Part shown: positions 1 through 62,400 of the stretch, piece by piece
Layout: every line of letters begins with the position of its first letter
Position numbering within the stretch: the first letter of the stretch is position 1
Origin: a bacterium
GTDB taxonomy: Bacteria > Patescibacteriota > Patescibacteriia > UBA9570
Assembly: GCA_030698395.1 (NCBI GenBank)
Contig: JAUYKW010000005.1
Coordinates: 1 to 62,400, forward strand
Length of the DNA stretch: 62,400 nt
Direction of reading: 5' to 3'
Made by a program: the position numbers and the translations under genes
The notes under the pieces: model-generated
The model's database searches: none
What the model was told of the DNA's origin: nothing
The model's input: the letters and a program-made list of their open reading frames with translations, nothing else

Positions 1-465
1 ATTAGAGAAGTATTTATTAACTTAATTGATAATGCAATTAAATATACACCAGAAGGAAGTGTAAGCGTTGGTATCGAGAAAAAAGGCAAGAATGAATTCC
101 ATTACTATGTTAAAGATACTGGAGTTGGAGTAGCTCCAAGCGAGGCTGGTAAATTGTTCAATAAATTTGTTAGAGGATCCGATATAGCATTAGTTCAGCC
201 AGACGGTTCTGGTTTAGGATTATTTATTGTGAAACGTGTTGTAGAAGGGCATAATGGAAAAGTATGGGCTGAAAGTGAGGGCCTTGGTAAAGGCACAACG
301 TTCCACGTAGTTATTTCTTTGAAACAAAAAGATAAACTCCACCAAATAGAAAAAGAAACTGTATTTAGAAGTACAACCAAGCTAAAAGAAGATAAGAAAA
401 AACATAATAAAACAAAACCTTCTACTAAAGCAAAGATAAGGAAATCTACAAAACCTAAGAAGTAG
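1..465 (+). CDS. Sensor histidine kinase, C-terminal HATPase_c fragment (5' end outside window)
   Basis: Frame 1 is open from base 1. Translation IREVFINLIDNAIKYTPEG...VKDTGVGV...GSGLGLFIVKRVVEGHNGKVWAES shows the N, G1 and G2 boxes of GHKL histidine kinases. Ends in a Lys-rich tail. Confidence 0.8.
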   Translation: MREVFINLIDNAIKYTPEGSVSVGIEKKGKNEFHYYVKDTGVGVAPSEAGKLFNKFVRGSDIALVQPDGSGLGLFIVKRVVEGHNGKVWAESEGLGKGTTFHVVISLKQKDKLHQIEKETVFRSTTKLKEDKKKHNKTKPSTKAKIRKSTKPKK

Positions 466-481
466 GCAGTAACTGTTATTG

Positions 482-490
482 TGCTATAAT
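482..490 (+). promoter_or_regulatory. Extended -10 promoter TGcTATAAT, 7 nt upstream of the pgk ATG (leaderless-type)
   Basis: Sequence gtgctataat at 481-490, ATG at 498; no recognisable -35 box or SD. Confidence 0.5.
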
Positions 491-497
491 ATTAGCC

Positions 498-1652
498 ATG
501 AAAACATTAAAAGATTTAACTGTCGATAACAAGACAGTCTTAGTCCGAGTTGATTTTAACGTGCCAATCGATGAGACCGGACAAGTAATGGATGCTTCAC
601 GTATTGAAGCAGTAAAACCAACAATAGATTATTTACGAGAACGCAATGCAAAGGTTGTATTGTTGGCACATTTTGGTAGACCAAAAGGTAAAGTTGTTGA
701 TGAGTTACGATTTAAGCCAATAATTCCAGTTGTGAGCGAAGTTTTGGGGTGCGACGTTGCCTATGTACAGGATTGCATCGGTAAAGAAGTTGAGGCTGCT
801 GTAGCTGAATTACCAGTCGGTGGAGTATTGTTGCTAGAGAATGTACGTTTTTATGTCGCAGAGAAAGATAATGATCCTGAATTTGCAAAACAATTAGCAA
901 GCTTGGGAGATCTATATGTAAATGATGCTTTTGGTGCAGCACATAGAGCGCATGCATCTACAGCCGGTGTTGCAGATTTACTTCCACATGCTGCGGGTTT
1001 ATTAATGCAGCGAGAAGTAGAGGAGCTAACCCATATCGTGGAGAATCCTGCAGAACCTGTGGTGGCAATTATTGGTGGATCAAAGATATCAACGAAGATG
1101 AATTTGATAAATTCTTTATTGCCAAAGGTAGAATATCTTTTGCTAGGTGGTGCATTGGCAAATACAGTTTTAATGGCTCAGAATCATAAGATTGGAAAAT
1201 CACTTGTAGAGGAAGAGCTTTCTGGAACAGTTAAGGATTTATTATCAAATAAACTTCGAGTACCAGTGGATGTGGTGGTAGCTAAAGAAATAAAAGAAGA
1301 TGCAGAAAAAAGAGTGGTAGCAGTGGGTAAAATAGAAGAAGATGATTACGCATTGGACATTGGGCCAGACACAGTTGGTATTTATTCAGATTGTATTAAA
1401 AAAGCAAAAACTATTATTTGGAATGGCCCAATGGGCGTGTTTGAAATGGAATCATTTGCTATGGGTACTTATCATATTGCTAAGGTAGTAGGAGAAACTG
1501 ATGCTTATTCTGTAATTGGTGGCGGAGAAACTGTTAGTGCAGTAAAAAAAGTAGGATTAGAAGATCAAATATCATTTATCTCTACTGGTGGAGGCGCTAT
1601 GCTGGAATTTTTAGAAGGTAACGAGATGCCGGGTATTAAAGCTTTAGATTAA
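498..1652 (+). CDS. pgk: Phosphoglycerate kinase
   Basis: 384 aa. N-terminal RVDFNVP signature, typical length, C-terminal STGGGA motif. Confidence 0.95.
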   Translation: MKTLKDLTVDNKTVLVRVDFNVPIDETGQVMDASRIEAVKPTIDYLRERNAKVVLLAHFGRPKGKVVDELRFKPIIPVVSEVLGCDVAYVQDCIGKEVEAAVAELPVGGVLLLENVRFYVAEKDNDPEFAKQLASLGDLYVNDAFGAAHRAHASTAGVADLLPHAAGLLMQREVEELTHIVENPAEPVVAIIGGSKISTKMNLINSLLPKVEYLLLGGALANTVLMAQNHKIGKSLVEEELSGTVKDLLSNKLRVPVDVVVAKEIKEDAEKRVVAVGKIEEDDYALDIGPDTVGIYSDCIKKAKTIIWNGPMGVFEMESFAMGTYHIAKVVGETDAYSVIGGGETVSAVKKVGLEDQISFISTGGGAMLEFLEGNEMPGIKALD

Positions 1653-1680
1653 TATTATAAATTAGTAACTCATAACTCAA

Positions 1681-2934
1681 ATGGCTAAGAACATAAAATC
1701 AATTCATGCTAGAGAGGTTCTAGATTCACGAGGTAATCCAACAATTGCAACTCGTGTAACTTTAAGCAATGGCTTATCTGCAGAAGCAATGGTTCCATCT
1801 GGTGCATCCACAGGAGTGCATGAAGCGCTTGAATTGAGAGATAATAACCCAAAACGATATAATGGCAAGGGAGTGCAAAAAGCTGTTAATAACGTCAATT
1901 CTAAAATTTCAAAATTAGTCCAAGGCAAGGATGTTTTAAAGCATCGGCAATTAGATGAATTGATGCTACAGCTAGATGGTACTACTAATAAATCCAAGCT
2001 TGGTGCAAATGCAATTTTATCTGTTTCATTGGCCGCAACACAAGTTGGAGCTATGGCTACTAATAAGCCTTTGTATAAACATATTCGTAATATTTATAAT
2101 TTGCGATACTCTGCATATACAATGCCTTTTCCTATGATGAACATTGTTAATGGTGGCCAGCATGCTGATAATCCAATGGAGTTTCAGGAATTTATGATTG
2201 TGCCCCAAGCAAAGAAGTTCGCTCAGCGTATTCAGCAAGGAGCAGAAGTATTTCATACATTGAAGAAATATTTTCATAACCAAGGATTTTCTACAGGAGT
2301 AGGGGATGAAGGAGGTTTTGCACCAGACTTAAAGAAAAATGAAGATGCATTAAAATCTATTAAAATTGCCGTTGGTAAAGCTGGTTATGTGTTTGGAAAA
2401 GATGTTAAAATTGCACTAGATCCAGCATCGTCAGAATTTTATAATGCAGAAACAGATAGATATACAGTTGATGGCAAGCAAATTACGGCAAATAAGTTAA
2501 ATCAACTTTATTTATCATGGGCAAAGAAATATTTCATCATGTCTATTGAAGATGGATTAGCAGAGGATGATTGGGATAATTGGCGAATACACACTGGTTT
2601 ATTGGGTAAGCAAATGCTAATTGTAGGGGATGATTTGTTTGTTACAAATGCTGAAAGGTTGCAAGCTGGAATTAATCAAGATGTGGGAAATGCAATATTG
2701 ATTAAATTGAATCAGATTGGCACATTGTCCGAAACTATTGATACTATTCGTTTAGCACAGAAAAATAAATATAAAGTGATCGTATCACATCGTTCTGGAG
2801 AAACTGAAGATACAATTATTGCTGATTTATGTGTTGCAGTAAATGCAGAACACATTAAAACTGGATCATTATCAAGAAGTGATCGTGTTTCAAAATATAA
2901 CCGATTATTAGCTATCGCAGAAGAGGTAGAGTAG
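1681..2934 (+). CDS. eno: Enolase
   Basis: 417 aa. Starts IHAREVLDSRGNPT; contains the enolase signature SHRSGETED. Confidence 0.95.
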   Translation: MAKNIKSIHAREVLDSRGNPTIATRVTLSNGLSAEAMVPSGASTGVHEALELRDNNPKRYNGKGVQKAVNNVNSKISKLVQGKDVLKHRQLDELMLQLDGTTNKSKLGANAILSVSLAATQVGAMATNKPLYKHIRNIYNLRYSAYTMPFPMMNIVNGGQHADNPMEFQEFMIVPQAKKFAQRIQQGAEVFHTLKKYFHNQGFSTGVGDEGGFAPDLKKNEDALKSIKIAVGKAGYVFGKDVKIALDPASSEFYNAETDRYTVDGKQITANKLNQLYLSWAKKYFIMSIEDGLAEDDWDNWRIHTGLLGKQMLIVGDDLFVTNAERLQAGINQDVGNAILIKLNQIGTLSETIDTIRLAQKNKYKVIVSHRSGETEDTIIADLCVAVNAEHIKTGSLSRSDRVSKYNRLLAIAEEVE

Positions 2935-2936
2935 AA

Positions 2937-5642
2937 TTAGGCTGCTATTTCTGTAGGAATTTCATCTTCATCAATTGGTTGAGTTTCATCAAGTGAAATT
3001 TGCGGACCTTGAGGTTTTTGTTCTTGGGCAATTCTATTTGCTATATCTACAACATTTTCAGTAGGCATTTTTTCTGTAGGAGCTTCGGCTGATGTTTGGG
3101 TTTCGGCCATGAGTTCTGTTGCTGCATCATCTTCAAATCCAGTTCCGGCAACTCCTAGTTCTTCTTCCATGGGAGCAGTTGGTTCATCTCCAAGATCATA
3201 TGGTTCTTCTGGGCTTGAAATAGTCTCCATTGTGGATTTCTGTGTGCCCATTTCATTAACTGGTAGCACTGTTGTTGGTGCTTCTTCGGCAACTACTACT
3301 GTAGGCAATTCAGGCATGATTTCAGTTGGTGCTTCTTCGGCAACTACTACTGTAGGCAATTCAGATGAATCTTGTTCAGCTGACACGAGAGCAATTCTAT
3401 TTTCAGGTTTTGCTAGAATTATTATATCTGCCCGAACCTTTAGTAAATCAATTTGTTCCTCCGATGATATTTCAGCTATTACCTTACTCATACGCTTGCC
3501 ATCTTCGGATAATATACCAACAATTAATTTACCTTCACCATCTACTCTTATCACGGCATTTTTATCAATTTCTTTTAACTGATCTTGTGCTCTCAATTCT
3601 GCTAGTATTCTGCTTGAAGCAGCTTTAACTTCAGCATTTTCATCTTCAGTAATTTCTGGTTTTTTTGGATCTGCGGTAGGATCAGCTTCAGTGTTCGTTT
3701 TTTTACCTGGTTCTGCTTCATCGTCAGTACTTGCTACAGTATCAGCAGTTGCATCATCAGGTGCTTGATCTGGTTTTGGATCTGCTTTTTTGTCGGATTT
3801 GTATTCTTTTAGAAGGGTTTGCATGAGATCATCTGGTAGGAAGCTATCTTTGCCAACTTTTCCTTCTTTAATTGCAGCTAAAATGGCAACAGAATATGAT
3901 TCTGGAATTTTCACATTAATTCTAGCTTTGTCTGGTTCAGTAAAACTAACTACAATGTCACCTACACCGTTAAATTCAATTGAAAAATGATTTTGCAAGG
4001 CTGCTTCTTTTGTGCCCTCGTCCTTCTTTAAGAACTCGCGTACAGCTTTATATATGGCAGCCTCATTTTTAGACATTAACTCAGCATTACTAACATGCTC
4101 TTTAGCTTGTTCTGCATCTAAAGAGAACTTAAGTGTTTCACCGCTAATGGCTAGAGAGTATTCACTGCCAGATACATTTCTTTCATTTGGCATATTTATA
4201 TATTCCCCAGTTCTTTTATCTCTAGCAGAAAAAGTTCCAGCAATAGCATCTGCTCTATCCATTAATTGTTTCTTTATTGTCTCATCATCAGTTGAAGCAA
4301 TCTGCTCGCTAATATCAGCGATCATTTTATCTACCTGTTGTTTAAAGTTGTCGTATTTTTGTTCTTTGATTAATCGATTCTTTGTTTCTTGCTGAGCTTC
4401 CTCAAGAAGTTGTTTACGTGGTTTGTATTCAGTACCCATGCTTTTTAACTGAGCTTCTAGTTCTTTACGTTTAACGGAAATTTCTTTTAGTTTATTTACA
4501 CTAGCTTCCACTTTTTCTAATTTATCCATTCTGCTGGCAATAGTTTGAAAAGATCCTTTGTCGCCATGCCAAGCCTTATTTGCAAAACCTTTTAATATTC
4601 GCCATGGAATTTTAATCGCACCTTTTGCAACAACTTCTACAATATTAGCACTACCTTTTATTGCAAGTTCTGGTACTGATGTTGCTGTGTCCCAAACTGC
4701 AACTCCAATGTCACTAGCAGTGTCTAATTTACCACTACCTGCTTGTTCTTTTTTCCATTTTGCTAGCTCTTGTTTCTTTTTGTTTTCGTCTGTAATTTCA
4801 TGAATTTCTTTTAATCTCTCATTGGCTGCTTTTCTTCTTTCATAGCTTGATGTGCTAGTTTGAGAGAAGTTAGATGCTGTTCTTATAAGATAGTCTCCGC
4901 CAAGGCTTCCCATAGCTAGATTACCAGCCCGGGTCTTTGCATCATAGATTTGATTGGTCGTTACTTCTGATGATATTCTTTCAGCGGCCTTGTTAATGTC
5001 TTCTGGATTATAATATCTTCTATCAATACTATTCGCTGATCCTCTAAGTTCACTAAAGCCTCTACCATTTTCTCTGATGGTTCCAAGTTCTTGAGCTTCG
5101 TTCAGAGTAAGCTGATTTAACTGTTTTTCTATCGCCTCTCTTTTTTCACGGAATTCTCTTTGTTCTCCAGTTTCTTTGGCAGGTGCCTCTGGGCTAGTAC
5201 TTGGATTTATTTCTGCCGCTGTTAATGGAGTTTCTTCTGGTGCAATTAATGTTGGGCCTTCACTACCAGATTCTGCAGGCCTAATGGCTGTAGCTACTTC
5301 TGAACTAACATTTACTTCTTGTGATGTTTCAGCTTTACCGTTTGAGGATTCAATACTTGATAATAATAATGCCAAATTTTCCGCGGCTGGTTCAGCTTGT
5401 CTTAAAACTTCATCACATTGTTGAGCTATCTCTGGAGGTAATTCAGACCCAACTCTTTGTACAGCTTCAGCATACATGCCAAATTTAGCACTATCTGTTA
5501 ATGCTTCTTGAGCTGCATGCCTAATTTGCTCAACTGCTTCATTAGCTCTCAGTTCTGGTTGTTCCGCTTGAGCTTCGGGCTTAGTTTCTGCGCTTGATTC
5601 TATAGTAGCCTCATGCGGCTGTTCTTCTGCAGTGTTAGGCAT
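2937..5642 (-). CDS. Large acidic orphan protein (901 aa); no TM, signal peptide or recognisable domain
   Basis: Long uninterrupted minus-strand ORF. E/A/T/S/K-rich with coiled-coil-like stretches and a tandem ELPTVVVAEEAPT repeat. I recognise no catalytic motif. Confidence 0.7.
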   Translation of the reverse strand: MPNTAEEQPHEATIESSAETKPEAQAEQPELRANEAVEQIRHAAQEALTDSAKFGMYAEAVQRVGSELPPEIAQQCDEVLRQAEPAAENLALLLSSIESSNGKAETSQEVNVSSEVATAIRPAESGSEGPTLIAPEETPLTAAEINPSTSPEAPAKETGEQREFREKREAIEKQLNQLTLNEAQELGTIRENGRGFSELRGSANSIDRRYYNPEDINKAAERISSEVTTNQIYDAKTRAGNLAMGSLGGDYLIRTASNFSQTSTSSYERRKAANERLKEIHEITDENKKKQELAKWKKEQAGSGKLDTASDIGVAVWDTATSVPELAIKGSANIVEVVAKGAIKIPWRILKGFANKAWHGDKGSFQTIASRMDKLEKVEASVNKLKEISVKRKELEAQLKSMGTEYKPRKQLLEEAQQETKNRLIKEQKYDNFKQQVDKMIADISEQIASTDDETIKKQLMDRADAIAGTFSARDKRTGEYINMPNERNVSGSEYSLAISGETLKFSLDAEQAKEHVSNAELMSKNEAAIYKAVREFLKKDEGTKEAALQNHFSIEFNGVGDIVVSFTEPDKARINVKIPESYSVAILAAIKEGKVGKDSFLPDDLMQTLLKEYKSDKKADPKPDQAPDDATADTVASTDDEAEPGKKTNTEADPTADPKKPEITEDENAEVKAASSRILAELRAQDQLKEIDKNAVIRVDGEGKLIVGILSEDGKRMSKVIAEISSEEQIDLLKVRADIIILAKPENRIALVSAEQDSSELPTVVVAEEAPTEIMPELPTVVVAEEAPTTVLPVNEMGTQKSTMETISSPEEPYDLGDEPTAPMEEELGVAGTGFEDDAATELMAETQTSAEAPTEKMPTENVVDIANRIAQEQKPQGPQISLDETQPIDEDEIPTEIAA
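3274..3364. repeat. Tandem direct repeat, 51-bp period, 40 identical bases per unit (in-frame 17-aa coding repeat)
   Basis: gttggtgcttcttcggcaactactactgtaggcaattcag occurs at 3274-3313 and again at 3325-3364. It encodes ELPTVVVAEEAPT twice on the minus strand. Confidence 0.9.
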
Positions 5643-5665
5643 AATAATCTATTATAAAAAGTTTT

Positions 5666-5872
5666 TTAGCTCGATTGAATTTCTTGTTGTATTTCAGCAA
5701 TTTTTTTTGCCTCTACGTTTTTGAGAGCTTTTTCTAGAATTTCTTTTTGTTCATCACTAATGGTATCAACTATTTTTAAAAATTCGGCATAAGCCTGTTT
5801 TGCCAATGTAATTTGGTCTGCTTCACTCAAAGCCTTAACTTTGTTTGGGTCTATAGGTTTATCCAATATCAT
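5666..5872 (-). CDS. Small helical protein (68 aa from the ATG; the track's 80-aa form starts at a TTG that is itself a -35 box)
   Basis: ORF MILDKPIDPNKVKALSEADQ... lies 23 nt upstream of, and co-directional with, the 901-aa gene. The ATG at 5872 sits 7 nt after a -10-like box. Confidence 0.5.
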   Translation of the reverse strand: MILDKPIDPNKVKALSEADQITLAKQAYAEFLKIVDTISDEQKEILEKALKNVEAKKIAEIQQEIQSS

Positions 5873-5879
5873 ATAGTGT

Positions 5880-5908
5880 AGCGTACCAAAAAATATCACT
5901 TTTGTCAA
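5880..5908 (-). promoter_or_regulatory. Minus-strand promoter TTGACA-17-TACGCT, 7 nt before the ATG at 5872
   Basis: Reverse complement of 5880-5908 reads ttgacaaaagtgatattttttggtacgct. Confidence 0.4.
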
Positions 5909-5927
5909 TGCTAATAATGAATATTTA

Positions 5928-5936
5928 TGTTATAAT
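5928..5936 (+). promoter_or_regulatory. Extended -10 promoter TGtTATAAT, 6 nt upstream of the gpmI ATG
   Basis: tgttataat at 5928-5936, ATG at 5943. Confidence 0.5.
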
Positions 5937-5942
5937 AGGTGC

Positions 5943-7454
5943 ATGTTAGGTGTACTTATTATTCTTGATGGTTGGGGAGTTGGTCCAGATAATTCTGGTA
6001 ATGCAATTTCTCAAGCTAAAACTCCAAATTTAGATGCTTTACGGCAGAAATATTCTTATACTACCTTGAGTGCTTCTGGAGAAGCTGTTGGTTTGCCAAA
6101 AGGTCAAGATGGTAACTCTGAAGCTGGCCATATGAATATTGGTGCGGGAAGAGTTGTTGAACAAGAAGCCTTAATCATTAATAAGAAAATTGAAAGTGGA
6201 GTTTTCTTTAAAAATCCTGCTTTTAACGAGGCTGTTAATCATGCTCAGTATCATAAATCAAAATTGCACTTAATGGGATTGTTGACGAATCACATGAGTG
6301 GTCATGCTTCACCGGATCATCTGATTGCATTGCTTAAATTTTGTAAAGAGAAAAAAATTAAACCTTATTTGCATTTGTTTACTGATGGTAGAGACGCACC
6401 ACCGCATGCGGCAGTAAATTTTTTAAAAAATTTACAAGATAATTTTTTAGATGGGGAAGTAATCGCAACAATTATGGGAAGATTTTATGCTATGGAACGG
6501 AATAAACGTTGGAGTATTACTGAACAAGCATATAATGCTTTGGTTCTTGGAGAGGGGGAGCGTGCTCAATCTGCCGAAGAAGCAATAGTGCGATCATATA
6601 ATCGTGATGAATCAGATGAATTTATTAAACCTCATGTGATTGATGATTCTGGAATGATAGATGAAAATGATTCTATAATATTTTTCAATTTCCGATCCGA
6701 TAGAACTCGTCAAATTTCGAAAGCGTTTGTACAAAAAGATTTCAATAAATGTAATCCTGGATCATTCCGGAGGAAGAAAAAGTTGCAACATATAAAATTT
6801 ATCTCGATGACAGATTTTGGACCAGATTTGGATCATATTATATCTGCTTTTCCTGCAATTGATATTAAGTATACACTACCATTTGCCTTAGAGGGGCATC
6901 GTCAATTATATATTGCTGAAAGTGAAAAGTATGCACATGTTACGTATTTTTTTAATGGTGGTTATGACGAGCCTGTTGATGGTGAAACTTGGTATAAAGT
7001 ACAATCACCAGAAAATTCGGACTACATTGTTAGTCCAGAGATGTGTGCTACAAAGATAACAAATTACGTAGTTGATGCCATAAAACAAGATGCATATGAT
7101 TTCTTTGTGATAAATTTTGCAAATGCAGATATGTTAGGGCATTCTGGAGATATTAATGCTACAATAAAGGCAGTTGAAGAAGTTGATAAACAAATAGGAA
7201 TATTGTGTAAGGAAATTGAACAGCGTGATGGTGTCATGTTTATTACAGCGGATCATGGTAATGCAGAAGAAATGCTTAATATCAAAACTAATGAAACTGA
7301 TACGGAGCATTCTATCTATCCTGTCCCATTCATTGTTACAAAAAAGAATTGCAAATTAAAAGCAGGAGGTAAGTTAGCTAACATTTCACCAACTATATTA
7401 AAAGTGCTTGAGATTGAACAACCTAAAGAGATGACAGCGGAACCATTATGTTAG
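5943..7454 (+). CDS. gpmI: 2,3-bisphosphoglycerate-independent phosphoglycerate mutase, copy 1
   Basis: 503 aa. Contains ILDGWG, the catalytic-Ser motif GNSEAGHMNIGAGR, DGRD, NFANADMLGHSG and TADHGNAEEM. Confidence 0.9.
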   Translation: MLGVLIILDGWGVGPDNSGNAISQAKTPNLDALRQKYSYTTLSASGEAVGLPKGQDGNSEAGHMNIGAGRVVEQEALIINKKIESGVFFKNPAFNEAVNHAQYHKSKLHLMGLLTNHMSGHASPDHLIALLKFCKEKKIKPYLHLFTDGRDAPPHAAVNFLKNLQDNFLDGEVIATIMGRFYAMERNKRWSITEQAYNALVLGEGERAQSAEEAIVRSYNRDESDEFIKPHVIDDSGMIDENDSIIFFNFRSDRTRQISKAFVQKDFNKCNPGSFRRKKKLQHIKFISMTDFGPDLDHIISAFPAIDIKYTLPFALEGHRQLYIAESEKYAHVTYFFNGGYDEPVDGETWYKVQSPENSDYIVSPEMCATKITNYVVDAIKQDAYDFFVINFANADMLGHSGDINATIKAVEEVDKQIGILCKEIEQRDGVMFITADHGNAEEMLNIKTNETDTEHSIYPVPFIVTKKNCKLKAGGKLANISPTILKVLEIEQPKEMTAEPLC

Positions 7455-9034
7455 GAGAAGGATATCCAGTGGTATTATTAATTTTTGATGGTTTTGGAAT
7501 TGCCGCTCCTTCGCGAGGAAATGCTATTACTTTGGCATACAAACCAAATTTTGATCAGTTTGTCCGAACTTATCCTGCGGTTACTTTACAAGCATCTGGA
7601 GAAGTAGTTGGTTTGCCTTGGGCAGAAATGGGAAATTCGGAAGTGGGACATTTAAATATTGGTGGTGGTAAGATTGTTTATCAAAGTTTGCCATATATAA
7701 ATAGAGCAATTTCTGATGGATCTTTTTATCAGAACGAGCAATTTAAGTCCGTCATGGATCATGTAAAGCAAAATAATTCTAAATTGCATTTGATGGGCTT
7801 GGTCAGTGATGGTGGAATTCATAGTTCGCAGAATCATTTATATGCTTTATTGGAAATGTGTCAAAAAGAAGGTATCAAAGAAGTTTATATACATGCATTT
7901 TTAGATGGTAGGGATACTCCTCATAATAGTGCGCTGACATATATCCAACAGCTGCAACAACGTTTAGCTGCTACTGGGGTAGGAAAAATTGCATCTTTGT
8001 GTGGACGTTACTGGGCAATGGATAGAGATAACAGATGGGATCGGATACAAACTGCGTATAATGCTATTGCACTAGGTAAATCTGAAAATACGGCGACTGA
8101 TCCTTCTCAAGCTATTGAACACTCTTATCAAAAGCAAATATTTGATGAAGAGTTTGAACCAACTGTAATAACTGAAGATGGAGAACCTGTATCTATCGTT
8201 GATAATGATGATGCGGTAATATTTTTCAATTTCCGATCTGACAGAGCTAGGCAACTCACAAAAACCTTTGTGTTACCAACATTTACGAAGTTTGATCGAC
8301 CGATTTATTATGACAATCTGCCATTTGTTACGATGATGGAATACGAAAAAAATCTTCCAGTAAGAGTTGCTTTTATTCCGGATAATATTACAAATTCTGT
8401 TTCTAAGGTTGTTTCTGAAGCAGGTATGGCACAGTTACATGTTGCTGAAACCGAAAAATATGCTCATGTAACCTTTTTTCTTAATGGTGGTAGAGAAGAA
8501 CCGTTTCCAAATGAGGATAGGGTGATGATTCCTTCACCGCGGGTATCTAGTTATGCTGGAATTCCAGAAATGAGTGCCATGGGTGTGCGTGACGCTGTTA
8601 TTAATGGTATTACTCAACAGAAGTATCATTATATAGTTGCAAATTTTGCAAATGCAGACATGGTTGGTCACACTGGAGTTATTGAGGCCGCAAAAGCTGC
8701 AATTGAAGTATTAGATAAATGTTTGGGTGATATTGCTAACGTAGCCTTAAAATATAATGCTACCATGTTAATGACAGCTGATCATGGAAATGCTGAAGAG
8801 ATGTATGATTTGCAAACTGGAGAAATTAATAAAGAACATAGTACAAATCCAGTACCGTTATTAATTGTCGGCAATAGATGGTCTCAAGTAAAGCCGTTAT
8901 GGCCACAAGTACCTTTGAATGATATGTCACAATTACAACCAATTGGTGTGTTGTCTGATGTGGCCCCTACTGTATTGCATCTTTTAGGTTTGCCGGTGCC
9001 ACAAGAAATGACGGCGCGAAGTTTAATTCAATGA
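7448..9034 (+). CDS. gpmI: 2,3-bisphosphoglycerate-independent phosphoglycerate mutase, copy 2 (tandem paralog)
   Basis: 528 aa. Contains IFDGFG, GNSEVGHLNIGGGK, DGRD, NFANADMVGHTG and TADHGNAEEM. Overlaps copy 1 by 7 nt (ATGTTAG). Confidence 0.9.
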   Translation: MLGEGYPVVLLIFDGFGIAAPSRGNAITLAYKPNFDQFVRTYPAVTLQASGEVVGLPWAEMGNSEVGHLNIGGGKIVYQSLPYINRAISDGSFYQNEQFKSVMDHVKQNNSKLHLMGLVSDGGIHSSQNHLYALLEMCQKEGIKEVYIHAFLDGRDTPHNSALTYIQQLQQRLAATGVGKIASLCGRYWAMDRDNRWDRIQTAYNAIALGKSENTATDPSQAIEHSYQKQIFDEEFEPTVITEDGEPVSIVDNDDAVIFFNFRSDRARQLTKTFVLPTFTKFDRPIYYDNLPFVTMMEYEKNLPVRVAFIPDNITNSVSKVVSEAGMAQLHVAETEKYAHVTFFLNGGREEPFPNEDRVMIPSPRVSSYAGIPEMSAMGVRDAVINGITQQKYHYIVANFANADMVGHTGVIEAAKAAIEVLDKCLGDIANVALKYNATMLMTADHGNAEEMYDLQTGEINKEHSTNPVPLLIVGNRWSQVKPLWPQVPLNDMSQLQPIGVLSDVAPTVLHLLGLPVPQEMTARSLIQ

Positions 9035-9043
9035 TTTAACATT

Positions 9044-10057
9044 ATGAAAAAAAAGAATACAAAAAAATCATATGATGTAGTATCTGTTGGAAGTGCGGTT
9101 AGAGACATAGCTTTCTATACAGATGATGTGGAATTGCTAGATAATCCAAAAAAGGATCCTACCAAATTAAAATTAATTGGATTTGAATACGGTGCAAAAG
9201 TTCGGAGTGATAAGGTTATGCGTATGTTTGGTGGAGGAGCTGCAAATACCTCGGTTGGTATATCACGTTTAGGGTTGCGGAACGCAGTTTTAGTAAGCGT
9301 GGGTATGGATGCAGAGGGTCATGAAATTGTTGCAGAACTAACTAAAAATGGAGTAAGTGGAGAGTTGATTCAATATGACAAAAAGCATCCAACTGGTTCT
9401 TCATTTTTAGTGGTAGAAGAAGAAACACATGAACATGTTGCCTTTGCATCTTATGGAGCAAATTCGTATTTAAATATTTCACCAAAAGTACTTAATTCTT
9501 TTAAAACTGATTGGTTCTATATATCATCAATTAGCATGGTTAATTGGTATAGTGCAATTTTACGATTAGTGAATTCTGGTAGTAAGGTAGCTTGGAATCC
9601 AGGCGCTACTCAATTGGCGGGATCTGCCGAACAGCTAAAGAAGTTGATAAAAAAAACTACTTTGTTGATTTTAAATAAAGATGAAGCGACTGAGCTAGCT
9701 TTACGAACTGGTATGAAACGCGTACCGGGGAAATCACAATATGATTGCAAGGTTTTAGCACAACATATACACGATTTAGGGCCAGAGTTGGTGATGGTTA
9801 CTGATGGCAGGAAAGGTTCTCATGTTTTTGATGGAGCAAAGTTTTATTTTTCTAAACCAGCACCGGATAGACCAGTAGATACAACAGGAGCGGGGGATTG
9901 TTTTGGATCTTCCTTTACAACTGGATTAATAAAATTTTCTGGAGATATTGATAAATCATTAGCACTAGCCGTAATTAATTCAACTAATTTAGTTGCACAT
10001 ACAGGGGCACAGCAAGGATTGTTAAAATGGGACAAAATACGTACTCTACTAAAATAG
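9044..10057 (+). CDS. PfkB-family carbohydrate kinase (ribokinase-like; substrate unknown)
   Basis: 337 aa. C-terminal PfkB signature VDTTGAGDCFGSSF and N-terminal GGGAANT-type motif. Confidence 0.85.
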   Translation: MKKKNTKKSYDVVSVGSAVRDIAFYTDDVELLDNPKKDPTKLKLIGFEYGAKVRSDKVMRMFGGGAANTSVGISRLGLRNAVLVSVGMDAEGHEIVAELTKNGVSGELIQYDKKHPTGSSFLVVEEETHEHVAFASYGANSYLNISPKVLNSFKTDWFYISSISMVNWYSAILRLVNSGSKVAWNPGATQLAGSAEQLKKLIKKTTLLILNKDEATELALRTGMKRVPGKSQYDCKVLAQHIHDLGPELVMVTDGRKGSHVFDGAKFYFSKPAPDRPVDTTGAGDCFGSSFTTGLIKFSGDIDKSLALAVINSTNLVAHTGAQQGLLKWDKIRTLLK

Positions 10058-11193
10058 TATCAGAAATGATGCACTTGGCTATTGCGGAAGCTAAGAAGGG
10101 TTCTGGATTTGTTCAGATCAATCCTTTAGTTGGTGCTGTGTTGGAATCGAACGGAAAAGTTTTAGCAAAAGGATATCATTCAAGGTTTGGTGGACCGCAT
10201 GCAGAGGCAATAGCCCTAAAAAAGGCAGTAAAAAAATATTCAAAGCAAGAAATTGCGCGAGCAAATCTTTACGTAACTTTAGAGCCATGTACAAGGAGAG
10301 GAAAAACGTTGCCATGTTTACCTTCAATTAAACAAAGTGGTATTAAGAATATATTTATTGGTACTTTGGATCCTAATCCAGGAGAGCAAGGACGTAGCAT
10401 TAGAGCATTACGGAGAATCGGCTGTAGCGTGAAAGTTGGTATAGAACAAGAAGAGTGCGATTACTTGATTCGCACATTTCGGAAATGGATTACTACTAAA
10501 AAACCTTTTTTATTAGGAAAAGTTGGAATGAGTCTAGATGGTAAGGTTACTCATCCAGATGAAAAACGTTACATTACTAATACTTTAGCTCGGGATCGAG
10601 TTCATAAGTTGAGGCAGGAATTTGATGCAATCATGCTTGGCGTGAATACAGTAATAAGAGATGATCCAGAATTAACAACTCGATTACCTGGCAAGCGGGT
10701 TAGTCATCCTATGAAAATTATTCTTGATAGTAGATTACGGGTTCCATCAAAAAGTAAGGCACTAGATTATAATACAATTGTGGTTTGTTTAGAGGGTGTT
10801 ACCATGAAAAGGAAACGATCAGTGGCAAATACTGGTGCAACTATCCTTGAGCTACCGCCAGAAGAAAAACGGGGTAAACAATTATTCGAGCAAATGAATA
10901 TGCAGGTTTTAATGAAAGAGCTGGGTAGAAGAAAAATTAGTAGTGTAGTGTTAGAGGGTGGTTCTTATGTATTTACAACATTTATTAATCGACAGGCTAT
11001 AGATGAATTTTACATTTTTACAGCTCCACAGTTATTCGGAGCAACTAGTTTGCCATTTACATATGCTTTGCAATATACTGTATCTCTTCAGAATATGAAG
11101 GTAGAACTTATTCCAGCATCTAAAGGTGCTGAAGTAGGTACAGCGGATGATGCTGATAATTTATTAGTGAGAGGATATGCTAAATACAATTGA
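10027..11193 (+). CDS. ribD: Bifunctional riboflavin biosynthesis deaminase/reductase
   Basis: 388 aa. Deaminase zinc motifs HAE and EPCTRRGKTLPC, followed by a RibD_C-like reductase half. An alternative start at 10066 would remove the 31-nt overlap. Confidence 0.9.
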   Translation: MGQNTYSTKIVSEMMHLAIAEAKKGSGFVQINPLVGAVLESNGKVLAKGYHSRFGGPHAEAIALKKAVKKYSKQEIARANLYVTLEPCTRRGKTLPCLPSIKQSGIKNIFIGTLDPNPGEQGRSIRALRRIGCSVKVGIEQEECDYLIRTFRKWITTKKPFLLGKVGMSLDGKVTHPDEKRYITNTLARDRVHKLRQEFDAIMLGVNTVIRDDPELTTRLPGKRVSHPMKIILDSRLRVPSKSKALDYNTIVVCLEGVTMKRKRSVANTGATILELPPEEKRGKQLFEQMNMQVLMKELGRRKISSVVLEGGSYVFTTFINRQAIDEFYIFTAPQLFGATSLPFTYALQYTVSLQNMKVELIPASKGAEVGTADDADNLLVRGYAKYN

Positions 11194-12373
11194 ACAGGCC
11201 CTGAAAGATATTAAGGCAGGAAAGCCTATTATTGTTGTAGATGATGAAGATCGTGAGAATGAGGGCGATATTGTAGTAGCAGCTGATAAAATAACACCTA
11301 AACACATTAGTTTTATGTTGAATCATGCAAAAGGTTTAGTTTGTGTACCTATGCATGAAGAGCGTTTAAAAGCGTTAGGATTACCACCCATGGTAAGAGA
11401 TAACACAGATCCTTATGGAACAGATTTTTCTGTTTCAGTGAGTGCACGCTTTGGTATTGACACTGGTGTTTCGGCTGATGACAGAGCACATACAATTAAA
11501 GTATTGATTGATAAAAAAACAACTGCTTATGATTTAGTCCGGCCAGGGCATATATTTCCTTTGCGGGCAAAAAGTGGTGGTGTTTTGCAACGAGCGGGAC
11601 ATACAGAAGCAGTAGTGGATTTAGCAACACTTGCTGGATTAAAACCAGCAGGGGTAACATGTGAAATAATAGATCGGAATGGCAAGATGTCACGGATGCC
11701 ACAATTGCGGAAGTTGGCCAAAGAACATCGATTAAAAATTATATCAATTGCAGATTTGATAGCATATCGAAAGAAAACCGAACGTTTAGTGAAGAAAGTT
11801 GCCGCAGCACCAATTCCAACTAAATATGGTTCATGGAATGTGGTGGCTTTTGAAACTACCATTAACCCCACTACTATCGTGGCCATTGTCAAAGGAGATG
11901 TTTATGGAAAGAAAAATGTATTAGTGAGGGTTCATTCTGAATGTCTTACTGGCGATGTATTTGGATCTCAGCGTTGCGATTGTGGAGATCAGCTTGATAC
12001 TGCGATGAAAATGATAGATAAAGCAAAGGCAGGAGTAGTTCTTTACATGCCTCAAGAGGGTAGAGGAATTGGCATAGTGAATAAATTACATGCATATTTG
12101 TTACAGGATTCGGGGTTAGATACAGTGGAAGCTAATCAACGACTAGGTTTTCCAGCTGATCTGAGGGAGTATGGAATTGGGGCACAAATTTTAAGTGAGT
12201 TAGGTTTGTCTACAATAAAAATTTTAACGAATAATCCAAAGAAAATTATTGGAATCGAGGGTCATGGTTTAAAGGTTGTAGAGCGAGTTCCTATTCAGTC
12301 TGGTGTACGACCAGATAATAAAAGGTATTTAAAAGCAAAAAAAGATAAAATGGGACATATATTAGATGTCTAA
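11177..12373 (+). CDS. ribBA: Bifunctional DHBP synthase / GTP cyclohydrolase II
   Basis: 398 aa. DDEDRENEGD (RibB) and RVHSECLTGDVFGSQRCDCG (RibA zinc site). Confidence 0.93.
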   Translation: MLNTIEQALKDIKAGKPIIVVDDEDRENEGDIVVAADKITPKHISFMLNHAKGLVCVPMHEERLKALGLPPMVRDNTDPYGTDFSVSVSARFGIDTGVSADDRAHTIKVLIDKKTTAYDLVRPGHIFPLRAKSGGVLQRAGHTEAVVDLATLAGLKPAGVTCEIIDRNGKMSRMPQLRKLAKEHRLKIISIADLIAYRKKTERLVKKVAAAPIPTKYGSWNVVAFETTINPTTIVAIVKGDVYGKKNVLVRVHSECLTGDVFGSQRCDCGDQLDTAMKMIDKAKAGVVLYMPQEGRGIGIVNKLHAYLLQDSGLDTVEANQRLGFPADLREYGIGAQILSELGLSTIKILTNNPKKIIGIEGHGLKVVERVPIQSGVRPDNKRYLKAKKDKMGHILDV

Positions 12374-13163
12374 ACAAAATCTTTCGCCACAGATATTAAA
12401 GAAAATAAAGTTACCTCAAAAATCTTCTCATAAAGGACAAAATGGGATTTTATATATTGTAGCAGGATCAAAGCAGTATCATGGAGCTTTATTTTATGCT
12501 ATTAGTATTGCTAGCTTTTTTGTGGATCTTATTTACGTAGAGACTGATCTTAGTAATAGATCTATGGTGATGGCTCTGAAAAAATTACATCCGGCAATAA
12601 TATTAGTGTCAGCACAGCAGAGGATGAGATATTTAAAAAAAAGTGATTGTTTGTTAATTGGACCAGGTTTAGGAAAGACGGCAAAATCTAGAAAAACAGT
12701 TTTAACATTGTTAAAGCATTCAGCAAAACCAGAGAAAGTGGTTATTGATGCAGATGCCTTATCTTTTATTCAGCAAAAACAGCTTACTGCTAACATGGTA
12801 ATAACGCCACATCAAGGAGAATATCGTGAACTTTATGGAAATACGGAGGTCTTAGAAGCATCAAAACTACATCCCGCGGTAATTTTACAGAAGGGAGCTA
12901 AGGATGCTATTTGTCAAAATGGAAAATGCAAGTATAATACAAGAGGCAATGCTGGCTTAACCAAAGGAGGAACTGGAGATGTTTTGGCGGGTTTAGTCGC
13001 TGTTTTCTGCTGTTTATCTGATGTCTATACTGCGAGTTGTGCAGGGGCAATATTAAATGGTTTAGCTGCAGAGGATTTAGAAAAAAGATACGGCACATAT
13101 TTTTCAACTCAAACTTTGATACAACAAATACCACAAACTTTTAATACATGGCTCAGAAAATAA
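12366..13163 (+). CDS. nnrD: ADP-dependent NAD(P)H-hydrate dehydratase (YjeF C-terminal type)
   Basis: 265 aa. Carbohydrate-kinase-like fold with the terminal KGGTGDVLAGLVA motif. Confidence 0.8.
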   Translation: MSKQNLSPQILKKIKLPQKSSHKGQNGILYIVAGSKQYHGALFYAISIASFFVDLIYVETDLSNRSMVMALKKLHPAIILVSAQQRMRYLKKSDCLLIGPGLGKTAKSRKTVLTLLKHSAKPEKVVIDADALSFIQQKQLTANMVITPHQGEYRELYGNTEVLEASKLHPAVILQKGAKDAICQNGKCKYNTRGNAGLTKGGTGDVLAGLVAVFCCLSDVYTASCAGAILNGLAAEDLEKRYGTYFSTQTLIQQIPQTFNTWLRK

Positions 13164-14098
13164 ATAATTTAAAAAAAACTAGTAGCAAAAAGCTAAACGA
13201 TAAAGTTATTCTCGCGGGTAACTCAAATCGCCCAATGGCGAAGCGAATAGCCAAAGAATTGGGTATGTCTTTGGGAAAAATTGATGTGAAAGTGTTTTCT
13301 GATGGTGAAACATATGTGAATATTGAAGAAGATATCAAAGATAAAATAGTTTATGTAGTTCAAAGCGGATCTTATCCGGCAAATCATAATTTAATGGAAT
13401 TGTTAGCGATTGTTCATGCAGCCAGGAATTTGAATCCAAAAAAGATTGTAGCTGTTGTACCATTTTATCCATATCGAAGAATGGAAAAAACTGTTGAGCG
13501 AGGAGAATCATTAACTTTTGAATTAGTTGCAGATTTATTACACACAGCAGGTATAGATAAAATAATTTGCATGGATTTGCATAAGCACAGAAGCAAAAGA
13601 TTTTTTAAATTTCAGAGAAAAGAATTAAGAGCGTTTGAGGTGATTATTAGTAGATTACGAAAGAAGAAGTTACATAATTTTGTGATTGTAGCTCCAGACA
13701 AAGGAAGTATGCCTGAATCTAAAAAATATGCTCGTGAGTTAGAAGTGCCCTTAGTAAAAGCATACAAAACTAGAAAAAAACATGATGAAGCTATTATTAA
13801 TAGAATTGAAGGTGATGTTGAAGGTAAGGATGTAATAATTGTAGATGATGAAATTAATACAGCAGGAACTTTAACAGGTGTTGTTGATAAATTAAAACAA
13901 CATAAGGTAAGAAATATATATTTTGCTTGCACTCATGCAGTGTTATCTGGGCCAGCAATTGAGCGATTGGAAAAAGCTAAAATAAAAGAGGTGATAATTA
14001 CTGATACGATTTTACTTCCGGAAGAAAAAAAGATAAAAAAGATAAAAATATTGTCTGTAGCACCATTGTTTGCCCAAGCAATCTTAGATGATCGATAA
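13148..14098 (+). CDS. prs: Ribose-phosphate pyrophosphokinase
   Basis: 316 aa. PRPP-binding loop IIVDDEINTAGTL and a DLH motif. Confidence 0.88.
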   Translation: MAQKINNLKKTSSKKLNDKVILAGNSNRPMAKRIAKELGMSLGKIDVKVFSDGETYVNIEEDIKDKIVYVVQSGSYPANHNLMELLAIVHAARNLNPKKIVAVVPFYPYRRMEKTVERGESLTFELVADLLHTAGIDKIICMDLHKHRSKRFFKFQRKELRAFEVIISRLRKKKLHNFVIVAPDKGSMPESKKYARELEVPLVKAYKTRKKHDEAIINRIEGDVEGKDVIIVDDEINTAGTLTGVVDKLKQHKVRNIYFACTHAVLSGPAIERLEKAKIKEVIITDTILLPEEKKIKKIKILSVAPLFAQAILDDR

Positions 14099-14843
14099 AC
14101 AAGCATCGTCTTTAATAAGTGGTATAACCGCTCCTTTGCAGGCGGTTCGTTTTATTATTAAATATCCAAGAACAATTCGGTATTGCATAGTTCCTATGCT
14201 TATTGGATTAGTCATTAATGTTTTAATGTTCATTGCAGTTAACTTGTGGGCGTTAAATATGATAGGTGATTGGTTTTCCTTCTCTGGAGCTTGGTATGTT
14301 ATTTTATTTAAGATAATTGTCCAAATTATTGTTGCAGGAATTTTTTTAATCGTAATGGCTTTAACATATTCAACTGTTACCAATATTGTTGCTGGCCCAT
14401 TTCATGAATTGTTATCTCAATACGTTGAACGTGTTGTTCATGGTGATGTGAGTGACGACAAGGTGTCGTTTGCAAAGTTTGTGAGAGATGGGCTAGGAGC
14501 AATAAAAGAGGAGATTATAAAATTATTGTTTTTTCTAGTTGTTCAAGTGGTGCTGTTTTTGTTAAATTTCGTACCAATTGCAGGACCCGCAATATACTTA
14601 GTTTTAAATACTATTGTTGCTGGCTATTTATTATCCTATGAATACTTGGATTTGCCGATGTCGCGAGATGATAAGGGATTTGGTAAGAAGATAAAATATC
14701 TCTTAAATAAACCTGTATTATATACATCTTTTGGCTGGGTTTGTGCAGTATTATTAATGATTCCATTAGTAAATATCGTCATTATTCCAGTTTGTGTCAT
14801 AGCTGGTACTTTGTTATACTATTCTAATGGAACTGCCAAATAA
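14088..14843 (+). CDS. EI24/CysZ-like multi-pass membrane protein
   Basis: 251 aa with about 4-5 hydrophobic helices. The layout resembles the EI24/CysZ family by eye; no diagnostic motif verified. Confidence 0.5.
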   Translation: MIDKQASSLISGITAPLQAVRFIIKYPRTIRYCIVPMLIGLVINVLMFIAVNLWALNMIGDWFSFSGAWYVILFKIIVQIIVAGIFLIVMALTYSTVTNIVAGPFHELLSQYVERVVHGDVSDDKVSFAKFVRDGLGAIKEEIIKLLFFLVVQVVLFLLNFVPIAGPAIYLVLNTIVAGYLLSYEYLDLPMSRDDKGFGKKIKYLLNKPVLYTSFGWVCAVLLMIPLVNIVIIPVCVIAGTLLYYSNGTAK

Positions 14844-15390
14844 GGAGCAGTGTCGAAATCTCTATAGTCGCTATCATACTCCAGAGAATATTCAAGATCA
14901 TATGGGTGCAGTTGCTGCACTTGGAGTAGAGTTGGCACAAGCAATAGAGGGGGCCGGTTACGAAGTTAACGTAGCTTTAGTTTTAGCAGCAGCTCGTTTA
15001 CATGATTTAGTACGCATTGAGGAACAATGGCAATATCTGTCATCGGATATTACGGTACCATTACAACATGCTGAAATAAATTATTTGATATTACGTGAAA
15101 AATATCCCGAAGTGGCATCAGTAATACGCACTCATAGCCTCATGACTTTACTTGACGAACCGGACGCTTTAGAAAGTTGGGAAAATAAAATCGTATATTA
15201 CGCAGATAAGCGAGTTAATAATGACAAAATTGTTACACTAGAAGAACGTTTAATAATCGGGAATGAAAGATGGCACGTTAAGCCAGAGATGGATCAAACA
15301 GATAAGATTTTACCAAAGTTAAAAGAGTTGGAAGCAGAGATATTTAAATCAATAAAGTTTTTACCTGAAGATTTGTCAATCAATTTATGA
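14827..15390 (+). CDS. HD-domain phosphohydrolase
   Basis: 187 aa. H...HD (ARLHDLVR) and a later YYADKR segment typical of small HD/HDIG proteins. Confidence 0.6.
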   Translation: MELPNKEQCRNLYSRYHTPENIQDHMGAVAALGVELAQAIEGAGYEVNVALVLAAARLHDLVRIEEQWQYLSSDITVPLQHAEINYLILREKYPEVASVIRTHSLMTLLDEPDALESWENKIVYYADKRVNNDKIVTLEERLIIGNERWHVKPEMDQTDKILPKLKELEAEIFKSIKFLPEDLSINL

Positions 15391-15857
15391 ACGAATCTAG
15401 TACACAACGAACTACAAAACCTCATGCTAAGAGATACGGTAAAGATATCCGGCAAAAAAGTGTTGGTGCAATTATATTAAATGCAAAATCGGAAGTATTG
15501 ATTATGCATTCTGCACAAAATAAATATTGGGAATTTCCTAAAGGAAAAGTAGAAAAAGGGGAAAAGGAATTGGATACTTTAAAACGGGAAATGTTTGAGG
15601 AAACAGGTATTCGGCGTTTTCGTTTACATCCAGCATTCCGTGAGTATTTAAGATATTCATTTCGAGTTGGCTCTAAGATTATAAATAAAGTGGTGGTGTA
15701 CTATCTATTTAAAACTGGATCAGAAATTAAAATATCCGATGAGCATACCGCTTATAAATGGGTTAGCCTAGTAGAAGTGGAAAAGAGCCTCAAACATGAG
15801 AATCAACGTAAACTTATTAAAAGAGTAAAGTATTTTTTAGAAGAAAATGAGGTTTAA
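15387..15857 (+). CDS. Nudix hydrolase
   Basis: 156 aa. Perfect Nudix box GKVEKGEKELDTLKREMFEETGI (GX5EX7REUXEEXGU). ATGA overlap with the HD gene. Confidence 0.85.
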   Translation: MNESSTQRTTKPHAKRYGKDIRQKSVGAIILNAKSEVLIMHSAQNKYWEFPKGKVEKGEKELDTLKREMFEETGIRRFRLHPAFREYLRYSFRVGSKIINKVVVYYLFKTGSEIKISDEHTAYKWVSLVEVEKSLKHENQRKLIKRVKYFLEENEV

Positions 15858-16320
15858 CTATCAAGTAACAGATGCTACGAAAAATTTTTCTGCATATTGT
15901 ATGGGCATTTTAGAGGTGCAGGGTAAGATTTTGTTAGTACAAGATAAATCAAAAAAATATTATGGCAGGTGGATGTTACCATCAAAAAAGAGCTCAACTA
16001 CTGATAGGCTAGTATTGGTTGCTGAACAAGGCTTAAAAGAGAGTACCGATATTAAAGCAAATGTTGATAAAGTAGTTGGTGTGTATCATACGTATAATGT
16101 AGAAGATAAAAGGGGTACTTTAATTTTTACTTTTGCAATGAATAAAGCAAGAGGAGAACTAAATGTTGCAACGGGAAACGTATTGAGTGCTAGCTGGTTC
16201 ACTTATAAGGAAATATTTAAAATGCCGGAAGAGAGTTTTCGATATTCATTTGTTCGAACAATGATTAAAGATTATCGGAAAGGAAAACGTTATCCTGTTG
16301 ATTTGATCCATACTGTATGA
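15847..16320 (+). CDS. Nudix-fold-like protein with a degenerate Nudix box
   Basis: 157 aa. Size and position parallel the upstream Nudix gene, but the box region reads PSKKSSTTDRLVLVAEQGLKESTDI, lacking the Gly and the REx2EE acids. Confidence 0.4.
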   Translation: MRFNYQVTDATKNFSAYCMGILEVQGKILLVQDKSKKYYGRWMLPSKKSSTTDRLVLVAEQGLKESTDIKANVDKVVGVYHTYNVEDKRGTLIFTFAMNKARGELNVATGNVLSASWFTYKEIFKMPEESFRYSFVRTMIKDYRKGKRYPVDLIHTV

Positions 16321-18011
16321 GTGAATCGTTAGAGGAGTTTATTCAAGATTTACCAGAACTTGATCCCGTTGTTGTTAAACTGTTATATCAGCGTGGGTTA
16401 CGGTCTCAAGAGGAAGTAGATGCCTTTTTGCATCCAGAGTATGTGCGTGATCAACATGATTCTTTTTTGTTTAAGGATATGAAGAAGGCTGTGGAGCGAA
16501 TTATTGCAGCCAGGGATAATGCAGAAAAAATTGTAATTTATGGTGATTATGATGCAGATGGAGTTTGCTCCTCTGTATTGTTACTTTCGGCTTTGCAACA
16601 GATTGGAATAAAGGAAAATGTGAGAATTTATTTACCGCACAGAGATACTGAGGGCTATGGTCTTAATACAGCTGCCATTGATACGTTTATTGGAGAGGGT
16701 GTGGATTTAATCATCACAGTTGATTGCGGAATATCTAATGCTGATGAAGTGCAGTTAGCAACTGATAACAATATTGATGTAATTGTTACGGATCATCATG
16801 TAGAGCCTCTAAGATTACCGGAGTCAGCGTATGCAATTATTAATCCCCAAATCAGTTCTGATACATATCCTTTTCCGATGTTAGCTGGAGTGGGTGTTGC
16901 TTTTAAGCTTACTCAAGCTTTGGGTAAAACTTTAGATTTAGGAGAAAGTTTTGAAAAATGGTTATTAGATTTAGTTGCGATTAGCACTATTACAGATTGT
17001 ATGCCTTTAGTAGATGAAAATAGAACTTTAGTGAAATATGGCTTGGTCGTATTGAATAAAACACGGCGATTGGGATTAAAAACATTAATCGCATCTACTC
17101 ATAAGTTGGGAACTCCTGTAACTACTACTAGCATCGGTTATCGCATCGGGCCATGGATTAATGCTGCGGGAAGAATTGATCATGCAAATGTAGCTGTACA
17201 AGCCTTGGTTGAAGAAGATCCGGCAAAAGTTGACGCTCAAGTAGAAAAACTAAAGCGGACAAATATTGATAGACAACAACAAACTGAAGTTATGTATCAG
17301 GAAGCAAGACAACAAGCAGAGGCGCAAAAAAACGATCCTGTTATATATGTTTTCGGAAAGCATTGGCCATTAGGATTAGTTGGATTGGTTGCTGGTAGGT
17401 TAGTAAGTGCTTATGGTAAGCCAGCTTTTGTTTTAACAGAAAATGATACAGAAGTTAGTGGATCCGGAAGAAGTATAGAAGGATTAGATATGATAAGTAA
17501 TTTACAAAAGATTGAAGATTTGTTTTATAAGTACGGTGGACATGCGATGGCTTGTGGTTTTACTTTAAAAAAAGATCATAGTAGAGAAAAATTTGCAGAT
17601 ACTTTTACCAACATAGCAAAGTATGCTCTCTCCAAGATAGATCATTCTATGAATGTGGTTGTAGATGCAGATTTAGAAGTATCAGATATTAATTGGGAGT
17701 TAGTTCAACAGTTAGATCAATTTAATCCTTTTGGACAAGGTAATCCCGAACCAATTTTTAGAATACGTAATTCAAAAATAAAAGATTTTCAAGTAATTGG
17801 TCCGAAGAGAAATCACTTAAGGTTAGTGCTTACAGATGAAAAAAAATCAGTTAAAGCTATTGCATTTGGTCAGGCCGATTTTGCAAATAGGCTTTCGATA
17901 GGTGATGATGTAGAGGCGACTTGTAATTTAGGAATAAATCATTGGAATGGAAATAGTGAGATACAGGTGATGATAAAAGATATAAAGAAAAAAAATTCTA
18001 TCCATGACTAA
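16317..18011 (+). CDS. recJ: Single-stranded-DNA-specific exonuclease RecJ
   Basis: 564 aa. DHH motifs YGDYDADGV and VTDHH, DHHA1 GGHAMACG, and a C-terminal OB-like region. Confidence 0.88.
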   Translation: MSESLEEFIQDLPELDPVVVKLLYQRGLRSQEEVDAFLHPEYVRDQHDSFLFKDMKKAVERIIAARDNAEKIVIYGDYDADGVCSSVLLLSALQQIGIKENVRIYLPHRDTEGYGLNTAAIDTFIGEGVDLIITVDCGISNADEVQLATDNNIDVIVTDHHVEPLRLPESAYAIINPQISSDTYPFPMLAGVGVAFKLTQALGKTLDLGESFEKWLLDLVAISTITDCMPLVDENRTLVKYGLVVLNKTRRLGLKTLIASTHKLGTPVTTTSIGYRIGPWINAAGRIDHANVAVQALVEEDPAKVDAQVEKLKRTNIDRQQQTEVMYQEARQQAEAQKNDPVIYVFGKHWPLGLVGLVAGRLVSAYGKPAFVLTENDTEVSGSGRSIEGLDMISNLQKIEDLFYKYGGHAMACGFTLKKDHSREKFADTFTNIAKYALSKIDHSMNVVVDADLEVSDINWELVQQLDQFNPFGQGNPEPIFRIRNSKIKDFQVIGPKRNHLRLVLTDEKKSVKAIAFGQADFANRLSIGDDVEATCNLGINHWNGNSEIQVMIKDIKKKNSIHD

Positions 18012-19512
18012 ACAAAAAAGGCTGTTCTATTATTTATTTGTATTTACTACTGGTACAGCAGTTATGATGTTAGAATTTGCAGCATCTCGCATTATGGCTC
18101 CTTGGTTTGGGAGTTCAATTTTTGTGTGGGGTAATATCATTGGAGTAATATTAATTGCTTTATCTTTAGGATATTACATGGGTGGTAGAATTGCAGATAA
18201 AAATCCACAGCAAAGTGGTTTGATGAAAATAACTTTGACCGCTGGTTTATTCACTAGTTTAATCCCAATTATTTCAACCGTTTTGATGTCTCAAACCAAT
18301 TTACTTACTGCGGTAAATAGTTTTTCTTTAATTTTGAGTATTGTTGGATCATTTATGGTAGTGCTCTTGGTTTTTGCAACTCCAATTTGTCTGCTGGGTA
18401 TGGTTAGTCCATATGTTATTAGGTTAGCTACTAGTTCAGTTTCTGAGGCAGGTAAAGTTGCTGGCACATTATATGCTGTATCTACTATTGGAAGTATTGT
18501 TGGTACATTTGCGAGTGCTTTTGTGTTAGTACCTTTTTTAGGGAGCAGAGAAACTGTCTTATTATCAGCTACAGCATTGATACTTGTCTCTGTAATTGGA
18601 TACGGTAATAAAATATGGTTATATGGTTTGCTGTTGGTACCATTAGGAGTTTACATGGTGTTCGGTGGTACTGCTTTGCGCGCTAACGCTGAAATGATTA
18701 CAGAAACAGAAACATTATATCAATATGTTCGAGTGCAAGATGATGGTGAGCGGCTGGCATTATTATTTAATGAAGGATTAGGTACGCAGTCTTATTTTAT
18801 GAAATCTGGCGTTTTAACCGGGGCATACTATGATTACCTTTCTTTAATTCCATATCTCCAGCCATTACCAGATAATGCGGAGTTATTAGTTTTAGGCATG
18901 GCAGGTGGTACTATAACGCGTCAGTATGATAAGTATTTTCCGGACATTGATATTACAGGAGTAGAACTAGATCCAGAAGTAGTAGAAATAGCTAAGGAGT
19001 ATTTTGCTTTAGATGAGCAGGATATTAATATCAAGATAGGCGATGCTCGAAATTATGTTAGATCATCTGAAGAAAAGTACGATATTATAATTATTGATGC
19101 TTATACAAATGAGTATTACATTCCTTGGCACATGACAACCCTTGAATTTTTTGGAGAACTAAAGAATGTATTGGTTGATGGTGGCGTTGTCGGTTTTAAT
19201 GTAGGTAGTTTTTCAGCAGAGAGTGCGTTACTTCAATCTATGATAGCTACTTTGTACGAACAGTTTAATTACGTGGTGATTGTTCAAATTCCAGATACAT
19301 TTAATTATGTAGTAATGGCAAGTGATCATCAGTTTTCAACAACTAGATTGCAGGATATCAAAGATGAACGTAGGAGTGTAGCAAATGTTATTTATCAGGA
19401 TATTAATTTAGTCACAGCTCAAGATTCTGCTATGATTCTAACTGACAATAGGGCACCGATAGAATTTTTTACTGAATCAATGATAGTAGATTATATTAAG
19501 CAAGTTTTTTAA
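18004..19512 (+). CDS. Membrane-fused spermidine-synthase-like (PABS fold) protein
   Basis: 502 aa. About 7 N-terminal TM helices, then a methyltransferase-like GMAGGTITRQ...ITGVELDPEVV...IIIIDAY region. Confidence 0.75.
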   Translation: MTKQKRLFYYLFVFTTGTAVMMLEFAASRIMAPWFGSSIFVWGNIIGVILIALSLGYYMGGRIADKNPQQSGLMKITLTAGLFTSLIPIISTVLMSQTNLLTAVNSFSLILSIVGSFMVVLLVFATPICLLGMVSPYVIRLATSSVSEAGKVAGTLYAVSTIGSIVGTFASAFVLVPFLGSRETVLLSATALILVSVIGYGNKIWLYGLLLVPLGVYMVFGGTALRANAEMITETETLYQYVRVQDDGERLALLFNEGLGTQSYFMKSGVLTGAYYDYLSLIPYLQPLPDNAELLVLGMAGGTITRQYDKYFPDIDITGVELDPEVVEIAKEYFALDEQDINIKIGDARNYVRSSEEKYDIIIIDAYTNEYYIPWHMTTLEFFGELKNVLVDGGVVGFNVGSFSAESALLQSMIATLYEQFNYVVIVQIPDTFNYVVMASDHQFSTTRLQDIKDERRSVANVIYQDINLVTAQDSAMILTDNRAPIEFFTESMIVDYIKQVF

Positions 19513-19515
19513 TTT

Positions 19516-19926
19516 ATGAATAATCGTATAACCGTATATACAGATGGTGGAGCTAGAGGTAATCCTGGCCCGGCAGGCGCTGGTGTTTATAGTCCCCAGA
19601 TGGGTGAGTTTCATAAATATCTAGGTACTGCAACGAATAATCAAGCAGAGTATACAGCTTTGCTTATGGCTATTACAGAGGCTGTGGCATACAAGGAAAA
19701 GCATCCGGAAATTGATGAGGTGGAATGTTTTTTGGATTCTGAATTAGTTGTTAAACAAATGAATCGGGAATACAAAGTAAAGAATGAAGAATTACAAAAG
19801 ATATTTGTAAAAATTTGGAATTTAACTATCAAGTTCAAAAAAGTAACATTTACTCATGTGCGCAGAGAATATAATAAAGATGCGGATCGTTTAGTGAATG
19901 TAGCTATTGATGGCGCGTTGAAATAA
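19516..19926 (+). CDS. rnhA: Ribonuclease HI
   Basis: 136 aa. DEDD catalytic pattern: YTDGGARGNPG, NNQAEYTAL, LDSELVV, NKDADRLVN. Confidence 0.85.
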   Translation: MNNRITVYTDGGARGNPGPAGAGVYSPQMGEFHKYLGTATNNQAEYTALLMAITEAVAYKEKHPEIDEVECFLDSELVVKQMNREYKVKNEELQKIFVKIWNLTIKFKKVTFTHVRREYNKDADRLVNVAIDGALK

Positions 19927-19984
19927 ATAAGGCTAACTTTGGCATTTATTAGTTAATATTTATAGTATATTGCGTTTTTTTTGG

Positions 19985-20013
19985 TTGACAAATCAGGGCT
20001 TTTTTGCCATTAT
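19985..20013 (+). promoter_or_regulatory. Promoter TTGACA-17-CATTAT for RNase P RNA
   Basis: ttgaca at 19985-19990, 17-nt spacer, cattat at 20008-20013. The predicted start around 20020 coincides with the 5' end of helix P1. Confidence 0.55.
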
Positions 20014-20020
20014 ACCATGG

Positions 20021-20458
20021 CCTTTGATTAAGCTAGATGGCTGCTCCGAACTTTTTCGCTAACGTGAAACTGAACGGAGAGGAAAGTCCGAACACCCCCA
20101 TTTCATAGGCTTTGCTTGTGGAGTGGAGCAAGGTAGCGGGTAACGCCCGTCTCCCAACGAGCTATTTACGTAACTTGAAGGGACGAGGTGCGATCAGTGA
20201 CGCATTTTCCCGTGAGGGAAGTGTATCCCTAAATTTAGGGATAAATCTAGTGGTAACACTAGAGTGAAACGGCTAAATCCTTACCCGGGTGCAAGAGCAA
20301 AATTTCGTAATGATAAACATATGTTTATTACGAATGGTAGTTCGCACGACCTGGACAGTAATGTACAGGCTAGATAGATAGTCATCCCCGCCTACATCGC
20401 TATGCGCAAGCATTGCGGGCAGGCTCGACAGAATTCGGCTTATCGGCTAATTGAAGGC
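20021..20458 (+). ncRNA. rnpB: RNase P RNA, bacterial type A
   Basis: P4 halves GAGGAAAGTCCG (20079-20090) and ACAGAATTCGGCTTA (20428-20442), GGTAACGCC, GCTAGATAGATAGTCATCC, and P1 pairing of 20021-20033 with 20446-20457. Colinear with E. coli M1 RNA landmarks. Confidence 0.9.
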
Positions 20459-20460
20459 TA

Positions 20461-20493
20461 CCCAGCCCCGCACGTTAGGTGCGGGGTACTGGG
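20461..20493 (+). terminator. GC-rich hairpin immediately 3' of rnpB (terminator or processing stem)
   Basis: 8-bp stem ccccgcac/gtgcgggg (20466-20473 with 20479-20486) plus 5 outer pairs. The downstream U-tract is weak. Confidence 0.45.
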
Positions 20494-20501
20494 AATTTGA
20501 T

Positions 20502-20507
20502 TAATAT
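20502..20507 (+). promoter_or_regulatory. -10-like TAATAT, 6 nt upstream of the ATG at 20514
   Basis: ttaatatatttttATG; no clear -35 box. Confidence 0.3.
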
Positions 20508-20513
20508 ATTTTT

Positions 20514-21941
20514 ATGAGGCGAGTTGAATTATTAGTTACCGCAATTCTAGTTCCCCTGGATTTTATCATGCTGTTAATTGCAGCATGGTTAGCTTATCGT
20601 ATTAGATTTGGTGAGCCAGTAACTGATATTAGACAAGCGGTTTATACTTTGCCGCTAGATGAATATTTGCGAGTTGCCGCTGTAATTTCATTAGTCATGT
20701 TAGTTATCTTTGCTTGGAATGGATTGTACGCAGTAGTCGGCACCAGACGAATTGTGGATGAGTTCCGTAAGATTTTCTTAGCTTGCTCAACGGGAGTGAT
20801 GGTATTGATTGTTTTGTTTTTCTTTAATCGTGATTTATTTTCTTCAAGATTTATTATTTTAATTGGTTGGATATTAAGTGTTGTATTGGTTGCATTTACT
20901 CGTTTCATTGTTATTCAAATAGAACGGTCGTTATTTAGTAAAGGAATTGGCGTACACCGAGTGTTATTAGTGGGAAATCATCGTACTGCTATTACTTTAA
21001 AAAGTGCGATAGATCATAGTTCTGCTCTAGGGCTAAAAGTTGTAGAACAAGCAGATAAGGTAGATGATAATTTATTTATCAAATTGCCGAAGGTAATTAA
21101 GCTGAAGAAAATTGATGAAATTATATCAGCCGATCCTACACTTACTCGTTTGGATATAGCTCGCCTGATTGAGTTTTGTAAGAATAATCATATTGATTTT
21201 AAATACGCTGCTGATATTTTTGATTCGCAGGTTAGCCATATATCTATTAGGCCAATTGCTGGAATACCGTTGGTGGAGCTTCGTGGTACTCCATTACAAG
21301 GTTGGGGTAGAATTTTTAAGCGTTTGATGGATATTATTCTTTCAGCTTTGGCATTGATAGTTTTTGGTCCGATAATGTTATTAACAGCTTTGGCAGTAAG
21401 AATAAATTCTCCTGGATCAGTCATTTATAAAAACCGAAGAGTTGGTGAAAATGGCAAGGTTTTTGATACTCTCAAATTCAGATCTATGAAGCAAGAATTT
21501 TGTATTACAGATGATAATCCAAAAAATGAAGAAGCGTTGAAATTGGAACAAGAATTGATTCAAAAAAGGAGCATTAAAGAGGGTCCAATTTACAAAATAA
21601 AAGATGATCCCAGAGTTACAACGGTGGGCAAGATAATTAGAGCTACATCTTTGGATGAATTTCCACAATTTATTAATGTATTGAAAGGTGAGATGAGCTT
21701 AGTTGGACCGCGACCGCATCAACCTAGAGAAGTAGAAAAGTATGAAGATTATCAGAAAGCAACTTTAGGAATGAAGCCTGGTGTTACAGGATTGTCTCAA
21801 ATTTCTGGTAGATCTGATTTAGAATTCTTTGAAGAAGTTCGGCTGGATACTTATTACATGGAAAATTGGAGCATTATATTAGATGCTTATATTTTATTTA
21901 AAACGCCATTTATTTTATTTAAGAAACGTAAAGCTGTATGA
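20514..21941 (+). CDS. Polyprenyl-phosphate sugar-phosphate transferase (WcaJ/WbaP-type priming enzyme)
   Basis: 475 aa. N-terminal TM helices and a C-terminal bacterial sugar transferase domain (SLVGPRPHQPRE, KPGVTGLSQISGRSDL). Confidence 0.88.
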   Translation: MRRVELLVTAILVPLDFIMLLIAAWLAYRIRFGEPVTDIRQAVYTLPLDEYLRVAAVISLVMLVIFAWNGLYAVVGTRRIVDEFRKIFLACSTGVMVLIVLFFFNRDLFSSRFIILIGWILSVVLVAFTRFIVIQIERSLFSKGIGVHRVLLVGNHRTAITLKSAIDHSSALGLKVVEQADKVDDNLFIKLPKVIKLKKIDEIISADPTLTRLDIARLIEFCKNNHIDFKYAADIFDSQVSHISIRPIAGIPLVELRGTPLQGWGRIFKRLMDIILSALALIVFGPIMLLTALAVRINSPGSVIYKNRRVGENGKVFDTLKFRSMKQEFCITDDNPKNEEALKLEQELIQKRSIKEGPIYKIKDDPRVTTVGKIIRATSLDEFPQFINVLKGEMSLVGPRPHQPREVEKYEDYQKATLGMKPGVTGLSQISGRSDLEFFEEVRLDTYYMENWSIILDAYILFKTPFILFKKRKAV

Positions 21942-23047
21942 AAATTGCTTTAGTACATGATCATCTTGCACAGGATGGGGGAGCAGAAAAAGTTGTAATG
22001 GCCTTTCATGAAATTTGGCCAGAAGCGCCAATTTATGTACTTGTTCATGATGAGGATTCTGCACATGAAATTTTCAAAGACAAAGACATTAGAACTTCAT
22101 TTATCCAAAAATTGCCACTAGGTATTAAAAAATATCAATGGTACTTTCCTATCATGCCTACTGCAGTAGAGGGATATGATTTAATGGAATATGACGTAGT
22201 GTTATCAAGTACTGCATCTTTTGCTAAGGGCATAATTACGCGCCCAGATACACTGCATATATGTTATTGTCATACACCTACTAGATATTTATGGAGTGAT
22301 ACCCATAGTTATGTGAAAGAGTTAGAGGTTTCTCCTATTGTAAAATGGACATTACCTTTCTTTTTGTCTTATATTAGAATTTGGGATAAGATGGCCGCAG
22401 AAAGAGTAGATAAATTTATTGCGAATTCACGATTGGTTCAGGATAGAATTACTAAGTATTACAAAGCAGATAGTGACATTATTTATCCTCCTGTATCCAT
22501 GGATAAATTCTCAATTGGAGAAACTGGGGATTATTATTTAGCTGGTGGTAGATTAGTATCCTATAAAAGATTTGATATAATTATAGAAGCTTTTAATCGG
22601 TTGGGTAGAAAGTTAAAGATTTTTGGAAATGGTCCTGAGATGGAAAATTTACAAAAACAGGCTGGTAAAAGTATAGAATTCATTGGTAAAGTTTCTGATG
22701 AAGAGTTGGCAAAATTATATAGAGAGGCTAATGCATTTATCAATCCGCAAATAGAAGATTTTGGCATTACGATGGTTGAGGCCATGGCATCAGGTACACC
22801 AGTAATTGCTTATCGAGCAGGAGGCGCAGAAGAGATTATACAGCCAGGTGTGACAGGGGAATTTTTTAAATATCAGACGTGGGAAGATTTAGCAGATACT
22901 GTTGTAAAGTTTAAGCCTGCAGAATATGATTCACAGCGGATTAGAGCGGAAGCAGAAAAATATTCTTTATCAATTTTTAAACAAAAGATTCAACAATATG
23001 TTGAAACCGAATATAAGAAATTAAATTCTACAGAGTTATGGAAATGA
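21938..23047 (+). CDS. Glycosyltransferase, GT4-like
   Basis: 369 aa. C-terminal EDFGITMVEAMASGTPVIA (EX7E region). Confidence 0.85.
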   Translation: MKIALVHDHLAQDGGAEKVVMAFHEIWPEAPIYVLVHDEDSAHEIFKDKDIRTSFIQKLPLGIKKYQWYFPIMPTAVEGYDLMEYDVVLSSTASFAKGIITRPDTLHICYCHTPTRYLWSDTHSYVKELEVSPIVKWTLPFFLSYIRIWDKMAAERVDKFIANSRLVQDRITKYYKADSDIIYPPVSMDKFSIGETGDYYLAGGRLVSYKRFDIIIEAFNRLGRKLKIFGNGPEMENLQKQAGKSIEFIGKVSDEELAKLYREANAFINPQIEDFGITMVEAMASGTPVIAYRAGGAEEIIQPGVTGEFFKYQTWEDLADTVVKFKPAEYDSQRIRAEAEKYSLSIFKQKIQQYVETEYKKLNSTELWK

Positions 23048-23661
23048 AAAATCATCTTCAATATATAAAAAAATATATCATCTTTATTCTAGTTTTTGGA
23101 TTAGTTACTGCTGGAGTGGCTTATGCTGTTAGTAGTAATCGACCGGCATCATACAAAACTGTAATGTCGTATGAACTAGAGTTAATCAATCGTAGTGCTA
23201 CAAGTGAGTATCAGTATGGATCTTACTATGATTTGAAAGGCTCTGAAATTTTTGCACAACATCTGATGAGTTTAATGCGGAGCCCAGCGGTAATTGAAGA
23301 TATTTTTCGTCAGGCTGGAATTAGTTATGAAATAGACAACTTAAGTAGATTTACCAATCAGTTTCGAACTGATCAGGGGTCTGCACAACATTTTTCAGTA
23401 ACATTTTCTCGTTATAACCGATCTGAAGCTGAAAGTATCGCAACTGCTATGACAGATGTTCTTAGTGAGCGTGTAGCTACATCTCAAGTTGATGATAATC
23501 AAAAAAGTATGTTTAAGTTGAGATCTAGTGAGCCAGTAATTCTATATGAAGAAGTTAATGTTTGGTTGGCAGTAATTGTTGCATTGTTAGCAGGTTGGCT
23601 ATTCGCTTTAGCTTTGGTTTATTTAAAACGTTATTTACAATCTGAATCAGTAAGTAAATAA
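23038..23661 (+). CDS. Short Wzz/PCP-like bitopic membrane protein (tentative)
   Basis: 207 aa with one TM helix at each end around a ~140-aa soluble loop, embedded among glycosyltransferases. Call rests on topology only. Confidence 0.4.
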   Translation: MEMKNHLQYIKKYIIFILVFGLVTAGVAYAVSSNRPASYKTVMSYELELINRSATSEYQYGSYYDLKGSEIFAQHLMSLMRSPAVIEDIFRQAGISYEIDNLSRFTNQFRTDQGSAQHFSVTFSRYNRSEAESIATAMTDVLSERVATSQVDDNQKSMFKLRSSEPVILYEEVNVWLAVIVALLAGWLFALALVYLKRYLQSESVSK

Positions 23662-23692
23662 TTACTTTGATTTTGTTTAATCGCATATCTAT

Positions 23693-24802
23693 ATGCGGAT
23701 AGGAGTTGATGCAAGATCTTTAACGGAAATCTATCCTTCTGGTATAAGTGTTTACGCCTATTATATTATAAAGGCTATGGCTCATGTATCACCAGATGAT
23801 GATTTTATTTTGTTTGTTAGTGGTAGGTCTATTAAAAATGCTCCTTTTCTAAGGCAACTAGATAAAATAAATAATATTCAGGTAAGGCACTTACCATTGC
23901 CGAATAAAATATTTCATGGATTATCCTTATTGAATCTATCAGTAAAAATTGATAGATATTTAGGTGGAGTGGATGTAATGTTTGCGCCGAATATTCATTT
24001 GATGCCTTTAAGTAGGGATGTGCCATTAGTTCTAACTGTGCATGATCTAGGATTTATTTATTATAGACATTTTTTATCACGGCGTCGTAAATTATGGCAT
24101 CAATTAGTACGTCCTCAAAAGTTGATTAACCGAGCAACATCTATTGTAGCTGTTTCTGAACAAACTAGAACTGATTTGATAAAATCTTGTTGTGTTGAGC
24201 CAGAAAAAATTAGTACAGTTTATTCTGGTATACCAGATGCCGAGGAAGAATCAAAGTTGGCAGATATTCCAGAAAGATATGTATTAGCCTTATCAACTGT
24301 TGAGCCAAGAAAAAATATTACAGCATTAATGGTAGCTTATGATAGTTATTTAGCACGGTATCCGGAGAGTAATTTAAAATTAGTTATTGCAGGATCTGGT
24401 GGATGGAATTCAAAGAAGTTAATTGCAGATATCAAGCAACATCCAAGTATGCATTACTTGGGTTATGTAACTGAACAAGAAAAAACATATCTGTTAAATA
24501 ACGCTAGCATCTTTTTTTATGGTAGCATTTATGAAGGGTTTGGATTTCCTCCTTTAGAAGCTTTACGTGCTGGAGTTCCGGTAATAGCAGGATTAAGTGG
24601 TTCATTACCAGAAATATTAAAGACATCTGCATATTTTATAGATCCTTATTCTGTAGAGGAACTATCTCAAGCTATATACAACTTAGATACAGATATTTCA
24701 TTAAGGGAAGGGTTTAAAAAAGAAGGCATTGAAGTTATTGAACAACTGAGTTGGAAAACTGCTGCAACGGAGACTATGAAAGTTTTACGGGAAGCTATAT
24801 AA
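23693..24802 (+). CDS. Glycosyltransferase, GT4-like
   Basis: 369 aa. YEGFGFPPLEALRAGVPVIA motif. Confidence 0.85.
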   Translation: MRIGVDARSLTEIYPSGISVYAYYIIKAMAHVSPDDDFILFVSGRSIKNAPFLRQLDKINNIQVRHLPLPNKIFHGLSLLNLSVKIDRYLGGVDVMFAPNIHLMPLSRDVPLVLTVHDLGFIYYRHFLSRRRKLWHQLVRPQKLINRATSIVAVSEQTRTDLIKSCCVEPEKISTVYSGIPDAEEESKLADIPERYVLALSTVEPRKNITALMVAYDSYLARYPESNLKLVIAGSGGWNSKKLIADIKQHPSMHYLGYVTEQEKTYLLNNASIFFYGSIYEGFGFPPLEALRAGVPVIAGLSGSLPEILKTSAYFIDPYSVEELSQAIYNLDTDISLREGFKKEGIEVIEQLSWKTAATETMKVLREAI

Positions 24803-24809
24803 TGGTTCC

Positions 24810-25973
24810 ATGCGAATTGGAATAGATGCCCGTTTTTTTGGGGGAGAACAATCAAAAGGTTTGGGTCGTTATACTCAAAAGCTTATTGAACATCTTTTAT
24901 CTATCGATACAGAACATACTTATGTTATTTTCTTACAAGAAGAAGCATATGATGATTGGGAATATAAACGTGATAATGTAGAAATAGTAAAGGCTCCTTA
25001 TCCATGGTATTCATTAACAGAGCAACTATTAATGCCATTATTGATATATAAGCAAAAAGTTAATTTGATGCACTTTCCTCACTTCAATGTACCTTTGTTA
25101 TATCGCGGTCCATTTATAGTAACTATTCATGATTTAATCATTAGTAGGTTTCCAACTTCACGTGCCACAACATTAGGACCATTAACATATAAACTAAAGC
25201 AGTTTGGTTATAATCGTGTTATTTCACATGCAGCTCATCGTGCAAAAAAAATTATTACCGTATCGGATTATTCCAAGAAGGACATCATAGATTTTTTCCA
25301 TATTAAGAAAGAAATGATTTCAATAACGTATGAAGCAGTTGATGGTTTCAATCATGCAGATTTATCTGATGAAGACGTTAAGAAGATATTGATCAAGAAT
25401 AAAATTTCAAAACCATATTTATTATATATTGGAAATGCCTATCCACATAAAAATTTAGAAGTACTATTAAAGATGATGTCTCAATTAAAGAAAGAGGGAA
25501 GACAATCTTTTAAATTGGTGTTTGTGGGGAAGGAAGATTATTTTTATTTAAATATTCAACAGGAGGCTTGGGCTTTAGATGTAGATGATCAAATTATTTT
25601 TACAGGATTTGTACCAGATAATGAATTAGCTGCTTTATATAAGGGATCGTTTGCATATATATTTCCATCTAAATATGAGGGCTTTGGTTTACCACCATTA
25701 GAAGCGATGTACTATGGTACTCCAGTAATATCTTCAAACTCTTCTTGTTTACCAGAGGTTCTTGGAGATGCTGCTTTGTACTTTGATTTTGACGACGTTA
25801 GTGGTATAATAAATCAGATTTTTTCATTGGAGGAGAGCTCACGCCTTCGTGAAGAACTAATTATCAATGGTAGGAAACAAATCAAGCGTTATAGTTGGCG
25901 CAAGATGGCAAAACAAACAATAAAAATATATGAGTCAGTTCTCGCCGAATCTAAAACCAAAATCACTTCATAA
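24810..25973 (+). CDS. Glycosyltransferase, GT4-like
   Basis: 387 aa. YEGFGLPPLEAMYYGTPVIS motif. Confidence 0.85.
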   Translation: MRIGIDARFFGGEQSKGLGRYTQKLIEHLLSIDTEHTYVIFLQEEAYDDWEYKRDNVEIVKAPYPWYSLTEQLLMPLLIYKQKVNLMHFPHFNVPLLYRGPFIVTIHDLIISRFPTSRATTLGPLTYKLKQFGYNRVISHAAHRAKKIITVSDYSKKDIIDFFHIKKEMISITYEAVDGFNHADLSDEDVKKILIKNKISKPYLLYIGNAYPHKNLEVLLKMMSQLKKEGRQSFKLVFVGKEDYFYLNIQQEAWALDVDDQIIFTGFVPDNELAALYKGSFAYIFPSKYEGFGLPPLEAMYYGTPVISSNSSCLPEVLGDAALYFDFDDVSGIINQIFSLEESSRLREELIINGRKQIKRYSWRKMAKQTIKIYESVLAESKTKITS

Positions 25974-28674
25974 TCATTCAGATAAAGCTGGAAAGTTAGG
26001 AGTACCGCGTTCCAACGTTGTTGATTTACGTAGTGTTACTTTGAGTAAGCAGGAAGCTGGAAAACAGAAGAAAAAGGCTAAAGTTGCTAAGAAAGAAGTT
26101 AATCGAGAGTTAAGCTGGTTACAGCGGAGAAAAATTGAAAAACAAGAACGTCTTATTTCCGAACAAAGACAGAGATCAGTCTCTATAAAACGACCAGCTG
26201 TAGCTGAGGTAATAGCTGAAAAAACAAATAATAGTACTGATATTTCAACGGATGAAGTAGAATTAGTTGCTGCGCCAGTACCAGATAAAGCAAAAATTCA
26301 TCGTCCAGATAATGAACAATTGAATTTTGAAAATCAAGTTGATGCTTCTACGGTAGTGGTACAAACAAAGCAACAGAAAAAAGCTGATAAAGAAGCATTA
26401 TTAGAAGCAAAACAGCGTGCCAAAGAAGATCTCAGAGCAGAACGTTTAAAATTCAAAATAGCTAAGAAAGATAAATCACAAAATCGGACATTTTCAACTG
26501 GTCAGCTTTGGCAACAGACAGCACGATCAGCAACTCTTTTCGTAGTTGTTTGTATTGTGTTGGTATCACCATTTGCCTCTATGGCATTTTATAAGCATGT
26601 CAGTACTATTAGGGATGAAGTAATTCAGGTATCAGAAGATGCAGTAGTAAGTTTAGCTCAAGGTGGTGCATCGGCAAGTGATTTAGATTTTATTCAAGCT
26701 CAAGAATCTTTCGGAGAGGCTACCACGGATTTTAAAGTTGCTCATGAACAGTTAGTATCTGTTAGTAGCGTACTTGCACCAATTGTTAAAATTATTCCAG
26801 AAGCAGGTGGACAGTACAATAGTGCTGAGAACATATTAATAGCGGGAGAGAATATTTCAGCTTCTGCAGAGGATGTTACAAAGGCTTTTACGATTCTGAC
26901 GAATTTGAGTGCAAATCCTTTTTCTTCTGAGGAATTGAATTCCGAGTTATCTTTGACTGATCTTTTAGTAATAGCACATTCATCGTTAAGGCCAGCAGCA
27001 CCTCGATTAGAGCGGGCAGCGATAGCTTTAAACGAAGTTGATATTGAGCATTTTCCAGAGGAGTATAGGGCTGATTTGCAATTTGCTAAAGATGTTGTAC
27101 CAACAATATCTCGTTCTGTTAATCAGTTATTGTCCTTAAATGAGAGCATGCTAACAATATTAGGACATGAAGAATCAAAGCGATATTTAGTTTTATTTCA
27201 AAATAATAGAGAAATTAGAGCATCTGGTGGTTTTATCGGAAGTTTTGCTGTGGTAGAAATTCGGAAGGGTCAAGTTAAGAGCATTGAGATACCAGGCGGT
27301 GGTCCGTATGATTTGTTAAATAATTTAACGGCGAATGTTATTTCTCCACAACCGTTACATTACGTTAATCCACATTGGCAAATGCAAGATGCTAATTGGT
27401 GGCCAGATTTTGCAATGTCTGCGCAGAAGGTGCAATGGTTTTATTTGAAGAGTGGGGGATCTAGCGTTGATGGGGTTATTTCTTTAACACCAGATATTAT
27501 TGAACAAATGCTAGCTATCACAGGTCCAATCGCTATGCCGGAATATGCTGGTACTTTGGATGATACTACGGATGGAACTATGGACGAGGAATCATTAGAT
27601 GAAGAGGAGACAGATACTGATACAGCAGAAGATGAAAATGAGGAAGCAGATTCTGTTGATGAGGATGATGTCGAAACAGAAGTTGCAGATGAAGACGATG
27701 TTAATGAAGAAGAAGTAGAAGATGAAACTTTAGAATTAACTGATGAGTATCTAATAACATCAGATAATTTCTATAGAGTCACTCAAGAGCAAGCTGAGCG
27801 TAAGTATGACGATACTAAAGAATCAAAAAAGTTTATTGCAGATCTTACACCGCGTTTATTAAGCAAATTGTTTGCTCTCGAAACGGAAAATTTCCTACCT
27901 GTATTGCAAGTATTTTATAATTCATTAATTGAAAAGGATCTCTTGGTTTATTTTAATGATCCCTTTATTCAAAATGAAATGAGTAGTCTAGGATGGACTG
28001 GTGAATTAAAGGATACTAGTAACGATTATTTGATGGTAGTTGATACAAATATTGCCGGCGGAAAAACTGATCATAAAATATCAGTAACCATAGAACACGA
28101 AGCAACTATTCAAGAAAGCGGTAAGATAATAGATAAAGTTACAGTAACTAGAATGCATGATGGTGCTTCTGGTGACGAACTTGAGGATGTGAAGAATATG
28201 GATTATATAAGATTTTATGTTCCTGAAGGTAGTAATTTAATAAGTTCAGAAGGCTTCACTCAGCCAGCAAGAAATTTATTATTGGAACCAGAAGAAAATT
28301 ATGTCTTGGATGAAGATTTAGTAGCGATTTCTGGAGATACTTTAATTGATGAAAATAGTAGTACTCGAATTAATAATGAATTAGGCAAAACTGTTTTTGG
28401 AAACTGGATAGAAACTAGTCCAGGAGAAACAAGCAAGGTAACGATTGAATATGAATTACCTTTTAGAATTGATATGGATGGAATATTAAAACCTGTTGAT
28501 AGTTATAGTTTATTAGTGCAGAAGCAACCTGGTTCGTTCGATCCATTGTTGCAAACAAGTGTGAACTTTCCAAGTAAATACTCTATCCGTTGGTCATATC
28601 CTGAAAACTCTAAAGGAATGCTTCATAGGGAATTAACTAAGGATGCCTACGTTGGCTTAGTTTTAGAACAATAA
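25930..28674 (+). CDS. DUF4012-like membrane-anchored protein with basic N-terminus and an acidic insertion
   Basis: 914 aa with one TM helix around residue 200. The motif LVLFQNNREIRASGGFIGSF matches my recollection of the DUF4012 core. A D/E-rich insertion is encoded at about nt 27555-27750. Confidence 0.65.
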   Translation: MSQFSPNLKPKSLHNHSDKAGKLGVPRSNVVDLRSVTLSKQEAGKQKKKAKVAKKEVNRELSWLQRRKIEKQERLISEQRQRSVSIKRPAVAEVIAEKTNNSTDISTDEVELVAAPVPDKAKIHRPDNEQLNFENQVDASTVVVQTKQQKKADKEALLEAKQRAKEDLRAERLKFKIAKKDKSQNRTFSTGQLWQQTARSATLFVVVCIVLVSPFASMAFYKHVSTIRDEVIQVSEDAVVSLAQGGASASDLDFIQAQESFGEATTDFKVAHEQLVSVSSVLAPIVKIIPEAGGQYNSAENILIAGENISASAEDVTKAFTILTNLSANPFSSEELNSELSLTDLLVIAHSSLRPAAPRLERAAIALNEVDIEHFPEEYRADLQFAKDVVPTISRSVNQLLSLNESMLTILGHEESKRYLVLFQNNREIRASGGFIGSFAVVEIRKGQVKSIEIPGGGPYDLLNNLTANVISPQPLHYVNPHWQMQDANWWPDFAMSAQKVQWFYLKSGGSSVDGVISLTPDIIEQMLAITGPIAMPEYAGTLDDTTDGTMDEESLDEEETDTDTAEDENEEADSVDEDDVETEVADEDDVNEEEVEDETLELTDEYLITSDNFYRVTQEQAERKYDDTKESKKFIADLTPRLLSKLFALETENFLPVLQVFYNSLIEKDLLVYFNDPFIQNEMSSLGWTGELKDTSNDYLMVVDTNIAGGKTDHKISVTIEHEATIQESGKIIDKVTVTRMHDGASGDELEDVKNMDYIRFYVPEGSNLISSEGFTQPARNLLLEPEENYVLDEDLVAISGDTLIDENSSTRINNELGKTVFGNWIETSPGETSKVTIEYELPFRIDMDGILKPVDSYSLLVQKQPGSFDPLLQTSVNFPSKYSIRWSYPENSKGMLHRELTKDAYVGLVLEQ

Positions 28675-28678
28675 ATTC

Positions 28679-30280
28679 ATGGTGCGGATAGTTCTGCGCA
28701 AATTATCATCCACGATTATGGGCGGGGCTATTATTATTGGCTCGGCATCCATACTTTCGAGGATAGTTGGTTTGGCAAGAGACAATTTATTAGCTAAGTA
28801 TTTTGGTGCAAGTGCTACTTTAGATGTATATAATGCTGCATTCAAAGTTCCTGATTTATTATTCAATATTTTAGTATTAGGTGCGCTTTCGGCATCTTTT
28901 ATTCCGGTTTTTATTGAACGGCGAGAAAAATCTGGTGAGGCAGATGCATTTAAAACTGTTAATGCTTTACTAAATTTTTTGTTAGTAGCAGTGTTGATAT
29001 GTATAGCTATTAGTTATATTTTTGCACCTGCTTTTGCAAATTTTTTAATGGCAGAAAGATCCGTTGATCAACAAGTAACTACGGCTTTACTAATGAGAGT
29101 GATGTTAGTGAGTTTGATATTTTTTGCTGTAAGTAATGTAATATCTGGCGTGCTTAATTCTTATCGTCGTTTTTTAGCTTATGCAATTGCACCAATTTTA
29201 TATAATGTTGGAATCATAATTGGTATTACTGTATTTTTTCCTAGGGTGGGTATTATTGGATTAGCGTATGGAGTAGTACTAGGTGCATTTATGCATATGT
29301 TGATTCAAATTCCAGCTTTGCTTAGAACTGGTTTTCGCTATCGATTCATATGGGATATTTCATTGCCAGGAGTTAGAAAAATATTAAAGTTGATGCCACC
29401 GCGTGCTTTAGCTTTAGGTATTGTGCAAATAAATGCGTTGATAATTGCAGCATTTGCATTACGTCTAGAAGAGGGAAGCTTAGCAGTTTGGACATGGGCT
29501 GATAATTTACAGCACTTTCCAATTAATGTGTTTGGTGTGTCTTTAGCATTATCTTCATTCCCGGTTTTTTCACAGGCTTTTGCAGAAAAAGATATGGCCA
29601 AGTTTAAAAATGTATTTTCAGAAAACTTTCGGAGAATTATGTTTTTTATAATTCCTATTAGTATTGGCTTCTTATTATTGCGCGCTCAGGCTGTGCGATT
29701 AATTTTAGGATCTTTTGGCGGTGGTCAGTTTGATTGGAATGCTACAATTTTAACTGCTCAAATTTTAGGTTTATTTTCCATTTCTATGTTTGCTCAAGCT
29801 TCAATTCCTTTGTTGGCTAGATCTTTCTTTGCTCATCATGATACTAAGACGCCGGTTTACATAAGTATTTTTGTAATGATAATAAACGTATTGTTAGCAT
29901 GGTCATTATCAAGCTATTTTGGTATTTATGGCTTAGCTGCAGCTTTTTCTTTTAGTAGCTTACTAAGCATGTTATTGTTATTGACTGTGTTACGTTTAAA
30001 ATTTGGTGATCTGGATGATAAACGGATCATAAAATCTGTTTGGCAGATTGTATCTGCGGCTTTAATAATGGGATTAGTTGTGCATGGATTGAAGTATTTC
30101 ATAGCTCCATTAGTGGATATGAAGACGTTCGTAGGGATATTTACTCAAACTTCTGTTAGTATTGTTGGTGGTGCATTAGTTTATATAGGTTTAGCCTTTT
30201 TACTAAAATTTGACGAAGTTGCAATTATTAGGGAATATATAAGCAAAATTAAGCAAGCGATTAAGAAATCTCAACAATAA
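28679..30280 (+). CDS. murJ: Lipid II / glycan flippase MurJ (MviN)
   Basis: 533 aa, about 14 TM helices. N-terminal SRIVGLARDNLLAKYFGASATLDVYNAAFKVPDLLFNILVLGALSASFIPVF is typical of MurJ. Confidence 0.85.
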   Translation: MVRIVLRKLSSTIMGGAIIIGSASILSRIVGLARDNLLAKYFGASATLDVYNAAFKVPDLLFNILVLGALSASFIPVFIERREKSGEADAFKTVNALLNFLLVAVLICIAISYIFAPAFANFLMAERSVDQQVTTALLMRVMLVSLIFFAVSNVISGVLNSYRRFLAYAIAPILYNVGIIIGITVFFPRVGIIGLAYGVVLGAFMHMLIQIPALLRTGFRYRFIWDISLPGVRKILKLMPPRALALGIVQINALIIAAFALRLEEGSLAVWTWADNLQHFPINVFGVSLALSSFPVFSQAFAEKDMAKFKNVFSENFRRIMFFIIPISIGFLLLRAQAVRLILGSFGGGQFDWNATILTAQILGLFSISMFAQASIPLLARSFFAHHDTKTPVYISIFVMIINVLLAWSLSSYFGIYGLAAAFSFSSLLSMLLLLTVLRLKFGDLDDKRIIKSVWQIVSAALIMGLVVHGLKYFIAPLVDMKTFVGIFTQTSVSIVGGALVYIGLAFLLKFDEVAIIREYISKIKQAIKKSQQ

Positions 30281-30290
30281 TATAAGTATA

Positions 30291-31949
30291 ATGAAATACT
30301 TTTTTCAGCGACATAGGTGGAACTTACTAGGATTGACAGTGTTGTTTATAGTATCAACTTTGCCATTTCTTTCTAAGACACCTTTTAACTGGGATGCTGC
30401 GCAGTTTGTTTTGGGTGTGGAGCACTTTTCAGTAAATATGCATCAACCGCATCCCCCAGGATATCCATTATATGTTGGATTAGGGAAGGTGCTAGCTTTG
30501 ATTACATCTTCACATACTGCTTTGCTTATTATTACTGTATTGATTGCTGCCGTCACAATTTTGGTTTTATACATATTGGTATTACGAATTTGGTCCCAAC
30601 GTTGGTTAGCAACTGTAGTGGCAGGAGCGTTTATGTTGAATCCATTATTTTGGTTGTACCGTGAGGTTAGTCTTACGTATGTAGTTGATACATTTACTGG
30701 TACATTGTTGGCTTTGCTTACTTATAATGTTATTACTCATTTGCCTGATGGATCATATCGTAAATTTTTGTATGCCAGTTCTGTATTCTTAGCTTTGGGT
30801 GCAGGTTTTCGGCCATCAATGTTTTTCATGCTACTACCGTTATTGGTTGTGCAGTGGACATATGTTTGGCTAAAGACGAAACAGTGGAAGCCAATATTGG
30901 TCGCTGCGATAGTTGTTGGTGTAGGCGTATTAATATGGTTCATACCACTGGTCACAATATCTGGCGGATTAAAGGAATATAGAATTGATTCTTCACGTCA
31001 GTTTAGAGATGCAGCTGCAACTACATCTGTATTTTATGGTGCAACATGGAAAGATACGGGCACACAAGTGATGTTCATTATCGAAACAATATTTGCATCT
31101 TTAAATACTTTGATGATTCCAGTTATTGGCGCATTAGCATGGTTGATTTATCGACTTATTGTTAAAAAATGGCATCAGAAATGGTCTTTATTTTGGATTA
31201 TCTTTGGCTGGACCGTTGTGCCAGTAATAATTTATACTTTGCTACATTTTGCACAAATTGGATATGCATTAATATTTTTACCATTATTTTATTTGGTGCT
31301 AGCAGCTATATTGAATTTTGTTAACTTAATAAGTAATCGCATATTAAGACAAATTAGTTTTTTCTTAATGGCAATTTGTATTGCAATAAATGCTGGAGTA
31401 TTCTTATTGTTTACGCCAACATTTGGTCATCCAGATTTTATACCAACTCGGAGAATTGATTTCATTCTACAAACGATGGCCCGTAAATCTGATGTGTTAT
31501 TCAAGATGAATGCTACGATAATTCAGAAAAGAGATGATAGCATAACCGATTTTAATGAAGTGATTACAGCGTATTCACCAGATGAGATATTAGTAGTTGC
31601 TAGTAGAAATATTTTTTATCCAGCAAAAATAAACCAATTACCTGTAAGAAATGATGAGATATTTCGTGAACTCAGTGCAACTCTTCCAGATTATTATGTT
31701 TTTGAAATAGCGCCAGACCGAGATTATTATTTAGAGGCGCACAATAATGAGATGGAACTTATTTATGATACTACAATTACAGTTCCAGATTCTGTTAAAT
31801 ATGTATTATTTGCAGTTAATTGGTTAACTGATAGCGATAAACCAACTGGTATTTTAATTAGTAGGGAAGGTGAGCATTATATTGGAATAATGCAAAAACC
31901 TTTTACTTACAAAGGATTCACAGTCCAACAAGAAAAAGATATAAAATAA
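30291..31949 (+). CDS. GT-C fold membrane glycosyltransferase-like protein (DUF2723/ArnT-PMT-like)
   Basis: 552 aa, multi-TM. The first loop carries WDAAQF...HPPGYPLY, reminiscent of DUF2723/GT-C enzymes. C-terminal soluble domain. Confidence 0.55.
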   Translation: MKYFFQRHRWNLLGLTVLFIVSTLPFLSKTPFNWDAAQFVLGVEHFSVNMHQPHPPGYPLYVGLGKVLALITSSHTALLIITVLIAAVTILVLYILVLRIWSQRWLATVVAGAFMLNPLFWLYREVSLTYVVDTFTGTLLALLTYNVITHLPDGSYRKFLYASSVFLALGAGFRPSMFFMLLPLLVVQWTYVWLKTKQWKPILVAAIVVGVGVLIWFIPLVTISGGLKEYRIDSSRQFRDAAATTSVFYGATWKDTGTQVMFIIETIFASLNTLMIPVIGALAWLIYRLIVKKWHQKWSLFWIIFGWTVVPVIIYTLLHFAQIGYALIFLPLFYLVLAAILNFVNLISNRILRQISFFLMAICIAINAGVFLLFTPTFGHPDFIPTRRIDFILQTMARKSDVLFKMNATIIQKRDDSITDFNEVITAYSPDEILVVASRNIFYPAKINQLPVRNDEIFRELSATLPDYYVFEIAPDRDYYLEAHNNEMELIYDTTITVPDSVKYVLFAVNWLTDSDKPTGILISREGEHYIGIMQKPFTYKGFTVQQEKDIK

Positions 31950-31950
31950 T

Positions 31951-33732
31951 ATGAAGTTAGAAAGTATCCGTAATTTTTGTATAATTGCTCATATTGATCA
32001 TGGAAAAAGTACTTTAGCTGATAGATTGCTAGAAGTTACTGGTACTATTTCTCAGCGTGAAATGCAAAATCAAATGCTTGATACGATGGACTTGGAAAGA
32101 GAGCGTGGTATTACCATTAAATTGCAACCAGTAAGAATGAACTATGAAGGATATCAGCTGAATTTAATTGATACGCCTGGCCATGTAGATTTTACATATG
32201 AAGTTTCACGTTCATTAGCATGCTGTGAAGGCGCATTGTTAATAGTTGACGCTACGCAAGGTATGGAGGCACAAACTATGGCTAATTTATACTTGGCCAT
32301 TGATCAGGATCTTGAAATAATTCCAGTTATTAACAAAATTGATTTACCAGCTGCTGACGTGGAAAAAGTTTCCGCAGAAATTCAGCATATTCTTGGTTGT
32401 AAAAAAGAGGAAATTATTTCAGTGTCTGCGAAAACAGGCGAGAATGTAGAGTCAATTTTAAAAGCAGTGATAGATAGAATACCTCCTCCTGTATCAAAGT
32501 TGGATAAAACAAAAGCTCTAATTTTTGATTCTAGTTTTGATGATTACAGAGGTGTAATCGCATATGTTAGAGTAATTGATGGAGAAATAAAAAAAGGTGA
32601 TGCACTAACATTTATGGTTAATGCGAAGTCAACGGAAGCTACAGAGGTTGGATATTTTTCACCACGACAAAAAAGTAAGGAGAAACTTACTGCTGGTGAA
32701 ATTGGTTATATTGTAACGGGCTTTAAAGACGTTTCTGATTGTAGAGTAGGTGATACTGTTACATTACAAAAATATCCCGCTGAAGAACCTCTTGATGGTT
32801 ATGCAGATGTAAAACCTATGGTGTTTGCAGGTATTTTTTGCAAAGAAGGAGATGATTATTCAGATTTGCGAGAAGCGTTAGGTAAGTTGAAGTTAAATGA
32901 TGCAGCACTTACTTACGAACCGGAACATGCCAAAGCTTTAGGTTTTGGTTTTCGTTGCGGTTTTCTTGGTTTGTTACATTTGGATGTAGTACAAGAAAGA
33001 TTATCAAGAGAATACAACTTAGATTTAATTGTTACCGCACCATCGGTAGCATATCAAGTAATTGGAACTGACGGTGGGTCTCAAATTATTGCATCACCGC
33101 TAGATTTACCAGATCCCACGAGGATAGCTAGCATTGAAGAACCTATGATGGTGGTGGATATTGTTACACCTGCAGAATACATTGGTGGAATTATGCAACT
33201 CTTACAGGAAAAACGAGGTCAGCCTACTTCTTCCGAAATGGAGTATCTAGACAAAGAGAGAGTGATAATACATTATGTCTTACCTTTATCTGGTATTGTG
33301 GTAGATTTTTATGATCGATTAAAAAATATTTCATCTGGATATGCCTCGATGAACTATGAATTTCACGAGTATCAAGAGTGTAAAGTTAGAAGAATGGACA
33401 TCTTGGTAGCTGGTGACCCAATTGAAGCACTGGCTACAATTGTATATGTAGATGAAGGTGAGAGGATAGGTCGTAAAGTAGTTGAAGCATTAAAAGCAGT
33501 ATTACCTCGACAACAGTTTGAAGTTCGCATTCAAGCGGCTTTTAGTGGTAAAATAATCGCATCAGCAAAGATACCGGCCATGAGAAAAGATGTTACTGCT
33601 AAATTGTATGGTGGAGATGTTACGAGAAAAAGAAAATTATTAGAAAAGCAGAAAAAAGGAAAAGCTAAAATGAAAGCTATGGGAAAAGTTGATATACCAA
33701 AAGAAGCTTTCTTATCAGTATTAAAAAGGTAA
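31951..33732 (+). CDS. lepA: Elongation factor 4
   Basis: 593 aa. NFCIIAHIDHGKSTLADR and DTPGHVDF G-motifs plus a LepA-specific C-terminal region. Confidence 0.95.
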   Translation: MKLESIRNFCIIAHIDHGKSTLADRLLEVTGTISQREMQNQMLDTMDLERERGITIKLQPVRMNYEGYQLNLIDTPGHVDFTYEVSRSLACCEGALLIVDATQGMEAQTMANLYLAIDQDLEIIPVINKIDLPAADVEKVSAEIQHILGCKKEEIISVSAKTGENVESILKAVIDRIPPPVSKLDKTKALIFDSSFDDYRGVIAYVRVIDGEIKKGDALTFMVNAKSTEATEVGYFSPRQKSKEKLTAGEIGYIVTGFKDVSDCRVGDTVTLQKYPAEEPLDGYADVKPMVFAGIFCKEGDDYSDLREALGKLKLNDAALTYEPEHAKALGFGFRCGFLGLLHLDVVQERLSREYNLDLIVTAPSVAYQVIGTDGGSQIIASPLDLPDPTRIASIEEPMMVVDIVTPAEYIGGIMQLLQEKRGQPTSSEMEYLDKERVIIHYVLPLSGIVVDFYDRLKNISSGYASMNYEFHEYQECKVRRMDILVAGDPIEALATIVYVDEGERIGRKVVEALKAVLPRQQFEVRIQAAFSGKIIASAKIPAMRKDVTAKLYGGDVTRKRKLLEKQKKGKAKMKAMGKVDIPKEAFLSVLKR

Positions 33733-33736
33733 ATAT

Positions 33737-35632
33737 ATGTTTAAACTAGATTATGTTAAGAAAGTATTGGTAGCTAGTATAGTTTTTATATTATTTCCTG
33801 GAAGTGTATTTGCCACTGCAACAACGTTAGAAGATTTGGGTATATTTAATGGCGAAGAAACTTCGGATGCGGTGGGAAGTAGAGTGGCTAATGTTGGTGA
33901 TGTAAATGCAGATGGTTATGAGGATGTAGTGGTAGCTGCAACATCGAATGGGGAAAATAATGTAGGAGCAGTATATTTGATTTATGGCAGAGATCGTAGA
34001 TATGCAGATAATAACTTAGGAGATGATAATACTAATTTTGTAAAATTCTATGGTTCAACTAATGATGATAGGTTAGGAAGTTCTGTTTCAGGTGCAGGTG
34101 ATATTAACGGTGATGGCTACAGTGATTTTATTATTGGAGCTAAGTATCAGAACGGTAAGGGAATTGATTCAGGTGCAGCGTATATAATATATGGTAAAGC
34201 TGATAAGTATGTAGATACCGAAGTTTCAGTATTTCCAAAGTATTTTGGTGATGGCGCACGTAATTTTATCGCAGAATCTGTTTCTGGAGGAGGTGACGTT
34301 AATGGAGATGGCTACGATGATTTATTAATTGGTGCTCCTTATGTTTCTTCTCGAAGAGGAAGCGCATATTTGATTTATGGATCTGCAACTGAGTTGTCTG
34401 GTGGTAATGTAAACGAGGCAGTTGAGTTTTCAGGTGAATCTAAGTATAACTATGCTGGTCAATCCGTGGCTTTTGCGGGAGATATTAATGGTGATGGTTA
34501 CGATGACATGTTAGTTGGAGCCTATAGAAATAGTACATCAGGCTCGAAGGCTGGGGCAGTTTATATTATTTATGGCAAGGCAGAAAGTTTTGTTAATCAA
34601 TCACTTGCAGATGCAGTTAAAATTACTGGCGAGACTTCTGGAGATAATCTAGGTAGCGCAGTGTCTACAGCTGGAGACGTTAACAACGATGGTTATGATG
34701 ATTTCCTGCTCGGTGCACACTTGAATGATTATTCTGGTCACAGTGCTGGATCGGCATATTTATTTTATGGGCAAGCAGCTAGCTATACTGCTACCAGTGC
34801 TAGCGACGGTGTGCGGTTTTATGGTCATCGAGAGGATGATTATGTAGGTTTTTCATTTGCCCCAATAGGAAATGCAAATAATGATGAGTATGATGATTTT
34901 ATAATTGGTGCACCTTCGAATCATTCACTCCGTGGAGGAAATGCATATATTATTTATGGACAAGCTGAAGCGTTAACAGACAAAAAGATTTCTAATGCTG
35001 AAGGTTTTGAAGGTGAGGTGCGTCAGGATAGAGCAGGAATATCAGTTGCTGGGGCGGATTTAAATGGTGATGGTCAGAGTGATTTATTAATTGGTGCTCG
35101 AAATTATGGAGGCTTTAAAGAAGGAGCAGGAGCTTTATATGTGGGGTATCTGCCAATTCATAATTGTGAAAACTCGGTAGCTTTGGGTGGTATTCTAGCT
35201 GATTATCCAACTTCAGATTATAAACTGCGTAAATATAAAAAGAATAAACGTTTACGTATTGTTGTTGAAAGACGAGGTCGACAAGCATTTTTAGTTAATT
35301 GCAAAACAGATAAGATTATCCAGACTTTAAATTTTAATGATACTGCCCAACGAAAAATTTTAGCTAGGGTATTTTCCAAGTGGAATAAGCCTTTGTTTGT
35401 TGCAGTTACACGTACCCGAAATAAACGAAATATTAAGATTTACTTGTATCAGCAAAAAAAGAAAAAACTAGTTCAAACAGATTATCTAAAGAGAAAATGG
35501 AGACCACGAGGTTTACGCTTAAAGCTGAATCGTCGACACCAGATTGTTTTAGAAAAAGGAGCAGAGAAAAAACATACGGTTAAATATAGTGTAAATGGTG
35601 AGTTGAAGTTACATTTAGAAACTGATAATTAA
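33737..35632 (+). CDS. Secreted FG-GAP (integrin-alpha-like) 7-blade propeller protein with a very basic C-terminal domain
   Basis: 631 aa with a signal peptide. Seven repeats of GDxNGDGYDDxxIGA, then about 165 aa rich in K/R. Confidence 0.8.
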   Translation: MFKLDYVKKVLVASIVFILFPGSVFATATTLEDLGIFNGEETSDAVGSRVANVGDVNADGYEDVVVAATSNGENNVGAVYLIYGRDRRYADNNLGDDNTNFVKFYGSTNDDRLGSSVSGAGDINGDGYSDFIIGAKYQNGKGIDSGAAYIIYGKADKYVDTEVSVFPKYFGDGARNFIAESVSGGGDVNGDGYDDLLIGAPYVSSRRGSAYLIYGSATELSGGNVNEAVEFSGESKYNYAGQSVAFAGDINGDGYDDMLVGAYRNSTSGSKAGAVYIIYGKAESFVNQSLADAVKITGETSGDNLGSAVSTAGDVNNDGYDDFLLGAHLNDYSGHSAGSAYLFYGQAASYTATSASDGVRFYGHREDDYVGFSFAPIGNANNDEYDDFIIGAPSNHSLRGGNAYIIYGQAEALTDKKISNAEGFEGEVRQDRAGISVAGADLNGDGQSDLLIGARNYGGFKEGAGALYVGYLPIHNCENSVALGGILADYPTSDYKLRKYKKNKRLRIVVERRGRQAFLVNCKTDKIIQTLNFNDTAQRKILARVFSKWNKPLFVAVTRTRNKRNIKIYLYQQKKKKLVQTDYLKRKWRPRGLRLKLNRRHQIVLEKGAEKKHTVKYSVNGELKLHLETDN

Positions 35633-35633
35633 A

Positions 35634-36845
35634 ATGGCAGAAAAAAAGGTTGTAAGAAATTCAAAACGTCCTCAACGGGGAGGTTCTGACATTCAAAGGA
35701 GGGTGTCTAAAGTAGCTAGTGGATGGCATGAGCCCAATTATACTTTAATAGGTATTTTGGCAGTATTAGTAGTCTTTGGATTAGTAATGCTTTCATCAGC
35801 TAGTTCGGTTGCTGGCTTCGAAAAATTTGGAGATCCAAACTATTTTGTAAAGCATCAAATATTGTATGGTGTAATTGTTGGCGTGCCATTGCTGTGGGTG
35901 ATATCTAAAATTGATTATCATTTATGGAAGAAATATGCTTTTCCAATGATGTTAGTAAGTATACTTTTATTATTTTTAGTATTTGTGCCGGGTTTTAGTT
36001 TGGAACTGTTGGGTGCAAAGAGATGGATTGGTATTGGTGGAATTTCATTTCAGCCATCGGAATTAGTAAAAATTACTTTTTTAATATATTTAGCTGTTTG
36101 GTTAGAGGCTAGAGAGAAGGAGATTCATGATTATTCTAGTGGTTTAATGCCTTTTTTAATTATGATTGGTTTTTTAGTTTTCATGATTGCTGGTGTCCAA
36201 AGAGATTTAGGAACTATGATAGTGATCGGCGTGATATCAGTGTCGGTTTATTTTGTCGCTGGTGCACCATGGAGACATTTGATGATTGTCTTAGGAATTG
36301 GATTAACTGGTATTACTTTCTTTATCAAGATACTTCCAATGATAGTTCCTTCATTTAGCTATCGGGCAAATCGGTTGACTGTGTTTTTAAATCCAGATTT
36401 GGATCCATTGGGAATTGGTTATCACATTAATCAAGCGTTACTGGCGATTGGTTCAGGTGGAATATTGGGATTAGGGCTGGGACATTCTCGGCAGAAATTT
36501 AATTATTTGCCAGAGGCTTCAGGTGATTCTATCTTTGCAGTTATTGCAGAAGAGATGGGATTTTTAATTTCTGCAGGCTTAGTTGTGCTGTTTCTATTTT
36601 TTATGATTGAAGGATATAAAATTGCCAAAAATGCGCCGGATGTGTACGGAAAAGTAATTGCAACTGGTATTACAACTTGGATCATTTTTCAAGCGGCAGT
36701 TAATATTATGGCCATGCTTTCTTTATTGCCTCTTACTGGTATACCATTACCGTTTATCAGTTATGGAAGTAGTTCTTTGGTGACACTTTTTGTAGCTATG
36801 GGAATTTTAATTAATATATCCAGACAAACTAAAGTAACTAAATAA
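35634..36845 (+). CDS. ftsW: SEDS-family peptidoglycan glycosyltransferase FtsW/RodA
   Basis: 403 aa, about 10 TM helices. SGDSIFAVIAEEMGF and PLPFISYGSSS motifs. Confidence 0.88.
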   Translation: MAEKKVVRNSKRPQRGGSDIQRRVSKVASGWHEPNYTLIGILAVLVVFGLVMLSSASSVAGFEKFGDPNYFVKHQILYGVIVGVPLLWVISKIDYHLWKKYAFPMMLVSILLLFLVFVPGFSLELLGAKRWIGIGGISFQPSELVKITFLIYLAVWLEAREKEIHDYSSGLMPFLIMIGFLVFMIAGVQRDLGTMIVIGVISVSVYFVAGAPWRHLMIVLGIGLTGITFFIKILPMIVPSFSYRANRLTVFLNPDLDPLGIGYHINQALLAIGSGGILGLGLGHSRQKFNYLPEASGDSIFAVIAEEMGFLISAGLVVLFLFFMIEGYKIAKNAPDVYGKVIATGITTWIIFQAAVNIMAMLSLLPLTGIPLPFISYGSSSLVTLFVAMGILINISRQTKVTK

Positions 36846-36846
36846 T

Positions 36847-37860
36847 ATGCGAGTATTTCTTACTGGAGGAGGTACAGCCGGTTCTGTTACGCCATTACTA
36901 GCAATTGCTGAAGAGTTGCCCAATGATGAAGTTTGGTTTATAGGTACTAAGTATGGTGTGGAACGAGAGCTAGTTGGAGAGAAACTAAAATATAAGAGTG
37001 TTCCAGCTGGAAAATTGCGCAGATATTTTGATGCTAGAAATTTTATCGATCCATTTATTATTATGTGGGCATTTCTCGTAGCTGTAGTTTTTTTATTATT
37101 CAAGCGTCCTGCCGTTGTTGTTTCTGCGGGTAGTTTTGTTTCAGTGCCAGTTGTTTGGGCTGCTTGGTTACTGGGAATAAAAAATGTAGTACATCAACAG
37201 GATTTGCAGGTAGGATTATCTACTAAATTAATGAAACCATTTGCATCAGATCTTACTAAGGCATTTAATGACATTCCTTTACAAGGGGCAGTGTGGACTG
37301 GTAATCCTGTCCGAGATCTTACTACTACAACGGATAATATAAATATAGATTCAGAGTTTCCAACGGTATTAGTATTTGGCGGTGGTACTGGAGCAATTGC
37401 AATTAATGAGTTGGTGATTGAGCAACTTTGCGACGAAGCAAACGTTATTCACATTACCGGAGAAGGGAAGAGCGGACCAAGTATTAATCATGTTAGGTAT
37501 CATCAGTATGATTTGTTAAAAGAAGAGATGAAAGAAGCGCTTTATAAAGCGGACGTAGTAGTTTCACGAGCAGGCTTAGCAACTATTAGTGAGTTGGCAG
37601 TTTTAGGGAAGCCAGCTATTATTATTCCAATCCCAAATTCACATCAAGAAATAAATGCAGAATTTTTAAAAAAGAATAATGCTGCCAAGATTATTAATCA
37701 AAATGAACTTACTGCGAAAATATTTACGAAAGAAGTGATGGATTTATTGCGCAACGAGACAGAACTAAATAAGCTACAAACAAATATTCAAGAATTAGCA
37801 AAATCAGATGCAACTCAACAACTCGTTAAAATCATCAAACAAGCGGGGAACAATAAATAG
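36847..37860 (+). CDS. murG: UDP-GlcNAc:lipid I GlcNAc transferase
   Basis: 337 aa. GGTAGSVTPLLAIAEEL and FGGGTGA motifs. Position between ftsW and the mur ligases. Confidence 0.85.
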   Translation: MRVFLTGGGTAGSVTPLLAIAEELPNDEVWFIGTKYGVERELVGEKLKYKSVPAGKLRRYFDARNFIDPFIIMWAFLVAVVFLLFKRPAVVVSAGSFVSVPVVWAAWLLGIKNVVHQQDLQVGLSTKLMKPFASDLTKAFNDIPLQGAVWTGNPVRDLTTTTDNINIDSEFPTVLVFGGGTGAIAINELVIEQLCDEANVIHITGEGKSGPSINHVRYHQYDLLKEEMKEALYKADVVVSRAGLATISELAVLGKPAIIIPIPNSHQEINAEFLKKNNAAKIINQNELTAKIFTKEVMDLLRNETELNKLQTNIQELAKSDATQQLVKIIKQAGNNK

Positions 37861-39082
37861 CTTCCAAACAGTTCAGCAGATTGAAGACTATATGTTGCAA
37901 CAAGATAGATCACGAGATGATCATTATACTTTGGATAGAGTTAAGCAAGCCTTGCAGTTGTTAGACAGTCCGCATTTAAAATACAAAGTTGTCCACATTG
38001 GCGGAACTTCTGGCAAAGGTTCTACGTGCAATATGATGGCATCAATATTAAAGGCCAACCATAAAAAAGTGGGATTATTCACTTCGCCTGCAATAGTTAG
38101 TTCATTAGAGAGAATTCAGATTAATGGTCGTTCTGTTACGGAGACTAGTTTTGTAAAGTTGGTAAATAAAATATGGCCAAAGATAGTAGAACTGCATTTA
38201 ACATATTTTGAATTCTTTACTGTGATGGCTTTGTACTTATTTGCAGATCGTAAAGTAGATTATGCGGTAATAGAAGTTGGCATGGGTGGAAGGTTAGATG
38301 CAACTAATGCAGTGGAGTCGGTCGTGGCCGTTGTTACTAATGTTGGTTTGGATCATACAGAGCAGTTAGGAAGAACCAAAGCGAAGATTGCTAAAGAAAA
38401 GGGAGCAATTATTAAATCAGGAAGCATTGGTATTACTGGTTCATCTTATGTTAAGAATGCTAGATTTATTGATGTTACTAAAGCAGTTATATCAAGCACC
38501 ACTTTAGCTGGTAATATATTTACGTATAAGAAATTAAGGGATGTTCAGTTAAAATTAATAGGAGAGTATCAGGTGGGGAATGCTGTAATAGCCATTGAGG
38601 CAGCTCAGGCTTTGAATATTCCAGAGGTAGCGATTCGGCGTGGTTTAGAAACTGCAAAAAATGCGGGTAGATTTGAAATTATTTCCATGCAACCGATGAT
38701 GATAGTAGATGGGGCGCATAATCCGGATAAAATGTGGGCGTTTATTAAATCATTAAGGAAAATCGTAGAAATAGATGATTATAATAAAATTGTTGTGTTA
38801 TTTGCTCTGAAATTCAATAAAGATATCAAAGCTACATTGAAACCTCTTCTCACAATCGTCGATACTTTGATTATCACAACATTTTCGAAAGGTACTGATA
38901 TGAAAAAAATTGCTTCTGTGGTAAGGGAATTGAGTCCTCATGTAAAAATAATAATTAGAAAAGACTCTCGTGATGCTTATTCTTATTATAGAAAAATAGT
39001 AAAATCAGAAGACTTAGGAATTATTACTGGATCACTATACTTAATTGGTGATCTTGTAAAACAAGGTCTGTTAAAAGGCTAA
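37808..39082 (+). CDS. FolC-like Mur-ligase-family protein
   Basis: 424 aa. HIGGTSGKGST P-loop, IEVGMGGRLDATN and DGAHNP are typical of folylpolyglutamate synthase-like ligases. Overlaps the murG end by 53 nt. Confidence 0.75.
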   Translation: MQLNNSLKSSNKRGTINSFQTVQQIEDYMLQQDRSRDDHYTLDRVKQALQLLDSPHLKYKVVHIGGTSGKGSTCNMMASILKANHKKVGLFTSPAIVSSLERIQINGRSVTETSFVKLVNKIWPKIVELHLTYFEFFTVMALYLFADRKVDYAVIEVGMGGRLDATNAVESVVAVVTNVGLDHTEQLGRTKAKIAKEKGAIIKSGSIGITGSSYVKNARFIDVTKAVISSTTLAGNIFTYKKLRDVQLKLIGEYQVGNAVIAIEAAQALNIPEVAIRRGLETAKNAGRFEIISMQPMMIVDGAHNPDKMWAFIKSLRKIVEIDDYNKIVVLFALKFNKDIKATLKPLLTIVDTLIITTFSKGTDMKKIASVVRELSPHVKIIIRKDSRDAYSYYRKIVKSEDLGIITGSLYLIGDLVKQGLLKG

Positions 39083-39111
39083 AATAGCTAGCAGATATAT
39101 CATAATAAATG

Positions 39112-39120
39112 TGCTATAAT
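39112..39120 (+). promoter_or_regulatory. Extended -10 promoter TGcTATAAT, 8 nt upstream of the murC ATG
   Basis: gtgctataat at 39111-39120, the same decamer as upstream of pgk. ATG at 39129. Confidence 0.5.
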
Positions 39121-39128
39121 GTGCACCT

Positions 39129-40499
39129 ATGGATTTCAAGAAAATAAAATCTATTTACTTTATCGGCATTTCTGGTGCAGGTATGTCTGGTTTGGCTAGA
39201 GTTGCGGCTATTCATGGAAAAAAGATATCTGGATCTGATATGCAGGAATATGGCACTGTAAAGAAGTTACGTGAAGACGGTATTGAAGTACTTATTCCTC
39301 AAGTAGCAGAGAATGTGCCATTAGATTATGATTTATATGTATATTCAGCAGCAGTAGGTGAGAATAATCCGGAGAGAAAAGTTCTAGCAGACAAAGGTTT
39401 AGCAGATAAAAGCATGACTTATTTTACAGCAGTTGGTGAGTTCATGAAAGTATATAAAAACAGAATTGCAATATCTGGTACTCATGGTAAAACCACAACT
39501 ACTTCAATGTTGGGCTTGGTGTTACAGCAAGCTGGATTGGATCCTACGGCTATCGTTGGTAGTAGAGTTAAGGCTTGGAAAAGTAATGTTCGTGTTGGGA
39601 AAGATGTCGACTATTTTATTATTGAAGCATGTGAGTATAAGGCTCATATGTTAGAGCTTCATCCTACCGCAATAATTTTAACTAATATCGAGGAAGATCA
39701 TTTGGATTATTATCGTGATTTAGATCACATTAATATGACATTTCAGAAATATATTAATATGTTACCTAGCGATGGTGTACTGATTAGAAATGCAGATGAT
39801 TCTGAATGTCGTGAAATAGGATTTGATGGAACAACTGTTTCTTATGGCATTGAAGAAGATGCAGATGTCATGGCTGTGGATATTGAAAAAAAAGAACGTG
39901 AGCAAACTTTTGTAGTGGATGGAGATAAATATTCTATAATTGTTCCTGGAGATTTTAATATCTATAACGCTTTGTCTGTTATTGCATATGCAAAGCATAT
40001 TGGCATCTCAGTAAGTGATATCCAAAAAGGTTTAAAGAAATTTACAGGTACATGGCGACGATTTGAAATTTGTGGTGATTATCGTGAGAGTGTTGTGATA
40101 TCCGACTACGCTCATCATCCAACTGCAGTGACGGGACTATTAAAAGCTGCTAAAGAATGGTTTCCAGGTCGTCGTATATTATTAGTATTTCAACCCCACC
40201 AACATAACAGAACAAAAAAATTATTTGATAAGTTTGTTTCTGCTTTTGATGATTCGGACTTAACTATTATACAGGAGATTTTTGATGTTGCTGGTAGAGA
40301 AGAAGATGAGGATCAAGCAGTTACTTCACAGGATTTAGTAGAGGAGGTAGAAAAACGTGGGAAGTTAGTTTTGTATTCAGCAGATAATGAAAAAACGAAG
40401 TTGTTGCTAGCAGAACATGTAGAAAAAGACGATGTAATCATAATAGCTGGAGCAGGGGATATTTATATGGTAGCAGAAGAGATATGTTCGAAGGAATAG
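39129..40499 (+). CDS. murC: UDP-N-acetylmuramate--L-alanine ligase
   Basis: 456 aa. IGISGAGMSGLA and GTHGKTTTTSM motifs. Confidence 0.9.
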   Translation: MDFKKIKSIYFIGISGAGMSGLARVAAIHGKKISGSDMQEYGTVKKLREDGIEVLIPQVAENVPLDYDLYVYSAAVGENNPERKVLADKGLADKSMTYFTAVGEFMKVYKNRIAISGTHGKTTTTSMLGLVLQQAGLDPTAIVGSRVKAWKSNVRVGKDVDYFIIEACEYKAHMLELHPTAIILTNIEEDHLDYYRDLDHINMTFQKYINMLPSDGVLIRNADDSECREIGFDGTTVSYGIEEDADVMAVDIEKKEREQTFVVDGDKYSIIVPGDFNIYNALSVIAYAKHIGISVSDIQKGLKKFTGTWRRFEICGDYRESVVISDYAHHPTAVTGLLKAAKEWFPGRRILLVFQPHQHNRTKKLFDKFVSAFDDSDLTIIQEIFDVAGREEDEDQAVTSQDLVEEVEKRGKLVLYSADNEKTKLLLAEHVEKDDVIIIAGAGDIYMVAEEICSKE

Positions 40500-41359
40500 A
40501 GATTGAAGAGGGAGTCTCTTTAGCACCGTTTACTACTTTTAAGATTGGTGGACCAGCGAAGTATTTTTTTCGGGCAAAAACAAGAAAAGATTTAGAAGCA
40601 GTTTTACGAGAAGCTAGTAAAAATAATATCCCGATATTTATTTTGGGCGGAGGTAGTAATATCTTGATTCATGATAAAGGTTTTGATGGATTAGCAATAA
40701 AGATGGAGCTAAACGATATCAGTATTAAAGATACTAGTTTAGTTGCGGGAGCTGGCGTATTATTGAATGCAGCTATTATGCGAGCGGTTAAAGAAGGATT
40801 GAGTGGTTTAGAATTTGCTACCGGTATTCCGGCAAAAGTTGGTGGGGCGGTGTGGGCAAATCTTGGTTCACGCGGATCGGATATGAGTAAAGTTGTTGCT
40901 TCAGTTATTGCAACAGATATGCAGGGCAACGAGAGAGTTTTTTCTCATGCCGATTGTAAATTCGAATATAGACACACAATTTTTAAAGATGAGCCATGGG
41001 TGATCATAGAAGCAAAGTTTAATTTACATCCTAGGAGTACGCAGGAATTACGTCAGGCAATGGTGGATTTAGCAAAACTAAAAAAAGAGGAGCAAGACGT
41101 AGGTGAAGATACTGCTGGTTGTGCATTTCGTAATCCACATGACCATGAACATGCAGCTGCTAAATTGATAGATGATTTGGGATTAAAAGGTTTTGCTATT
41201 GGTGGCGCGCAGGTATCAGAGAAACATGCTAATTTTATTTTAAACAAAGGCGGTGCTACAGCGGACGATGTAGTGCAATTGATTTCATATATCAAACAAC
41301 AAGTCCGCGACAAAAAAGGTGTCCAGTTGATGGAGGAGATAGAATACGTTGGGTTTTAA
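40484..41359 (+). CDS. murB: UDP-N-acetylenolpyruvoylglucosamine reductase
   Basis: 291 aa. FTTFKIGGPAKYF and GGGSNIL FAD-binding motifs. Confidence 0.9.
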   Translation: MFEGIEIEEGVSLAPFTTFKIGGPAKYFFRAKTRKDLEAVLREASKNNIPIFILGGGSNILIHDKGFDGLAIKMELNDISIKDTSLVAGAGVLLNAAIMRAVKEGLSGLEFATGIPAKVGGAVWANLGSRGSDMSKVVASVIATDMQGNERVFSHADCKFEYRHTIFKDEPWVIIEAKFNLHPRSTQELRQAMVDLAKLKKEEQDVGEDTAGCAFRNPHDHEHAAAKLIDDLGLKGFAIGGAQVSEKHANFILNKGGATADDVVQLISYIKQQVRDKKGVQLMEEIEYVGF

Positions 41360-41424
41360 TTAACCAGGCCATTATTATGATCGATAATGAATTTGGTTGA
41401 GGTTGTAATTTTGGATCGTCCGTC

Positions 41425-41452
41425 GTAGGTACGGTCAATTGACCGTACCTAC
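41425..41452. repeat. Perfect 28-bp palindrome gtaggtacggtcaa|ttgaccgtacctac
   Basis: Read directly; the two 14-nt arms are exact reverse complements. Confidence 0.95.
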
Positions 41453-41475
41453 CTGGTTGACCGTACTACCTGGTT
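41441..41475. repeat. Tandem 18/17-bp duplication gaccgtac(c)tacctggtt
   Basis: gaccgtacctacctggtt at 41441-41458 is followed by gaccgtactacctggtt at 41459-41475. The first unit overlaps the right arm of the palindrome. Confidence 0.85.
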
Positions 41476-41826
41476 CATTGACATCGTTTGTGTTATAAAT
41501 GCGGATAATGCCATGTACATGATCGGGCATGATGACAAATTCGTCTAAATGCGCAAATGTGTGGTGATTTGGTATTTCAATGTAGCATTCATCGGCAATG
41601 CGGCCCGCGGTTGATAAATTTATTTTTTTTATTTTCTATGTTTCCGAACAATCGTTCACGGTTTTTTGTACAAATAGTTACAAAATAATAATCATTGGAC
41701 CCATAATCATAATTAGGTCTGCGGTATTGTTTCTTTAATTTATATACCATAAAAAAACGCCTCAAGACATGGGTGCGCTCAACAATGAAATAATATCATT
41801 ATTATTATGGGTAATCAATTAAGATC

Positions 41827-41848
41827 AAAAAACCTCTTCTAAAAGAGG
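41827..41848 (-). terminator. Minus-strand intrinsic-terminator-like hairpin plus U6
   Basis: The minus strand reads cctcttttagaagaggtttttt: a 6-bp stem, 4-nt loop and T6. Confidence 0.4.
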
Positions 41849-41945
41849 AGTAGGTAGGGAGGGATGCATCAAACAATGGCATAACAATTAAAAATGATCG
41901 TTTTGTCAATACCTAAACGCGTAATTACCTGGAGAATCTATATTA

Positions 41946-41974
41946 TTGATAGGTACTCTATTTAATGATATAGT
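41946..41974 (+). promoter_or_regulatory. Promoter TTGATA-17-TGaTATAGT for hpf
   Basis: ttgata at 41946-41951, 17-nt spacer, tatagt at 41969-41974 preceded by TG at 41966-41967. About 60-nt leader to the ATG at 42039. Confidence 0.6.
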
Positions 41975-42038
41975 ACCTACGCATTTGGTATAGATTAAAA
42001 CTGTTGAAAATGCATTAAAACATAATAAGAAAAGTATC

Positions 42039-42407
42039 ATGAATGTACAAATCACCGGAAAAAACATGGATCTAACAGATCCAATCAAAGCATACGCTGA
42101 AGACAAGGTTGGTAATCTAATTCGCATGGATGAAAGAATCATTGATGCTCGTGTTACCTTAGAACATTTTCGTAAAGATCACACTGATTCATATAAAGCT
42201 ACAGCGCATGTTAGAGTGTCTCATGATGAACTACATTGCGATTATGAACATGCAGATGTCTATGCAGGAATCGATGGATTAAAGGATGAACTTGAACGAC
42301 AATTGAGAGATTTAAAAGGCAAGCAAAAAACAAAAGGCAGAAAAGCAGGTAGGATTAGAAGAAGTATGAAATCAATATTTGGTTGGAGGAACCGCGAAAA
42401 AAAATAG
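42039..42407 (+). CDS. hpf: Ribosome hibernation promoting factor / RaiA family (short form with basic tail)
   Basis: 122 aa. MNVQITGKNMDLTDPIKAYAEDKV is typical of S30AE/HPF. Confidence 0.88.
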   Translation: MNVQITGKNMDLTDPIKAYAEDKVGNLIRMDERIIDARVTLEHFRKDHTDSYKATAHVRVSHDELHCDYEHADVYAGIDGLKDELERQLRDLKGKQKTKGRKAGRIRRSMKSIFGWRNREKK

Positions 42408-42411
42408 TATC

Positions 42412-45174
42412 ATGGCATTAGCATTATTAGAGAAATTACTAGGAGATCCCAACGTAAAGGAAATAAAAAAGATAAATCCCTTTCTAGAGCAAATCAATGC
42501 TTTAGAGCCAGAGTTTGAAGCATTATCTGATACAGAGCTAAAAGCGAAAACAGATTATTTTAAGCAAAGGCTACAAAATGGAGAAACATTAGACGATATC
42601 TTATCGGAGGCTTTTGCTACCATCAGGGAAGCAGCGAAGCGAGTCTTAGGACAGCGTCATTATGATGTGCAAATTTTAGGTGGCATAGTTTTGCATCAAG
42701 GAAAAATTGCAGAAATGAAAACTGGTGAGGGTAAAACACTTACTTCTACCCTGGCTATTTATCTAAATGCATTATCCGGTAAAGGAGTGCACGTTGTAAC
42801 TGTGAATGATTATCTATCCAGACGTGATGCTGATTGGATGGGTATGTTATATCATTGGATGGGACTATCAATTGGATGTATCCAAAATCAGATGGTTTCG
42901 TATGTGTTTGATCCTGGTTATCGTGAGCGAACGATTAAAGCTGCAGAAGAGGCAGTGGCTATTGCAGCTGAAGCAGTAGGTGAAGAGCATACCGTGGGCA
43001 ATATTGATGATGAATCTGTATTTAAAGTAGACATGGATAACTTACGTCCAGTAGAAAGACCAGAGGCTTATCAAGCAGATATTACTTATGGTACGAATAA
43101 TGAATTTGGCTTTGATTATCTACGAGATAATATGGTTCAGGATGAAAAAGATCGTGCTCAAAAACATTTGTCTTATGCAATCATCGATGAAGTTGATAGT
43201 ATTTTAATTGATGAAGCTAGAACGCCATTGATTATATCTGGTGCAGCAGAAGCAGCTACAGACCAATATTTTCAGTTTGCTAAGTTAGTTGCTCAATTAG
43301 AGGAAAATGTAGATTACAATGTAGATGAAAAAATGAGAGCAGCTACATTGACTGATGAGGGTATCAATAAAATGGAGAACTGGCTTGGATTGGATAATAT
43401 TTATGAAGCTGGTGGAGTACAAATAGTGCATCACATAGAACAAGCGTTAAAGGCAAATACATTATTTACTCTAGATAAGGATTATGTAGTTAAAGACGGT
43501 GAAGTTGTAATTGTGGATGAATTTACTGGTCGTATGATGCCTGGTAGACGCTATAGTGAGGGATTACATCAGGCAATCGAAGCTAAACAGGGATTAGATA
43601 TTAAGCGAGAATCTCGAACGTTGGCTACTGTTACTTTTCAGAATTTATTTAGATTATACGATAAGTTGGCCGGTATGACCGGTACAGCAGATACAGAAAA
43701 GGAAGAATTTTATAAGATTTATCAATTAGATGTAGTAGTAATTCCTACCAATAAACCAATTATTAGAAAAGATATTACAGATGCAATTTACAGAACTGAA
43801 AAAGCAAAATTTCAAGCAGTTATCAAAAAGATAAAACAGTATAGCGAAAAAGGTAATCCAGTATTAGTTGGTACGATTTCAATTGAAAGAAATGAGATGT
43901 TGGCAAAATTATTATCTGATGCTGGCATTGAATATAATCTTCTTAATGCAAAAAACCATCAAAGTGAAGCAGAGGTAATTGCTCAAGCAGGAAAAAAGGG
44001 AGCAGTTACAATTGCTACTAACATGGCTGGTAGAGGAGTTGATATTATTTTGGGTGGAAATCCCTATGATGAAAAAAAAGCAAATGAAGTTAAAGATGCA
44101 GGTGGTTTAGTCGTGCTAGGAACAGAGCGACACGAAGCTAGAAGAATTGATAATCAGTTACGTGGACGTTCTGGTAGACAAGGGGATCCCGGAGAAACAC
44201 AATTCTTTGTTTCTATGGAGGATGATCTTATGAGAATATTCGCAACGGATAGAGTGAAGAGCTTAATGAATACATTGAAATGGCCGGATGATATGCCGAT
44301 TGAGAATAAGATCGTGAGTCGATCCATTGAAACAGCTCAGAAAAAAGTGGAAGGTCGTAACTTTGATGTACGCGAGCATTTAGTTAAGTATGATGATGTG
44401 ATAACAAAACATCGAGAAGTAATTTATAAAAAACGGGATGAAATTCTGTATGCTAAACAAGATGCAATTAGAGAAATAATTTTAGATATCGTAGAAGCAG
44501 AAATTGAAAACGTTGTATCTTTTCATACTAACTTGGAAGATGAAAAAGAATGGAACGTAAAAGAAATTTATGAGACAGTTAATTCGATATTTCCTGTTGA
44601 TGAGAAATTTAAGCAAGAATTGGATGATTTGCAGAAAAAAGGTGGAGATAAACTGCAAGATGCTAAGTCACGGACTCGCATCGTGGAGCATATTTTTTCT
44701 TTAGCAACTGCACGATATGAGGAAATGACATCATCAGTAGATGATCCGGAAATGGTTTATAAAATCGAGAAGAGCTTCTACTTACGAGCGATTGATACAC
44801 TTTGGACAGAACATTTAGATCAGATGACGTATCTAAGAGAGGGAATTGGCTTGCAGGGATATGGTCAGAGAGATCCTTTGGTTGAATATAAGAAAGAAGC
44901 GTTTGGTTTATTTACAACCTTAATCGCAAATATTCAGAAACAAGTAGTTTATAGCATATTTAAAATGGGAGATGCACATTCATTAGCTCCATCTCCATCA
45001 CGACGACAAAATCATTTATTACAGGGAGCTAAGAAAACCATGGACGCGGACAAACCAATGCCAGCTATATCCCATAAAATAAAAACTGAAGGTGGAAAAA
45101 AGGTTGGTCGGAATGATTCTTGCCCTTGTGGATCAGGGAAGAAATATAAAAAATGTCATATGAATATAGATTAA
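42412..45174 (+). CDS. secA: Preprotein translocase ATPase SecA
   Basis: Start taken at ATG 42412 (MALALLEKLLG); the track's 42379 start is a TTG extension overlapping hpf. KTGEGKTL, DEVDSILIDEARTPLIISG and a C-terminal zinc motif CPCGSGKKYKKCH. Confidence 0.95.
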   Translation: MALALLEKLLGDPNVKEIKKINPFLEQINALEPEFEALSDTELKAKTDYFKQRLQNGETLDDILSEAFATIREAAKRVLGQRHYDVQILGGIVLHQGKIAEMKTGEGKTLTSTLAIYLNALSGKGVHVVTVNDYLSRRDADWMGMLYHWMGLSIGCIQNQMVSYVFDPGYRERTIKAAEEAVAIAAEAVGEEHTVGNIDDESVFKVDMDNLRPVERPEAYQADITYGTNNEFGFDYLRDNMVQDEKDRAQKHLSYAIIDEVDSILIDEARTPLIISGAAEAATDQYFQFAKLVAQLEENVDYNVDEKMRAATLTDEGINKMENWLGLDNIYEAGGVQIVHHIEQALKANTLFTLDKDYVVKDGEVVIVDEFTGRMMPGRRYSEGLHQAIEAKQGLDIKRESRTLATVTFQNLFRLYDKLAGMTGTADTEKEEFYKIYQLDVVVIPTNKPIIRKDITDAIYRTEKAKFQAVIKKIKQYSEKGNPVLVGTISIERNEMLAKLLSDAGIEYNLLNAKNHQSEAEVIAQAGKKGAVTIATNMAGRGVDIILGGNPYDEKKANEVKDAGGLVVLGTERHEARRIDNQLRGRSGRQGDPGETQFFVSMEDDLMRIFATDRVKSLMNTLKWPDDMPIENKIVSRSIETAQKKVEGRNFDVREHLVKYDDVITKHREVIYKKRDEILYAKQDAIREIILDIVEAEIENVVSFHTNLEDEKEWNVKEIYETVNSIFPVDEKFKQELDDLQKKGGDKLQDAKSRTRIVEHIFSLATARYEEMTSSVDDPEMVYKIEKSFYLRAIDTLWTEHLDQMTYLREGIGLQGYGQRDPLVEYKKEAFGLFTTLIANIQKQVVYSIFKMGDAHSLAPSPSRRQNHLLQGAKKTMDADKPMPAISHKIKTEGGKKVGRNDSCPCGSGKKYKKCHMNID

Positions 45175-45186
45175 AGATTTAATTAG

Positions 45187-45195
45187 TGATATAAT
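45187..45195 (+). promoter_or_regulatory. Extended -10 promoter TGaTATAAT, 6 nt upstream of the ATG at 45202
   Basis: tgatataat at 45187-45195. Confidence 0.45.
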
Positions 45196-45201
45196 AATAT
45201 T

Positions 45202-45321
45202 ATGAAGAATTTATTATCAGATCAACGAGGCATGGGCCTATCTACAAAAATTGCTTTAATTTTTGGAGGATTAGTTGCATTAGTGTTCATTGTTGGTATC
45301 ATTGCATATTTCGTTAGTTAG
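45202..45321 (+). CDS. 39-aa single-TM micropeptide (candidate)
   Basis: MKNLLSDQRGMGLSTKIALIFGGLVALVFIVGIIAYFVS. Leaderless-type promoter upstream; a hairpin spans its stop codon. Below the length cut-off of the ORF track. Confidence 0.45.
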   Translation: MKNLLSDQRGMGLSTKIALIFGGLVALVFIVGIIAYFVS

Positions 45322-45335
45322 ATTTTTTAGCTAAC
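45313..45335 (+). terminator. Hairpin overlapping the micropeptide stop codon
   Basis: gttagtta (45313-45320) pairs with tagctaac (45328-45335): 8 bp including one G-U. Weak T-tract. Confidence 0.3.
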
Positions 45336-45491
45336 TTAATTAGTTGATTTACTAATTTATTAATTAAGCCTGCATAAGAGGCTATTATATTTATGGGTGA
45401 AAAAGACATTTCGCAACAACCTTTTTTGGGAGAGGCATTAGATCAATGTCTGAGCGATATGCGAAAATTTGGTTATACTTGGTAGTTAAAG

Positions 45492-45520
45492 TTGACGTAA
45501 TGAAAAAAATATGCTATTAT
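45492..45520 (+). promoter_or_regulatory. Promoter TTGACG-17-TGcTATTAT for the first propeller-LDT gene
   Basis: ttgacg at 45492-45497, 17-nt spacer, tattat at 45515-45520 with TG at 45512-45513. The leader contains GGAGGA at 45535-45540. Confidence 0.6.
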
Positions 45521-45564
45521 TAGCATAAATTAGTGGAGGAAAAATAAAAATAAAAAACAATTTT

Positions 45565-47001
45565 ATGAAGATCATAGCATTAAACAATGCAAGAAATTTT
45601 TTTGGGATAGCTATCCATATAGCTATTTTTTGTTTGGTTTTTTTTGTTTTGCCTTATTCTGTAAGTGCTGCACAGTATTATCGTTCTCCAGAAGTGAAGC
45701 TTTTTTCTGAATCATCTCAAGGCTTTACCAATATGCATAGTTTTTATGCTTATGATTCTTTATTTACTGGCGGTGGTACTGTTGCAGTAGCAGATTTAGG
45801 TACGGATGGAGTTAATGAAATAGTCACAGCTGCAGGATTAGGTGGATCTCCTCATATTAGAACTTTTGATTTGGCTGGTAACTTTTTAACTCAATTCTAC
45901 GCTTACGATGAAAATATGCGAGCAGGCGTAAATGTTACCGCAGGAGACATTGACGGTGATGGTAGAGCTGAAATAATTACAGCACCTAAATCAGGTGGTG
46001 GACCACACGTTCGTGTGTTCAATTCTTATGGCATGGTCAAATCTACTGTTGGCTATTATGCTTATGATGTGGAGTATCATGGAGGAGTTAATATTGCAGC
46101 CGGAGATGTAGATGGTGATGGTATAGATGAGATTGTTACTGGTACAGGAATAGATACTGCATCACATGTACGTGTCTTTGATGGTACTGGCACTCCAAAA
46201 GATTTAGATTTTTATCCCTTTGCTGCAGAGATGCAGGGTGGTGTTAGTGTAGCAGTAGGAAATGTTGATGGTGGTTTAGAGTCGGAAATTATTACAGCTG
46301 TGCAGAATAATGGAGAGGCTTGGGTAAAAGTTTACAAATATAATTCCGAACGGACAATTCTTGGAGAGTGGAAAGCATTTGATAATGGATTTAGCGGAGG
46401 AATCAATGTTACAGCAGGGGATGTTGATGGAGATGGTTTGGATGAAGTAATTGTTGCAGTTAATGGTCACGGTGGTCCACAAGTATTAATGTTTAAAGCT
46501 CATGGAGATCAGTTGAATCCTGGATTTTTTGCATACGAAGAAGATTTTCATGGTGGAGTTGCTGTAGCCGTAGGGGATATCGATAATTCAGGTCGGGAAA
46601 GTGTAGTGGTTTTACCCGGCAAGATGAAACCTGATGGCCGAACCGATGTTGCAAAATATGTGCGAGTAGATTTAAGCGAGCAACGTATGTATGCATATGA
46701 GCAAGGATATTTAGTGAATTCATTTTTAGTATCAACTGGCTTATCTAGAACTCCAACACCTCCTGGTGAATATCATATTCAGCGTAAGTTATATAGTCAT
46801 TTATACTCTGGTCCAGGCTATTATTTACCAAATACCTTGTATAATTTACAATTTCGTTCTGGATACTACTTACATGGCGCATATTGGCATAATAATTTTG
46901 GTCATCCAATGAGCCATGGTTGTGTAAATATAAGCTATCATGACGCAGCATGGTTATTTGATTGGATGCAGGTTGGAGATTTGACAGTCATTGAGTATTA
47001 A
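45565..47001 (+). CDS. FG-GAP/VCBS-like beta-propeller fused to an L,D-transpeptidase (YkuD) domain, copy 1
   Basis: 478 aa with a signal/anchor helix. Six repeats of GGVxVxAGDVDGDGxDEIVT...GGPHVRVF. C-terminal YkuD core with catalytic HGAYWHNNFGHPMSHGCVNIS. Confidence 0.85.
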   Translation: MKIIALNNARNFFGIAIHIAIFCLVFFVLPYSVSAAQYYRSPEVKLFSESSQGFTNMHSFYAYDSLFTGGGTVAVADLGTDGVNEIVTAAGLGGSPHIRTFDLAGNFLTQFYAYDENMRAGVNVTAGDIDGDGRAEIITAPKSGGGPHVRVFNSYGMVKSTVGYYAYDVEYHGGVNIAAGDVDGDGIDEIVTGTGIDTASHVRVFDGTGTPKDLDFYPFAAEMQGGVSVAVGNVDGGLESEIITAVQNNGEAWVKVYKYNSERTILGEWKAFDNGFSGGINVTAGDVDGDGLDEVIVAVNGHGGPQVLMFKAHGDQLNPGFFAYEEDFHGGVAVAVGDIDNSGRESVVVLPGKMKPDGRTDVAKYVRVDLSEQRMYAYEQGYLVNSFLVSTGLSRTPTPPGEYHIQRKLYSHLYSGPGYYLPNTLYNLQFRSGYYLHGAYWHNNFGHPMSHGCVNISYHDAAWLFDWMQVGDLTVIEY

Positions 47002-47018
47002 TAAACTTAAAAAAATAT

Positions 47019-47055
47019 AACAAGTTCACTATAGTTGTGTGAGCTTGTTCTTTGT
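47019..47055 (+). terminator. Intrinsic-terminator-like hairpin after LDT copy 1
   Basis: aacaagttcac (47019-47029) pairs with gtgagcttgtt (47039-47049): 11 bp with one G-U. Followed by cTTTgTgaTT. Confidence 0.5.
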
Positions 47056-47109
47056 GATTAGCGGTTTTGGCAGGCCGTTGATTTTTACCATGCCTACAGA
47101 GGAGGCGAC

Positions 47110-47241
47110 GTGCCACGGAAAAATGACGAATGTGTTGATCTGGAAACTGACGAGATAGATGATGTCACTACCGATAGCTCCGGCTGCGGTGCTGGAGACG
47201 GTCTTTGGGAACGTCCCTCCGTGAATGGCTTTTCAGAATAA
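47110..47241 (+). CDS. Candidate 43-aa acidic Cys-containing peptide with a strong SD (speculative)
   Basis: GGAGG at 47101-47105, then GTG at 47110. Translation MPRKNDECVDLETDEIDDVTTDSSGCGAGDGLWERPSVNGFSE, stop at 47239-47241 inside a hairpin. Lies in a GC-rich island; no homology recognised. Confidence 0.25.
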   Translation: MPRKNDECVDLETDEIDDVTTDSSGCGAGDGLWERPSVNGFSE

Positions 47242-47249
47242 AAAAGCCG

Positions 47250-47258
47250 TGTTATCAT
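47250..47258 (+). promoter_or_regulatory. Extended -10 TGtTATCAT, 6 nt upstream of the ATG at 47265
   Basis: tgttatcat at 47250-47258. Confidence 0.45.
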
Positions 47259-47264
47259 ACATGC

Positions 47265-48653
47265 ATGAAAAAATACTTATTTCCCTTAGTCTTTTTGGCT
47301 TTTTTACCATTCTCAGCGTTTGCTGTAGATGAGATGAATCCAGAAGTACACATATTCGACAATAACCTTAATCAAACAAATTCATTTACCGTATTTGACG
47401 GGCAATTTAAAGGAGGATCAGACGTCGCTTTAGCAGATGTTGATGGTGATGGAGCTGATGAAATTATTGTAGCTGCTGGTAGAGGCGGTGGACCAATGGT
47501 ACAAATTTGGGAAGCTGATGGCAGATTGATTAGTCAGTTCTTTGTATACGAAGAATATATTCATACTGGTATAAAGGTTGCAGCTGGAGATTTAGACGGA
47601 GATGGCAAAGCAGAAATTGTTACTGGAACAGAATTTGGAGGTGGTCCACATGTTCGAGTTTTTGATGCGAGCGGAAATGTACAATATACTCCTGGATTTT
47701 TTGCTTTTGATCAAGCATTTCGAGGGGGTGTTGATATTACAGTCGGAGACTTTAGTGGAAATGGAAGAGCGGAGATTGCTGCGTCAGCTGGGCCAAGTGG
47801 AGCACCCCACGTGCGTTTGTTTGATAGATTTGGTAATTATTTAGGAGCAGATTTTAGACCCTTTGCAGATGATAATAGAGGCGGAGTTGCATTAGCAACA
47901 GCCAATGTAGATGGTGGTGACGATGATGAATTGGTTATGTCTATTCAGGCTGCGGGAGAAGGTTGGGTAAAAGTTTATAAAAAGGACGGTACAATAGTAG
48001 GGGAATGGAAGAATTTTGATGGTTTATATACTGGAGTAACTATTGGAGCAGGCGATGTAGATGGGGATGGCAAAGATGAAATTGCTGTTACTCCTCGCCA
48101 TAACGCAGGTCCTCAAGTAGTGTTTTTTGAAGGTTATGGTCAGCAATTATCAAACTTTTTTGCTTATAATGATGACTTTAGAGGTGGTTTGCGAATAGCA
48201 GGTGGAGATCTTGATGGCGACGGAACGGATGAATTTGTCACAGTGCCAGGAAAAAATCGTTCTCAAGGAAGAGCTGATTTTATCAGATACATTGAAACTG
48301 ATATTTCAGATCAAACTACTAGAGTTTATGAATATGGAGAACTTATTCGAGAGTTTAGGGTTTCAACGGGTATTGCAAGATATCCTACACCGTTGGGTGA
48401 ATATAAAGTAACTCAGAAAATTTATAATAAAGATTATACCTGGAATTACGGAGAAAATCATCCAGATAATTATGATTTAAAAGATGTGAAATGGAATTTG
48501 CGATATAATGGGCCATTTCATTTACATTATGCTTATTGGCATAACAACTTTGGTCATCCAATGAGTCATGGTTGTACAAACATTGATCGGTGGAACGCAG
48601 AGTGGCTATATAACTGGGCGAATGTAGGAGATCCTGTTATCAATGTTCAATAA
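47265..48653 (+). CDS. FG-GAP/VCBS-like beta-propeller fused to an L,D-transpeptidase (YkuD) domain, copy 2
   Basis: Start taken at ATG 47265 (MKKYLFPLVFLAFLPFSAFA signal peptide); the track's 47205 start is a TTG. Six propeller repeats and the YkuD motif HYAYWHNNFGHPMSHGCTNID. Confidence 0.85.
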   Translation: MKKYLFPLVFLAFLPFSAFAVDEMNPEVHIFDNNLNQTNSFTVFDGQFKGGSDVALADVDGDGADEIIVAAGRGGGPMVQIWEADGRLISQFFVYEEYIHTGIKVAAGDLDGDGKAEIVTGTEFGGGPHVRVFDASGNVQYTPGFFAFDQAFRGGVDITVGDFSGNGRAEIAASAGPSGAPHVRLFDRFGNYLGADFRPFADDNRGGVALATANVDGGDDDELVMSIQAAGEGWVKVYKKDGTIVGEWKNFDGLYTGVTIGAGDVDGDGKDEIAVTPRHNAGPQVVFFEGYGQQLSNFFAYNDDFRGGLRIAGGDLDGDGTDEFVTVPGKNRSQGRADFIRYIETDISDQTTRVYEYGELIREFRVSTGIARYPTPLGEYKVTQKIYNKDYTWNYGENHPDNYDLKDVKWNLRYNGPFHLHYAYWHNNFGHPMSHGCTNIDRWNAEWLYNWANVGDPVINVQ

Positions 48654-49245
48654 TATGAAAATTGCTCTTGGTTTAATACTTGCATTCATACTACCGATAG
48701 GGTTATTTGCAGTCACAATACCTGAGGCTTCAGATGTTGTGTTGATTTATGATAATGCAAATGATGAACAACAGGGGAAATACAATTATCTATATCAAGT
48801 GCAAAATGAGAGTGAAATCTTTCCTTGTGAAGCGAGTAAATGTAGTACTGACGCATTTAGAGATCGCGGAACTATAACAATGGTGGTATATAAGTTGCCA
48901 GAAGGTTTCCCTCGTGTGCAGGGTATTGCTGATCAGGATAACCTACAGGATTATGTAGATAGTGCAGAACAGCAGTATGTTTTAGAAAATATCGTTACTG
49001 ATTGGTCGTCAGGTGTAGATGGTAGACCGTATCAGTTGGTACATTTATATCCTGATGGTACGGCCGTAATAGATGCTATAACCTATAATAAGCCGGAAAT
49101 TAACGGTGACAAAGGTGATGTAGTAGTGGAGGAGAAGGATAGTAAATTAGCAATTATTTTAGGAAGTCTTCTATTAGCTATAGTATTAGTTATCGGTAGT
49201 ATATTCCTATGGAGGTTTATCCAGCGTCGTAGATTGCGTTATTAA
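48643..49245 (+). CDS. Bitopic membrane/exported protein of unknown function
   Basis: 200 aa. N-terminal signal-like helix, C-terminal TM helix plus an RRRLRY stop-transfer tail. No recognised motif. Confidence 0.6.
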   Translation: MFNNMKIALGLILAFILPIGLFAVTIPEASDVVLIYDNANDEQQGKYNYLYQVQNESEIFPCEASKCSTDAFRDRGTITMVVYKLPEGFPRVQGIADQDNLQDYVDSAEQQYVLENIVTDWSSGVDGRPYQLVHLYPDGTAVIDAITYNKPEINGDKGDVVVEEKDSKLAIILGSLLLAIVLVIGSIFLWRFIQRRRLRY

Positions 49246-49262
49246 GAGTTTTTTCATATACT
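49234..49262 (+). promoter_or_regulatory. Promoter TTGCGT-17-TATACT, 9 nt upstream of the secD ATG
   Basis: ttgcgt at 49234-49239, tatact at 49257-49262, ATG at 49272. Confidence 0.45.
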
Positions 49263-49271
49263 ACTTATCGT

Positions 49272-51062
49272 ATGACAACTAGACAAAAATTATGGCTTTC
49301 AATTCTTGGGATTGTAGTGCTAGCAGTACTATCTGGGGTTGTTGATTATCCTAAAGGGCCGGATATTACTTGGAAGGGAGATATGGTACGAGAACTTAAG
49401 GTTCATCTTGGTTTAGATTTGCAAGGTGGAACTTCTTTGGTGTATGAGGCTGATTTATCAAATATAACAGAAGGTGAAGAACAGGAAGCAATGGCTGGTA
49501 TCAGAGATGTCTTAGAACGTCGGGTTAATGCTTTTGGAGTGTCTGAGCCGTTAGTGCAAACTAATAGAGCGGGTGATTCATGGAGAGTATTAATAGAATT
49601 ACCAGGAATTACTGATATCAATAGAGCAGTAGAAGAAATTGGAGAAACTCCTTTGCTTGAGTTTAAAACAGAAGGAGCCACTGAACTTTCAGAAGAACAA
49701 CTGGCATCCATTAGGAAGGTTAATGAGGAAAGCAAGGTAACAGCTCAAGCAATATTAGATCGTGTACAAGGTGGGGAGGATTTTTCAGAGATAGCGATTG
49801 CAGAAAGTGTTGATACTGTTTCTGGTGCAGAAGGCGGAGATTTAGGCTATTTTGCAAGGGGAGATATGGTTCCTGAATTCGAAGACGTTGCTTTTGCTGG
49901 AGAGGTTGGAGCAGTGATTCCAGAGTTAGTTGAAACTGAATTTGGTTTTCATATTATAAGAGTAGATGATAAAGCAATAGGAAATCCAGATGAGTTGAAT
50001 TCACAGGATGAAGCTGAAGTAAGTGAAGAAAACGTTGAATCACCAGAAGAAGTTTCAGTTGTTGAGAATACACCAGCGGATGCAGTTGCTATTGAAGATG
50101 CAGAGAATAATACAGACGTTGATAGTGAGAGTAATGCTGAAGAAGTAGTGCGGGCATCTCATATTTTAATTGGAAAAGTATCAGAAAATGCTGAAGATTA
50201 TGGAATTCAGTATGAAAACACTGAGTTAACGGGTAAACAGTTAAAAAGAGCAGATGTAGTATTTGATCAAAATACTACTGCGCCAATCGTATCATTATCA
50301 TTTGATAGTGAAGGATCCAAGTTATTCGAACAAATTACTTCAGATAATATTGGTAAAACTATCGCTATTTATTTGGATGGCGTAGCTATTAGCACTCCAG
50401 TCGTGAATCAGGTTATTTCAGGTGGGGAAGCGGTGATAGAGGGAAATTTTGATATTGAAGAAGCTAGAACATTATCAAGACGTTTAAATGCGGGTGCTTT
50501 GCCTGTGGATATAAATTTGGTAAACCAAAGAAACATTGGTCCAACATTGGGTGAAGAGGCGATACAACGTAGTGTTGTTGCTGGTCTATTAGGAGTAATA
50601 ATACTGGCATTCTTCATGGTTGCTTACTATCGATTACCAGGCTTAGTTGCAGTTGTTGCATTAAGCATATATGGATTAGTTTTATTAGCTATATTTAAGC
50701 TGTGGCCAATCACGTTAACATTATCTGGTGTTGCTGGATTCATCTTATCCTTAGGAATAGCCGTTGATGCTAATGTTTTAATATTTGAGCGTTTAAAGGA
50801 AGAGCTGCGTAATGGTAAATCTCTAGAGAAAGCAATAGATGATGGCTTTAAGAGAGCATGGCTATCGATTAGAGATTCAAATATGTCATCGTTAATTACT
50901 TGTTTAATTTTAATTTGGTTTGGTACGTCCGTTATTAAAGGATTTGCAATTACTTTATCTATTGGTATTGTTTTGAGTATGTTTTCAGCTATCACAATAA
51001 CTCGCAACATTCTTAAAATTGTTCCAATAAAAAATACTAGATTATTTGGTGTAAAAAGATGA
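49272..51062 (+). CDS. secD: Protein translocase subunit SecD with an inserted parvulin-type PPIase-like domain
   Basis: 596 aa. LGLDLQGGTSL, P1-domain motifs and 5 C-terminal TM helices. Residues ~155-233 read GEDFSEIA...GGDLGYFARGDMVPEFEDVAF...TEFGFHIIRV (parvulin core). Confidence 0.9.
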   Translation: MTTRQKLWLSILGIVVLAVLSGVVDYPKGPDITWKGDMVRELKVHLGLDLQGGTSLVYEADLSNITEGEEQEAMAGIRDVLERRVNAFGVSEPLVQTNRAGDSWRVLIELPGITDINRAVEEIGETPLLEFKTEGATELSEEQLASIRKVNEESKVTAQAILDRVQGGEDFSEIAIAESVDTVSGAEGGDLGYFARGDMVPEFEDVAFAGEVGAVIPELVETEFGFHIIRVDDKAIGNPDELNSQDEAEVSEENVESPEEVSVVENTPADAVAIEDAENNTDVDSESNAEEVVRASHILIGKVSENAEDYGIQYENTELTGKQLKRADVVFDQNTTAPIVSLSFDSEGSKLFEQITSDNIGKTIAIYLDGVAISTPVVNQVISGGEAVIEGNFDIEEARTLSRRLNAGALPVDINLVNQRNIGPTLGEEAIQRSVVAGLLGVIILAFFMVAYYRLPGLVAVVALSIYGLVLLAIFKLWPITLTLSGVAGFILSLGIAVDANVLIFERLKEELRNGKSLEKAIDDGFKRAWLSIRDSNMSSLITCLILIWFGTSVIKGFAITLSIGIVLSMFSAITITRNILKIVPIKNTRLFGVKR

Positions 51063-51970
51063 AAAAGCAAGTAACCGAAGAAAAATTATTCAATATCCTA
51101 GGTACTAGAAAGATTTGGTATACAATATCTAGTGTAATGATTATCGCAACTTTCATTGCATGGATAGCCTTCGGTTTTAATTTAGGTATTGATTTTACTG
51201 GTGGATCATTGATGCAGGTGAAGTATCCTGATGTAGCGCCATCATCTGCTGAAATTGCGGATCAGTTATCAGGGTTAGATTTATCCGAGGTAGTAGTTCA
51301 ACCATCTGACGAGACAACTGTTATTCTAAAAGTGCCGTTTGTGAGCAATGAACAGAGGCAGGAAATTCTATCAACTTTAGGTGAAGGCGTTGTAGAAGAG
51401 AGCTTCGAGTCTATTGGACCTACCATTGGTCAAGAATTACGTGAGAAGTCTATAACAGCCATTATTTTGGTGGTGATAGCCATTATAGTTTACGTTGCAG
51501 TAGCGTTTCGTAAGGTTTCGCAGGGTCCGGTGCCATCATGGGCTTTTGGAGTTTCAGCAATTATAGCTTTATTGCATGATATTTTGATTACACTTGGTGT
51601 GTTCCTTGTGCTGGGTCATTATTTTGGAGTGGAAATAAATGTAATGTTTATTACGGCATTGCTTACAATACTTGGTTTTTCAGTTAATGATACTATAGTT
51701 GTGTTTGATCGTATTAGAGAGGGTTTACGACGCAGTCAGCAAGAAAATTTCGAAGGTGTTATCAATGAAAGTATTAATCATACTATGATGCGTTCATTAA
51801 ATACTTCAATTACAACTTTAATCGTGTTGTTTGCACTATATTTATTCGGAGGAGAGACAATTAAATACTTTGTATTGGCATTGATAATTGGTATTACTGC
51901 TGGTACATATTCTTCTATCTTTATTGCTAGTCCATTGTTATTATTATGGCAAAAAGTTCTTAAACGATAG
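51059..51970 (+). CDS. secF: Protein translocase subunit SecF
   Basis: 303 aa. IDFTGGS motif and a SecD/F 6-TM core. 4-nt overlap with secD. Confidence 0.9.
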   Translation: MKKQVTEEKLFNILGTRKIWYTISSVMIIATFIAWIAFGFNLGIDFTGGSLMQVKYPDVAPSSAEIADQLSGLDLSEVVVQPSDETTVILKVPFVSNEQRQEILSTLGEGVVEESFESIGPTIGQELREKSITAIILVVIAIIVYVAVAFRKVSQGPVPSWAFGVSAIIALLHDILITLGVFLVLGHYFGVEINVMFITALLTILGFSVNDTIVVFDRIREGLRRSQQENFEGVINESINHTMMRSLNTSITTLIVLFALYLFGGETIKYFVLALIIGITAGTYSSIFIASPLLLLWQKVLKR

Positions 51971-52015
51971 AAAAGAGAAGATTTCAAGAAAAGGAGTCAA
52001 TAAATTTACTAATGT

Positions 52016-52039
52016 TAGCCAAAATAGTGGCTATTTTTT
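52016..52039 (+). terminator. Intrinsic terminator after secF
   Basis: tagcca (52016-52021), loop aaatag, tggcta (52028-52033), then T6 (52034-52039). Confidence 0.6.
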
Positions 52040-52087
52040 GTTATGTTGATGAACCTTAGTTTGGGCGTGAATTGTTCTACCATATAA

Positions 52088-52116
52088 TTGACAGTTTGTA
52101 AAAGTTATGCTATACT
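52088..52116 (+). promoter_or_regulatory. Near-consensus promoter TTGACA-17-TATACT heading the 52.1-62.0 kb operon
   Basis: ttgaca at 52088-52093, 17-nt spacer, tatact at 52111-52116. About 46-nt leader to the ATG at 52163. Confidence 0.65.
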
Positions 52117-52162
52117 ACGAGAAGTAATAACAGATACACTTAATTGATAACTCTATTATTCT

Positions 52163-53302
52163 ATGTCAATAAATGACGCAACATCAGCTGGTGGGGGTTC
52201 TATTTTGGATAAAGTAATCGCAAGCAAGGAAGATCAAGAGAAACGTGACTTTGATCCCTCAGAAGTTATAAATCAACTATTAAAAACAATCTCAGATAAA
52301 GAAGCCGATGTATTACGGCGACGATTTGGATTGGGTGGAAAGGCGAAGGAAACATTAGAAGCAATTGGTAATTCGTATAATGTAACTAGAGAGCGAGTAA
52401 GACAAATTGAGAATCTTGCTGTAAAGAAAATTAAAGAGCATTCTAGTTTTGTAAATATGGTAAAGCCTGTAGAGCATGTGGTATTAACTGTGCTGGAGGA
52501 GAATGGGGGAATTATGAACGAGGCACATCTATTAGAAGAACTATTTACAGTTGGTAGATCAAAAAGTGATGATCAGGCAGTATTGTTTATGATTTCAGAG
52601 TTATTCGACTTTCGTTTTACAAAAGTAGGACCAAATGCCAAATTTGAGAAATCTTGGCAAGCTAAAACAGCAGATTTAGATTTTGTTATAAAAACAATTG
52701 AAATGCTAATAGACCTTATCAAAGAAGAAGATCAGCCAATGGAGCTGACGGTTTTGTACAACAGGGTGAAAGAGCGGGAATTTTATAAATTGAATGCCGA
52801 GAATTTAAATCGACAAATTATAACATCTTATTTACAAGTGAGTAAGAAAATAGCAGTAAATCCTTTCGGTGAGTATGGTTTGCGATCTTGGGGTAGTGTG
52901 ATGCCACGTAGAATGAATGACAAAATTTATCTCGTCTTGAAAAAAATGGGCAAACCTATGCATTTTGTTGATATTGCAAAACAAGTTTCTGAAGTGTTTA
53001 ACAAGGAAGCGTATCCGCCTACTGTGCATAACGAATTAATTTTGAATAAGCATTATGTGTTAGTTGGGAGAGGAATTTATGCACTTAAGGAATGGGGTTA
53101 TAAAAAAGGTGTAGTAGCTGATGTGATAATTGATGTGATGCGTAAAAGAGGGAACCCAATGCAACGAGATGAAATTGTTGATGCGGTTTTGAAGGAGCGG
53201 ATAGTAAAGAAGAACACTATTCATTTAGCACTTACTAATCGAGAGACATTTATTAAATTATCTGATGGGCGGTTTACTTTAAAGGAATCGATCAGCGAGT
53301 AG
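52163..53302 (+). CDS. Sigma-70 region-4 HTH protein with a C-terminal HARE-HTH-like domain (no sigma regions 2/3)
   Basis: 379 aa. DKEADVLRRRFGLGGKAKETLEAIGNSYNVTRERVRQIENLAVKKIK is a textbook sigma70 region 4.2. The C-terminus MHFVDIAKQVSEVF...VLVGRGIYALKEWGY resembles the HARE-HTH of the RNAP delta subunit. Confidence 0.7.
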   Translation: MSINDATSAGGGSILDKVIASKEDQEKRDFDPSEVINQLLKTISDKEADVLRRRFGLGGKAKETLEAIGNSYNVTRERVRQIENLAVKKIKEHSSFVNMVKPVEHVVLTVLEENGGIMNEAHLLEELFTVGRSKSDDQAVLFMISELFDFRFTKVGPNAKFEKSWQAKTADLDFVIKTIEMLIDLIKEEDQPMELTVLYNRVKEREFYKLNAENLNRQIITSYLQVSKKIAVNPFGEYGLRSWGSVMPRRMNDKIYLVLKKMGKPMHFVDIAKQVSEVFNKEAYPPTVHNELILNKHYVLVGRGIYALKEWGYKKGVVADVIIDVMRKRGNPMQRDEIVDAVLKERIVKKNTIHLALTNRETFIKLSDGRFTLKESISE

Positions 53303-53309
53303 AAAAATC

Positions 53310-55019
53310 ATGCCACCAATTTTCTACGAAATTATTGCAGAATACGGCAATAACCCTTTCCAGGCGATGTGGTTTTTATTTTCGCATGGTTTAGGCCTGA
53401 TTACTATTGTGCCAATTATGATTTGGTATGGTTGGGCAGGTTGGAGGCAATATACATTTGAACGTACTAAGCAGAGAAGAAATCATTTGATGTTTAAAAT
53501 TGATGTTCCACAGTTGAACGAACAAAGCATGAAAGCAGTGGAGCAAATCTTCGTTCATATATACGGTGGTGCACTAGATTCGCCAAATAATTTAGTAGAA
53601 ACATATTGGGATGGATTTTGGCAGGATAATTTTTCTTTTGAAATTGTGAGTAAAGGCGGGTATATATCATTTTATGTACGAGCGCCTGATTATCATAAAG
53701 ATTTAGTACAAGCTGCATTTTATGCTCAATATCCAGATGCAATTCTAACTGAGGTAGAGGATTATACAGAAGAAATGACCGTTGATATGATTATGGAGGG
53801 TAAAGTAAAAGTATGGGGCTCTGAGTTTCTTTTAGAAAGGGATGATACAATGCCGATTAGATCATGGCCACAATGGGAACATAGCTTGGTGGGTAGAGCG
53901 GTAGATCCTTTGGCGTCAGTTTTAGAAGTAATGAGTAGACTAGATCCTGGTGAAGAATGGTGGTTTCAGATATTAGCTCAACCGGCTGATTTGCCATCGT
54001 TTAAGCTTAGGGTACAGGCTGAAATTGATAAAGTAGTAGAGGCAGAGGGATTTAATTCTGGAGGAAAAGATTGGGTTGATAAGATAATTCAATTGCCACT
54101 TTCACTTTTAGAAACAATTCATGACTCTGTAGTGTCTGGAGAATGGTCTGATGCAGATAGTTCTAAACCAGTAACTGTAGAACAAAGAAAGAGACTCACA
54201 ACGCCAGAACGTGTATTTGTTGAGGAGTTAGATAATAAAAGGTCCCGTTGGGTATTTAAGAGCAAAATTAGATTTATGTATTTTGCTGAACCAAAAATTT
54301 ATAGTGAAGCAAAGGGTAGACGTGGTTTATTAGGGGCTTTGGCTCTGTATCGATTTATTAATACTTTTGTTGAGGGCATGATAACTAGAGTTGCAAAAAA
54401 TGCTCTTAAAATGAGATGGTTTTTTCCGGATTTAAGGGTACGTTGGCGGGCTCGGAGAATGTTTTGGGCGTATCGTTCTCGAGATATGCAACGTGGTGAA
54501 CATGATGGATTTATTTTAAATACTGAAGAATTAGCGAGTCTTTTTCATTTTCCGCAAATCGAAGTTCGTGCGCCTTATGTTTCTAAATCTTCTAGCCGTG
54601 GCGTGGAACCACCAACTCAGTTAGATTTTGATGATAGGCGATATGTTGATGAAGATAGAGTAATTCCAACAGTATCTGTAGAATCTGGTCAACAACAAAT
54701 ACAAAGTGATATTCCTGTTGCCAATATTGTTCCAGAACAACCATTACCTGGATATCCAGAACAACCACTAGCACAACAGCAGGTGTATTCCGGGCAACAG
54801 CCACAAACGGTTCAACAACAACCTCCTGTGCAATATCAGCAACCTTTAGATCAGCAAACATTGTCACATGCACAACAATCACCGGCTTATCCTTCAACTT
54901 CATATTCACAGCAACAACCAACAATGCAACAGCCTGCACCAAACTCAGCTGTGTCCGTGGAATTAGATGATGATATTTCAGATAAGGGAGCACCTCCCAG
55001 TAATTTACCAGTAGTATAA
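53310..55019 (+). CDS. Membrane-anchored protein of unknown function with a Q/P-rich tail (putative partner of the downstream ATPase)
   Basis: 569 aa. N-terminal TM segment (WFLFSHGLGLITIVPIMIWYGWAGW), a large soluble domain, then about 110 aa of Q/P-rich low complexity. 2-nt gap to the ATPase gene. Confidence 0.6.
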   Translation: MPPIFYEIIAEYGNNPFQAMWFLFSHGLGLITIVPIMIWYGWAGWRQYTFERTKQRRNHLMFKIDVPQLNEQSMKAVEQIFVHIYGGALDSPNNLVETYWDGFWQDNFSFEIVSKGGYISFYVRAPDYHKDLVQAAFYAQYPDAILTEVEDYTEEMTVDMIMEGKVKVWGSEFLLERDDTMPIRSWPQWEHSLVGRAVDPLASVLEVMSRLDPGEEWWFQILAQPADLPSFKLRVQAEIDKVVEAEGFNSGGKDWVDKIIQLPLSLLETIHDSVVSGEWSDADSSKPVTVEQRKRLTTPERVFVEELDNKRSRWVFKSKIRFMYFAEPKIYSEAKGRRGLLGALALYRFINTFVEGMITRVAKNALKMRWFFPDLRVRWRARRMFWAYRSRDMQRGEHDGFILNTEELASLFHFPQIEVRAPYVSKSSSRGVEPPTQLDFDDRRYVDEDRVIPTVSVESGQQQIQSDIPVANIVPEQPLPGYPEQPLAQQQVYSGQQPQTVQQQPPVQYQQPLDQQTLSHAQQSPAYPSTSYSQQQPTMQQPAPNSAVSVELDDDISDKGAPPSNLPVV

Positions 55020-55021
55020 AT

Positions 55022-57514
55022 ATGGCAAACGAAAAAAAAGATATCACAGTATTTGCAGAAACAAATTTCCGTAATATGCGTCGTAAATTTGGTATTAAAC
55101 CAGATGATCGTAGACGTCATATGTATGTGGTAGGTAAAACGGGTATGGGAAAATCTACTTTATTGGAGAACATGATTATCGATGATATCCGAAAAGGTAG
55201 AGGAGTTGCAGTTGTAGATCCGCATGGTGATTTAGCTGAACAAATTTTAGCCTTTATTCCAAAGACAAGAATCAATGATGTAATTTATTTCAATCCAGCT
55301 GATACACAATATCCGGTAGCATTTAATATTTTAGAAAGTGTCGGTGATGATTATAAACATTTAGTTGCATACGGATTGGTTGGAGTTTTTAAGAAGATCT
55401 GGGCAGACTCTTGGGGTCCTAGAATGGAATATATTCTTACAAATACTATATTAGTGTTGTTAGATTATCCAGGTAGTACATTGTTAGGAGTTATGCGGGT
55501 GTTGGTAGACAAGTCTTATCGAAAAAAGGTTGTGGCTAAAGTAACAGATCCAGTCGTAAAAACATTTTGGGCAGACGAATTTTCAAATTATTCTGAAAAA
55601 TTTAGAACAGAAGCTATTGCGCCTATTCAGAATAAAGTTGGTCAATTTTTATCGTCATCTATTATTAGAAATATTGTTGGACAATCCAAGAGTACAATTG
55701 AGATGCGACAAATTATGGATGAGCAGAAGATTTTAATTATGAATCTTTCGAAAGGTAGAGTTGGTGAAGAAAACTCAGCTTTATTAGGCGCTATGATGAT
55801 TACTAAACTTCAGATTGCAGCCATGAGTAGAGTTGATATACCAGAAAAGGATCGAATTGATTTTTATTTATATGTTGATGAATTTCAGAACTTTGCTACA
55901 GATAGTTTTGCTGGCATATTATCAGAAGCTAGAAAATATCGTTTGAATTTAATAATGGCCCACCAATATATTGAACAGCTTGGTGATGAAGTAAAGTACG
56001 CTGTGTTTGGAAATGTGGGTACTATGCTTATATTTCGTATAGGTGCAAATGATGCGTTGGAGATAGAGCCAGAATTTGGTCCTCAATTTGTGGCGCAAGA
56101 CATTGTAAATTTAAATAAATATAATTTTATTATTCGTTTAATGATTGATGGAATTGCTACTGAACCTTTTTCTGCGATTGGCTTACCCCCGGTTTCCAGT
56201 GAAGAAGCGAGTAGCGCAGATAAAGTTATTAAAGTGTCTCGTGAGCGTTATGCACGCCCCCAGGAGATTGTAGAGGATAGAATTATTCGATGGAGTGGTG
56301 TTGAGATAATCAAAAAGCCTGTGGAAGAAAAGAAGGATTCTGAACCTGATGCAGATGATCAAGATCAAGATGAGATGGATGATGATCTTTCTTCTTTTGT
56401 GGATCAAACAACCGAACGGCCACTAGAAACAGAACAGGATGAATCAGTTTTTGATGCACCAGTTAATACAGCTGGAATGATTCCGGATTTGCCAACGGCG
56501 GAGGAAATAGCATCAAGTTCTATAGCTACATCTCAAAATAATGGATCTGAAATAATAACTGAATCAGTTGAAATGGAACAGCCGCAGGGTGTAAATATTG
56601 GTTCTCCTGATACACCATTATTTGCACCGGCTAATTTTATACCAGGCGAGGATGAATTTATTCCAGCAACAATTCCAGATGAACCTAAAGAGGTTATTCA
56701 GGAAGTTTCTATTAAGAAAGCAGAGGTACAAATAGTTCCAGACGCTATGAAAGTAGAAGATAAGCCGGTGCAGGAAGTAGTTGTTGATTTAGAAGAAGAT
56801 GTAGATGGAGTGTTGAGTGATAAGAAAAAAATTAATTTTATACAAACTGATTTATCAGACAAAGATGAGTCAGCAGTTGATTCAAATAAGCCTGTAGTAT
56901 CATTATTTGATCTTAGACACGGCAATGCTCCAACTGTTAATTTTTCAGGTGGATCAGTAAAAGATTCTAAAGCAAAGAATCGTGATAACAAACAGGATGA
57001 ACAAAAAAATAGAGATACAACTGAGCAAAGTAAATCAGGACAGGATAAACGTGTTGATAATACAGTGCATAAGGAAGAAACAGAGAGAAAGAATGATAGA
57101 CAAAAAGAAGTTAGAGAAGATATAAAAATAAATAATCAAGAAAAACCTAATCAGCAAAGCAATGTAGCTAGTCAGGATCAAAGAAATGGTAGTGAATCTT
57201 CATCTGTGGAGCAATTACAACCAAAGAAGAAAAGAAAGCGGAATCGAAAGCGGAATCGGAATAGGGAATCAGAGTCAATACAGGAACCAAGACAGCAAAA
57301 TAATAGAGATCAGAAATCTTCTGAAGATCCGAAGCCTATAAATCAGTCGCAACAGCAAGCTGGAGATCGTCAGCCTTCACAGTCACAGCACTCTCAGGGT
57401 TCTCAATTAGTTCCAGAGAATAAACAAGAAAAGAAGCATGAAGATAATCAATCAGATAAATCATCTGATGATGGAGATGCTACTACAAAAATTTCATTAG
57501 ACGATTTTATTTAA
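55022..57514 (+). CDS. TraD/VirD4/FtsK-HerA-superfamily P-loop ATPase lacking TM helices, with a ~400-aa disordered tail
   Basis: 830 aa. Walker A GKTGMGKST (nt 55133-55159), Walker B FYLYVDEFQNF, ARKYRLNLIMAHQY (coupling-protein-like). The tail runs acidic, then S/T/P-rich, then K/R/Q/N-rich (KKKRKRNRKRNRNR). Confidence 0.75.
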   Translation: MANEKKDITVFAETNFRNMRRKFGIKPDDRRRHMYVVGKTGMGKSTLLENMIIDDIRKGRGVAVVDPHGDLAEQILAFIPKTRINDVIYFNPADTQYPVAFNILESVGDDYKHLVAYGLVGVFKKIWADSWGPRMEYILTNTILVLLDYPGSTLLGVMRVLVDKSYRKKVVAKVTDPVVKTFWADEFSNYSEKFRTEAIAPIQNKVGQFLSSSIIRNIVGQSKSTIEMRQIMDEQKILIMNLSKGRVGEENSALLGAMMITKLQIAAMSRVDIPEKDRIDFYLYVDEFQNFATDSFAGILSEARKYRLNLIMAHQYIEQLGDEVKYAVFGNVGTMLIFRIGANDALEIEPEFGPQFVAQDIVNLNKYNFIIRLMIDGIATEPFSAIGLPPVSSEEASSADKVIKVSRERYARPQEIVEDRIIRWSGVEIIKKPVEEKKDSEPDADDQDQDEMDDDLSSFVDQTTERPLETEQDESVFDAPVNTAGMIPDLPTAEEIASSSIATSQNNGSEIITESVEMEQPQGVNIGSPDTPLFAPANFIPGEDEFIPATIPDEPKEVIQEVSIKKAEVQIVPDAMKVEDKPVQEVVVDLEEDVDGVLSDKKKINFIQTDLSDKDESAVDSNKPVVSLFDLRHGNAPTVNFSGGSVKDSKAKNRDNKQDEQKNRDTTEQSKSGQDKRVDNTVHKEETERKNDRQKEVREDIKINNQEKPNQQSNVASQDQRNGSESSSVEQLQPKKKRKRNRKRNRNRESESIQEPRQQNNRDQKSSEDPKPINQSQQQAGDRQPSQSQHSQGSQLVPENKQEKKHEDNQSDKSSDDGDATTKISLDDFI

Positions 57515-57522
57515 ATATATAG

Positions 57523-59193
57523 ATGGATAATCAAATAGATTCGAACGTTTGTGCTTTGTGTGGGGGATTATTTGGAATAACTGTTCAAGAGAAAGAGCTA
57601 TTATTTAAATTTGGAGTGCCCAATCCAAAACTTTGTTCTAATTGTAGATTGCAGAGACGTTATGCGATGCGAAACGAGCGAGTTTTTTATAATAGAAAAT
57701 GTGATCTTACAGATCAACCAATTGTATCGATTTTTCACGAGGAAAGTCCCTATACCGTCTATAGTCAGGATGCTTGGTGGTCTGATGACTGGGATCAATT
57801 TAAATTTGGAAAGGACTATGATTTAACTCGTCCTTTTTTTGAACAATTAAAGGAGCTGCAATTACAGCAACCTCGAATTGCCTTGTTAGCAAAAGATAGT
57901 GATAACTCTGAATATACAAATCATTCTGCTCATAATAAAGATTGCTATATTGGATTTTCTTTAGTCAATTGTGAAAAAGTGTTATATGGATACTTTTGTT
58001 TTGATGTTAGCTATTTAGTTGATTGTACGAATATGTTTAATAAATCTGAACTTTGTTATGAATGCTTTAATTGTCATCAATGCTATGGATGTGTGTATAC
58101 AGTTGAAAGTCGAGGTTGTACTAATGTATGGTTTTCATATGATATGAGTGGATGCGAAGACTGTTTCTTGAGTTGGAATTTGCGGAATGCAAAGTATTGT
58201 TACATGAATGAACAACTAACCAAAGAAGAATATGAAAAGAAGGTTGCAGAATTTAAAGTTTTATCTGATTCAGATAGACGTAAGTTAATAGAGCAATGGC
58301 GAGATAATATTAAAAATAAAGCAATTCATCAATCTAGTCGTTTTATTAATACAGAAAATTCTACTGGAGATTATCTAGCAAATTGTACAAATGTAAATAA
58401 TGGCTTTGTGGTAACGAATGGTGAGAATAGTGCTAATTTATTATATTGCGTAGATGTTAAAGATGTGATGGATTGTTGTAATACAGCTCCGGCTGAATTT
58501 TGCTATGAAATGACTGGTACTATAAATAATAATCATTCTAAATTTATTAATTATTCATATGACAACGATTTTATTGAGTACTGTGATCATGTGTTTAATT
58601 CTCAATATCTATTTGGTTGTGTATGCTTAAACAAACAAAAATATTGTATTTTAAATAAGCAGTATACAGAATCTGAATATGAAAGATTAAAAGTACAGAT
58701 TATTGCACAAATGAAAAAAGATGATGAGTATGGTGAGTTTTTTCCTTTTTCTTATTCTCCTTTTGCATATAATGAAACATTAGCTAATGATTTATTTCCT
58801 CTTACCCCAGAGCATGCAGAAACACTAGGTGCTAGATGGCTAGATGAGCGAAAAGAGGGTGTTAATCGTAATGCCGTAATAGATGCGAACGATCTTCCAG
58901 AAATGATTACGGAAGTGGATAATTCAATTCTTGAAAAAACAATTATTTGTGAAGATTCTGGAAAACCATTTCAGATTAAATCACAAGAGTTGGAAATATA
59001 TAGAAAATTAGGAGTACCTTTACCACGTAAACACCCTGAAGTTAGGTATCAGGATAGATTAACATTGCGTACCCCATTAGAATTACACGATAGGGAATGT
59101 AGTAAGTGTGGGATAAGTCTTATATCCACCTATAGTTCAACAAGACCAGAAACAGTTTATTGCGATAAATGTTATAAAGAAGTAATATATTAA
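57523..59193 (+). CDS. Cys-rich multi-zinc-ribbon protein, paralog A (unknown family)
   Basis: 556 aa with 32 Cys (hand count). N- and C-terminal CxxC...P.P..C..CR...R...C..C modules and a duplicated central array of Cys-containing ~20-aa repeats. Confidence 0.7.
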   Translation: MDNQIDSNVCALCGGLFGITVQEKELLFKFGVPNPKLCSNCRLQRRYAMRNERVFYNRKCDLTDQPIVSIFHEESPYTVYSQDAWWSDDWDQFKFGKDYDLTRPFFEQLKELQLQQPRIALLAKDSDNSEYTNHSAHNKDCYIGFSLVNCEKVLYGYFCFDVSYLVDCTNMFNKSELCYECFNCHQCYGCVYTVESRGCTNVWFSYDMSGCEDCFLSWNLRNAKYCYMNEQLTKEEYEKKVAEFKVLSDSDRRKLIEQWRDNIKNKAIHQSSRFINTENSTGDYLANCTNVNNGFVVTNGENSANLLYCVDVKDVMDCCNTAPAEFCYEMTGTINNNHSKFINYSYDNDFIEYCDHVFNSQYLFGCVCLNKQKYCILNKQYTESEYERLKVQIIAQMKKDDEYGEFFPFSYSPFAYNETLANDLFPLTPEHAETLGARWLDERKEGVNRNAVIDANDLPEMITEVDNSILEKTIICEDSGKPFQIKSQELEIYRKLGVPLPRKHPEVRYQDRLTLRTPLELHDRECSKCGISLISTYSSTRPETVYCDKCYKEVIY

Positions 59194-59195
59194 GT

Positions 59196-59618
59196 ATGAA
59201 GAAATTATTATTACTTACCTTAATATTTTTTACGGGATGTTCATTAGCTGGAACTGATCCAGCAACCTCTGTATTATATTCTGGTGACATTACTGGAGAC
59301 GATGTGTTAGAAATAGTTACAATAGTTGAAAGTGACGTTACTGTATCGGAAGAATTTAGTGAAACTTATCCATTTACTTTCAATGAACTGTATGTGGAGT
59401 CTGAGGATAGAACTTTATTAACAATTGATAGTAATGGGGTTACTGTAGAAAATGGAGATAGTGTAAGAGCTCAAGTATCAACCCAGGCTGGTTATGCTAT
59501 CCAATTAGGAGAAAAGGATTTTATGTATGTTGTTCAAATTGATGAATTTGGATCTCCAGTTAGTGAACCATTAACAATTAACTGGGATATTAGTACTGCC
59601 GGTTGGAAAATGAAATAG
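59196..59618 (+). CDS. Small lipoprotein
   Basis: 140 aa. MKKLLLLTLIFFTGC signal peptide with a lipobox-like FTGC. Confidence 0.65.
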   Translation: MKKLLLLTLIFFTGCSLAGTDPATSVLYSGDITGDDVLEIVTIVESDVTVSEEFSETYPFTFNELYVESEDRTLLTIDSNGVTVENGDSVRAQVSTQAGYAIQLGEKDFMYVVQIDEFGSPVSEPLTINWDISTAGWKMK

Positions 59619-59619
59619 C

Positions 59620-61260
59620 ATGGCTATAACATGTACCGATTGTGCTAAGGAATTTGTACTAGATGGGCAAGATAAGGAATTGTTGTCTAGACTTAATGTA
59701 CCTAATCCGACCAAATGCCCAGTTTGCAGACTACAAAGAAGATTAGCATATTGGACGTTTGGCAAATTTCGTCAGCGTCAGGATGATATTACTGGAAAAA
59801 TGATTATTTCTGTATTTGGATCAGATGTAAGATTTCCAGTTACTGATAGAAGTAATTGGCATTCTGACAATTGGGTTGCACCCAGCATGGAGATCGATTT
59901 TAGTCGGTCTTTTTTTGAGCAATTAAAAGAGTTGCAAGAACAGACACCGCATTTTCATATGTTGGGAGATGATAAAAATGTAAACTGTGATTATTCGGAT
60001 GATGTATGGAGTTGTAAGGATTGTTACCATTGTCGATCTATGTACAAGGTAGAAAATTCGCATTTTATTTATAGAGTAATTGAAGCTAGAGATTGTTTGG
60101 ATTGTACTTATTCTTATAATCTTGAAAATTGCTATGACAACACTTATTGTTTTAAAAATTATCAGTTATTTTATTCATTAGATTCGAGAGATTGTACCGA
60201 TAGTTATTTTTTGTATGATTGCAGAGGGGTGAAGAATTCTTTTATGTGTTGGAATTTACGAAATAAAGAATATTGCATTAGGAATAAACAATATTCTGCG
60301 GAAGAGTATAATAAAGAAATTCAGAAGATTAAATTGAATTCTTGGCAGACTATTAAGGAGTTGAAAAATGAGTTTACAGAACATCTTCAAACTGATGCGA
60401 TTCATAGAGTAACTTACCAAAATAAATGTGAAGAATGTGAAGGTAATTATTTAAATAATTGTAAAAATATAACAAATGGTTTTTTTGTGGAGGATTCTGA
60501 GAATTGCCAAAATATTTTTAGATCTATAGAAAATAAAGATACTCTAGATGTTACCGGAGCATTAGCTGAAGAGTTGAGTTACGAAACAATCCAATCAGCT
60601 GAGTTATACAATGTGAAGTTTGCCGCGATGTCTATCAGATGCAGAGATTCTGAATACCTGGATCAGTGCATAGATTTGGATCAATGTTTTGGCTGTGTAG
60701 GATTAAAGAAAAAGAAATATTCAATATTAAATAAACAATATTCAGAGAATGATTATAAAAATTTGAAGGATAAGATAATTTCTAAGATGAAAGCGGATGG
60801 TGAGTATGGAGAATTTCTACCATACAACATGATGTATACGGGATATAACCAAAGTTTTGCCAACTATTATTTTCCACAAACAAGAGATAATATTTTAAAT
60901 AAAGGTGGTTATTGGGACGAGATAGAATCATCCGAAGAGGGGAGCAGATCAGCTGTTCAGCTTTCCGACATAGTAGAGAATTATGATGAAGTTGTGGGAA
61001 AAGTATTATCTTGTGAAGTTACGAAAAGAGATTTTAAAATTGTCCCTCAGGAAATTGAATTTTACAAGCAACATAAAATTCCGGTACCAAGGATTCATCC
61101 AGATGAACGCAATCTACAACGCTTCCGAATGATGCCAGGCATTAAGCCTTATGTCATTAAATGTAACGCGTGTAACGATGATCTTCTAACTTATTATCCA
61201 CCAGAGTGGGGATATAAAAAAATACTATGTGATACATGTTATATGGGTTGGATTTATTAA
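59620..61260 (+). CDS. Cys-rich multi-zinc-ribbon protein, paralog B
   Basis: 546 aa with 29 Cys (hand count). Colinear with paralog A (shared FFEQLKELQ, WNLRN..YC..N.Q....EY, GEYGEF, terminal C..CY). Confidence 0.7.
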   Translation: MAITCTDCAKEFVLDGQDKELLSRLNVPNPTKCPVCRLQRRLAYWTFGKFRQRQDDITGKMIISVFGSDVRFPVTDRSNWHSDNWVAPSMEIDFSRSFFEQLKELQEQTPHFHMLGDDKNVNCDYSDDVWSCKDCYHCRSMYKVENSHFIYRVIEARDCLDCTYSYNLENCYDNTYCFKNYQLFYSLDSRDCTDSYFLYDCRGVKNSFMCWNLRNKEYCIRNKQYSAEEYNKEIQKIKLNSWQTIKELKNEFTEHLQTDAIHRVTYQNKCEECEGNYLNNCKNITNGFFVEDSENCQNIFRSIENKDTLDVTGALAEELSYETIQSAELYNVKFAAMSIRCRDSEYLDQCIDLDQCFGCVGLKKKKYSILNKQYSENDYKNLKDKIISKMKADGEYGEFLPYNMMYTGYNQSFANYYFPQTRDNILNKGGYWDEIESSEEGSRSAVQLSDIVENYDEVVGKVLSCEVTKRDFKIVPQEIEFYKQHKIPVPRIHPDERNLQRFRMMPGIKPYVIKCNACNDDLLTYYPPEWGYKKILCDTCYMGWIY

Positions 61261-61284
61261 TTAGTAGGTGATAAAGGTGTTAAA

Positions 61285-62013
61285 ATGACGGAACAATTCG
61301 AAAAATTTAAACCGGAAGATATTTTTATGATGCCAAAGCACGTAACAGATGTTTTGGTTAATGGCATAACACTTCCAGATGCTGAAGTTGTATACCAAGA
61401 TGATGATATCGTCGTGCAACGATTAGCAAGATTGTCTGATTATATTAGAGGTGTGGGAAATGTAAATTTGAATATTGATTTTCGATGTTCTACCCAAGAG
61501 TATCCGACAGAATTAGAGACTTTAGAATTTCGTTATGATTTGCCTAGCGAAGACGGTGAGCCGATTGCTGACTTGGGGTTCTACATGATGAATGAAGGTG
61601 AATATGATCTTGGACATCGTTATGTTTCCCCAGAGTATAGATATAGCGGGGGTAAGGCTAGCGGTATTGGTTCACAACTTTTTGCGCGAGCTGAATTAGC
61701 ATTTCAGGAATTGGCAAATCGTACACAAGAGTCGGTTGTGATTTATATAGATTTAGCACAATTGAGCGTGTTGAATTGGGCTTTAAAAAATGGTTTTGAA
61801 CCAGAAGAAGAAAGTACTGAATTGATGAAACAAATATTGGAACATCCTGAAGATTTTGATTTGGAAGATATTGTAGATAAAGTAGACGGAGTTACTAAAG
61901 AGCAGTTTATATTTAGAAAAGACACTAGGAAGAGAGATCGTCATACTGCAGAACGAGTTTTGCTATCAAAGACTATTCAACCAGAAGAAAATTCACAAGC
62001 TTTGCTTGAATAG
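61285..62013 (+). CDS. GNAT-like acetyltransferase-fold protein (tentative)
   Basis: 242 aa. HRYVSPEYRYSGGKASGIGSQLFARAELAFQEL resembles GNAT motif A (acetyl-CoA P-loop-like xxGxG). Otherwise unrecognised. Confidence 0.4.
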   Translation: MTEQFEKFKPEDIFMMPKHVTDVLVNGITLPDAEVVYQDDDIVVQRLARLSDYIRGVGNVNLNIDFRCSTQEYPTELETLEFRYDLPSEDGEPIADLGFYMMNEGEYDLGHRYVSPEYRYSGGKASGIGSQLFARAELAFQELANRTQESVVIYIDLAQLSVLNWALKNGFEPEEESTELMKQILEHPEDFDLEDIVDKVDGVTKEQFIFRKDTRKRDRHTAERVLLSKTIQPEENSQALLE

Positions 62014-62125
62014 GTGTAAGTTATATTTTGATTTTTATGGTATAGATGCAGTTTACATCTCAAGCTTATTTTATAGCTAGTATTAGCCAAGAAATCAGCA
62101 TCAGGCGAAATAAATCAAAAACCAT

Positions 62126-62154
62126 TTGACTACGTTTAACTCTAAGGATAAGCT
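62126..62154 (+). promoter_or_regulatory. Promoter TTGACT-17-TAAGCT, 6 nt upstream of the ATG at 62161
   Basis: ttgact at 62126-62131, taagct at 62149-62154. Confidence 0.4.
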
Positions 62155-62160
62155 TTTATC

Positions 62161-62400
62161 ATGAAAAAACAATGTAAAAAATGTTCAATAGAGTTTAACA
62201 TCTCTAACAAGGATAAAGAGTTCTACACCAAAATAAGCGCTCCGGAGCCTTCTATGTGTCCGGATTGTCGGATGCAAAAAAGAATGGCTTATCGTAATGA
62301 GCGTGTTTTGTATCCCTCAACTTGTGGTATGTGTAAAAAAAGCATGTTATCGATGTATAAGGAGGAAGATGGATTTTTAGTTTATTGTTTAGATTGTTGG
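62161..62400 (+). CDS. Cys-rich zinc-ribbon protein, paralog C (3' end outside window)
   Basis: MKKQCKKCSIEFNISNKDKEFYTKISAPEPSMCPDCRMQKRMAYRNERVLYPSTCGMCKKSMLSMY...YCLDCW has the same N-terminal module as paralogs A and B. The ORF is still open at the window end. Confidence 0.65.
   Translation, partial: MKKQCKKCSIEFNISNKDKEFYTKISAPEPSMCPDCRMQKRMAYRNERVLYPSTCGMCKKSMLSMYKEEDGFLVYCLDCW

Follow-up and report, generated by a model that had tools for sequence, protein, structure and literature searches.

A Split Type IV Coupling Protein in a Conserved Chromosomal secDF-g1-g2-g3 Block of CPR Genomes

Genes g2 and g3 of the gene block described here together encode a split member of a type IV coupling protein (T4CP) subfamily, each contributing one half. 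In the plasmids of monoderms and archaea and in SPO1-like phages, members of this subfamily are single polypeptides of ~800 to 900 aa that combine a membrane anchor, a domain resembling the VirB4 N-terminal domain, and a TrwB/VirD4-class motor. In the genomes of ultrasmall CPR (Patescibacteria) bacteria, the g2-g3 pair is chromosomal and highly conserved and lies within a secDF-g1-g2-g3 block seen in at least three classes, which suggests a machine borrowed from plasmid transfer. We lean, with slightly better than even confidence, towards a domesticated membrane-anchored coupling motor served by HTH and zinc-finger adaptors, whose function and substrate we infer.

Gene Block and Genomic Setting

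The window (the whole 62,400-nt stretch of DNA analyzed here) contains seven co-directional open reading frames, g1 to g7, on the plus strand (Table 1), with successive gaps of 7, 2, 8, 2, 1, and 24 nt, exactly as the first-pass annotation had listed them. The near-consensus promoter that it placed after the secF terminator was also recovered: the TTGACA-17-TATACT site, with 11 of 12 matching positions, is the best plus-strand promoter match within positions 51900 to 62400 and follows a terminator-like hairpin. Promoter-like matches in total show no excess (41 versus 44.4 in shuffled sequences), so that this single site alone stands out. The secD and secF genes, which are the upstream neighbors of g1-g3 kept elsewhere, form their own transcription unit here.

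Table 1. Coordinates of the secDF genes, predicted signals, and g1-g7 block in the window
Feature	Coordinates	Strand	Description or basis
secD	49272-51062	+	ORF; name from reading of translation
secF	51059-51970	+	ORF; name from reading of translation
secD-secF unit	49272-51970	+
Terminator-like hairpin with T-run, downstream of secF	52016-52033	+	Sequence scan
Promoter-like site TTGACA-17-(TG)TATACT, with TG extension	52088-52116	+	11/12 matches
g1	52163-53302	+	379 aa; sigma-70 region 4 and two HARE-HTH
g2	53310-55019	+	569 aa; membrane segment, VirB4-N-terminal-like domain, linker
g3, whole ORF	55022-57514	+
g3 motor domain, aa 1-433	55022-56320	+	FtsK/HerA-superfamily P-loop NTPase
g3 C-terminal tail, ~400 aa	56321-57514	+	Sequence composition
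g4	57523-59193	+	556 aa, 32 Cys; Cys-rich family
g5	59196-59618	+	140 aa; possible lipoprotein; without family match
g6	59620-61260	+	546 aa, 29 Cys; second Cys-rich paralog
g7	61285-62013	+	242 aa; ORFan
Third Cys-rich paralog, 5' end	62162-62400	+	Sequence; runs past window end

Genes for glycolysis, riboflavin, murein, and Sec functions make the window a housekeeping chromosomal setting, and the GC content and GC skew of the block are the same as in the rest of the window. No relaxase, VirB4, integrase, tRNA, or T4SS genes were found in the 62-kb window (ORFs of ≥150 aa scanned), in agreement with the earlier statement on the first three. Because of this housekeeping context, the block does not qualify as a conventional T4SS or ICE, as had also been proposed. 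The idea that it is what remains of an integrated conjugative element or a prophage, or else an anti-phage defense system built around a HerA-like ATPase, appears hardly credible. It could draw on the presence of g3 relatives on plasmids, in SPO1-like phages, and in phage G, on weak PADLOC matches to mads8 (E value of 2.2e-10) and HerA, and on the match of g1 to sigma region 4 of MzaA. However, these PADLOC and MzaA matches are limited to the P-loop or sigma-4 segments, the family is nearly universal, with vertical conservation (68 to 93% identity) and a fixed chromosomal place beside secDF in three classes, the base composition is that of the surrounding DNA, and neither the mobility genes listed above nor other defense components were found in the window. 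Attachment repeats at its flanks, a patchy distribution among strains, or a phage-resistance phenotype are likewise not seen here.

The seven genes do not hold together as a unit. Homologs of g5 were detected in only 2 of the 166 related loci (L007 and L008), directly 3' of g3; g5 has no family match, and its N-terminal MKKLLLLTLIFFTGC motif is the one feature that agrees with its earlier description as a lipoprotein. For g7, there is no counterpart in any of the 166 related loci, no homolog among 5.8 billion proteins, and no PDB relative; the label “GNAT-like” is not warranted, as the match to Acetyltransf_7 (14.4 bits, E value of 0.05) falls below the cut-off of 27 bits. Judging by these searches, g5 is clade-restricted and g7 an ORFan, so the conserved unit consists of g1-g2-g3 and the Cys-rich paralogs rather than of seven genes. 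The first-pass annotation had united all seven, with the lipoprotein and the GNAT-like protein among them, in one lineage-specific, envelope-spanning translocation or processing machine. The tight co-directional spacing behind one strong promoter-like site favors that model, as do the g5 homologs next to g3 in two close relatives, but it is largely refuted because g5 and g7 are not conserved, and we regard it as very improbable. An envelope-spanning arrangement also finds no counterpart in the proteins themselves: g2 alone has a membrane segment, the Cys-rich proteins have neither signal peptides nor transmembrane (TM) segments by hydropathy, and a channel-forming component is missing from the seven genes. 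Under the coupling-motor reading, g5 and g7 would be lineage-specific passengers.

Two Halves of One Coupling Protein

The g3 product contains the Walker A motif GKTGMGKST, the Walker B motif YLYVDEFQNF, and ARKYRLNLIMAHQY, and has no hydrophobic segment by hydropathy, which bears out the earlier description of a TM-less ATPase. Its motor domain matches the Pfam families TrwB_AAD_bind (E value of 1.8e-9, above the cut-off) and DUF87 (4.4e-6), and the best relatives in a profile search of the PDB were TrwB (1.4e-9) and DotL (1.7e-6). On this evidence, g3 is a TM-less motor of the TrwB/VirD4/TraD class within the FtsK/HerA superfamily and belongs to a subfamily of coupling proteins found in the conjugative elements of monoderms and archaea. 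The TraD/VirD4-like identity proposed for it therefore stands. The motor is not of an unnamed family, and its orphan status in Patescibacteria is already on record (Microb Genom 2025, PMC12102498).

The g2 product has a single, N-terminal hydrophobic segment (about residues 19 to 40), followed by a folded alpha/beta domain (approximately aa 57 to 436), a disordered Q/P-rich linker, and the terminal sequence APPSNLPVV; its precomputed assignment is to PF26449. In the AlphaFold2 model, pLDDT exceeds 90 for most of residues 1 to 436, and the top 10 Foldseek matches are all TrwK/VirB4 of R388 (E values of 6.5e-5 to 7e-4, with a probability of 1.0 at 6.5e-5), with low TM-scores of 0.25 to 0.32 that weigh against the preferred reading. 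As modeled, the domain resembles the N-terminal region of VirB4. VirB4/TrwK proteins also share with the fused form the succession of a ~400-aa N-terminal domain and a ~400-aa RecA-like motor, but g3 differs from them in having no AAA_10 or CagE_TrbE_VirB matches in Pfam and in reaching the VirB4 C-terminal domain structure 4ag5 with an E value of only 0.11.

The pairing of the two proteins is evident from their fused relatives. In the 824-position profile phrog_5156, positions 76 to 406 match g2 and positions 407 to 809 match g3 (E value of 4e-64). The SPO1 protein gp27.4 (906 aa), gp156 of phage G (a phrog_5156 member), and a 913-aa “DUF87” protein of a 65-kb Bacillus subtilis plasmid likewise combine g2-like and g3-like parts in one polypeptide; unlike the CPR proteins, they are fused and encoded on mobile elements, they are 24 to 28% identical to g3, and their records give no function. 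In an 812-aa protein of an actinobacterial (Embleya) plasmid, residues 24 to 401 align to the g2 profile (hhalign probability of 95.6, E value of 1.1e-8) and the C-terminal half aligns to g3. A VirB4-like ATPase and a Replic_Relax protein flank this homolog, and TrbL/VirB6-like and PrgI genes lie close by. Since the adjoining gene encodes a genuine, separate VirB4 (AAA_10/TraC), the family fills the coupling-protein slot and not that of VirB4. The earlier suggestion that g2 could supply the anchor missing from g3 is thus supported: g2 is equivalent to the N-terminal half of a protein that, in phages and plasmids, also carries the motor. As read from the sequences, APPSNLP at the end of ABY1 g2 is the counterpart of APPPPELP at the start of Paceibacteria g3, so the split point apparently differs between the two classes.

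The likeness to TrwB of R388, VirD4, TraD, and DotL/IcmO consists of the P-loop motor class, the TrwB_AAD_bind match, and the PDB ranking, and extends to the relaxase-type and VirB4 genes that adjoin the fused homologs on plasmids. In contrast to classical T4CPs, the CPR protein is split between two genes and has a ~380-aa VirB4-N-terminal-like domain in g2 where they have two N-terminal TM helices. Its genes are chromosomal and near-universal, with no relaxase or mating-pair-formation genes near them in the 62-kb window, and its neighbors are sigma4/HARE-HTH and Cys-rich proteins instead of relaxosome proteins.

Both DotL and g3 have long C-terminal tails. That of DotL binds small adaptors, among them the zinc-binding DotN. 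The tail of the g3 protein studied here is Cys-free and of low complexity, with an acidic stretch followed by a K/R/Q/N-rich stretch that includes KKKRKRNRKRNRNR. A CxxC-x(12-24)-CxxC treble-clef zinc finger is found in the tails of 76 of 194 g3 genes (~40%), and its absence from the g3 of the window weighs against the preferred reading. The g3 protein of locus L087 matches zf_Tbcl_2 (E value of 5.8e-13), a Pfam family found in both the tail finger and the C-terminal finger of the Cys-rich family; the two fingers also align with each other (hhalign probability of 91%, E value of 1e-6).

Conservation of Gene Order

Recurrence of the gene order in other genomes had been named beforehand as the point on which the operon claim could fail, and g2-g3 and g1-g2-g3 do recur in ABY1, Paceibacteria, and Doudnabacteria. 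The g2 gene lies immediately 5' of g3 in 46 of the 61 testable ABY1 loci, g1-g2-g3 is found in many Paceibacteria loci and in every one of the 6 Doudnabacteria loci, and the order secD-secF-g1-g2-g3 is common to all three classes. Relatives were found in more than 500 species in each of two scans (68 to 93% identity), and the g3 motor is 68 to 84% identical in 80 ABY1-type species. In about 12 ABY1 loci, g3 has neither g1 nor g2 beside it and stands in an nrdDG...ftsEX setting, which weighs against the preferred reading.

Of the 78 Paceibacteria g3 genes, 55 are followed by a Cys-rich gene within three ORFs; in the ABY1 clade of the window, tandem Cys-rich arrays likewise come after g3. The finding that no such gene is near g3 in 45 of 54 ABY1 cases, or within 10 kb in most sampled ABY1 loci and in Doudnabacteria, counts against the preferred reading, as do the lone Cys-rich genes of loci L001 and L004.

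These data bear on the quite unlikely explanation that nothing beyond the g2-g3 pair belongs together, with g1, secDF, and the Cys-rich genes being unrelated housekeeping genes in an order inherited in slowly rearranging genomes and the zinc finger being a common, promiscuous module. The secDF genes are kept too, and streamlined CPR genomes with strand bias may retain a gene order even where no functional coupling exists, which weighs against the preferred reading; within ABY1, two FG-GAP/YkuD genes and a 200-aa gene are conserved upstream along with secDF. The patchy occurrence of Cys-rich genes and the small size of the LIM-half-like finger (~35 residues) fit this explanation as well. On the other hand, secDF-g1-g2-g3 outlasts the divergence of the motors to ~45% identity between classes, while the genes 5' of secD differ, and the genes are separated by gaps of 1 to 8 nt or overlap. 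In addition, the frequency of 55 in 78 is, by estimate rather than computation, far above chance for the family copy number, and a second g3 paralog lies within the Cys-rich arrays of four loci (L003, L087, L089, and L092).

Putative Adaptors and Possible Roles

The sigma-r4/HARE-HTH composition reported for g1 was confirmed: Pfam assigns aa 39 to 92 to Sigma70_r4 (E value of 3.6e-12) and aa 317 to 375 to HARE-HTH (2.3e-11). A second HARE-HTH-type winged-helix match, to TIGR04567, covers aa 250 to 311 (43.3 bits versus a cut-off of 42); the middle region has no family match, and sigma region 2 is absent. Thus, g1 is a predicted DNA- or RNA polymerase-binding partner; its domains are compatible with the suggested role of DNA-binding recruiter.

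The g4 and g6 products, correctly described as ~550-aa proteins with ~30 Cys each, are paralogs (35% identity, E value of 2e-105) of very uniform length, for which “giant” is a misnomer. Their family, seen here only in CPR genomes, has at least 3311 homologs and 6039 clusters at 50% identity. From N to C terminus, g4 consists of a treble-clef N-module, two Cys-rich segments parted by helices and modeled mainly as short strands, a conserved region (ILNKQY..GE(W/Y)GEFFP..YNET), a repeat of the N-module (E value of 2e-10), and a LIM-half-like zinc finger. Its AlphaFold2 model (pLDDT of 83, pTM of 0.85) has no match in the PDB or BFVD, and the central ~400 aa of these proteins match nothing in Pfam, PDB, or BFVD. 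The terminal modules match zf_Tbcl (PF13451) and zf_Tbcl_2 (PF23477) in many homologs (g6 itself scores 17.4 bits with zf_Tbcl, below the cut-off), and the C-terminal finger can be aligned to the second finger in the LIM domains of CRP (E value of 2.8e-4). The likeness to LIM/treble-clef zinc fingers is at the domain level only. The g6 protein represents a different, old orthologous group, 41 to 61% identical to specific paralogs in loci L003, L062, and L023.

In the coupling-motor reading, the g3 motor would be a hexamer that g2 anchors to the cytoplasmic membrane, and g1 and the Cys-rich proteins, by analogy with TrwA/TraM and the DotL-tail adaptors of classical coupling proteins, might serve as cytoplasmic adaptors that deliver a nucleic acid or nucleoprotein substrate. 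In that case, CPR cells would have exapted a conjugation function for housekeeping, most likely for handling DNA at the membrane during uptake, transfer, or segregation, with the choice between DNA and protein as the substrate being conjectural.

The orphan VirD4-like T4CP homologs of Patescibacteria (PMC12102498) very probably make up the gene population to which g3 belongs. They are rarely near virB4 and number about two per genome, in agreement with the two g3 paralog types in Paceibacteria. The consulted portion of that paper describes no PF26449 partner, sigma4/HARE-HTH neighbor, tail zinc finger, or Cys-rich arrays, and no report of their split architecture or partner genes was found in the literature. 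These data are pertinent to a rather unlikely alternative, in which g2/g3 is the regular coupling protein of a T4SS encoded elsewhere in the genome and the Cys-rich proteins are secreted effectors or effector chaperones in epibiotic host interaction. According to that paper, T4CP and virB4 genes often lie apart, and a monoderm-type T4SS is present in most Patescibacteria; moreover, the closest non-CPR relatives of g2/g3 are coupling proteins within conjugation clusters, the expanded tandem Cys-rich arrays beside the motor resemble effector families, and the conserved C-terminal Cys-rich module could act as a recognition signal. However, VirD4-like genes are present in 2,918 of 3,035 Patescibacteria genomes (96%) and near virB4 in only 148, and the authors themselves raise exaptation; the t4cp homolog of S. 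epibionticum is not essential, whereas the T4SS genes are (PMC12102498). The Cys-rich paralogs, being old, slowly evolving groups that keep ~40% identity across classes, with no domain shuffling and uniform length, are unlike typical effectors. They have no signal peptide, and predicted zinc-binding proteins would be poor substrates for unfolded export.

The reported dispensability of the S. epibionticum t4cp homolog (PMC12102498) also weighs against the coupling-motor reading, should that gene belong to the g3 subfamily.

A third Cys-rich paralog does follow g7, as had been noted, and is cut by the window end. The promoter of its own that it had been credited with was not recovered, as no plus-strand site between 62013 and 62162 passed the scan; by eye, TTGACT-17-TAAGCT can be seen upstream, with only 3 of 6 matches in the -10 hexamer. 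The visible part of the paralog contains 6 Cys in 79 aa and has the N-terminal CxxC...PxPxxCPxCRxQ(K/R)R module common to the family.

Layout of the operon and its surroundings

The first-pass annotation described a seven-gene operon, and seven co-directional open reading frames (ORFs), g1 to g7, are indeed present, with intergenic gaps of 7, 2, 8, 2, 1 and 24 nt. A terminator-like hairpin lies 3' of secF, and the proposed near-consensus promoter (TTGACA-17-TATACT, with a TG extension) is the best plus-strand promoter match in the region, where the total count of promoter-like sites is not above that in shuffled sequence. The third Cys-rich paralog reported after g7 does start there and is cut by the end of the window, but the promoter assigned to it was not recovered, as no site upstream exceeded the scan threshold. 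The surrounding DNA is chromosomal and of a housekeeping type, with nearly all genes on the plus strand: Pfam scans recognized pgk, eno, two iPGM genes, riboflavin genes, prs, recJ, glycosyltransferases, murJ, lepA, ftsW, murG, Mur ligases, murB, secA and two FG-GAP/YkuD transpeptidases, the last followed by secD and secF (named from translations). The GC content and GC skew of the block resemble those of the rest of the window; a tRNA scan of the window found none, and an Rfam scan gave no match. Among named organisms, Kerfeldbacteria and other Patescibacteria of the ABY1 type are the closest relatives.

Features of the window considered in the text
Feature	Coordinates	Strand	Length
ORF without Pfam match	2937-5642	-	901 aa
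Phosphoglycerate mutase, first copy	5943-7454		
Phosphoglycerate mutase, second copy	7448-9034		
FG-GAP-repeat protein	33737-35632		
ORF upstream of secA	42039-42407		122 aa
FG-GAP-repeat protein	45565-47001		
FG-GAP-repeat protein	47205-48653		
Terminator-like hairpin	52016-52033		
Promoter match	52088-52116	+	
g1 (sigma4/HARE-HTH protein)	52163-53302	+	379 aa
g2 (PF26449 membrane-anchored protein)	53310-55019	+	569 aa
g2 tail	54620-55019		
g3 (VirD4-like motor)	55022-57514	+	830 aa
g3 tail	56321-57514		~400 aa
g4 (Cys-rich)	57523-59193	+	556 aa
g5	59196-59618	+	140 aa
g6 (Cys-rich)	59620-61260	+	546 aa
g7	61285-62013	+	242 aa
Third Cys-rich paralog	from 62162		

A coupling-protein motor without its own membrane anchor

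The Walker A and Walker B motifs quoted in the first-pass annotation can be read in g3, with Walker A starting at residue 38, and the protein has no hydrophobic segment, as had also been stated. It matches TrwB_AAD_bind (37.5 bits; cut-off, 20.5) and DUF87, and the best solved relatives of a profile of its orthologues in the PDB are TrwB (E = 1.4e-9) and DotL (E = 1.7e-6). No Pfam match of g3 to the AAA_10, CagE_TrbE_VirB or TraC profiles was found, and the VirB4 structure 4ag5 aligned to the g3 profile with an E value of 0.11. A HerA- or mads-type anti-phage defence ATPase was considered, given domain-level PADLOC matches to mads8 (E = 2.2e-10), HerA (spanning P-loop segments only) and, through the sigma region 4 of g1, MzaA, and was rejected because partner genes are missing and the context speaks against it.

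The membrane anchor attributed to g2 consists of one hydrophobic segment at approximately residues 19 to 40. A precomputed match to PF26449.1 is recorded for g2 and for most of the 120 homologs listed; a literature search on PF26449 (DUF8128) found no paper. The AlphaFold model of g2 is confident over residues 1 to 436, and its ten best Foldseek matches are all to TrwK/VirB4 of plasmid R388 (E = 6.5e-5 to 7e-4, probability 1.0), with low TM-scores of 0.25 to 0.32 and aligned residue ranges that are not shown. Searches of PDB sequences with the single g2 sequence or the g2 profile returned nothing meaningful, with no sequence-level VirB4 match.

Several relatives carry both parts in one polypeptide. 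The 824-position profile phrog_5156 is matched by g2 at positions 76 to 406 and by g3 at positions 407 to 809 (E = 4e-64 for g3), and among its members are phage G gp156 and SPO1 gp27.4, the latter one protein of 906 aa. An 812-aa protein encoded on an Embleya (Actinomycetota) plasmid combines a g2-like N-terminus (hhalign probability 95.6, E = 1.1e-8, residues 24 to 401) with a g3-like motor, in a cluster that also encodes TrbL/VirB6-like, PrgI, Replic_Relax and NlpC/P60 proteins and a genuine VirB4 (AAA_10/TraC); a 913-aa homolog on a 65-kb Bacillus subtilis plasmid adjoins the TcpD and TcpE genes. By these comparisons, g2 and g3 are the two halves of one split protein. The phrog_5156 alignment, the TrwB and DotL matches, the TrwK-like model of g2 and the fused plasmid homologs together place the pair, at the level of domains, in a coupling-protein subfamily from the conjugative elements of monoderms and archaea. 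The large N-terminal domain of this subfamily looks VirB4-like; the Embleya motor is accompanied by a separate AAA_10/TraC (VirB4) protein. Whereas a classical type IV coupling protein (T4CP) has its transmembrane (TM) anchor in the motor polypeptide, the anchor of g3 resides on the separate g2 and is fused to the motor in the homologs. The point of division appears to vary: the terminal APPSNLP of ABY1 g2 corresponds, as read from the sequences, to the N-terminal APPPPELP of Paceibacteria g3, which suggests that the split point differs between these two classes.

The Q/P-rich tail of g2 is disordered or of low complexity and ends with APPSNLPVV; that of g3 is also of low complexity, lacks Cys residues and is acidic and then basic. 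Both halves of the split ATPase thus end in long disordered or low-complexity regions, and short terminal motifs like those seen there recur in orthologues. The basic part of the g3 tail contains KKKRKRNRKRNRNR, and the protein terminates with ISLDDFI. A stand-alone, motor-only homolog of 395 aa, 40.7% identical to g3 (E = 3e-97) and far nearer to it than every other match outside the CPR, is encoded on a plasmid of the alphaproteobacterium Sulfitobacter (L173; NZ_CP081110, 99994-101181), with recombinase and transposase genes around it, and may be a recent transfer from a CPR-like source.

Conservation of the block across three CPR classes

Related loci were collected in three sets: 80 from ABY1-type genomes with the g3 motor of the window as the query, 80 from Paceibacteria with a Staskawiczbacteria g3 paralog, and 6 with a Doudnabacteria g2. 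Each of the first two scans found g3 relatives in more than 500 species, with motor identities of 68 to 84% within ABY1, 69 to 93% within Paceibacteria and ~45% between the two classes. The proposed gene neighborhood held in ABY1, where g2 is located no more than two ORFs 5' of g3 in 46 of the 61 testable cases and the usual order is g1-g2-g3. The compact operon typical of Paceibacteria runs secD-secF-g1-g2-(172-aa membrane protein)-g3 and continues with three to six Cys-rich genes, and all 6 Doudnabacteria loci show secD-secF-(one gene)-g1-g2-g3. The context of the block is chromosomal and conserved. A second conserved context, which speaks against the proposed linkage, occurs in about 12 ABY1 loci (L044, L046, L051, L052, L054, L059, L061, L064, L072, L074, L077 and L085), where g3 stands without g1 or g2 and follows ribonucleotide-reductase-like genes, in the order nrdD-nrdG-(96-aa membrane protein)-g3-glycosyltransferase-ftsB-like-carboxypeptidase-ftsE-ftsX (named from translations); the g3 orthologue found there is ~70% identical to that of the window.

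The protein between g2 and g3 in Paceibacteria (9458-9976 in locus L107, 9451-9969 in L110, and equivalents) is a conserved single-TM protein of 172 aa with no Pfam match. Many Paceibacteria loci (within L087-L166) carry two g3 paralogs, a short one that usually follows g2 and a longer one that has a tail zinc finger, is seldom close to g2 and is often surrounded by Cys-rich genes. According to a recent survey, Patescibacteria genomes contain about two T4CP homologues each (PMC12102498), to which these two paralogs may correspond.

The motor class itself and its abundance as an orphan in Patescibacteria are already known: the same survey reports that 2,918 of 3,035 Patescibacteria genomes (96%) carry VirD4-like genes, with only 148 near virB4 and almost none beside a secretion system, an observation for which it offers no explanation beyond raising possible exaptation (PMC12102498). 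T4CP is absent from the main text of the Cell 2023 Tn-seq paper. The association with relaxase or mating-pair-formation genes expected of a T4CP is not seen for g3, which has none among the window ORFs of at least 150 aa; integrase, relaxase and VirB4 genes, which the first-pass annotation had reported missing, were likewise not found among those ORFs across the 62.4 kb. In the annotated part of the ±10 kb around g3 in the related loci, no relaxase or mating-pair-formation genes were seen either. The main rival explanation, that g2 and g3 form the ordinary coupling protein of a CPR type IV secretion system (T4SS) encoded at a distance, with the Cys-rich proteins as its cargo, would accord with the conjugative company of the Embleya homolog; it is rated as improbable.

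The Cys-rich family and its association with the motor

The approximately 30 Cys residues ascribed to each of the Cys-rich proteins were counted as 32 in g4 and 29 in g6, which are paralogs (35% identity, E = 2e-105) of a family that numbers at least 3,311 members after clustering at 90% and forms 6,039 clusters at 50% identity. The best 150 matches are nearly all 520 to 600 aa long and aligned end to end, and every named source is a CPR lineage. Searches of plasmid and phage collections with g4 gave no match, and IMG/VR gave one partial match at a contig end, which argues that the family is not one of mobile elements.

The N-terminal module recurs at the C-terminus as an internal repeat (E = 2e-10), and in many members the two match zf_Tbcl and zf_Tbcl_2, which are treble-clef families. 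The homologs P0037 and P0064 score 27.8 and 27.9 bits against zf_Tbcl_2 (cut-off, 27); the zf_Tbcl score of g6 itself, 17.4 bits, is below the cut-off of 24. In an alignment of 37 sequences, the Cys residues at positions 10, 38, 526, 529, 547 and 550, predicted to bind metal, show conservation of 90% or more, and the final finger is similar to one half of a LIM domain (E = 2.8e-4). The AlphaFold model of g4 is confident (pLDDT 83, pTM 0.85); Foldseek found no PDB match below an E value of 2.7 and, in BFVD, small zinc-ribbon fragments only (best E = 0.02), so no fold is assigned to the core. Literature searches on Cys-rich or zinc-ribbon CPR families returned nothing relevant.

Members of this family often accompany the motor. 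In Paceibacteria, a Cys-rich gene is among the next three ORFs after g3 in 55 of the 78 cases with enough downstream sequence, and the Cys-rich arrays of Staskawiczbacteria enclose a second g3 paralog; the corresponding count for ABY1 is 9 of 54, most of these being closely related to the window. In addition, 76 of 194 g3 genes encode a CxxC-x(12-24)-CxxC finger on the C-terminal tail, which is identified as Pfam zf_Tbcl_2 (E = 5.8e-13 in locus L087) and can be aligned with the finger at the C-terminus of the Cys-rich proteins (hhalign probability 91%, E = 1e-6). A predicted zinc finger is thus shared by these g3 tails and the Cys-rich family. On the other side, Cys-rich genes also occur alone, apart from g3, and none was found near g3 in the Doudnabacteria loci or in the majority of the sampled ABY1 loci. 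This scatter would suit a second rival reading, in which gene order is simply inherited and nothing beyond g2 and g3 is functionally linked; it is rated as somewhat less probable than an ordinary T4SS coupling protein. A pattern of mutual exclusion between tail fingers and adjacent Cys-rich arrays shows in ABY1 (two-by-two counts [[16,8],[29,1]], P = 0.007, phylogeny ignored) but not in Paceibacteria ([[20,41],[3,14]]), and no argument is built on it.

g1, g5, g7 and the extent of the conserved unit

The g1 protein contains sigma region 4 at aa 39 to 92, with only 38 residues before it and no match to region 2; NCBIfam sigma matches cover C-terminal profile positions only and fall far below their cut-offs. 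Lacking region 2, g1 is not regarded as a sigma factor. It also carries a HARE-HTH domain (PF05066, 44.4 bits; cut-off, 25.9; aa 317 to 375) and a second one at aa 250 to 311 (TIGR04567, 43.3 bits; cut-off, 42). The RNA polymerase delta subunit (RpoE) has an N-terminal HARE-HTH domain and then an acidic tail; since this architecture is absent from g1, the latter shares the domain of delta without being its orthologue. The position of g1 5' of g2 is conserved in all three classes.

The remaining genes do not belong to the widespread unit. In g5, a possible lipoprotein, MKKLLLLTLIFFTGC loosely fits a lipobox (F-T-G-C), and homologs were detected only in loci L007 and L008. The GNAT-like assignment of g7 was not upheld: the Acetyltransf_7 score is 14.4 bits (cut-off, 27), and searches yielded no PDB relative, homolog or family match, so a GNAT acetyltransferase was rejected. 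With homologs of g5 limited to two loci and g7 to the window, the claim of a seven-gene unit gives way to a conserved unit of g1-g2-g3, joined by Cys-rich paralogs in part of the radiation.

Proposed role and significance

In the picture that we slightly favor, g2 would anchor a hexameric g3 motor at the membrane, forming a split coupling machine, and g1 and the Cys-rich proteins would serve in the cytoplasm as adaptors for a substrate made of nucleic acid or nucleoprotein. The adaptor role is drawn by analogy with relaxosome accessory proteins and with adaptors such as those carried on the tail of DotL. That the substrate is DNA is put forward with less assurance than the picture as a whole. 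A bolder and more doubtful version, offered tentatively, is that in the CPR a conjugative coupling ATPase has become a core chromosomal machine free of a T4SS channel, in which g2/g3, g1 and the zinc-finger paralogs would transport or arrange DNA at the membrane, examples being the uptake of foreign DNA to salvage nucleotides and the handling of the chromosome during division. If true, the CPR/Patescibacteria radiation would possess a type of cellular machine that is new and occurs nowhere else. Patescibacteria account for much of bacterial diversity, and for the majority of the genes conserved among them no function is known.

The orphan VirD4-like gene now has a defined anatomy, as part of a split coupling protein whose other half is PF26449, and a fixed genomic partner with DNA-binding domains (g1); it adjoins, and has a domain in common with, a very large uncharacterised zinc-finger family. 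The literature searched contained no report of the split protein with PF26449 as its other half, of the conserved sigma4/HARE-HTH partner, of the motor-tail zinc finger, or of an association of the motor with a very large Cys-rich family lacking fold relatives. The Cys-rich family is itself a major CPR family to which the records and literature searched assign no function. A vague remark that the motor is possibly exapted is thereby turned into testable hypotheses on the partners in the complex, the docking of fingers on the motor and DNA as the substrate.

Other features of the window

GC skew is strongly positive in every 2-kb bin of the window (1-62400) but one, which, together with the plus-strand genes, suggests a long one-replichore stretch with extreme leading-strand gene bias. 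The sole long minus-strand gene, a 901-aa ORF with no Pfam match at an E value of 1e-4, coincides with a local dip in GC and AT skew. Two tandem, overlapping genes each encode a full-length cofactor-independent phosphoglycerate mutase (iPGM_N plus Metalloenzyme), an unusual duplication of a glycolytic enzyme for a reduced genome. Of the three FG-GAP-repeat proteins, two carry a fused YkuD L,D-transpeptidase domain and are encoded in tandem as paralogs, located just 5' of secDF and kept at the same place in ABY1 relatives. The 122-aa ORF upstream of secA, which overlaps the secA start, may, to judge by its sequence, encode a ribosome hibernation factor of the HPF/RaiA type.

What the first reader, a model, noticed from the sequence alone, without database searches (positions are those of the whole stretch)
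57523..62400. Three paralogs of a large Cys-rich protein built from terminal zinc-ribbon modules and an internally duplicated Cys-repeat core
Paralog A has 556 aa with 32 Cys, and paralog B has 546 aa with 29 Cys. Paralog C is partial, with 80 aa visible.
- All three share an N-terminal module: CxxC-x3-F-x-[ILV]-x3-[DE]K[DE][FL][LY]...P.P..C..CR.Q[RK]R.A[YM].
- In A and C it continues RNERV.Y...C and, in C, ends with a C..C...[STM].Y...YC..C[WY] pattern.
- A and B repeat a related module at the C-terminus, with K/IHP replacing the second CxxC and a terminal C..CY.
- Between the two modules lie two copies of an array of ~20-aa Cys-containing repeats.
- Each array ends in the same punctuation: WNLRN.(K/E)YC...N.Q(L/Y).(K/A)EEY and L(N/K)K.KY.ILNKQY(T/S)E.(E/D)Y.
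- Shared motifs include FFEQLKELQ and GEYGEF.

I cannot assign the family. The density and regularity of Cys suggest many structural Zn or Fe-S sites, or a disulfide-rich beta-helix-like solenoid. Their amplification to three copies in a streamlined genome, next to a TraD-like motor, suggests they matter.
Basis: partly seen in the sequence, partly recalled or inferred. Interest (0 to 1): 0.7.

Follow-up and report, generated by a model that had tools for sequence, protein, structure and literature searches.

The report
Zinc-capped double beta-solenoid paralog array
The three genes belong to a very large, uncharacterised protein family found only in the tiny-celled Patescibacteria (CPR), built from zinc-finger end caps around two narrow cysteine-lined beta-solenoids and kept in operon-like arrays of up to eleven ancient copies, often beside an orphan secretion-type ATPase; its function is unknown.

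Summary
A (57523-59193, 556 aa, 32 Cys), B (59620-61260, 546 aa, 29 Cys) and partial C (from 62161) are paralogs with related terminal modules and an internally duplicated core.

The family is large (6,200 clusters at 50% identity), named only from Patescibacteria, uniform in length and unannotated. AlphaFold (pLDDT 91) gives a Zn module, solenoid, helical hairpin, second solenoid, acidic linker and second Zn module, with no significant PDB match.

The core repeat is 12 residues with a 3-residue sub-period, not ~20. Core Cys are inward ladder residues that exchange with Ser/Leu/Val and show no ligand-set behaviour. Only the terminal treble-clef sites are kept or lost as Cys4 units (two in A and B).

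Related loci hold 3-11 tandem paralogs that are ancient (about 43% identity) and rarely decayed, often with a TrmB regulator (28/84 loci) or a TrwB-like ATPase (24/84). The ATPase link is facultative: only 4/80 ATPase-first loci carry the family.

The upstream gene has a VirB4 N-domain fold (DUF8128), so the "TraD-like motor" is a split VirB4/VirD4-type ATPase.

My best guess, held with low confidence, is cytoplasmic adaptors or clients of that ATPase.

The parts
57523..59193 (+). Paralog A, 556 aa, terminal Zn-site pattern Z--Z (two complete Cys4 sites)
   Evidence: ORF. AlphaFold pLDDT 91, pTM 0.90. Family HMM E 5e-240. Site pattern.
57544..57807 (+). A, N-terminal module (residues 8-95). 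It has an intact zf_Tbcl-type Cys4 site (C10, C13, C38, C41), an Arg-rich helix, and a degenerate second site that keeps only C60.
   Evidence: Cys conservation. Relatives pass PF13451. Secondary structure.
57874..58218 (+). A, solenoid 1 (about residues 118-232): 12-residue coils with Cys/Ser/Leu inward every third residue, closed by WNLRN..YC..N
58219..58323 (+). A, helical hairpin between the two solenoids (residues 233-267)
   Evidence: DSSP helices 234-244 and 249-266
58324..58662 (+). A, solenoid 2 (residues 268-380), a duplicate of solenoid 1 closed by YCILNKQY
   Evidence: Internal duplication E 4e-8. Periodicity.
58663..58932 (+). A, helix plus conserved acidic linker (residues 381-470, GE(W/Y)GEFFP...SPF.YNE), median net charge -7 in the family
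   Evidence: Conservation. Charge.
58933..59193 (+). A, C-terminal module (residues 471-556). The first site is degenerate (C476, H504). The zf_Tbcl_2-type Cys4 site is intact (C526, C529, C547, C550). The module is basic.
59620..61260 (+). Paralog B, 546 aa, same architecture, terminal pattern Z--Z
   Evidence: zf_Tbcl is sub-threshold at 17.4 bits.
62161..62400 (+). Paralog C, the first 80 aa only (cut by the window end). Both N-terminal Cys4 sites are intact (8 Cys).
   Evidence: zf_Tbcl scores 22.5 bits.
55022..57514 (+). ATPase: a TrwB/VirD4-like nucleotide-binding domain (residues 1-426) followed by an about 400-aa low-complexity tail. Its stop lies 8 nt before the start of A.
   Evidence: PF10412 scores 37.5 bits against a cut-off of 20.5. 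Best PDB sequence hits are TrwB and DotL. Recurs next to family arrays.
53310..55019 (+). DUF8128 (PF26449) membrane protein: N-terminal helices, then a VirB4 N-terminal-domain fold, then a Q-rich tail. It is fused to the ATPase in other lineages.
   Evidence: AlphaFold pLDDT 89. The top 13 Foldseek hits are all TrwK/VirB4. Fusions. Pfam name.
52163..53302 (+). Sigma70 region 4 plus HARE-HTH protein, the first gene of the likely transcription unit. It is a constant partner of DUF8128 and the ATPase.
   Evidence: Pfam. Co-occurrence in metagenome loci. L164 and L165.
52088..52116 (+). Promoter-like site (TTGACA-17-TATACT with TG, 11/12 matches) after a terminator-like hairpin at 52016-52033. 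No + strand terminator-like site follows downstream of 52748.
   Evidence: Consensus scan only
59196..59618 (+). 140-aa predicted lipoprotein between A and B. It was not found in the other arrays.
   Evidence: ORF with the lipobox-like N-terminus MKKLLLLTLIFFTGC. No homolog in 163 other loci.
61285..62013 (+). 242-aa ORF between B and C with a weak GNAT-like match. It was not found in the other arrays.

Best explanation
**Shown.** A, B and C are members of a very large Patescibacteria-only family of about 550-aa proteins with no signal peptide.
- Each protein runs: tandem treble-clef Zn-finger module (zf_Tbcl plus zf_Tbcl_2 type, Arg-rich, basic); a narrow four-sided beta-solenoid of 12-residue coils; a helical hairpin; a second solenoid; a conserved acidic linker; and a second Zn module.
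- Zn is bound only in the terminal modules. A and B have two Cys4 sites. Relatives have one to four.
- The twenty-odd core Cys are inward-facing ladder residues of the solenoid, not metal ligands or disulfide pairs.
- The genes form co-oriented, tightly spaced arrays of 3 to 11 or more ancient paralogs kept under purifying selection.
- Arrays often contain a TrmB-type regulator. In several lineages, including this one, they lie directly after a split or fused VirB4-N-domain/TrwB-like ATPase.

**Inferred.** The proteins are soluble cytoplasmic scaffolds.
- Their conserved basic Zn caps and acidic linker dock onto a shared partner: the hexameric ATPase or its long tail, or a nucleic acid.
- Their variable outward solenoid faces (Tyr/Phe/Glu/Lys-rich) give each paralog its own binding specificity.
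- They would then be a panel of adaptors or clients for the orphan T4SS-type ATPase.
For: **Architecture**
- AlphaFold pLDDT 91, pTM 0.90.
- Relatives hit PF13451 and PF23477 above threshold.
- Period 3 and 12 in the Cys columns, in the profile autocorrelation and in the DSSP pattern.

**Zn only at the termini**
- Terminal sites are all-or-none: CCCC 177 observed against 20 expected.
- Core 4-Cys sets match independence: 217 against 205.
- Mean phi is -0.14 at separation 6 and positive at separation 12.
- The Cys register is C 38%, S 18%, L 9%, N 7%, V 6%.

**Charges**
- Caps are +2 and +6. The core is -4 and -3. The linker is -7.

**Family size and distribution**
- More than 3,311 homologs and 6,200 clusters at 50% identity.
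- At least 570 genome loci. Those listed are Patescibacteria, apart from a few bins labelled otherwise.

**Arrays**
- 51 of 84 loci hold three or more copies, with a maximum of 11.
- The median best within-locus identity is 43%. For 190 of 206 proteins, the closest relative lies in another locus.
- The median gap between adjacent family genes is 58 nt, and 65 of 182 gaps are 20 nt or less.

**ATPase link**
- 24 of 84 loci have the ATPase nearby: 20 of 51 arrays against 1 of 23 single-copy loci.
- The ATPase is flanked by seven paralogs in a Staskawiczbacteria genome.
- In the closest relatives, L164 and L165, the order is sig, DUF8128, ATPase, then the array. The ATPase stop overlaps the first family gene's start by 4 nt.
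- Arrays flanked by two ATPase copies occur in L014, L137 and L163.
- The DUF8128 domain is fused to the ATPase in about 15 loci.

**Regulator**
- A TrmB-family regulator lies in 28 of 84 loci.
Against: - There is no direct evidence of interaction with the ATPase.
- Starting from the ATPase (80 metagenome loci, 58-70% identical to the window's nucleotide-binding domain), only 4 carry family genes within 10 kb. That is roughly what chance overlap with arrays could give.
- The ATPase's constant partners are the sigma-r4/HARE-HTH protein and DUF8128, within housekeeping synteny from SecDF to PGK. Arrays may simply have landed there in some lineages.
- The 84 family-first loci are phylogenetically non-independent, with many from Peribacteria.
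- Single-copy members sit in unrelated contexts, such as purine genes in L001.
- I could not inspect model coordinates. Handedness, the position of the caps relative to each other, and Cys S-S distances are therefore unknown.
Confidence: 0.4

Rival explanations
1. The proteins work independently of the ATPase. They would be TrmB-regulated cytoplasmic proteins that bind nucleic acid through their basic Zn caps, or that stack end to end into heteromeric filaments or scaffolds as other beta-solenoids do. Adjacency to the ATPase would be inherited synteny or a favoured insertion site between the ATPase and PGK.
For: - Only 4 of 80 ATPase-first loci carry the family.
- The TrmB regulator is at least as frequent a neighbour as the ATPase: 28 against 24 of 84 loci.
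- The caps are basic and Arg-rich.
- Ancient, stably maintained paralogs fit a hetero-oligomer or a set of distinct fixed targets.
- Single-copy loci lack the ATPase in 22 of 23 cases.
Against: - 24 of 84 family-first loci have the ATPase, against roughly 4% expected for about two ATPase genes per megabase genome. That expectation is my estimate, using the gene count in PMC12102498.
- Linkage persists through rearrangements: the ATPase lies before, inside or after arrays, and is sometimes duplicated.
- Stop/start overlaps occur in L164 and L165.
Confidence: 0.27
2. The proteins are exported substrates. The VirB4/VirD4-like ATPase with its DUF8128 membrane partner would recognise the basic C-terminal module and move the paralogs out of the cell. 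There the Cys-rich solenoids would oxidise into stable surface or host-contact structures. This would be analogous to FtsK/TrwB-type ATPases encoded with arrays of paralogous substrates in type VII systems.
For: - A membrane-anchored ATPase partner is present, and the operon is tightly packed.
- The C-terminal module is positively charged, median +6.
- From general knowledge, paralog arrays next to translocation ATPases are typical of secretion substrates.
- The 12-residue Cys-lined coil recalls extracellular insect antifreeze helices. This is from memory and was not tested.
Against: - No channel components (VirB6/VirB8-like) lie in the window or were recurrent in the loci.
- Cys at i and i+6 are anti-correlated, and Cys exchanges with Leu/Val, which does not suit disulfide pairs.
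- Terminal Cys4 sites behave as Zn sites, which is typical of intracellular proteins.
- The paralogs are ancient and conserved, unlike most surface or effector families.
Confidence: 0.15
3. This is the first reader's reading: the core is a multi-metal protein, with many Zn or Fe-S sites along the solenoid axis formed by the CxxCxxCxxC runs.
For: - Cys-rich members have coils with four inward Cys, for example CxxCxxCxxC runs in the L017 and L049 proteins.
- The last coil of solenoid 1 is well conserved, with Cys fractions of 0.72, 0.90, 0.94 and 0.68.
Against: - Four-Cys sets occur at the rate expected from independent columns (217 against 205; 80 against 58), unlike the terminal sites (177 against 20).
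- Core Cys counts range from 4 to 19 per half.
- Replacements include Leu, Val and Ile.
- A and B themselves lack a complete four-Cys coil.
Confidence: 0.08

Closest known systems
Pfam zf_Tbcl (PF13451) and zf_Tbcl_2 (PF23477), 'probable treble clef' Zn domains
   Same: The terminal modules match these models. Relatives score above threshold. They have CxxC...CxxC pairs and an Arg-rich helix after the second knuckle. The weak PDB sequence hits are LIM-type treble clefs.
   Different: These Pfam entries have no known function and cover only about 80 of 550 residues. A, B and C themselves score below threshold. In A and B one site of each tandem pair has decayed.
12-residue-coil beta-helix of beetle antifreeze protein (Tenebrio molitor type, TCTxSxxCxxAx; recalled from memory)
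   Same: Both have 12-residue coils with a small inward residue (Cys/Ser/Ala) every third position, and a very narrow core.
   Different: There is no i/i+6 Cys pairing, no signal peptide and no Thr-x-Thr face. The family has two solenoids flanked by Zn modules and is bacterial. Foldseek did not return this protein, so this is resemblance, not homology.
Left-handed beta-helix hexapeptide-repeat proteins (LpxA, LpxD, GlmU)
   Same: These are the best Foldseek matches, reflecting generic beta-solenoid character.
   Different: E is 1e-3 or worse, TM is 0.12 or lower, and rmsd is 15-20 A. The period here is 12, not 18, and there is no hexapeptide signature.
Type IV coupling protein with its adaptor/substrate set (e.g. 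DotL with DotN/IcmSW), and type VII EccC/EssC with arrays of paralogous substrates
   Same: A TrwB/FtsK-type ATPase with a long tail is encoded beside multiple paralogous soluble proteins. A Cys-rich Zn protein (DotN) acts as a coupling-protein adaptor in Legionella (general knowledge).
   Different: No sequence or fold relation to those adaptors or substrates was found. No secretion channel genes are nearby. The linkage is facultative.
Orphan VirD4-like T4CP genes of Patescibacteria (Quinonero-Coronel et al. 2025, PMC12102498)
   Same: The neighbouring ATPase is of this class. The paper reports 5,713 such genes in 2,918 genomes, only 148 of them near virB4, and suggests exaptation.
   Different: A word search of that paper for 'zinc', 'cysteine' and 'paralog' found no mention of this Zn-capped solenoid family. 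The other two points I did not check in the paper: the DUF8128/VirB4-N-domain partner and the sigma-r4/HARE-HTH partner, both seen here.

Membership tests
zf_Tbcl (PF13451) | Two CxxC knuckles about 20-25 residues apart forming one Cys4 site | tested here: met
   C10/C13/C38/C41 in A, C5/C8/C33/C36 in B and in C. CCCC in 414 of 492 family members.
zf_Tbcl (PF13451) | Score at or above the Pfam gathering threshold (24 bits) | tested here: inconclusive
   A has no hit, B scores 17.4 and C scores 22.5 bits. Relatives P0044 (30.8), P0010 (25.2) and P0071 (24.8) pass.
zf_Tbcl_2 (PF23477) | Score at or above the gathering threshold (27 bits) at the C-terminal CxxC...CxxC | tested here: inconclusive
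   A and B have no hit. Relatives P0037 (27.8), P0064 (27.9) and P0090 (27.5) pass. The four Cys are present in A and B.
Left-handed beta-helix (hexapeptide repeat) | Hexapeptide period with 18-residue coils, and a significant fold match | tested here: not met
   The period is 3/12. Foldseek gives E 1.4e-3 or worse and TM 0.12 or lower.
Disulfide-bonded 12-residue antifreeze-type beta-helix | 12-residue coil with an inward small residue every third position | tested here: met
Disulfide-bonded 12-residue antifreeze-type beta-helix | One cross-coil Cys pair (i, i+6) per coil, and a secreted protein | tested here: not met
   Mean phi is -0.14 at separation 6. The N-terminus is a Zn knuckle, not a signal peptide.
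Multi-site Zn or Fe-S protein (core) | Ligand sets conserved or lost as units | tested here: not met
   Core: 217 observed against 205 expected. Terminal control: 177 against 20.
Type IV coupling protein VirD4/TrwB (neighbouring gene 55022-57514) | TrwB-type nucleotide-binding domain | tested here: met
   PF10412 scores 37.5 against a cut-off of 20.5. Best PDB hits are TrwB at 1e-6 and DotL at 5e-4.
Type IV coupling protein VirD4/TrwB (neighbouring gene) | Own N-terminal transmembrane domain, and encoded with VirB4, channel or relaxase genes | tested here: not met
   Walker A sits at about residue 40 with no preceding TM segment. The TM helices are in the separate DUF8128 protein. The annotated ORFs of the window (about 34 of the ~50 + strand ORFs of 90 aa or more, including all the large ones) carry housekeeping or unassigned domains, none T4SS-related.
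VirB4 (DUF8128 protein plus ATPase taken together) | VirB4 N-terminal-domain fold preceding the ATPase domain | tested here: met
   The top 13 Foldseek hits are all TrwK/VirB4, E 1e-5 to 4e-4, probability 1.00. The two are fused in about 15 loci.
VirB4 (DUF8128 protein plus ATPase taken together) | Sequence membership (CagE_TrbE_VirB-type Pfam/NCBIfam models) and a T4SS gene cluster | tested here: not met
   No such hits. No T4SS genes nearby.
Known anti-phage defence systems (PADLOC) | Match of the family proteins to a defence-system model | tested here: not met
   No hit for A or B. The ATPase gives only weak HerA/mad8 hits.

The most novel reading that the evidence does not exclude
The arrays, the DUF8128/TrwB-like ATPase and the sigma-r4/HARE-HTH protein together form a previously unrecognised Patescibacteria-specific machine derived from type IV secretion ATPases but lacking a T4SS channel. 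The Zn-capped, Cys-laddered double solenoids would be its dedicated substrates or specificity adaptors, each ancient paralog handling a different cargo or target. This would explain the thousands of 'orphan T4CP' genes reported in this phylum.
Probability: 0.2. Interest if true: 0.85.

Novelty: new variant of a known kind. Interest (0 to 1): 0.62.

Why it matters
- Patescibacteria have roughly 1-Mb genomes with little room to spare. Yet some carry 9-11 copies of this 1.7-kb gene in one locus. One assembly has at least 20 family ORFs, some partial, in two loci (L013 and L080, from the same bin), which is a few percent of a ~1-Mb genome.
- The paralogs are old, conserved and rarely broken, so they are being used.
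- The family has no annotation beyond a sub-threshold Zn-finger hit and no structural relative in the PDB. My searches found no paper on it.
- It offers a concrete handle on two open questions: what the thousands of orphan VirD4-like ATPases in this phylum do, and what lineage-specific machinery underlies the CPR lifestyle.
- It is also a clean example of a Cys-rich protein whose Cys are mostly packing residues, not ligands. That is a caution for sequence-only inference.

Tried and rejected
- **Family libraries.** Pfam, NCBIfam and PADLOC scans of A, B and C gave only sub-threshold zf_Tbcl hits.
- **PDB by sequence.** The single-sequence search gave only a weak zinc-finger and a LIM-type (avian cysteine-rich protein) hit. 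The profile search gave only LIM-type hits, all to the C-terminal module.
- **Foldseek of the A model.** Against PDB and BFVD there was nothing at E below 1e-3. I rejected the left-handed beta-helix hits as generic solenoid similarity.
- **Exhaustive profile search.** All of the top 150 hits were full-length family members, so it gave no lead to distant relatives.
- **Fe-S, multi-Zn and disulfide readings of the core.** Rejected by the Cys co-occurrence statistics.
- **Recent amplification or decay.** Rejected: identities cluster at 40-45%, none exceeds 68%, and I found only three in-frame stops and a few frameshift splits among 295 ORFs.
- **Selenocysteine at the L058 TGA.** It falls at a conserved Cys codon, but it is a single case, so I treat it as a nonsense mutation.
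- **Phage origin.** Rejected: one marginal partial hit in 2.9 million viral contigs.
- **Obligatory ATPase partnership.** Rejected by the ATPase-first control.
- **Literature.** Four full-text searches and four papers found nothing on the family.
- **Naming the organism.** A cluster look-up returned no names.

Full report
**1. The observation**

The ORF list and translations reproduce the finding exactly:
- A is 57523-59193 (556 aa, 32 Cys).
- B is 59620-61260 (546 aa, 29 Cys).
- C starts at 62161, and 80 aa (8 Cys) are visible before the window ends.

The relationships between the copies are well above chance:
- A and B align end to end at 35% identity, E 2e-105.
- C aligns to the N-terminus of A (E 2e-19) and also to the C-terminal module of A (E 7e-11).
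- The C-module of A aligns to the N-module of B (E 5e-8).
- The two halves of the core align to each other, E 4e-8 in A and 3e-13 in B.
- All the quoted motifs are in the sequence.

One detail needs correcting: the repeat unit is 12 residues, not about 20.
- In a 492-sequence family alignment, the Cys-bearing columns sit on a single mod-3 register for about 100 residues in each half.
- Profile autocorrelation shows a period of 3 with the main peak at lag 12: 0.41 in half 1 and 0.29 in half 2.

**2. What the protein is**

Library and structure searches place only the ends of the protein:
- Pfam, NCBIfam and PADLOC give nothing for A, and only sub-threshold zf_Tbcl hits for B and C.
- Relatives pass the thresholds for zf_Tbcl (PF13451) at the N-terminus. 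They also pass for zf_Tbcl_2 (PF23477) at the C-terminus and sometimes at residues 51-85.
- Each terminal module is therefore a tandem pair of treble-clef Zn fingers.

AlphaFold2 with a 102-sequence alignment gives a confident single-body model (pLDDT 91, pTM 0.90). Its parts, in order, are:
- the N-terminal Zn module;
- a helix;
- a beta-rich solenoid (about residues 118-232);
- a helical hairpin;
- a second solenoid (residues 268-380);
- a helix and a conserved acidic linker;
- the C-terminal Zn module.

DSSP bridges recur every third residue from 182 to 230 and match at +12. This is a four-sided coil of 12 residues.

Neither Foldseek nor sequence searches found a structural relative:
- Foldseek finds no match at E below 1e-3 in PDB or BFVD. 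The best hits are hexapeptide left-handed beta-helices, with TM of 0.12 or lower.
- Sequence and profile searches of the PDB find only weak zinc-finger and LIM-type hits for the last Zn site.

**3. What the cysteines do**

The terminal sites behave as metal sites and are kept or lost as units:
- The second N-terminal site is CCCC in 177 sequences, C--- in 241 and ---- in 72. Independence would predict 20 CCCC.
- Site architectures across 492 members are Z--Z in 172 (A and B), ZZZZ in 108, Z-ZZ in 68, ZZ-Z in 54 and ---Z in 50.

The core cysteines do not behave as metal sites:
- Four-Cys sets within a coil occur at the independent-column rate (217 against 205; 80 against 58).
- Cys presence correlates best at separation 12, which is stacking on successive coils. 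It is negatively correlated at separation 6, which is across the coil.
- The register holds C 38%, S 18%, L 9%, N 7% and V 6%.
- Core Cys counts range from 4 to 19 per half.

The core Cys are therefore inward ladder residues of a very narrow solenoid. They are not Fe-S or Zn ligands or obligatory disulfide pairs.

A and B each have two complete Zn sites. The next register is Tyr/Glu/Lys/Phe-rich and points outward. The third register is Asn/Asp/Gly-rich and forms the corners.

Charges are segregated: the caps are +2 and +6, the solenoids -4 and -3, and the linker -7.

**4. Distribution and genome organisation**

The family is large and restricted to one phylum:
- A word-indexed search finds more than 3,311 homologs. 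Those that carry a name are hypothetical or 'zinc-ribbon domain' proteins of Patescibacteria.
- An exhaustive profile search finds 6,200 clusters at 50% identity, 2,550 of them below 1e-30.
- A scan of one genome per species finds at least 570 loci. The 80 fetched are Patescibacteria of several classes, plus a few bins labelled otherwise.

In 84 loci I found 295 family ORFs of 525-590 aa with 23-46 Cys:
- 51 loci have three or more tandem copies, and two loci have 11 copies in 21 kb.
- Copies are co-oriented and closely spaced. The median gap is 58 nt, and 65 of 182 gaps are 20 nt or less.

The paralogs are old and maintained:
- The best within-locus identity has a median of 43% and never exceeds 68%.
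- For 190 of 206 proteins, the closest relative is in another locus.
- Subfamily order is partly conserved between related genomes.
- Only three in-frame stops and a few frameshift splits were seen.
- The family is essentially absent from viral contigs.

**5. Neighbours**

An unbiased clustering of all other ORFs in these loci gives two recurrent neighbours:
- a TrmB-family HTH regulator, in 28 of 84 loci, usually antisense and within 200 bp of a family gene;
- the ATPase, in 24 of 84 loci (20 of 51 arrays, 1 of 23 single-copy loci).

The ATPase lies before, inside or after arrays and is sometimes present twice, as in L014, L137 and L163. In a Staskawiczbacteria genome seven paralogs flank it.

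The window's closest relatives (L164, L165) have this gene order: SecDF, the sigma-r4/HARE-HTH gene, DUF8128, the ATPase, then the array. L164 carries five family genes and a TrmB regulator. L165 carries three family genes before the contig ends. In both, the ATPase stop overlaps the first family gene's start by 4 nt.

In the window, a promoter-like site precedes the sigma-r4 gene. No + strand terminator-like site follows up to the window end. This rests on a consensus scan only.

**6. The control that weakens the link**

I started from the ATPase instead of the family. A profile of its nucleotide-binding domain retrieved 80 metagenome loci at 58-70% identity to the window's copy.
- Family genes are within 10 kb in only 4 of 80 loci, or 4 of 58 with adequate flanks.
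- The constant partners there are the sigma-r4/HARE-HTH protein and DUF8128. Both are present in 26 of 41 loci with enough upstream DNA.
- These sit in housekeeping synteny between SecDF and PGK.

The association is therefore real from the family side. It is about seven times my rough chance estimate, and it survives rearrangement. But it is facultative, and it could partly reflect insertion at a favoured site.

**7. What the 'TraD-like motor' is**

- The 830-aa protein has a TrwB-type nucleotide-binding domain. PF10412 scores above threshold. The best PDB sequence hits are TrwB and DotL. A roughly 400-aa low-complexity tail follows.
- It has no transmembrane segment of its own.
- The upstream 569-aa protein (PF26449, DUF8128) models confidently (pLDDT 89). 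It has N-terminal helices followed by a domain whose top 13 Foldseek hits are all TrwK/VirB4 of plasmid R388 (E 1e-5 to 4e-4, probability 1.00).
- Part of that domain is fused in front of the ATPase domain in about 15 loci, giving proteins of about 750 aa.
- Together the two genes are a split VirB4-N-domain plus T4CP-like ATPase.
- The annotated ORFs of the window (about 34 of the ~50 + strand ORFs of 90 aa or more) are housekeeping or unassigned, and none matches a T4SS component.
- This fits the report that Patescibacteria carry 5,713 VirD4-like genes, of which only 148 lie near virB4, and that these may have been exapted (PMC12102498).

**8. Mechanism**

Shown:
- the architecture of the protein;
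- Zn binding only at the caps;
- Cys ladders in the core;
- ancient operonic arrays;
- recurrent TrmB and ATPase neighbours.

Inferred:
- the conserved basic caps and acidic linker are the common docking surfaces;
- the variable outward solenoid faces carry paralog-specific recognition;
- the proteins serve as adaptors or clients of the orphan ATPase.

I put the structural description at about 0.85 and the ATPase-linked function at about 0.35.

Three rivals remain:
- ATPase-independent nucleic-acid-binding or filament-forming scaffolds (0.27);
- exported substrates that oxidise outside the cell (0.15);
- a multi-metal core (0.08).

**9. Novelty**

- The parts (treble-clef fingers, beta-solenoids, TrwB-like ATPases) are known kinds.
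- The combination is not in Pfam beyond its end caps, has no PDB relative, and did not turn up in my literature searches. The same goes for the 12-residue Cys-laddered double solenoid and its maintenance as large arrays of ancient paralogs in minimal genomes.
- I rate it a new variant of known kinds. There is a real but unproven chance that it marks a new phylum-specific machine.

Noticed in passing
window 53310-55019: The 569-aa membrane protein upstream of the ATPase is DUF8128 (PF26449). Its AlphaFold model matches only the N-terminal domain of VirB4/TrwK (R388). In other lineages part of it is fused to the ATPase, so the 'orphan T4CP' of Patescibacteria looks like a VirB4-N-domain/T4CP-type chimera.
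   Followed up: yes
window 52163-53302; metagenome loci L084-L163: A sigma70 region 4 plus HARE-HTH protein is the constant first gene of a unit made of itself, DUF8128 and the ATPase. Both partners are present in 26 of 41 loci with enough upstream DNA. The unit usually lies between SecDF and PGK.
   Followed up: partly
window 56300-57514: The ATPase carries an about 400-aa low-complexity tail, acidic at first and then Lys/Arg/Gln/Asn/Ser-rich. Tails of 250-400 aa also occur in L014, L026, L037, L040 and L045.
   Followed up: no
L003-L083, e.g. L051:9134-9904(-), L067:13511-14299(-); L164:15185-15961: A roughly 260-aa TrmB-family HTH regulator with an unassigned C-terminal domain sits inside or beside the arrays in 28 of 84 loci, mostly antisense. 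None is visible in the window, which ends inside paralog C.
   Followed up: partly
A residues C60, C476 and H504 (window 57700-57702, 58948-58950, 59032-59034): When the inner Zn sites are lost, their first Cys is still kept, often with a His (patterns C--- with C-H- in 92 of 492 sequences). A cross-module site or another role is possible. Unexplained.
   Followed up: partly
L058:12796-12798; L021:11201-11203; L060:10490-10492: Three family genes carry in-frame stops. One is a TGA exactly at the conserved Cys of YCILNKQY, one is a TAG at the conserved Trp of GEWGEFFP, and one is a TAA. They are most simply point-mutated pseudogenes or sequencing errors.
   Followed up: partly
window 59196-59618 and 61285-62013: A 140-aa predicted lipoprotein and a 242-aa weakly GNAT-like ORF are interleaved between the paralogs. 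Neither has a homolog in the 163 other loci examined.
   Followed up: partly
window 49272-51062; L164:708-2372: SecD carries an inserted PPIC-type peptidyl-prolyl isomerase (rotamase) domain between its first P1 segment and the P1 head. The same is seen in the relative L164.
   Followed up: no
window 5943-7454 and 7448-9034: Two adjacent, overlapping genes both encode cofactor-independent phosphoglycerate mutase (iPGM_N plus Metalloenzyme domains).
   Followed up: no
window 33737-35632, 45565-47001, 47205-48653: There are three FG-GAP-repeat proteins. Two of them are tandem paralogs ending in a YkuD L,D-transpeptidase domain.
   Followed up: no
window 2937-5642 (- strand): This is the only large gene on the minus strand (901 aa) and it has no Pfam match. 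Almost every other gene is on the + strand, and GC skew is positive throughout except around this gene.
   Followed up: no
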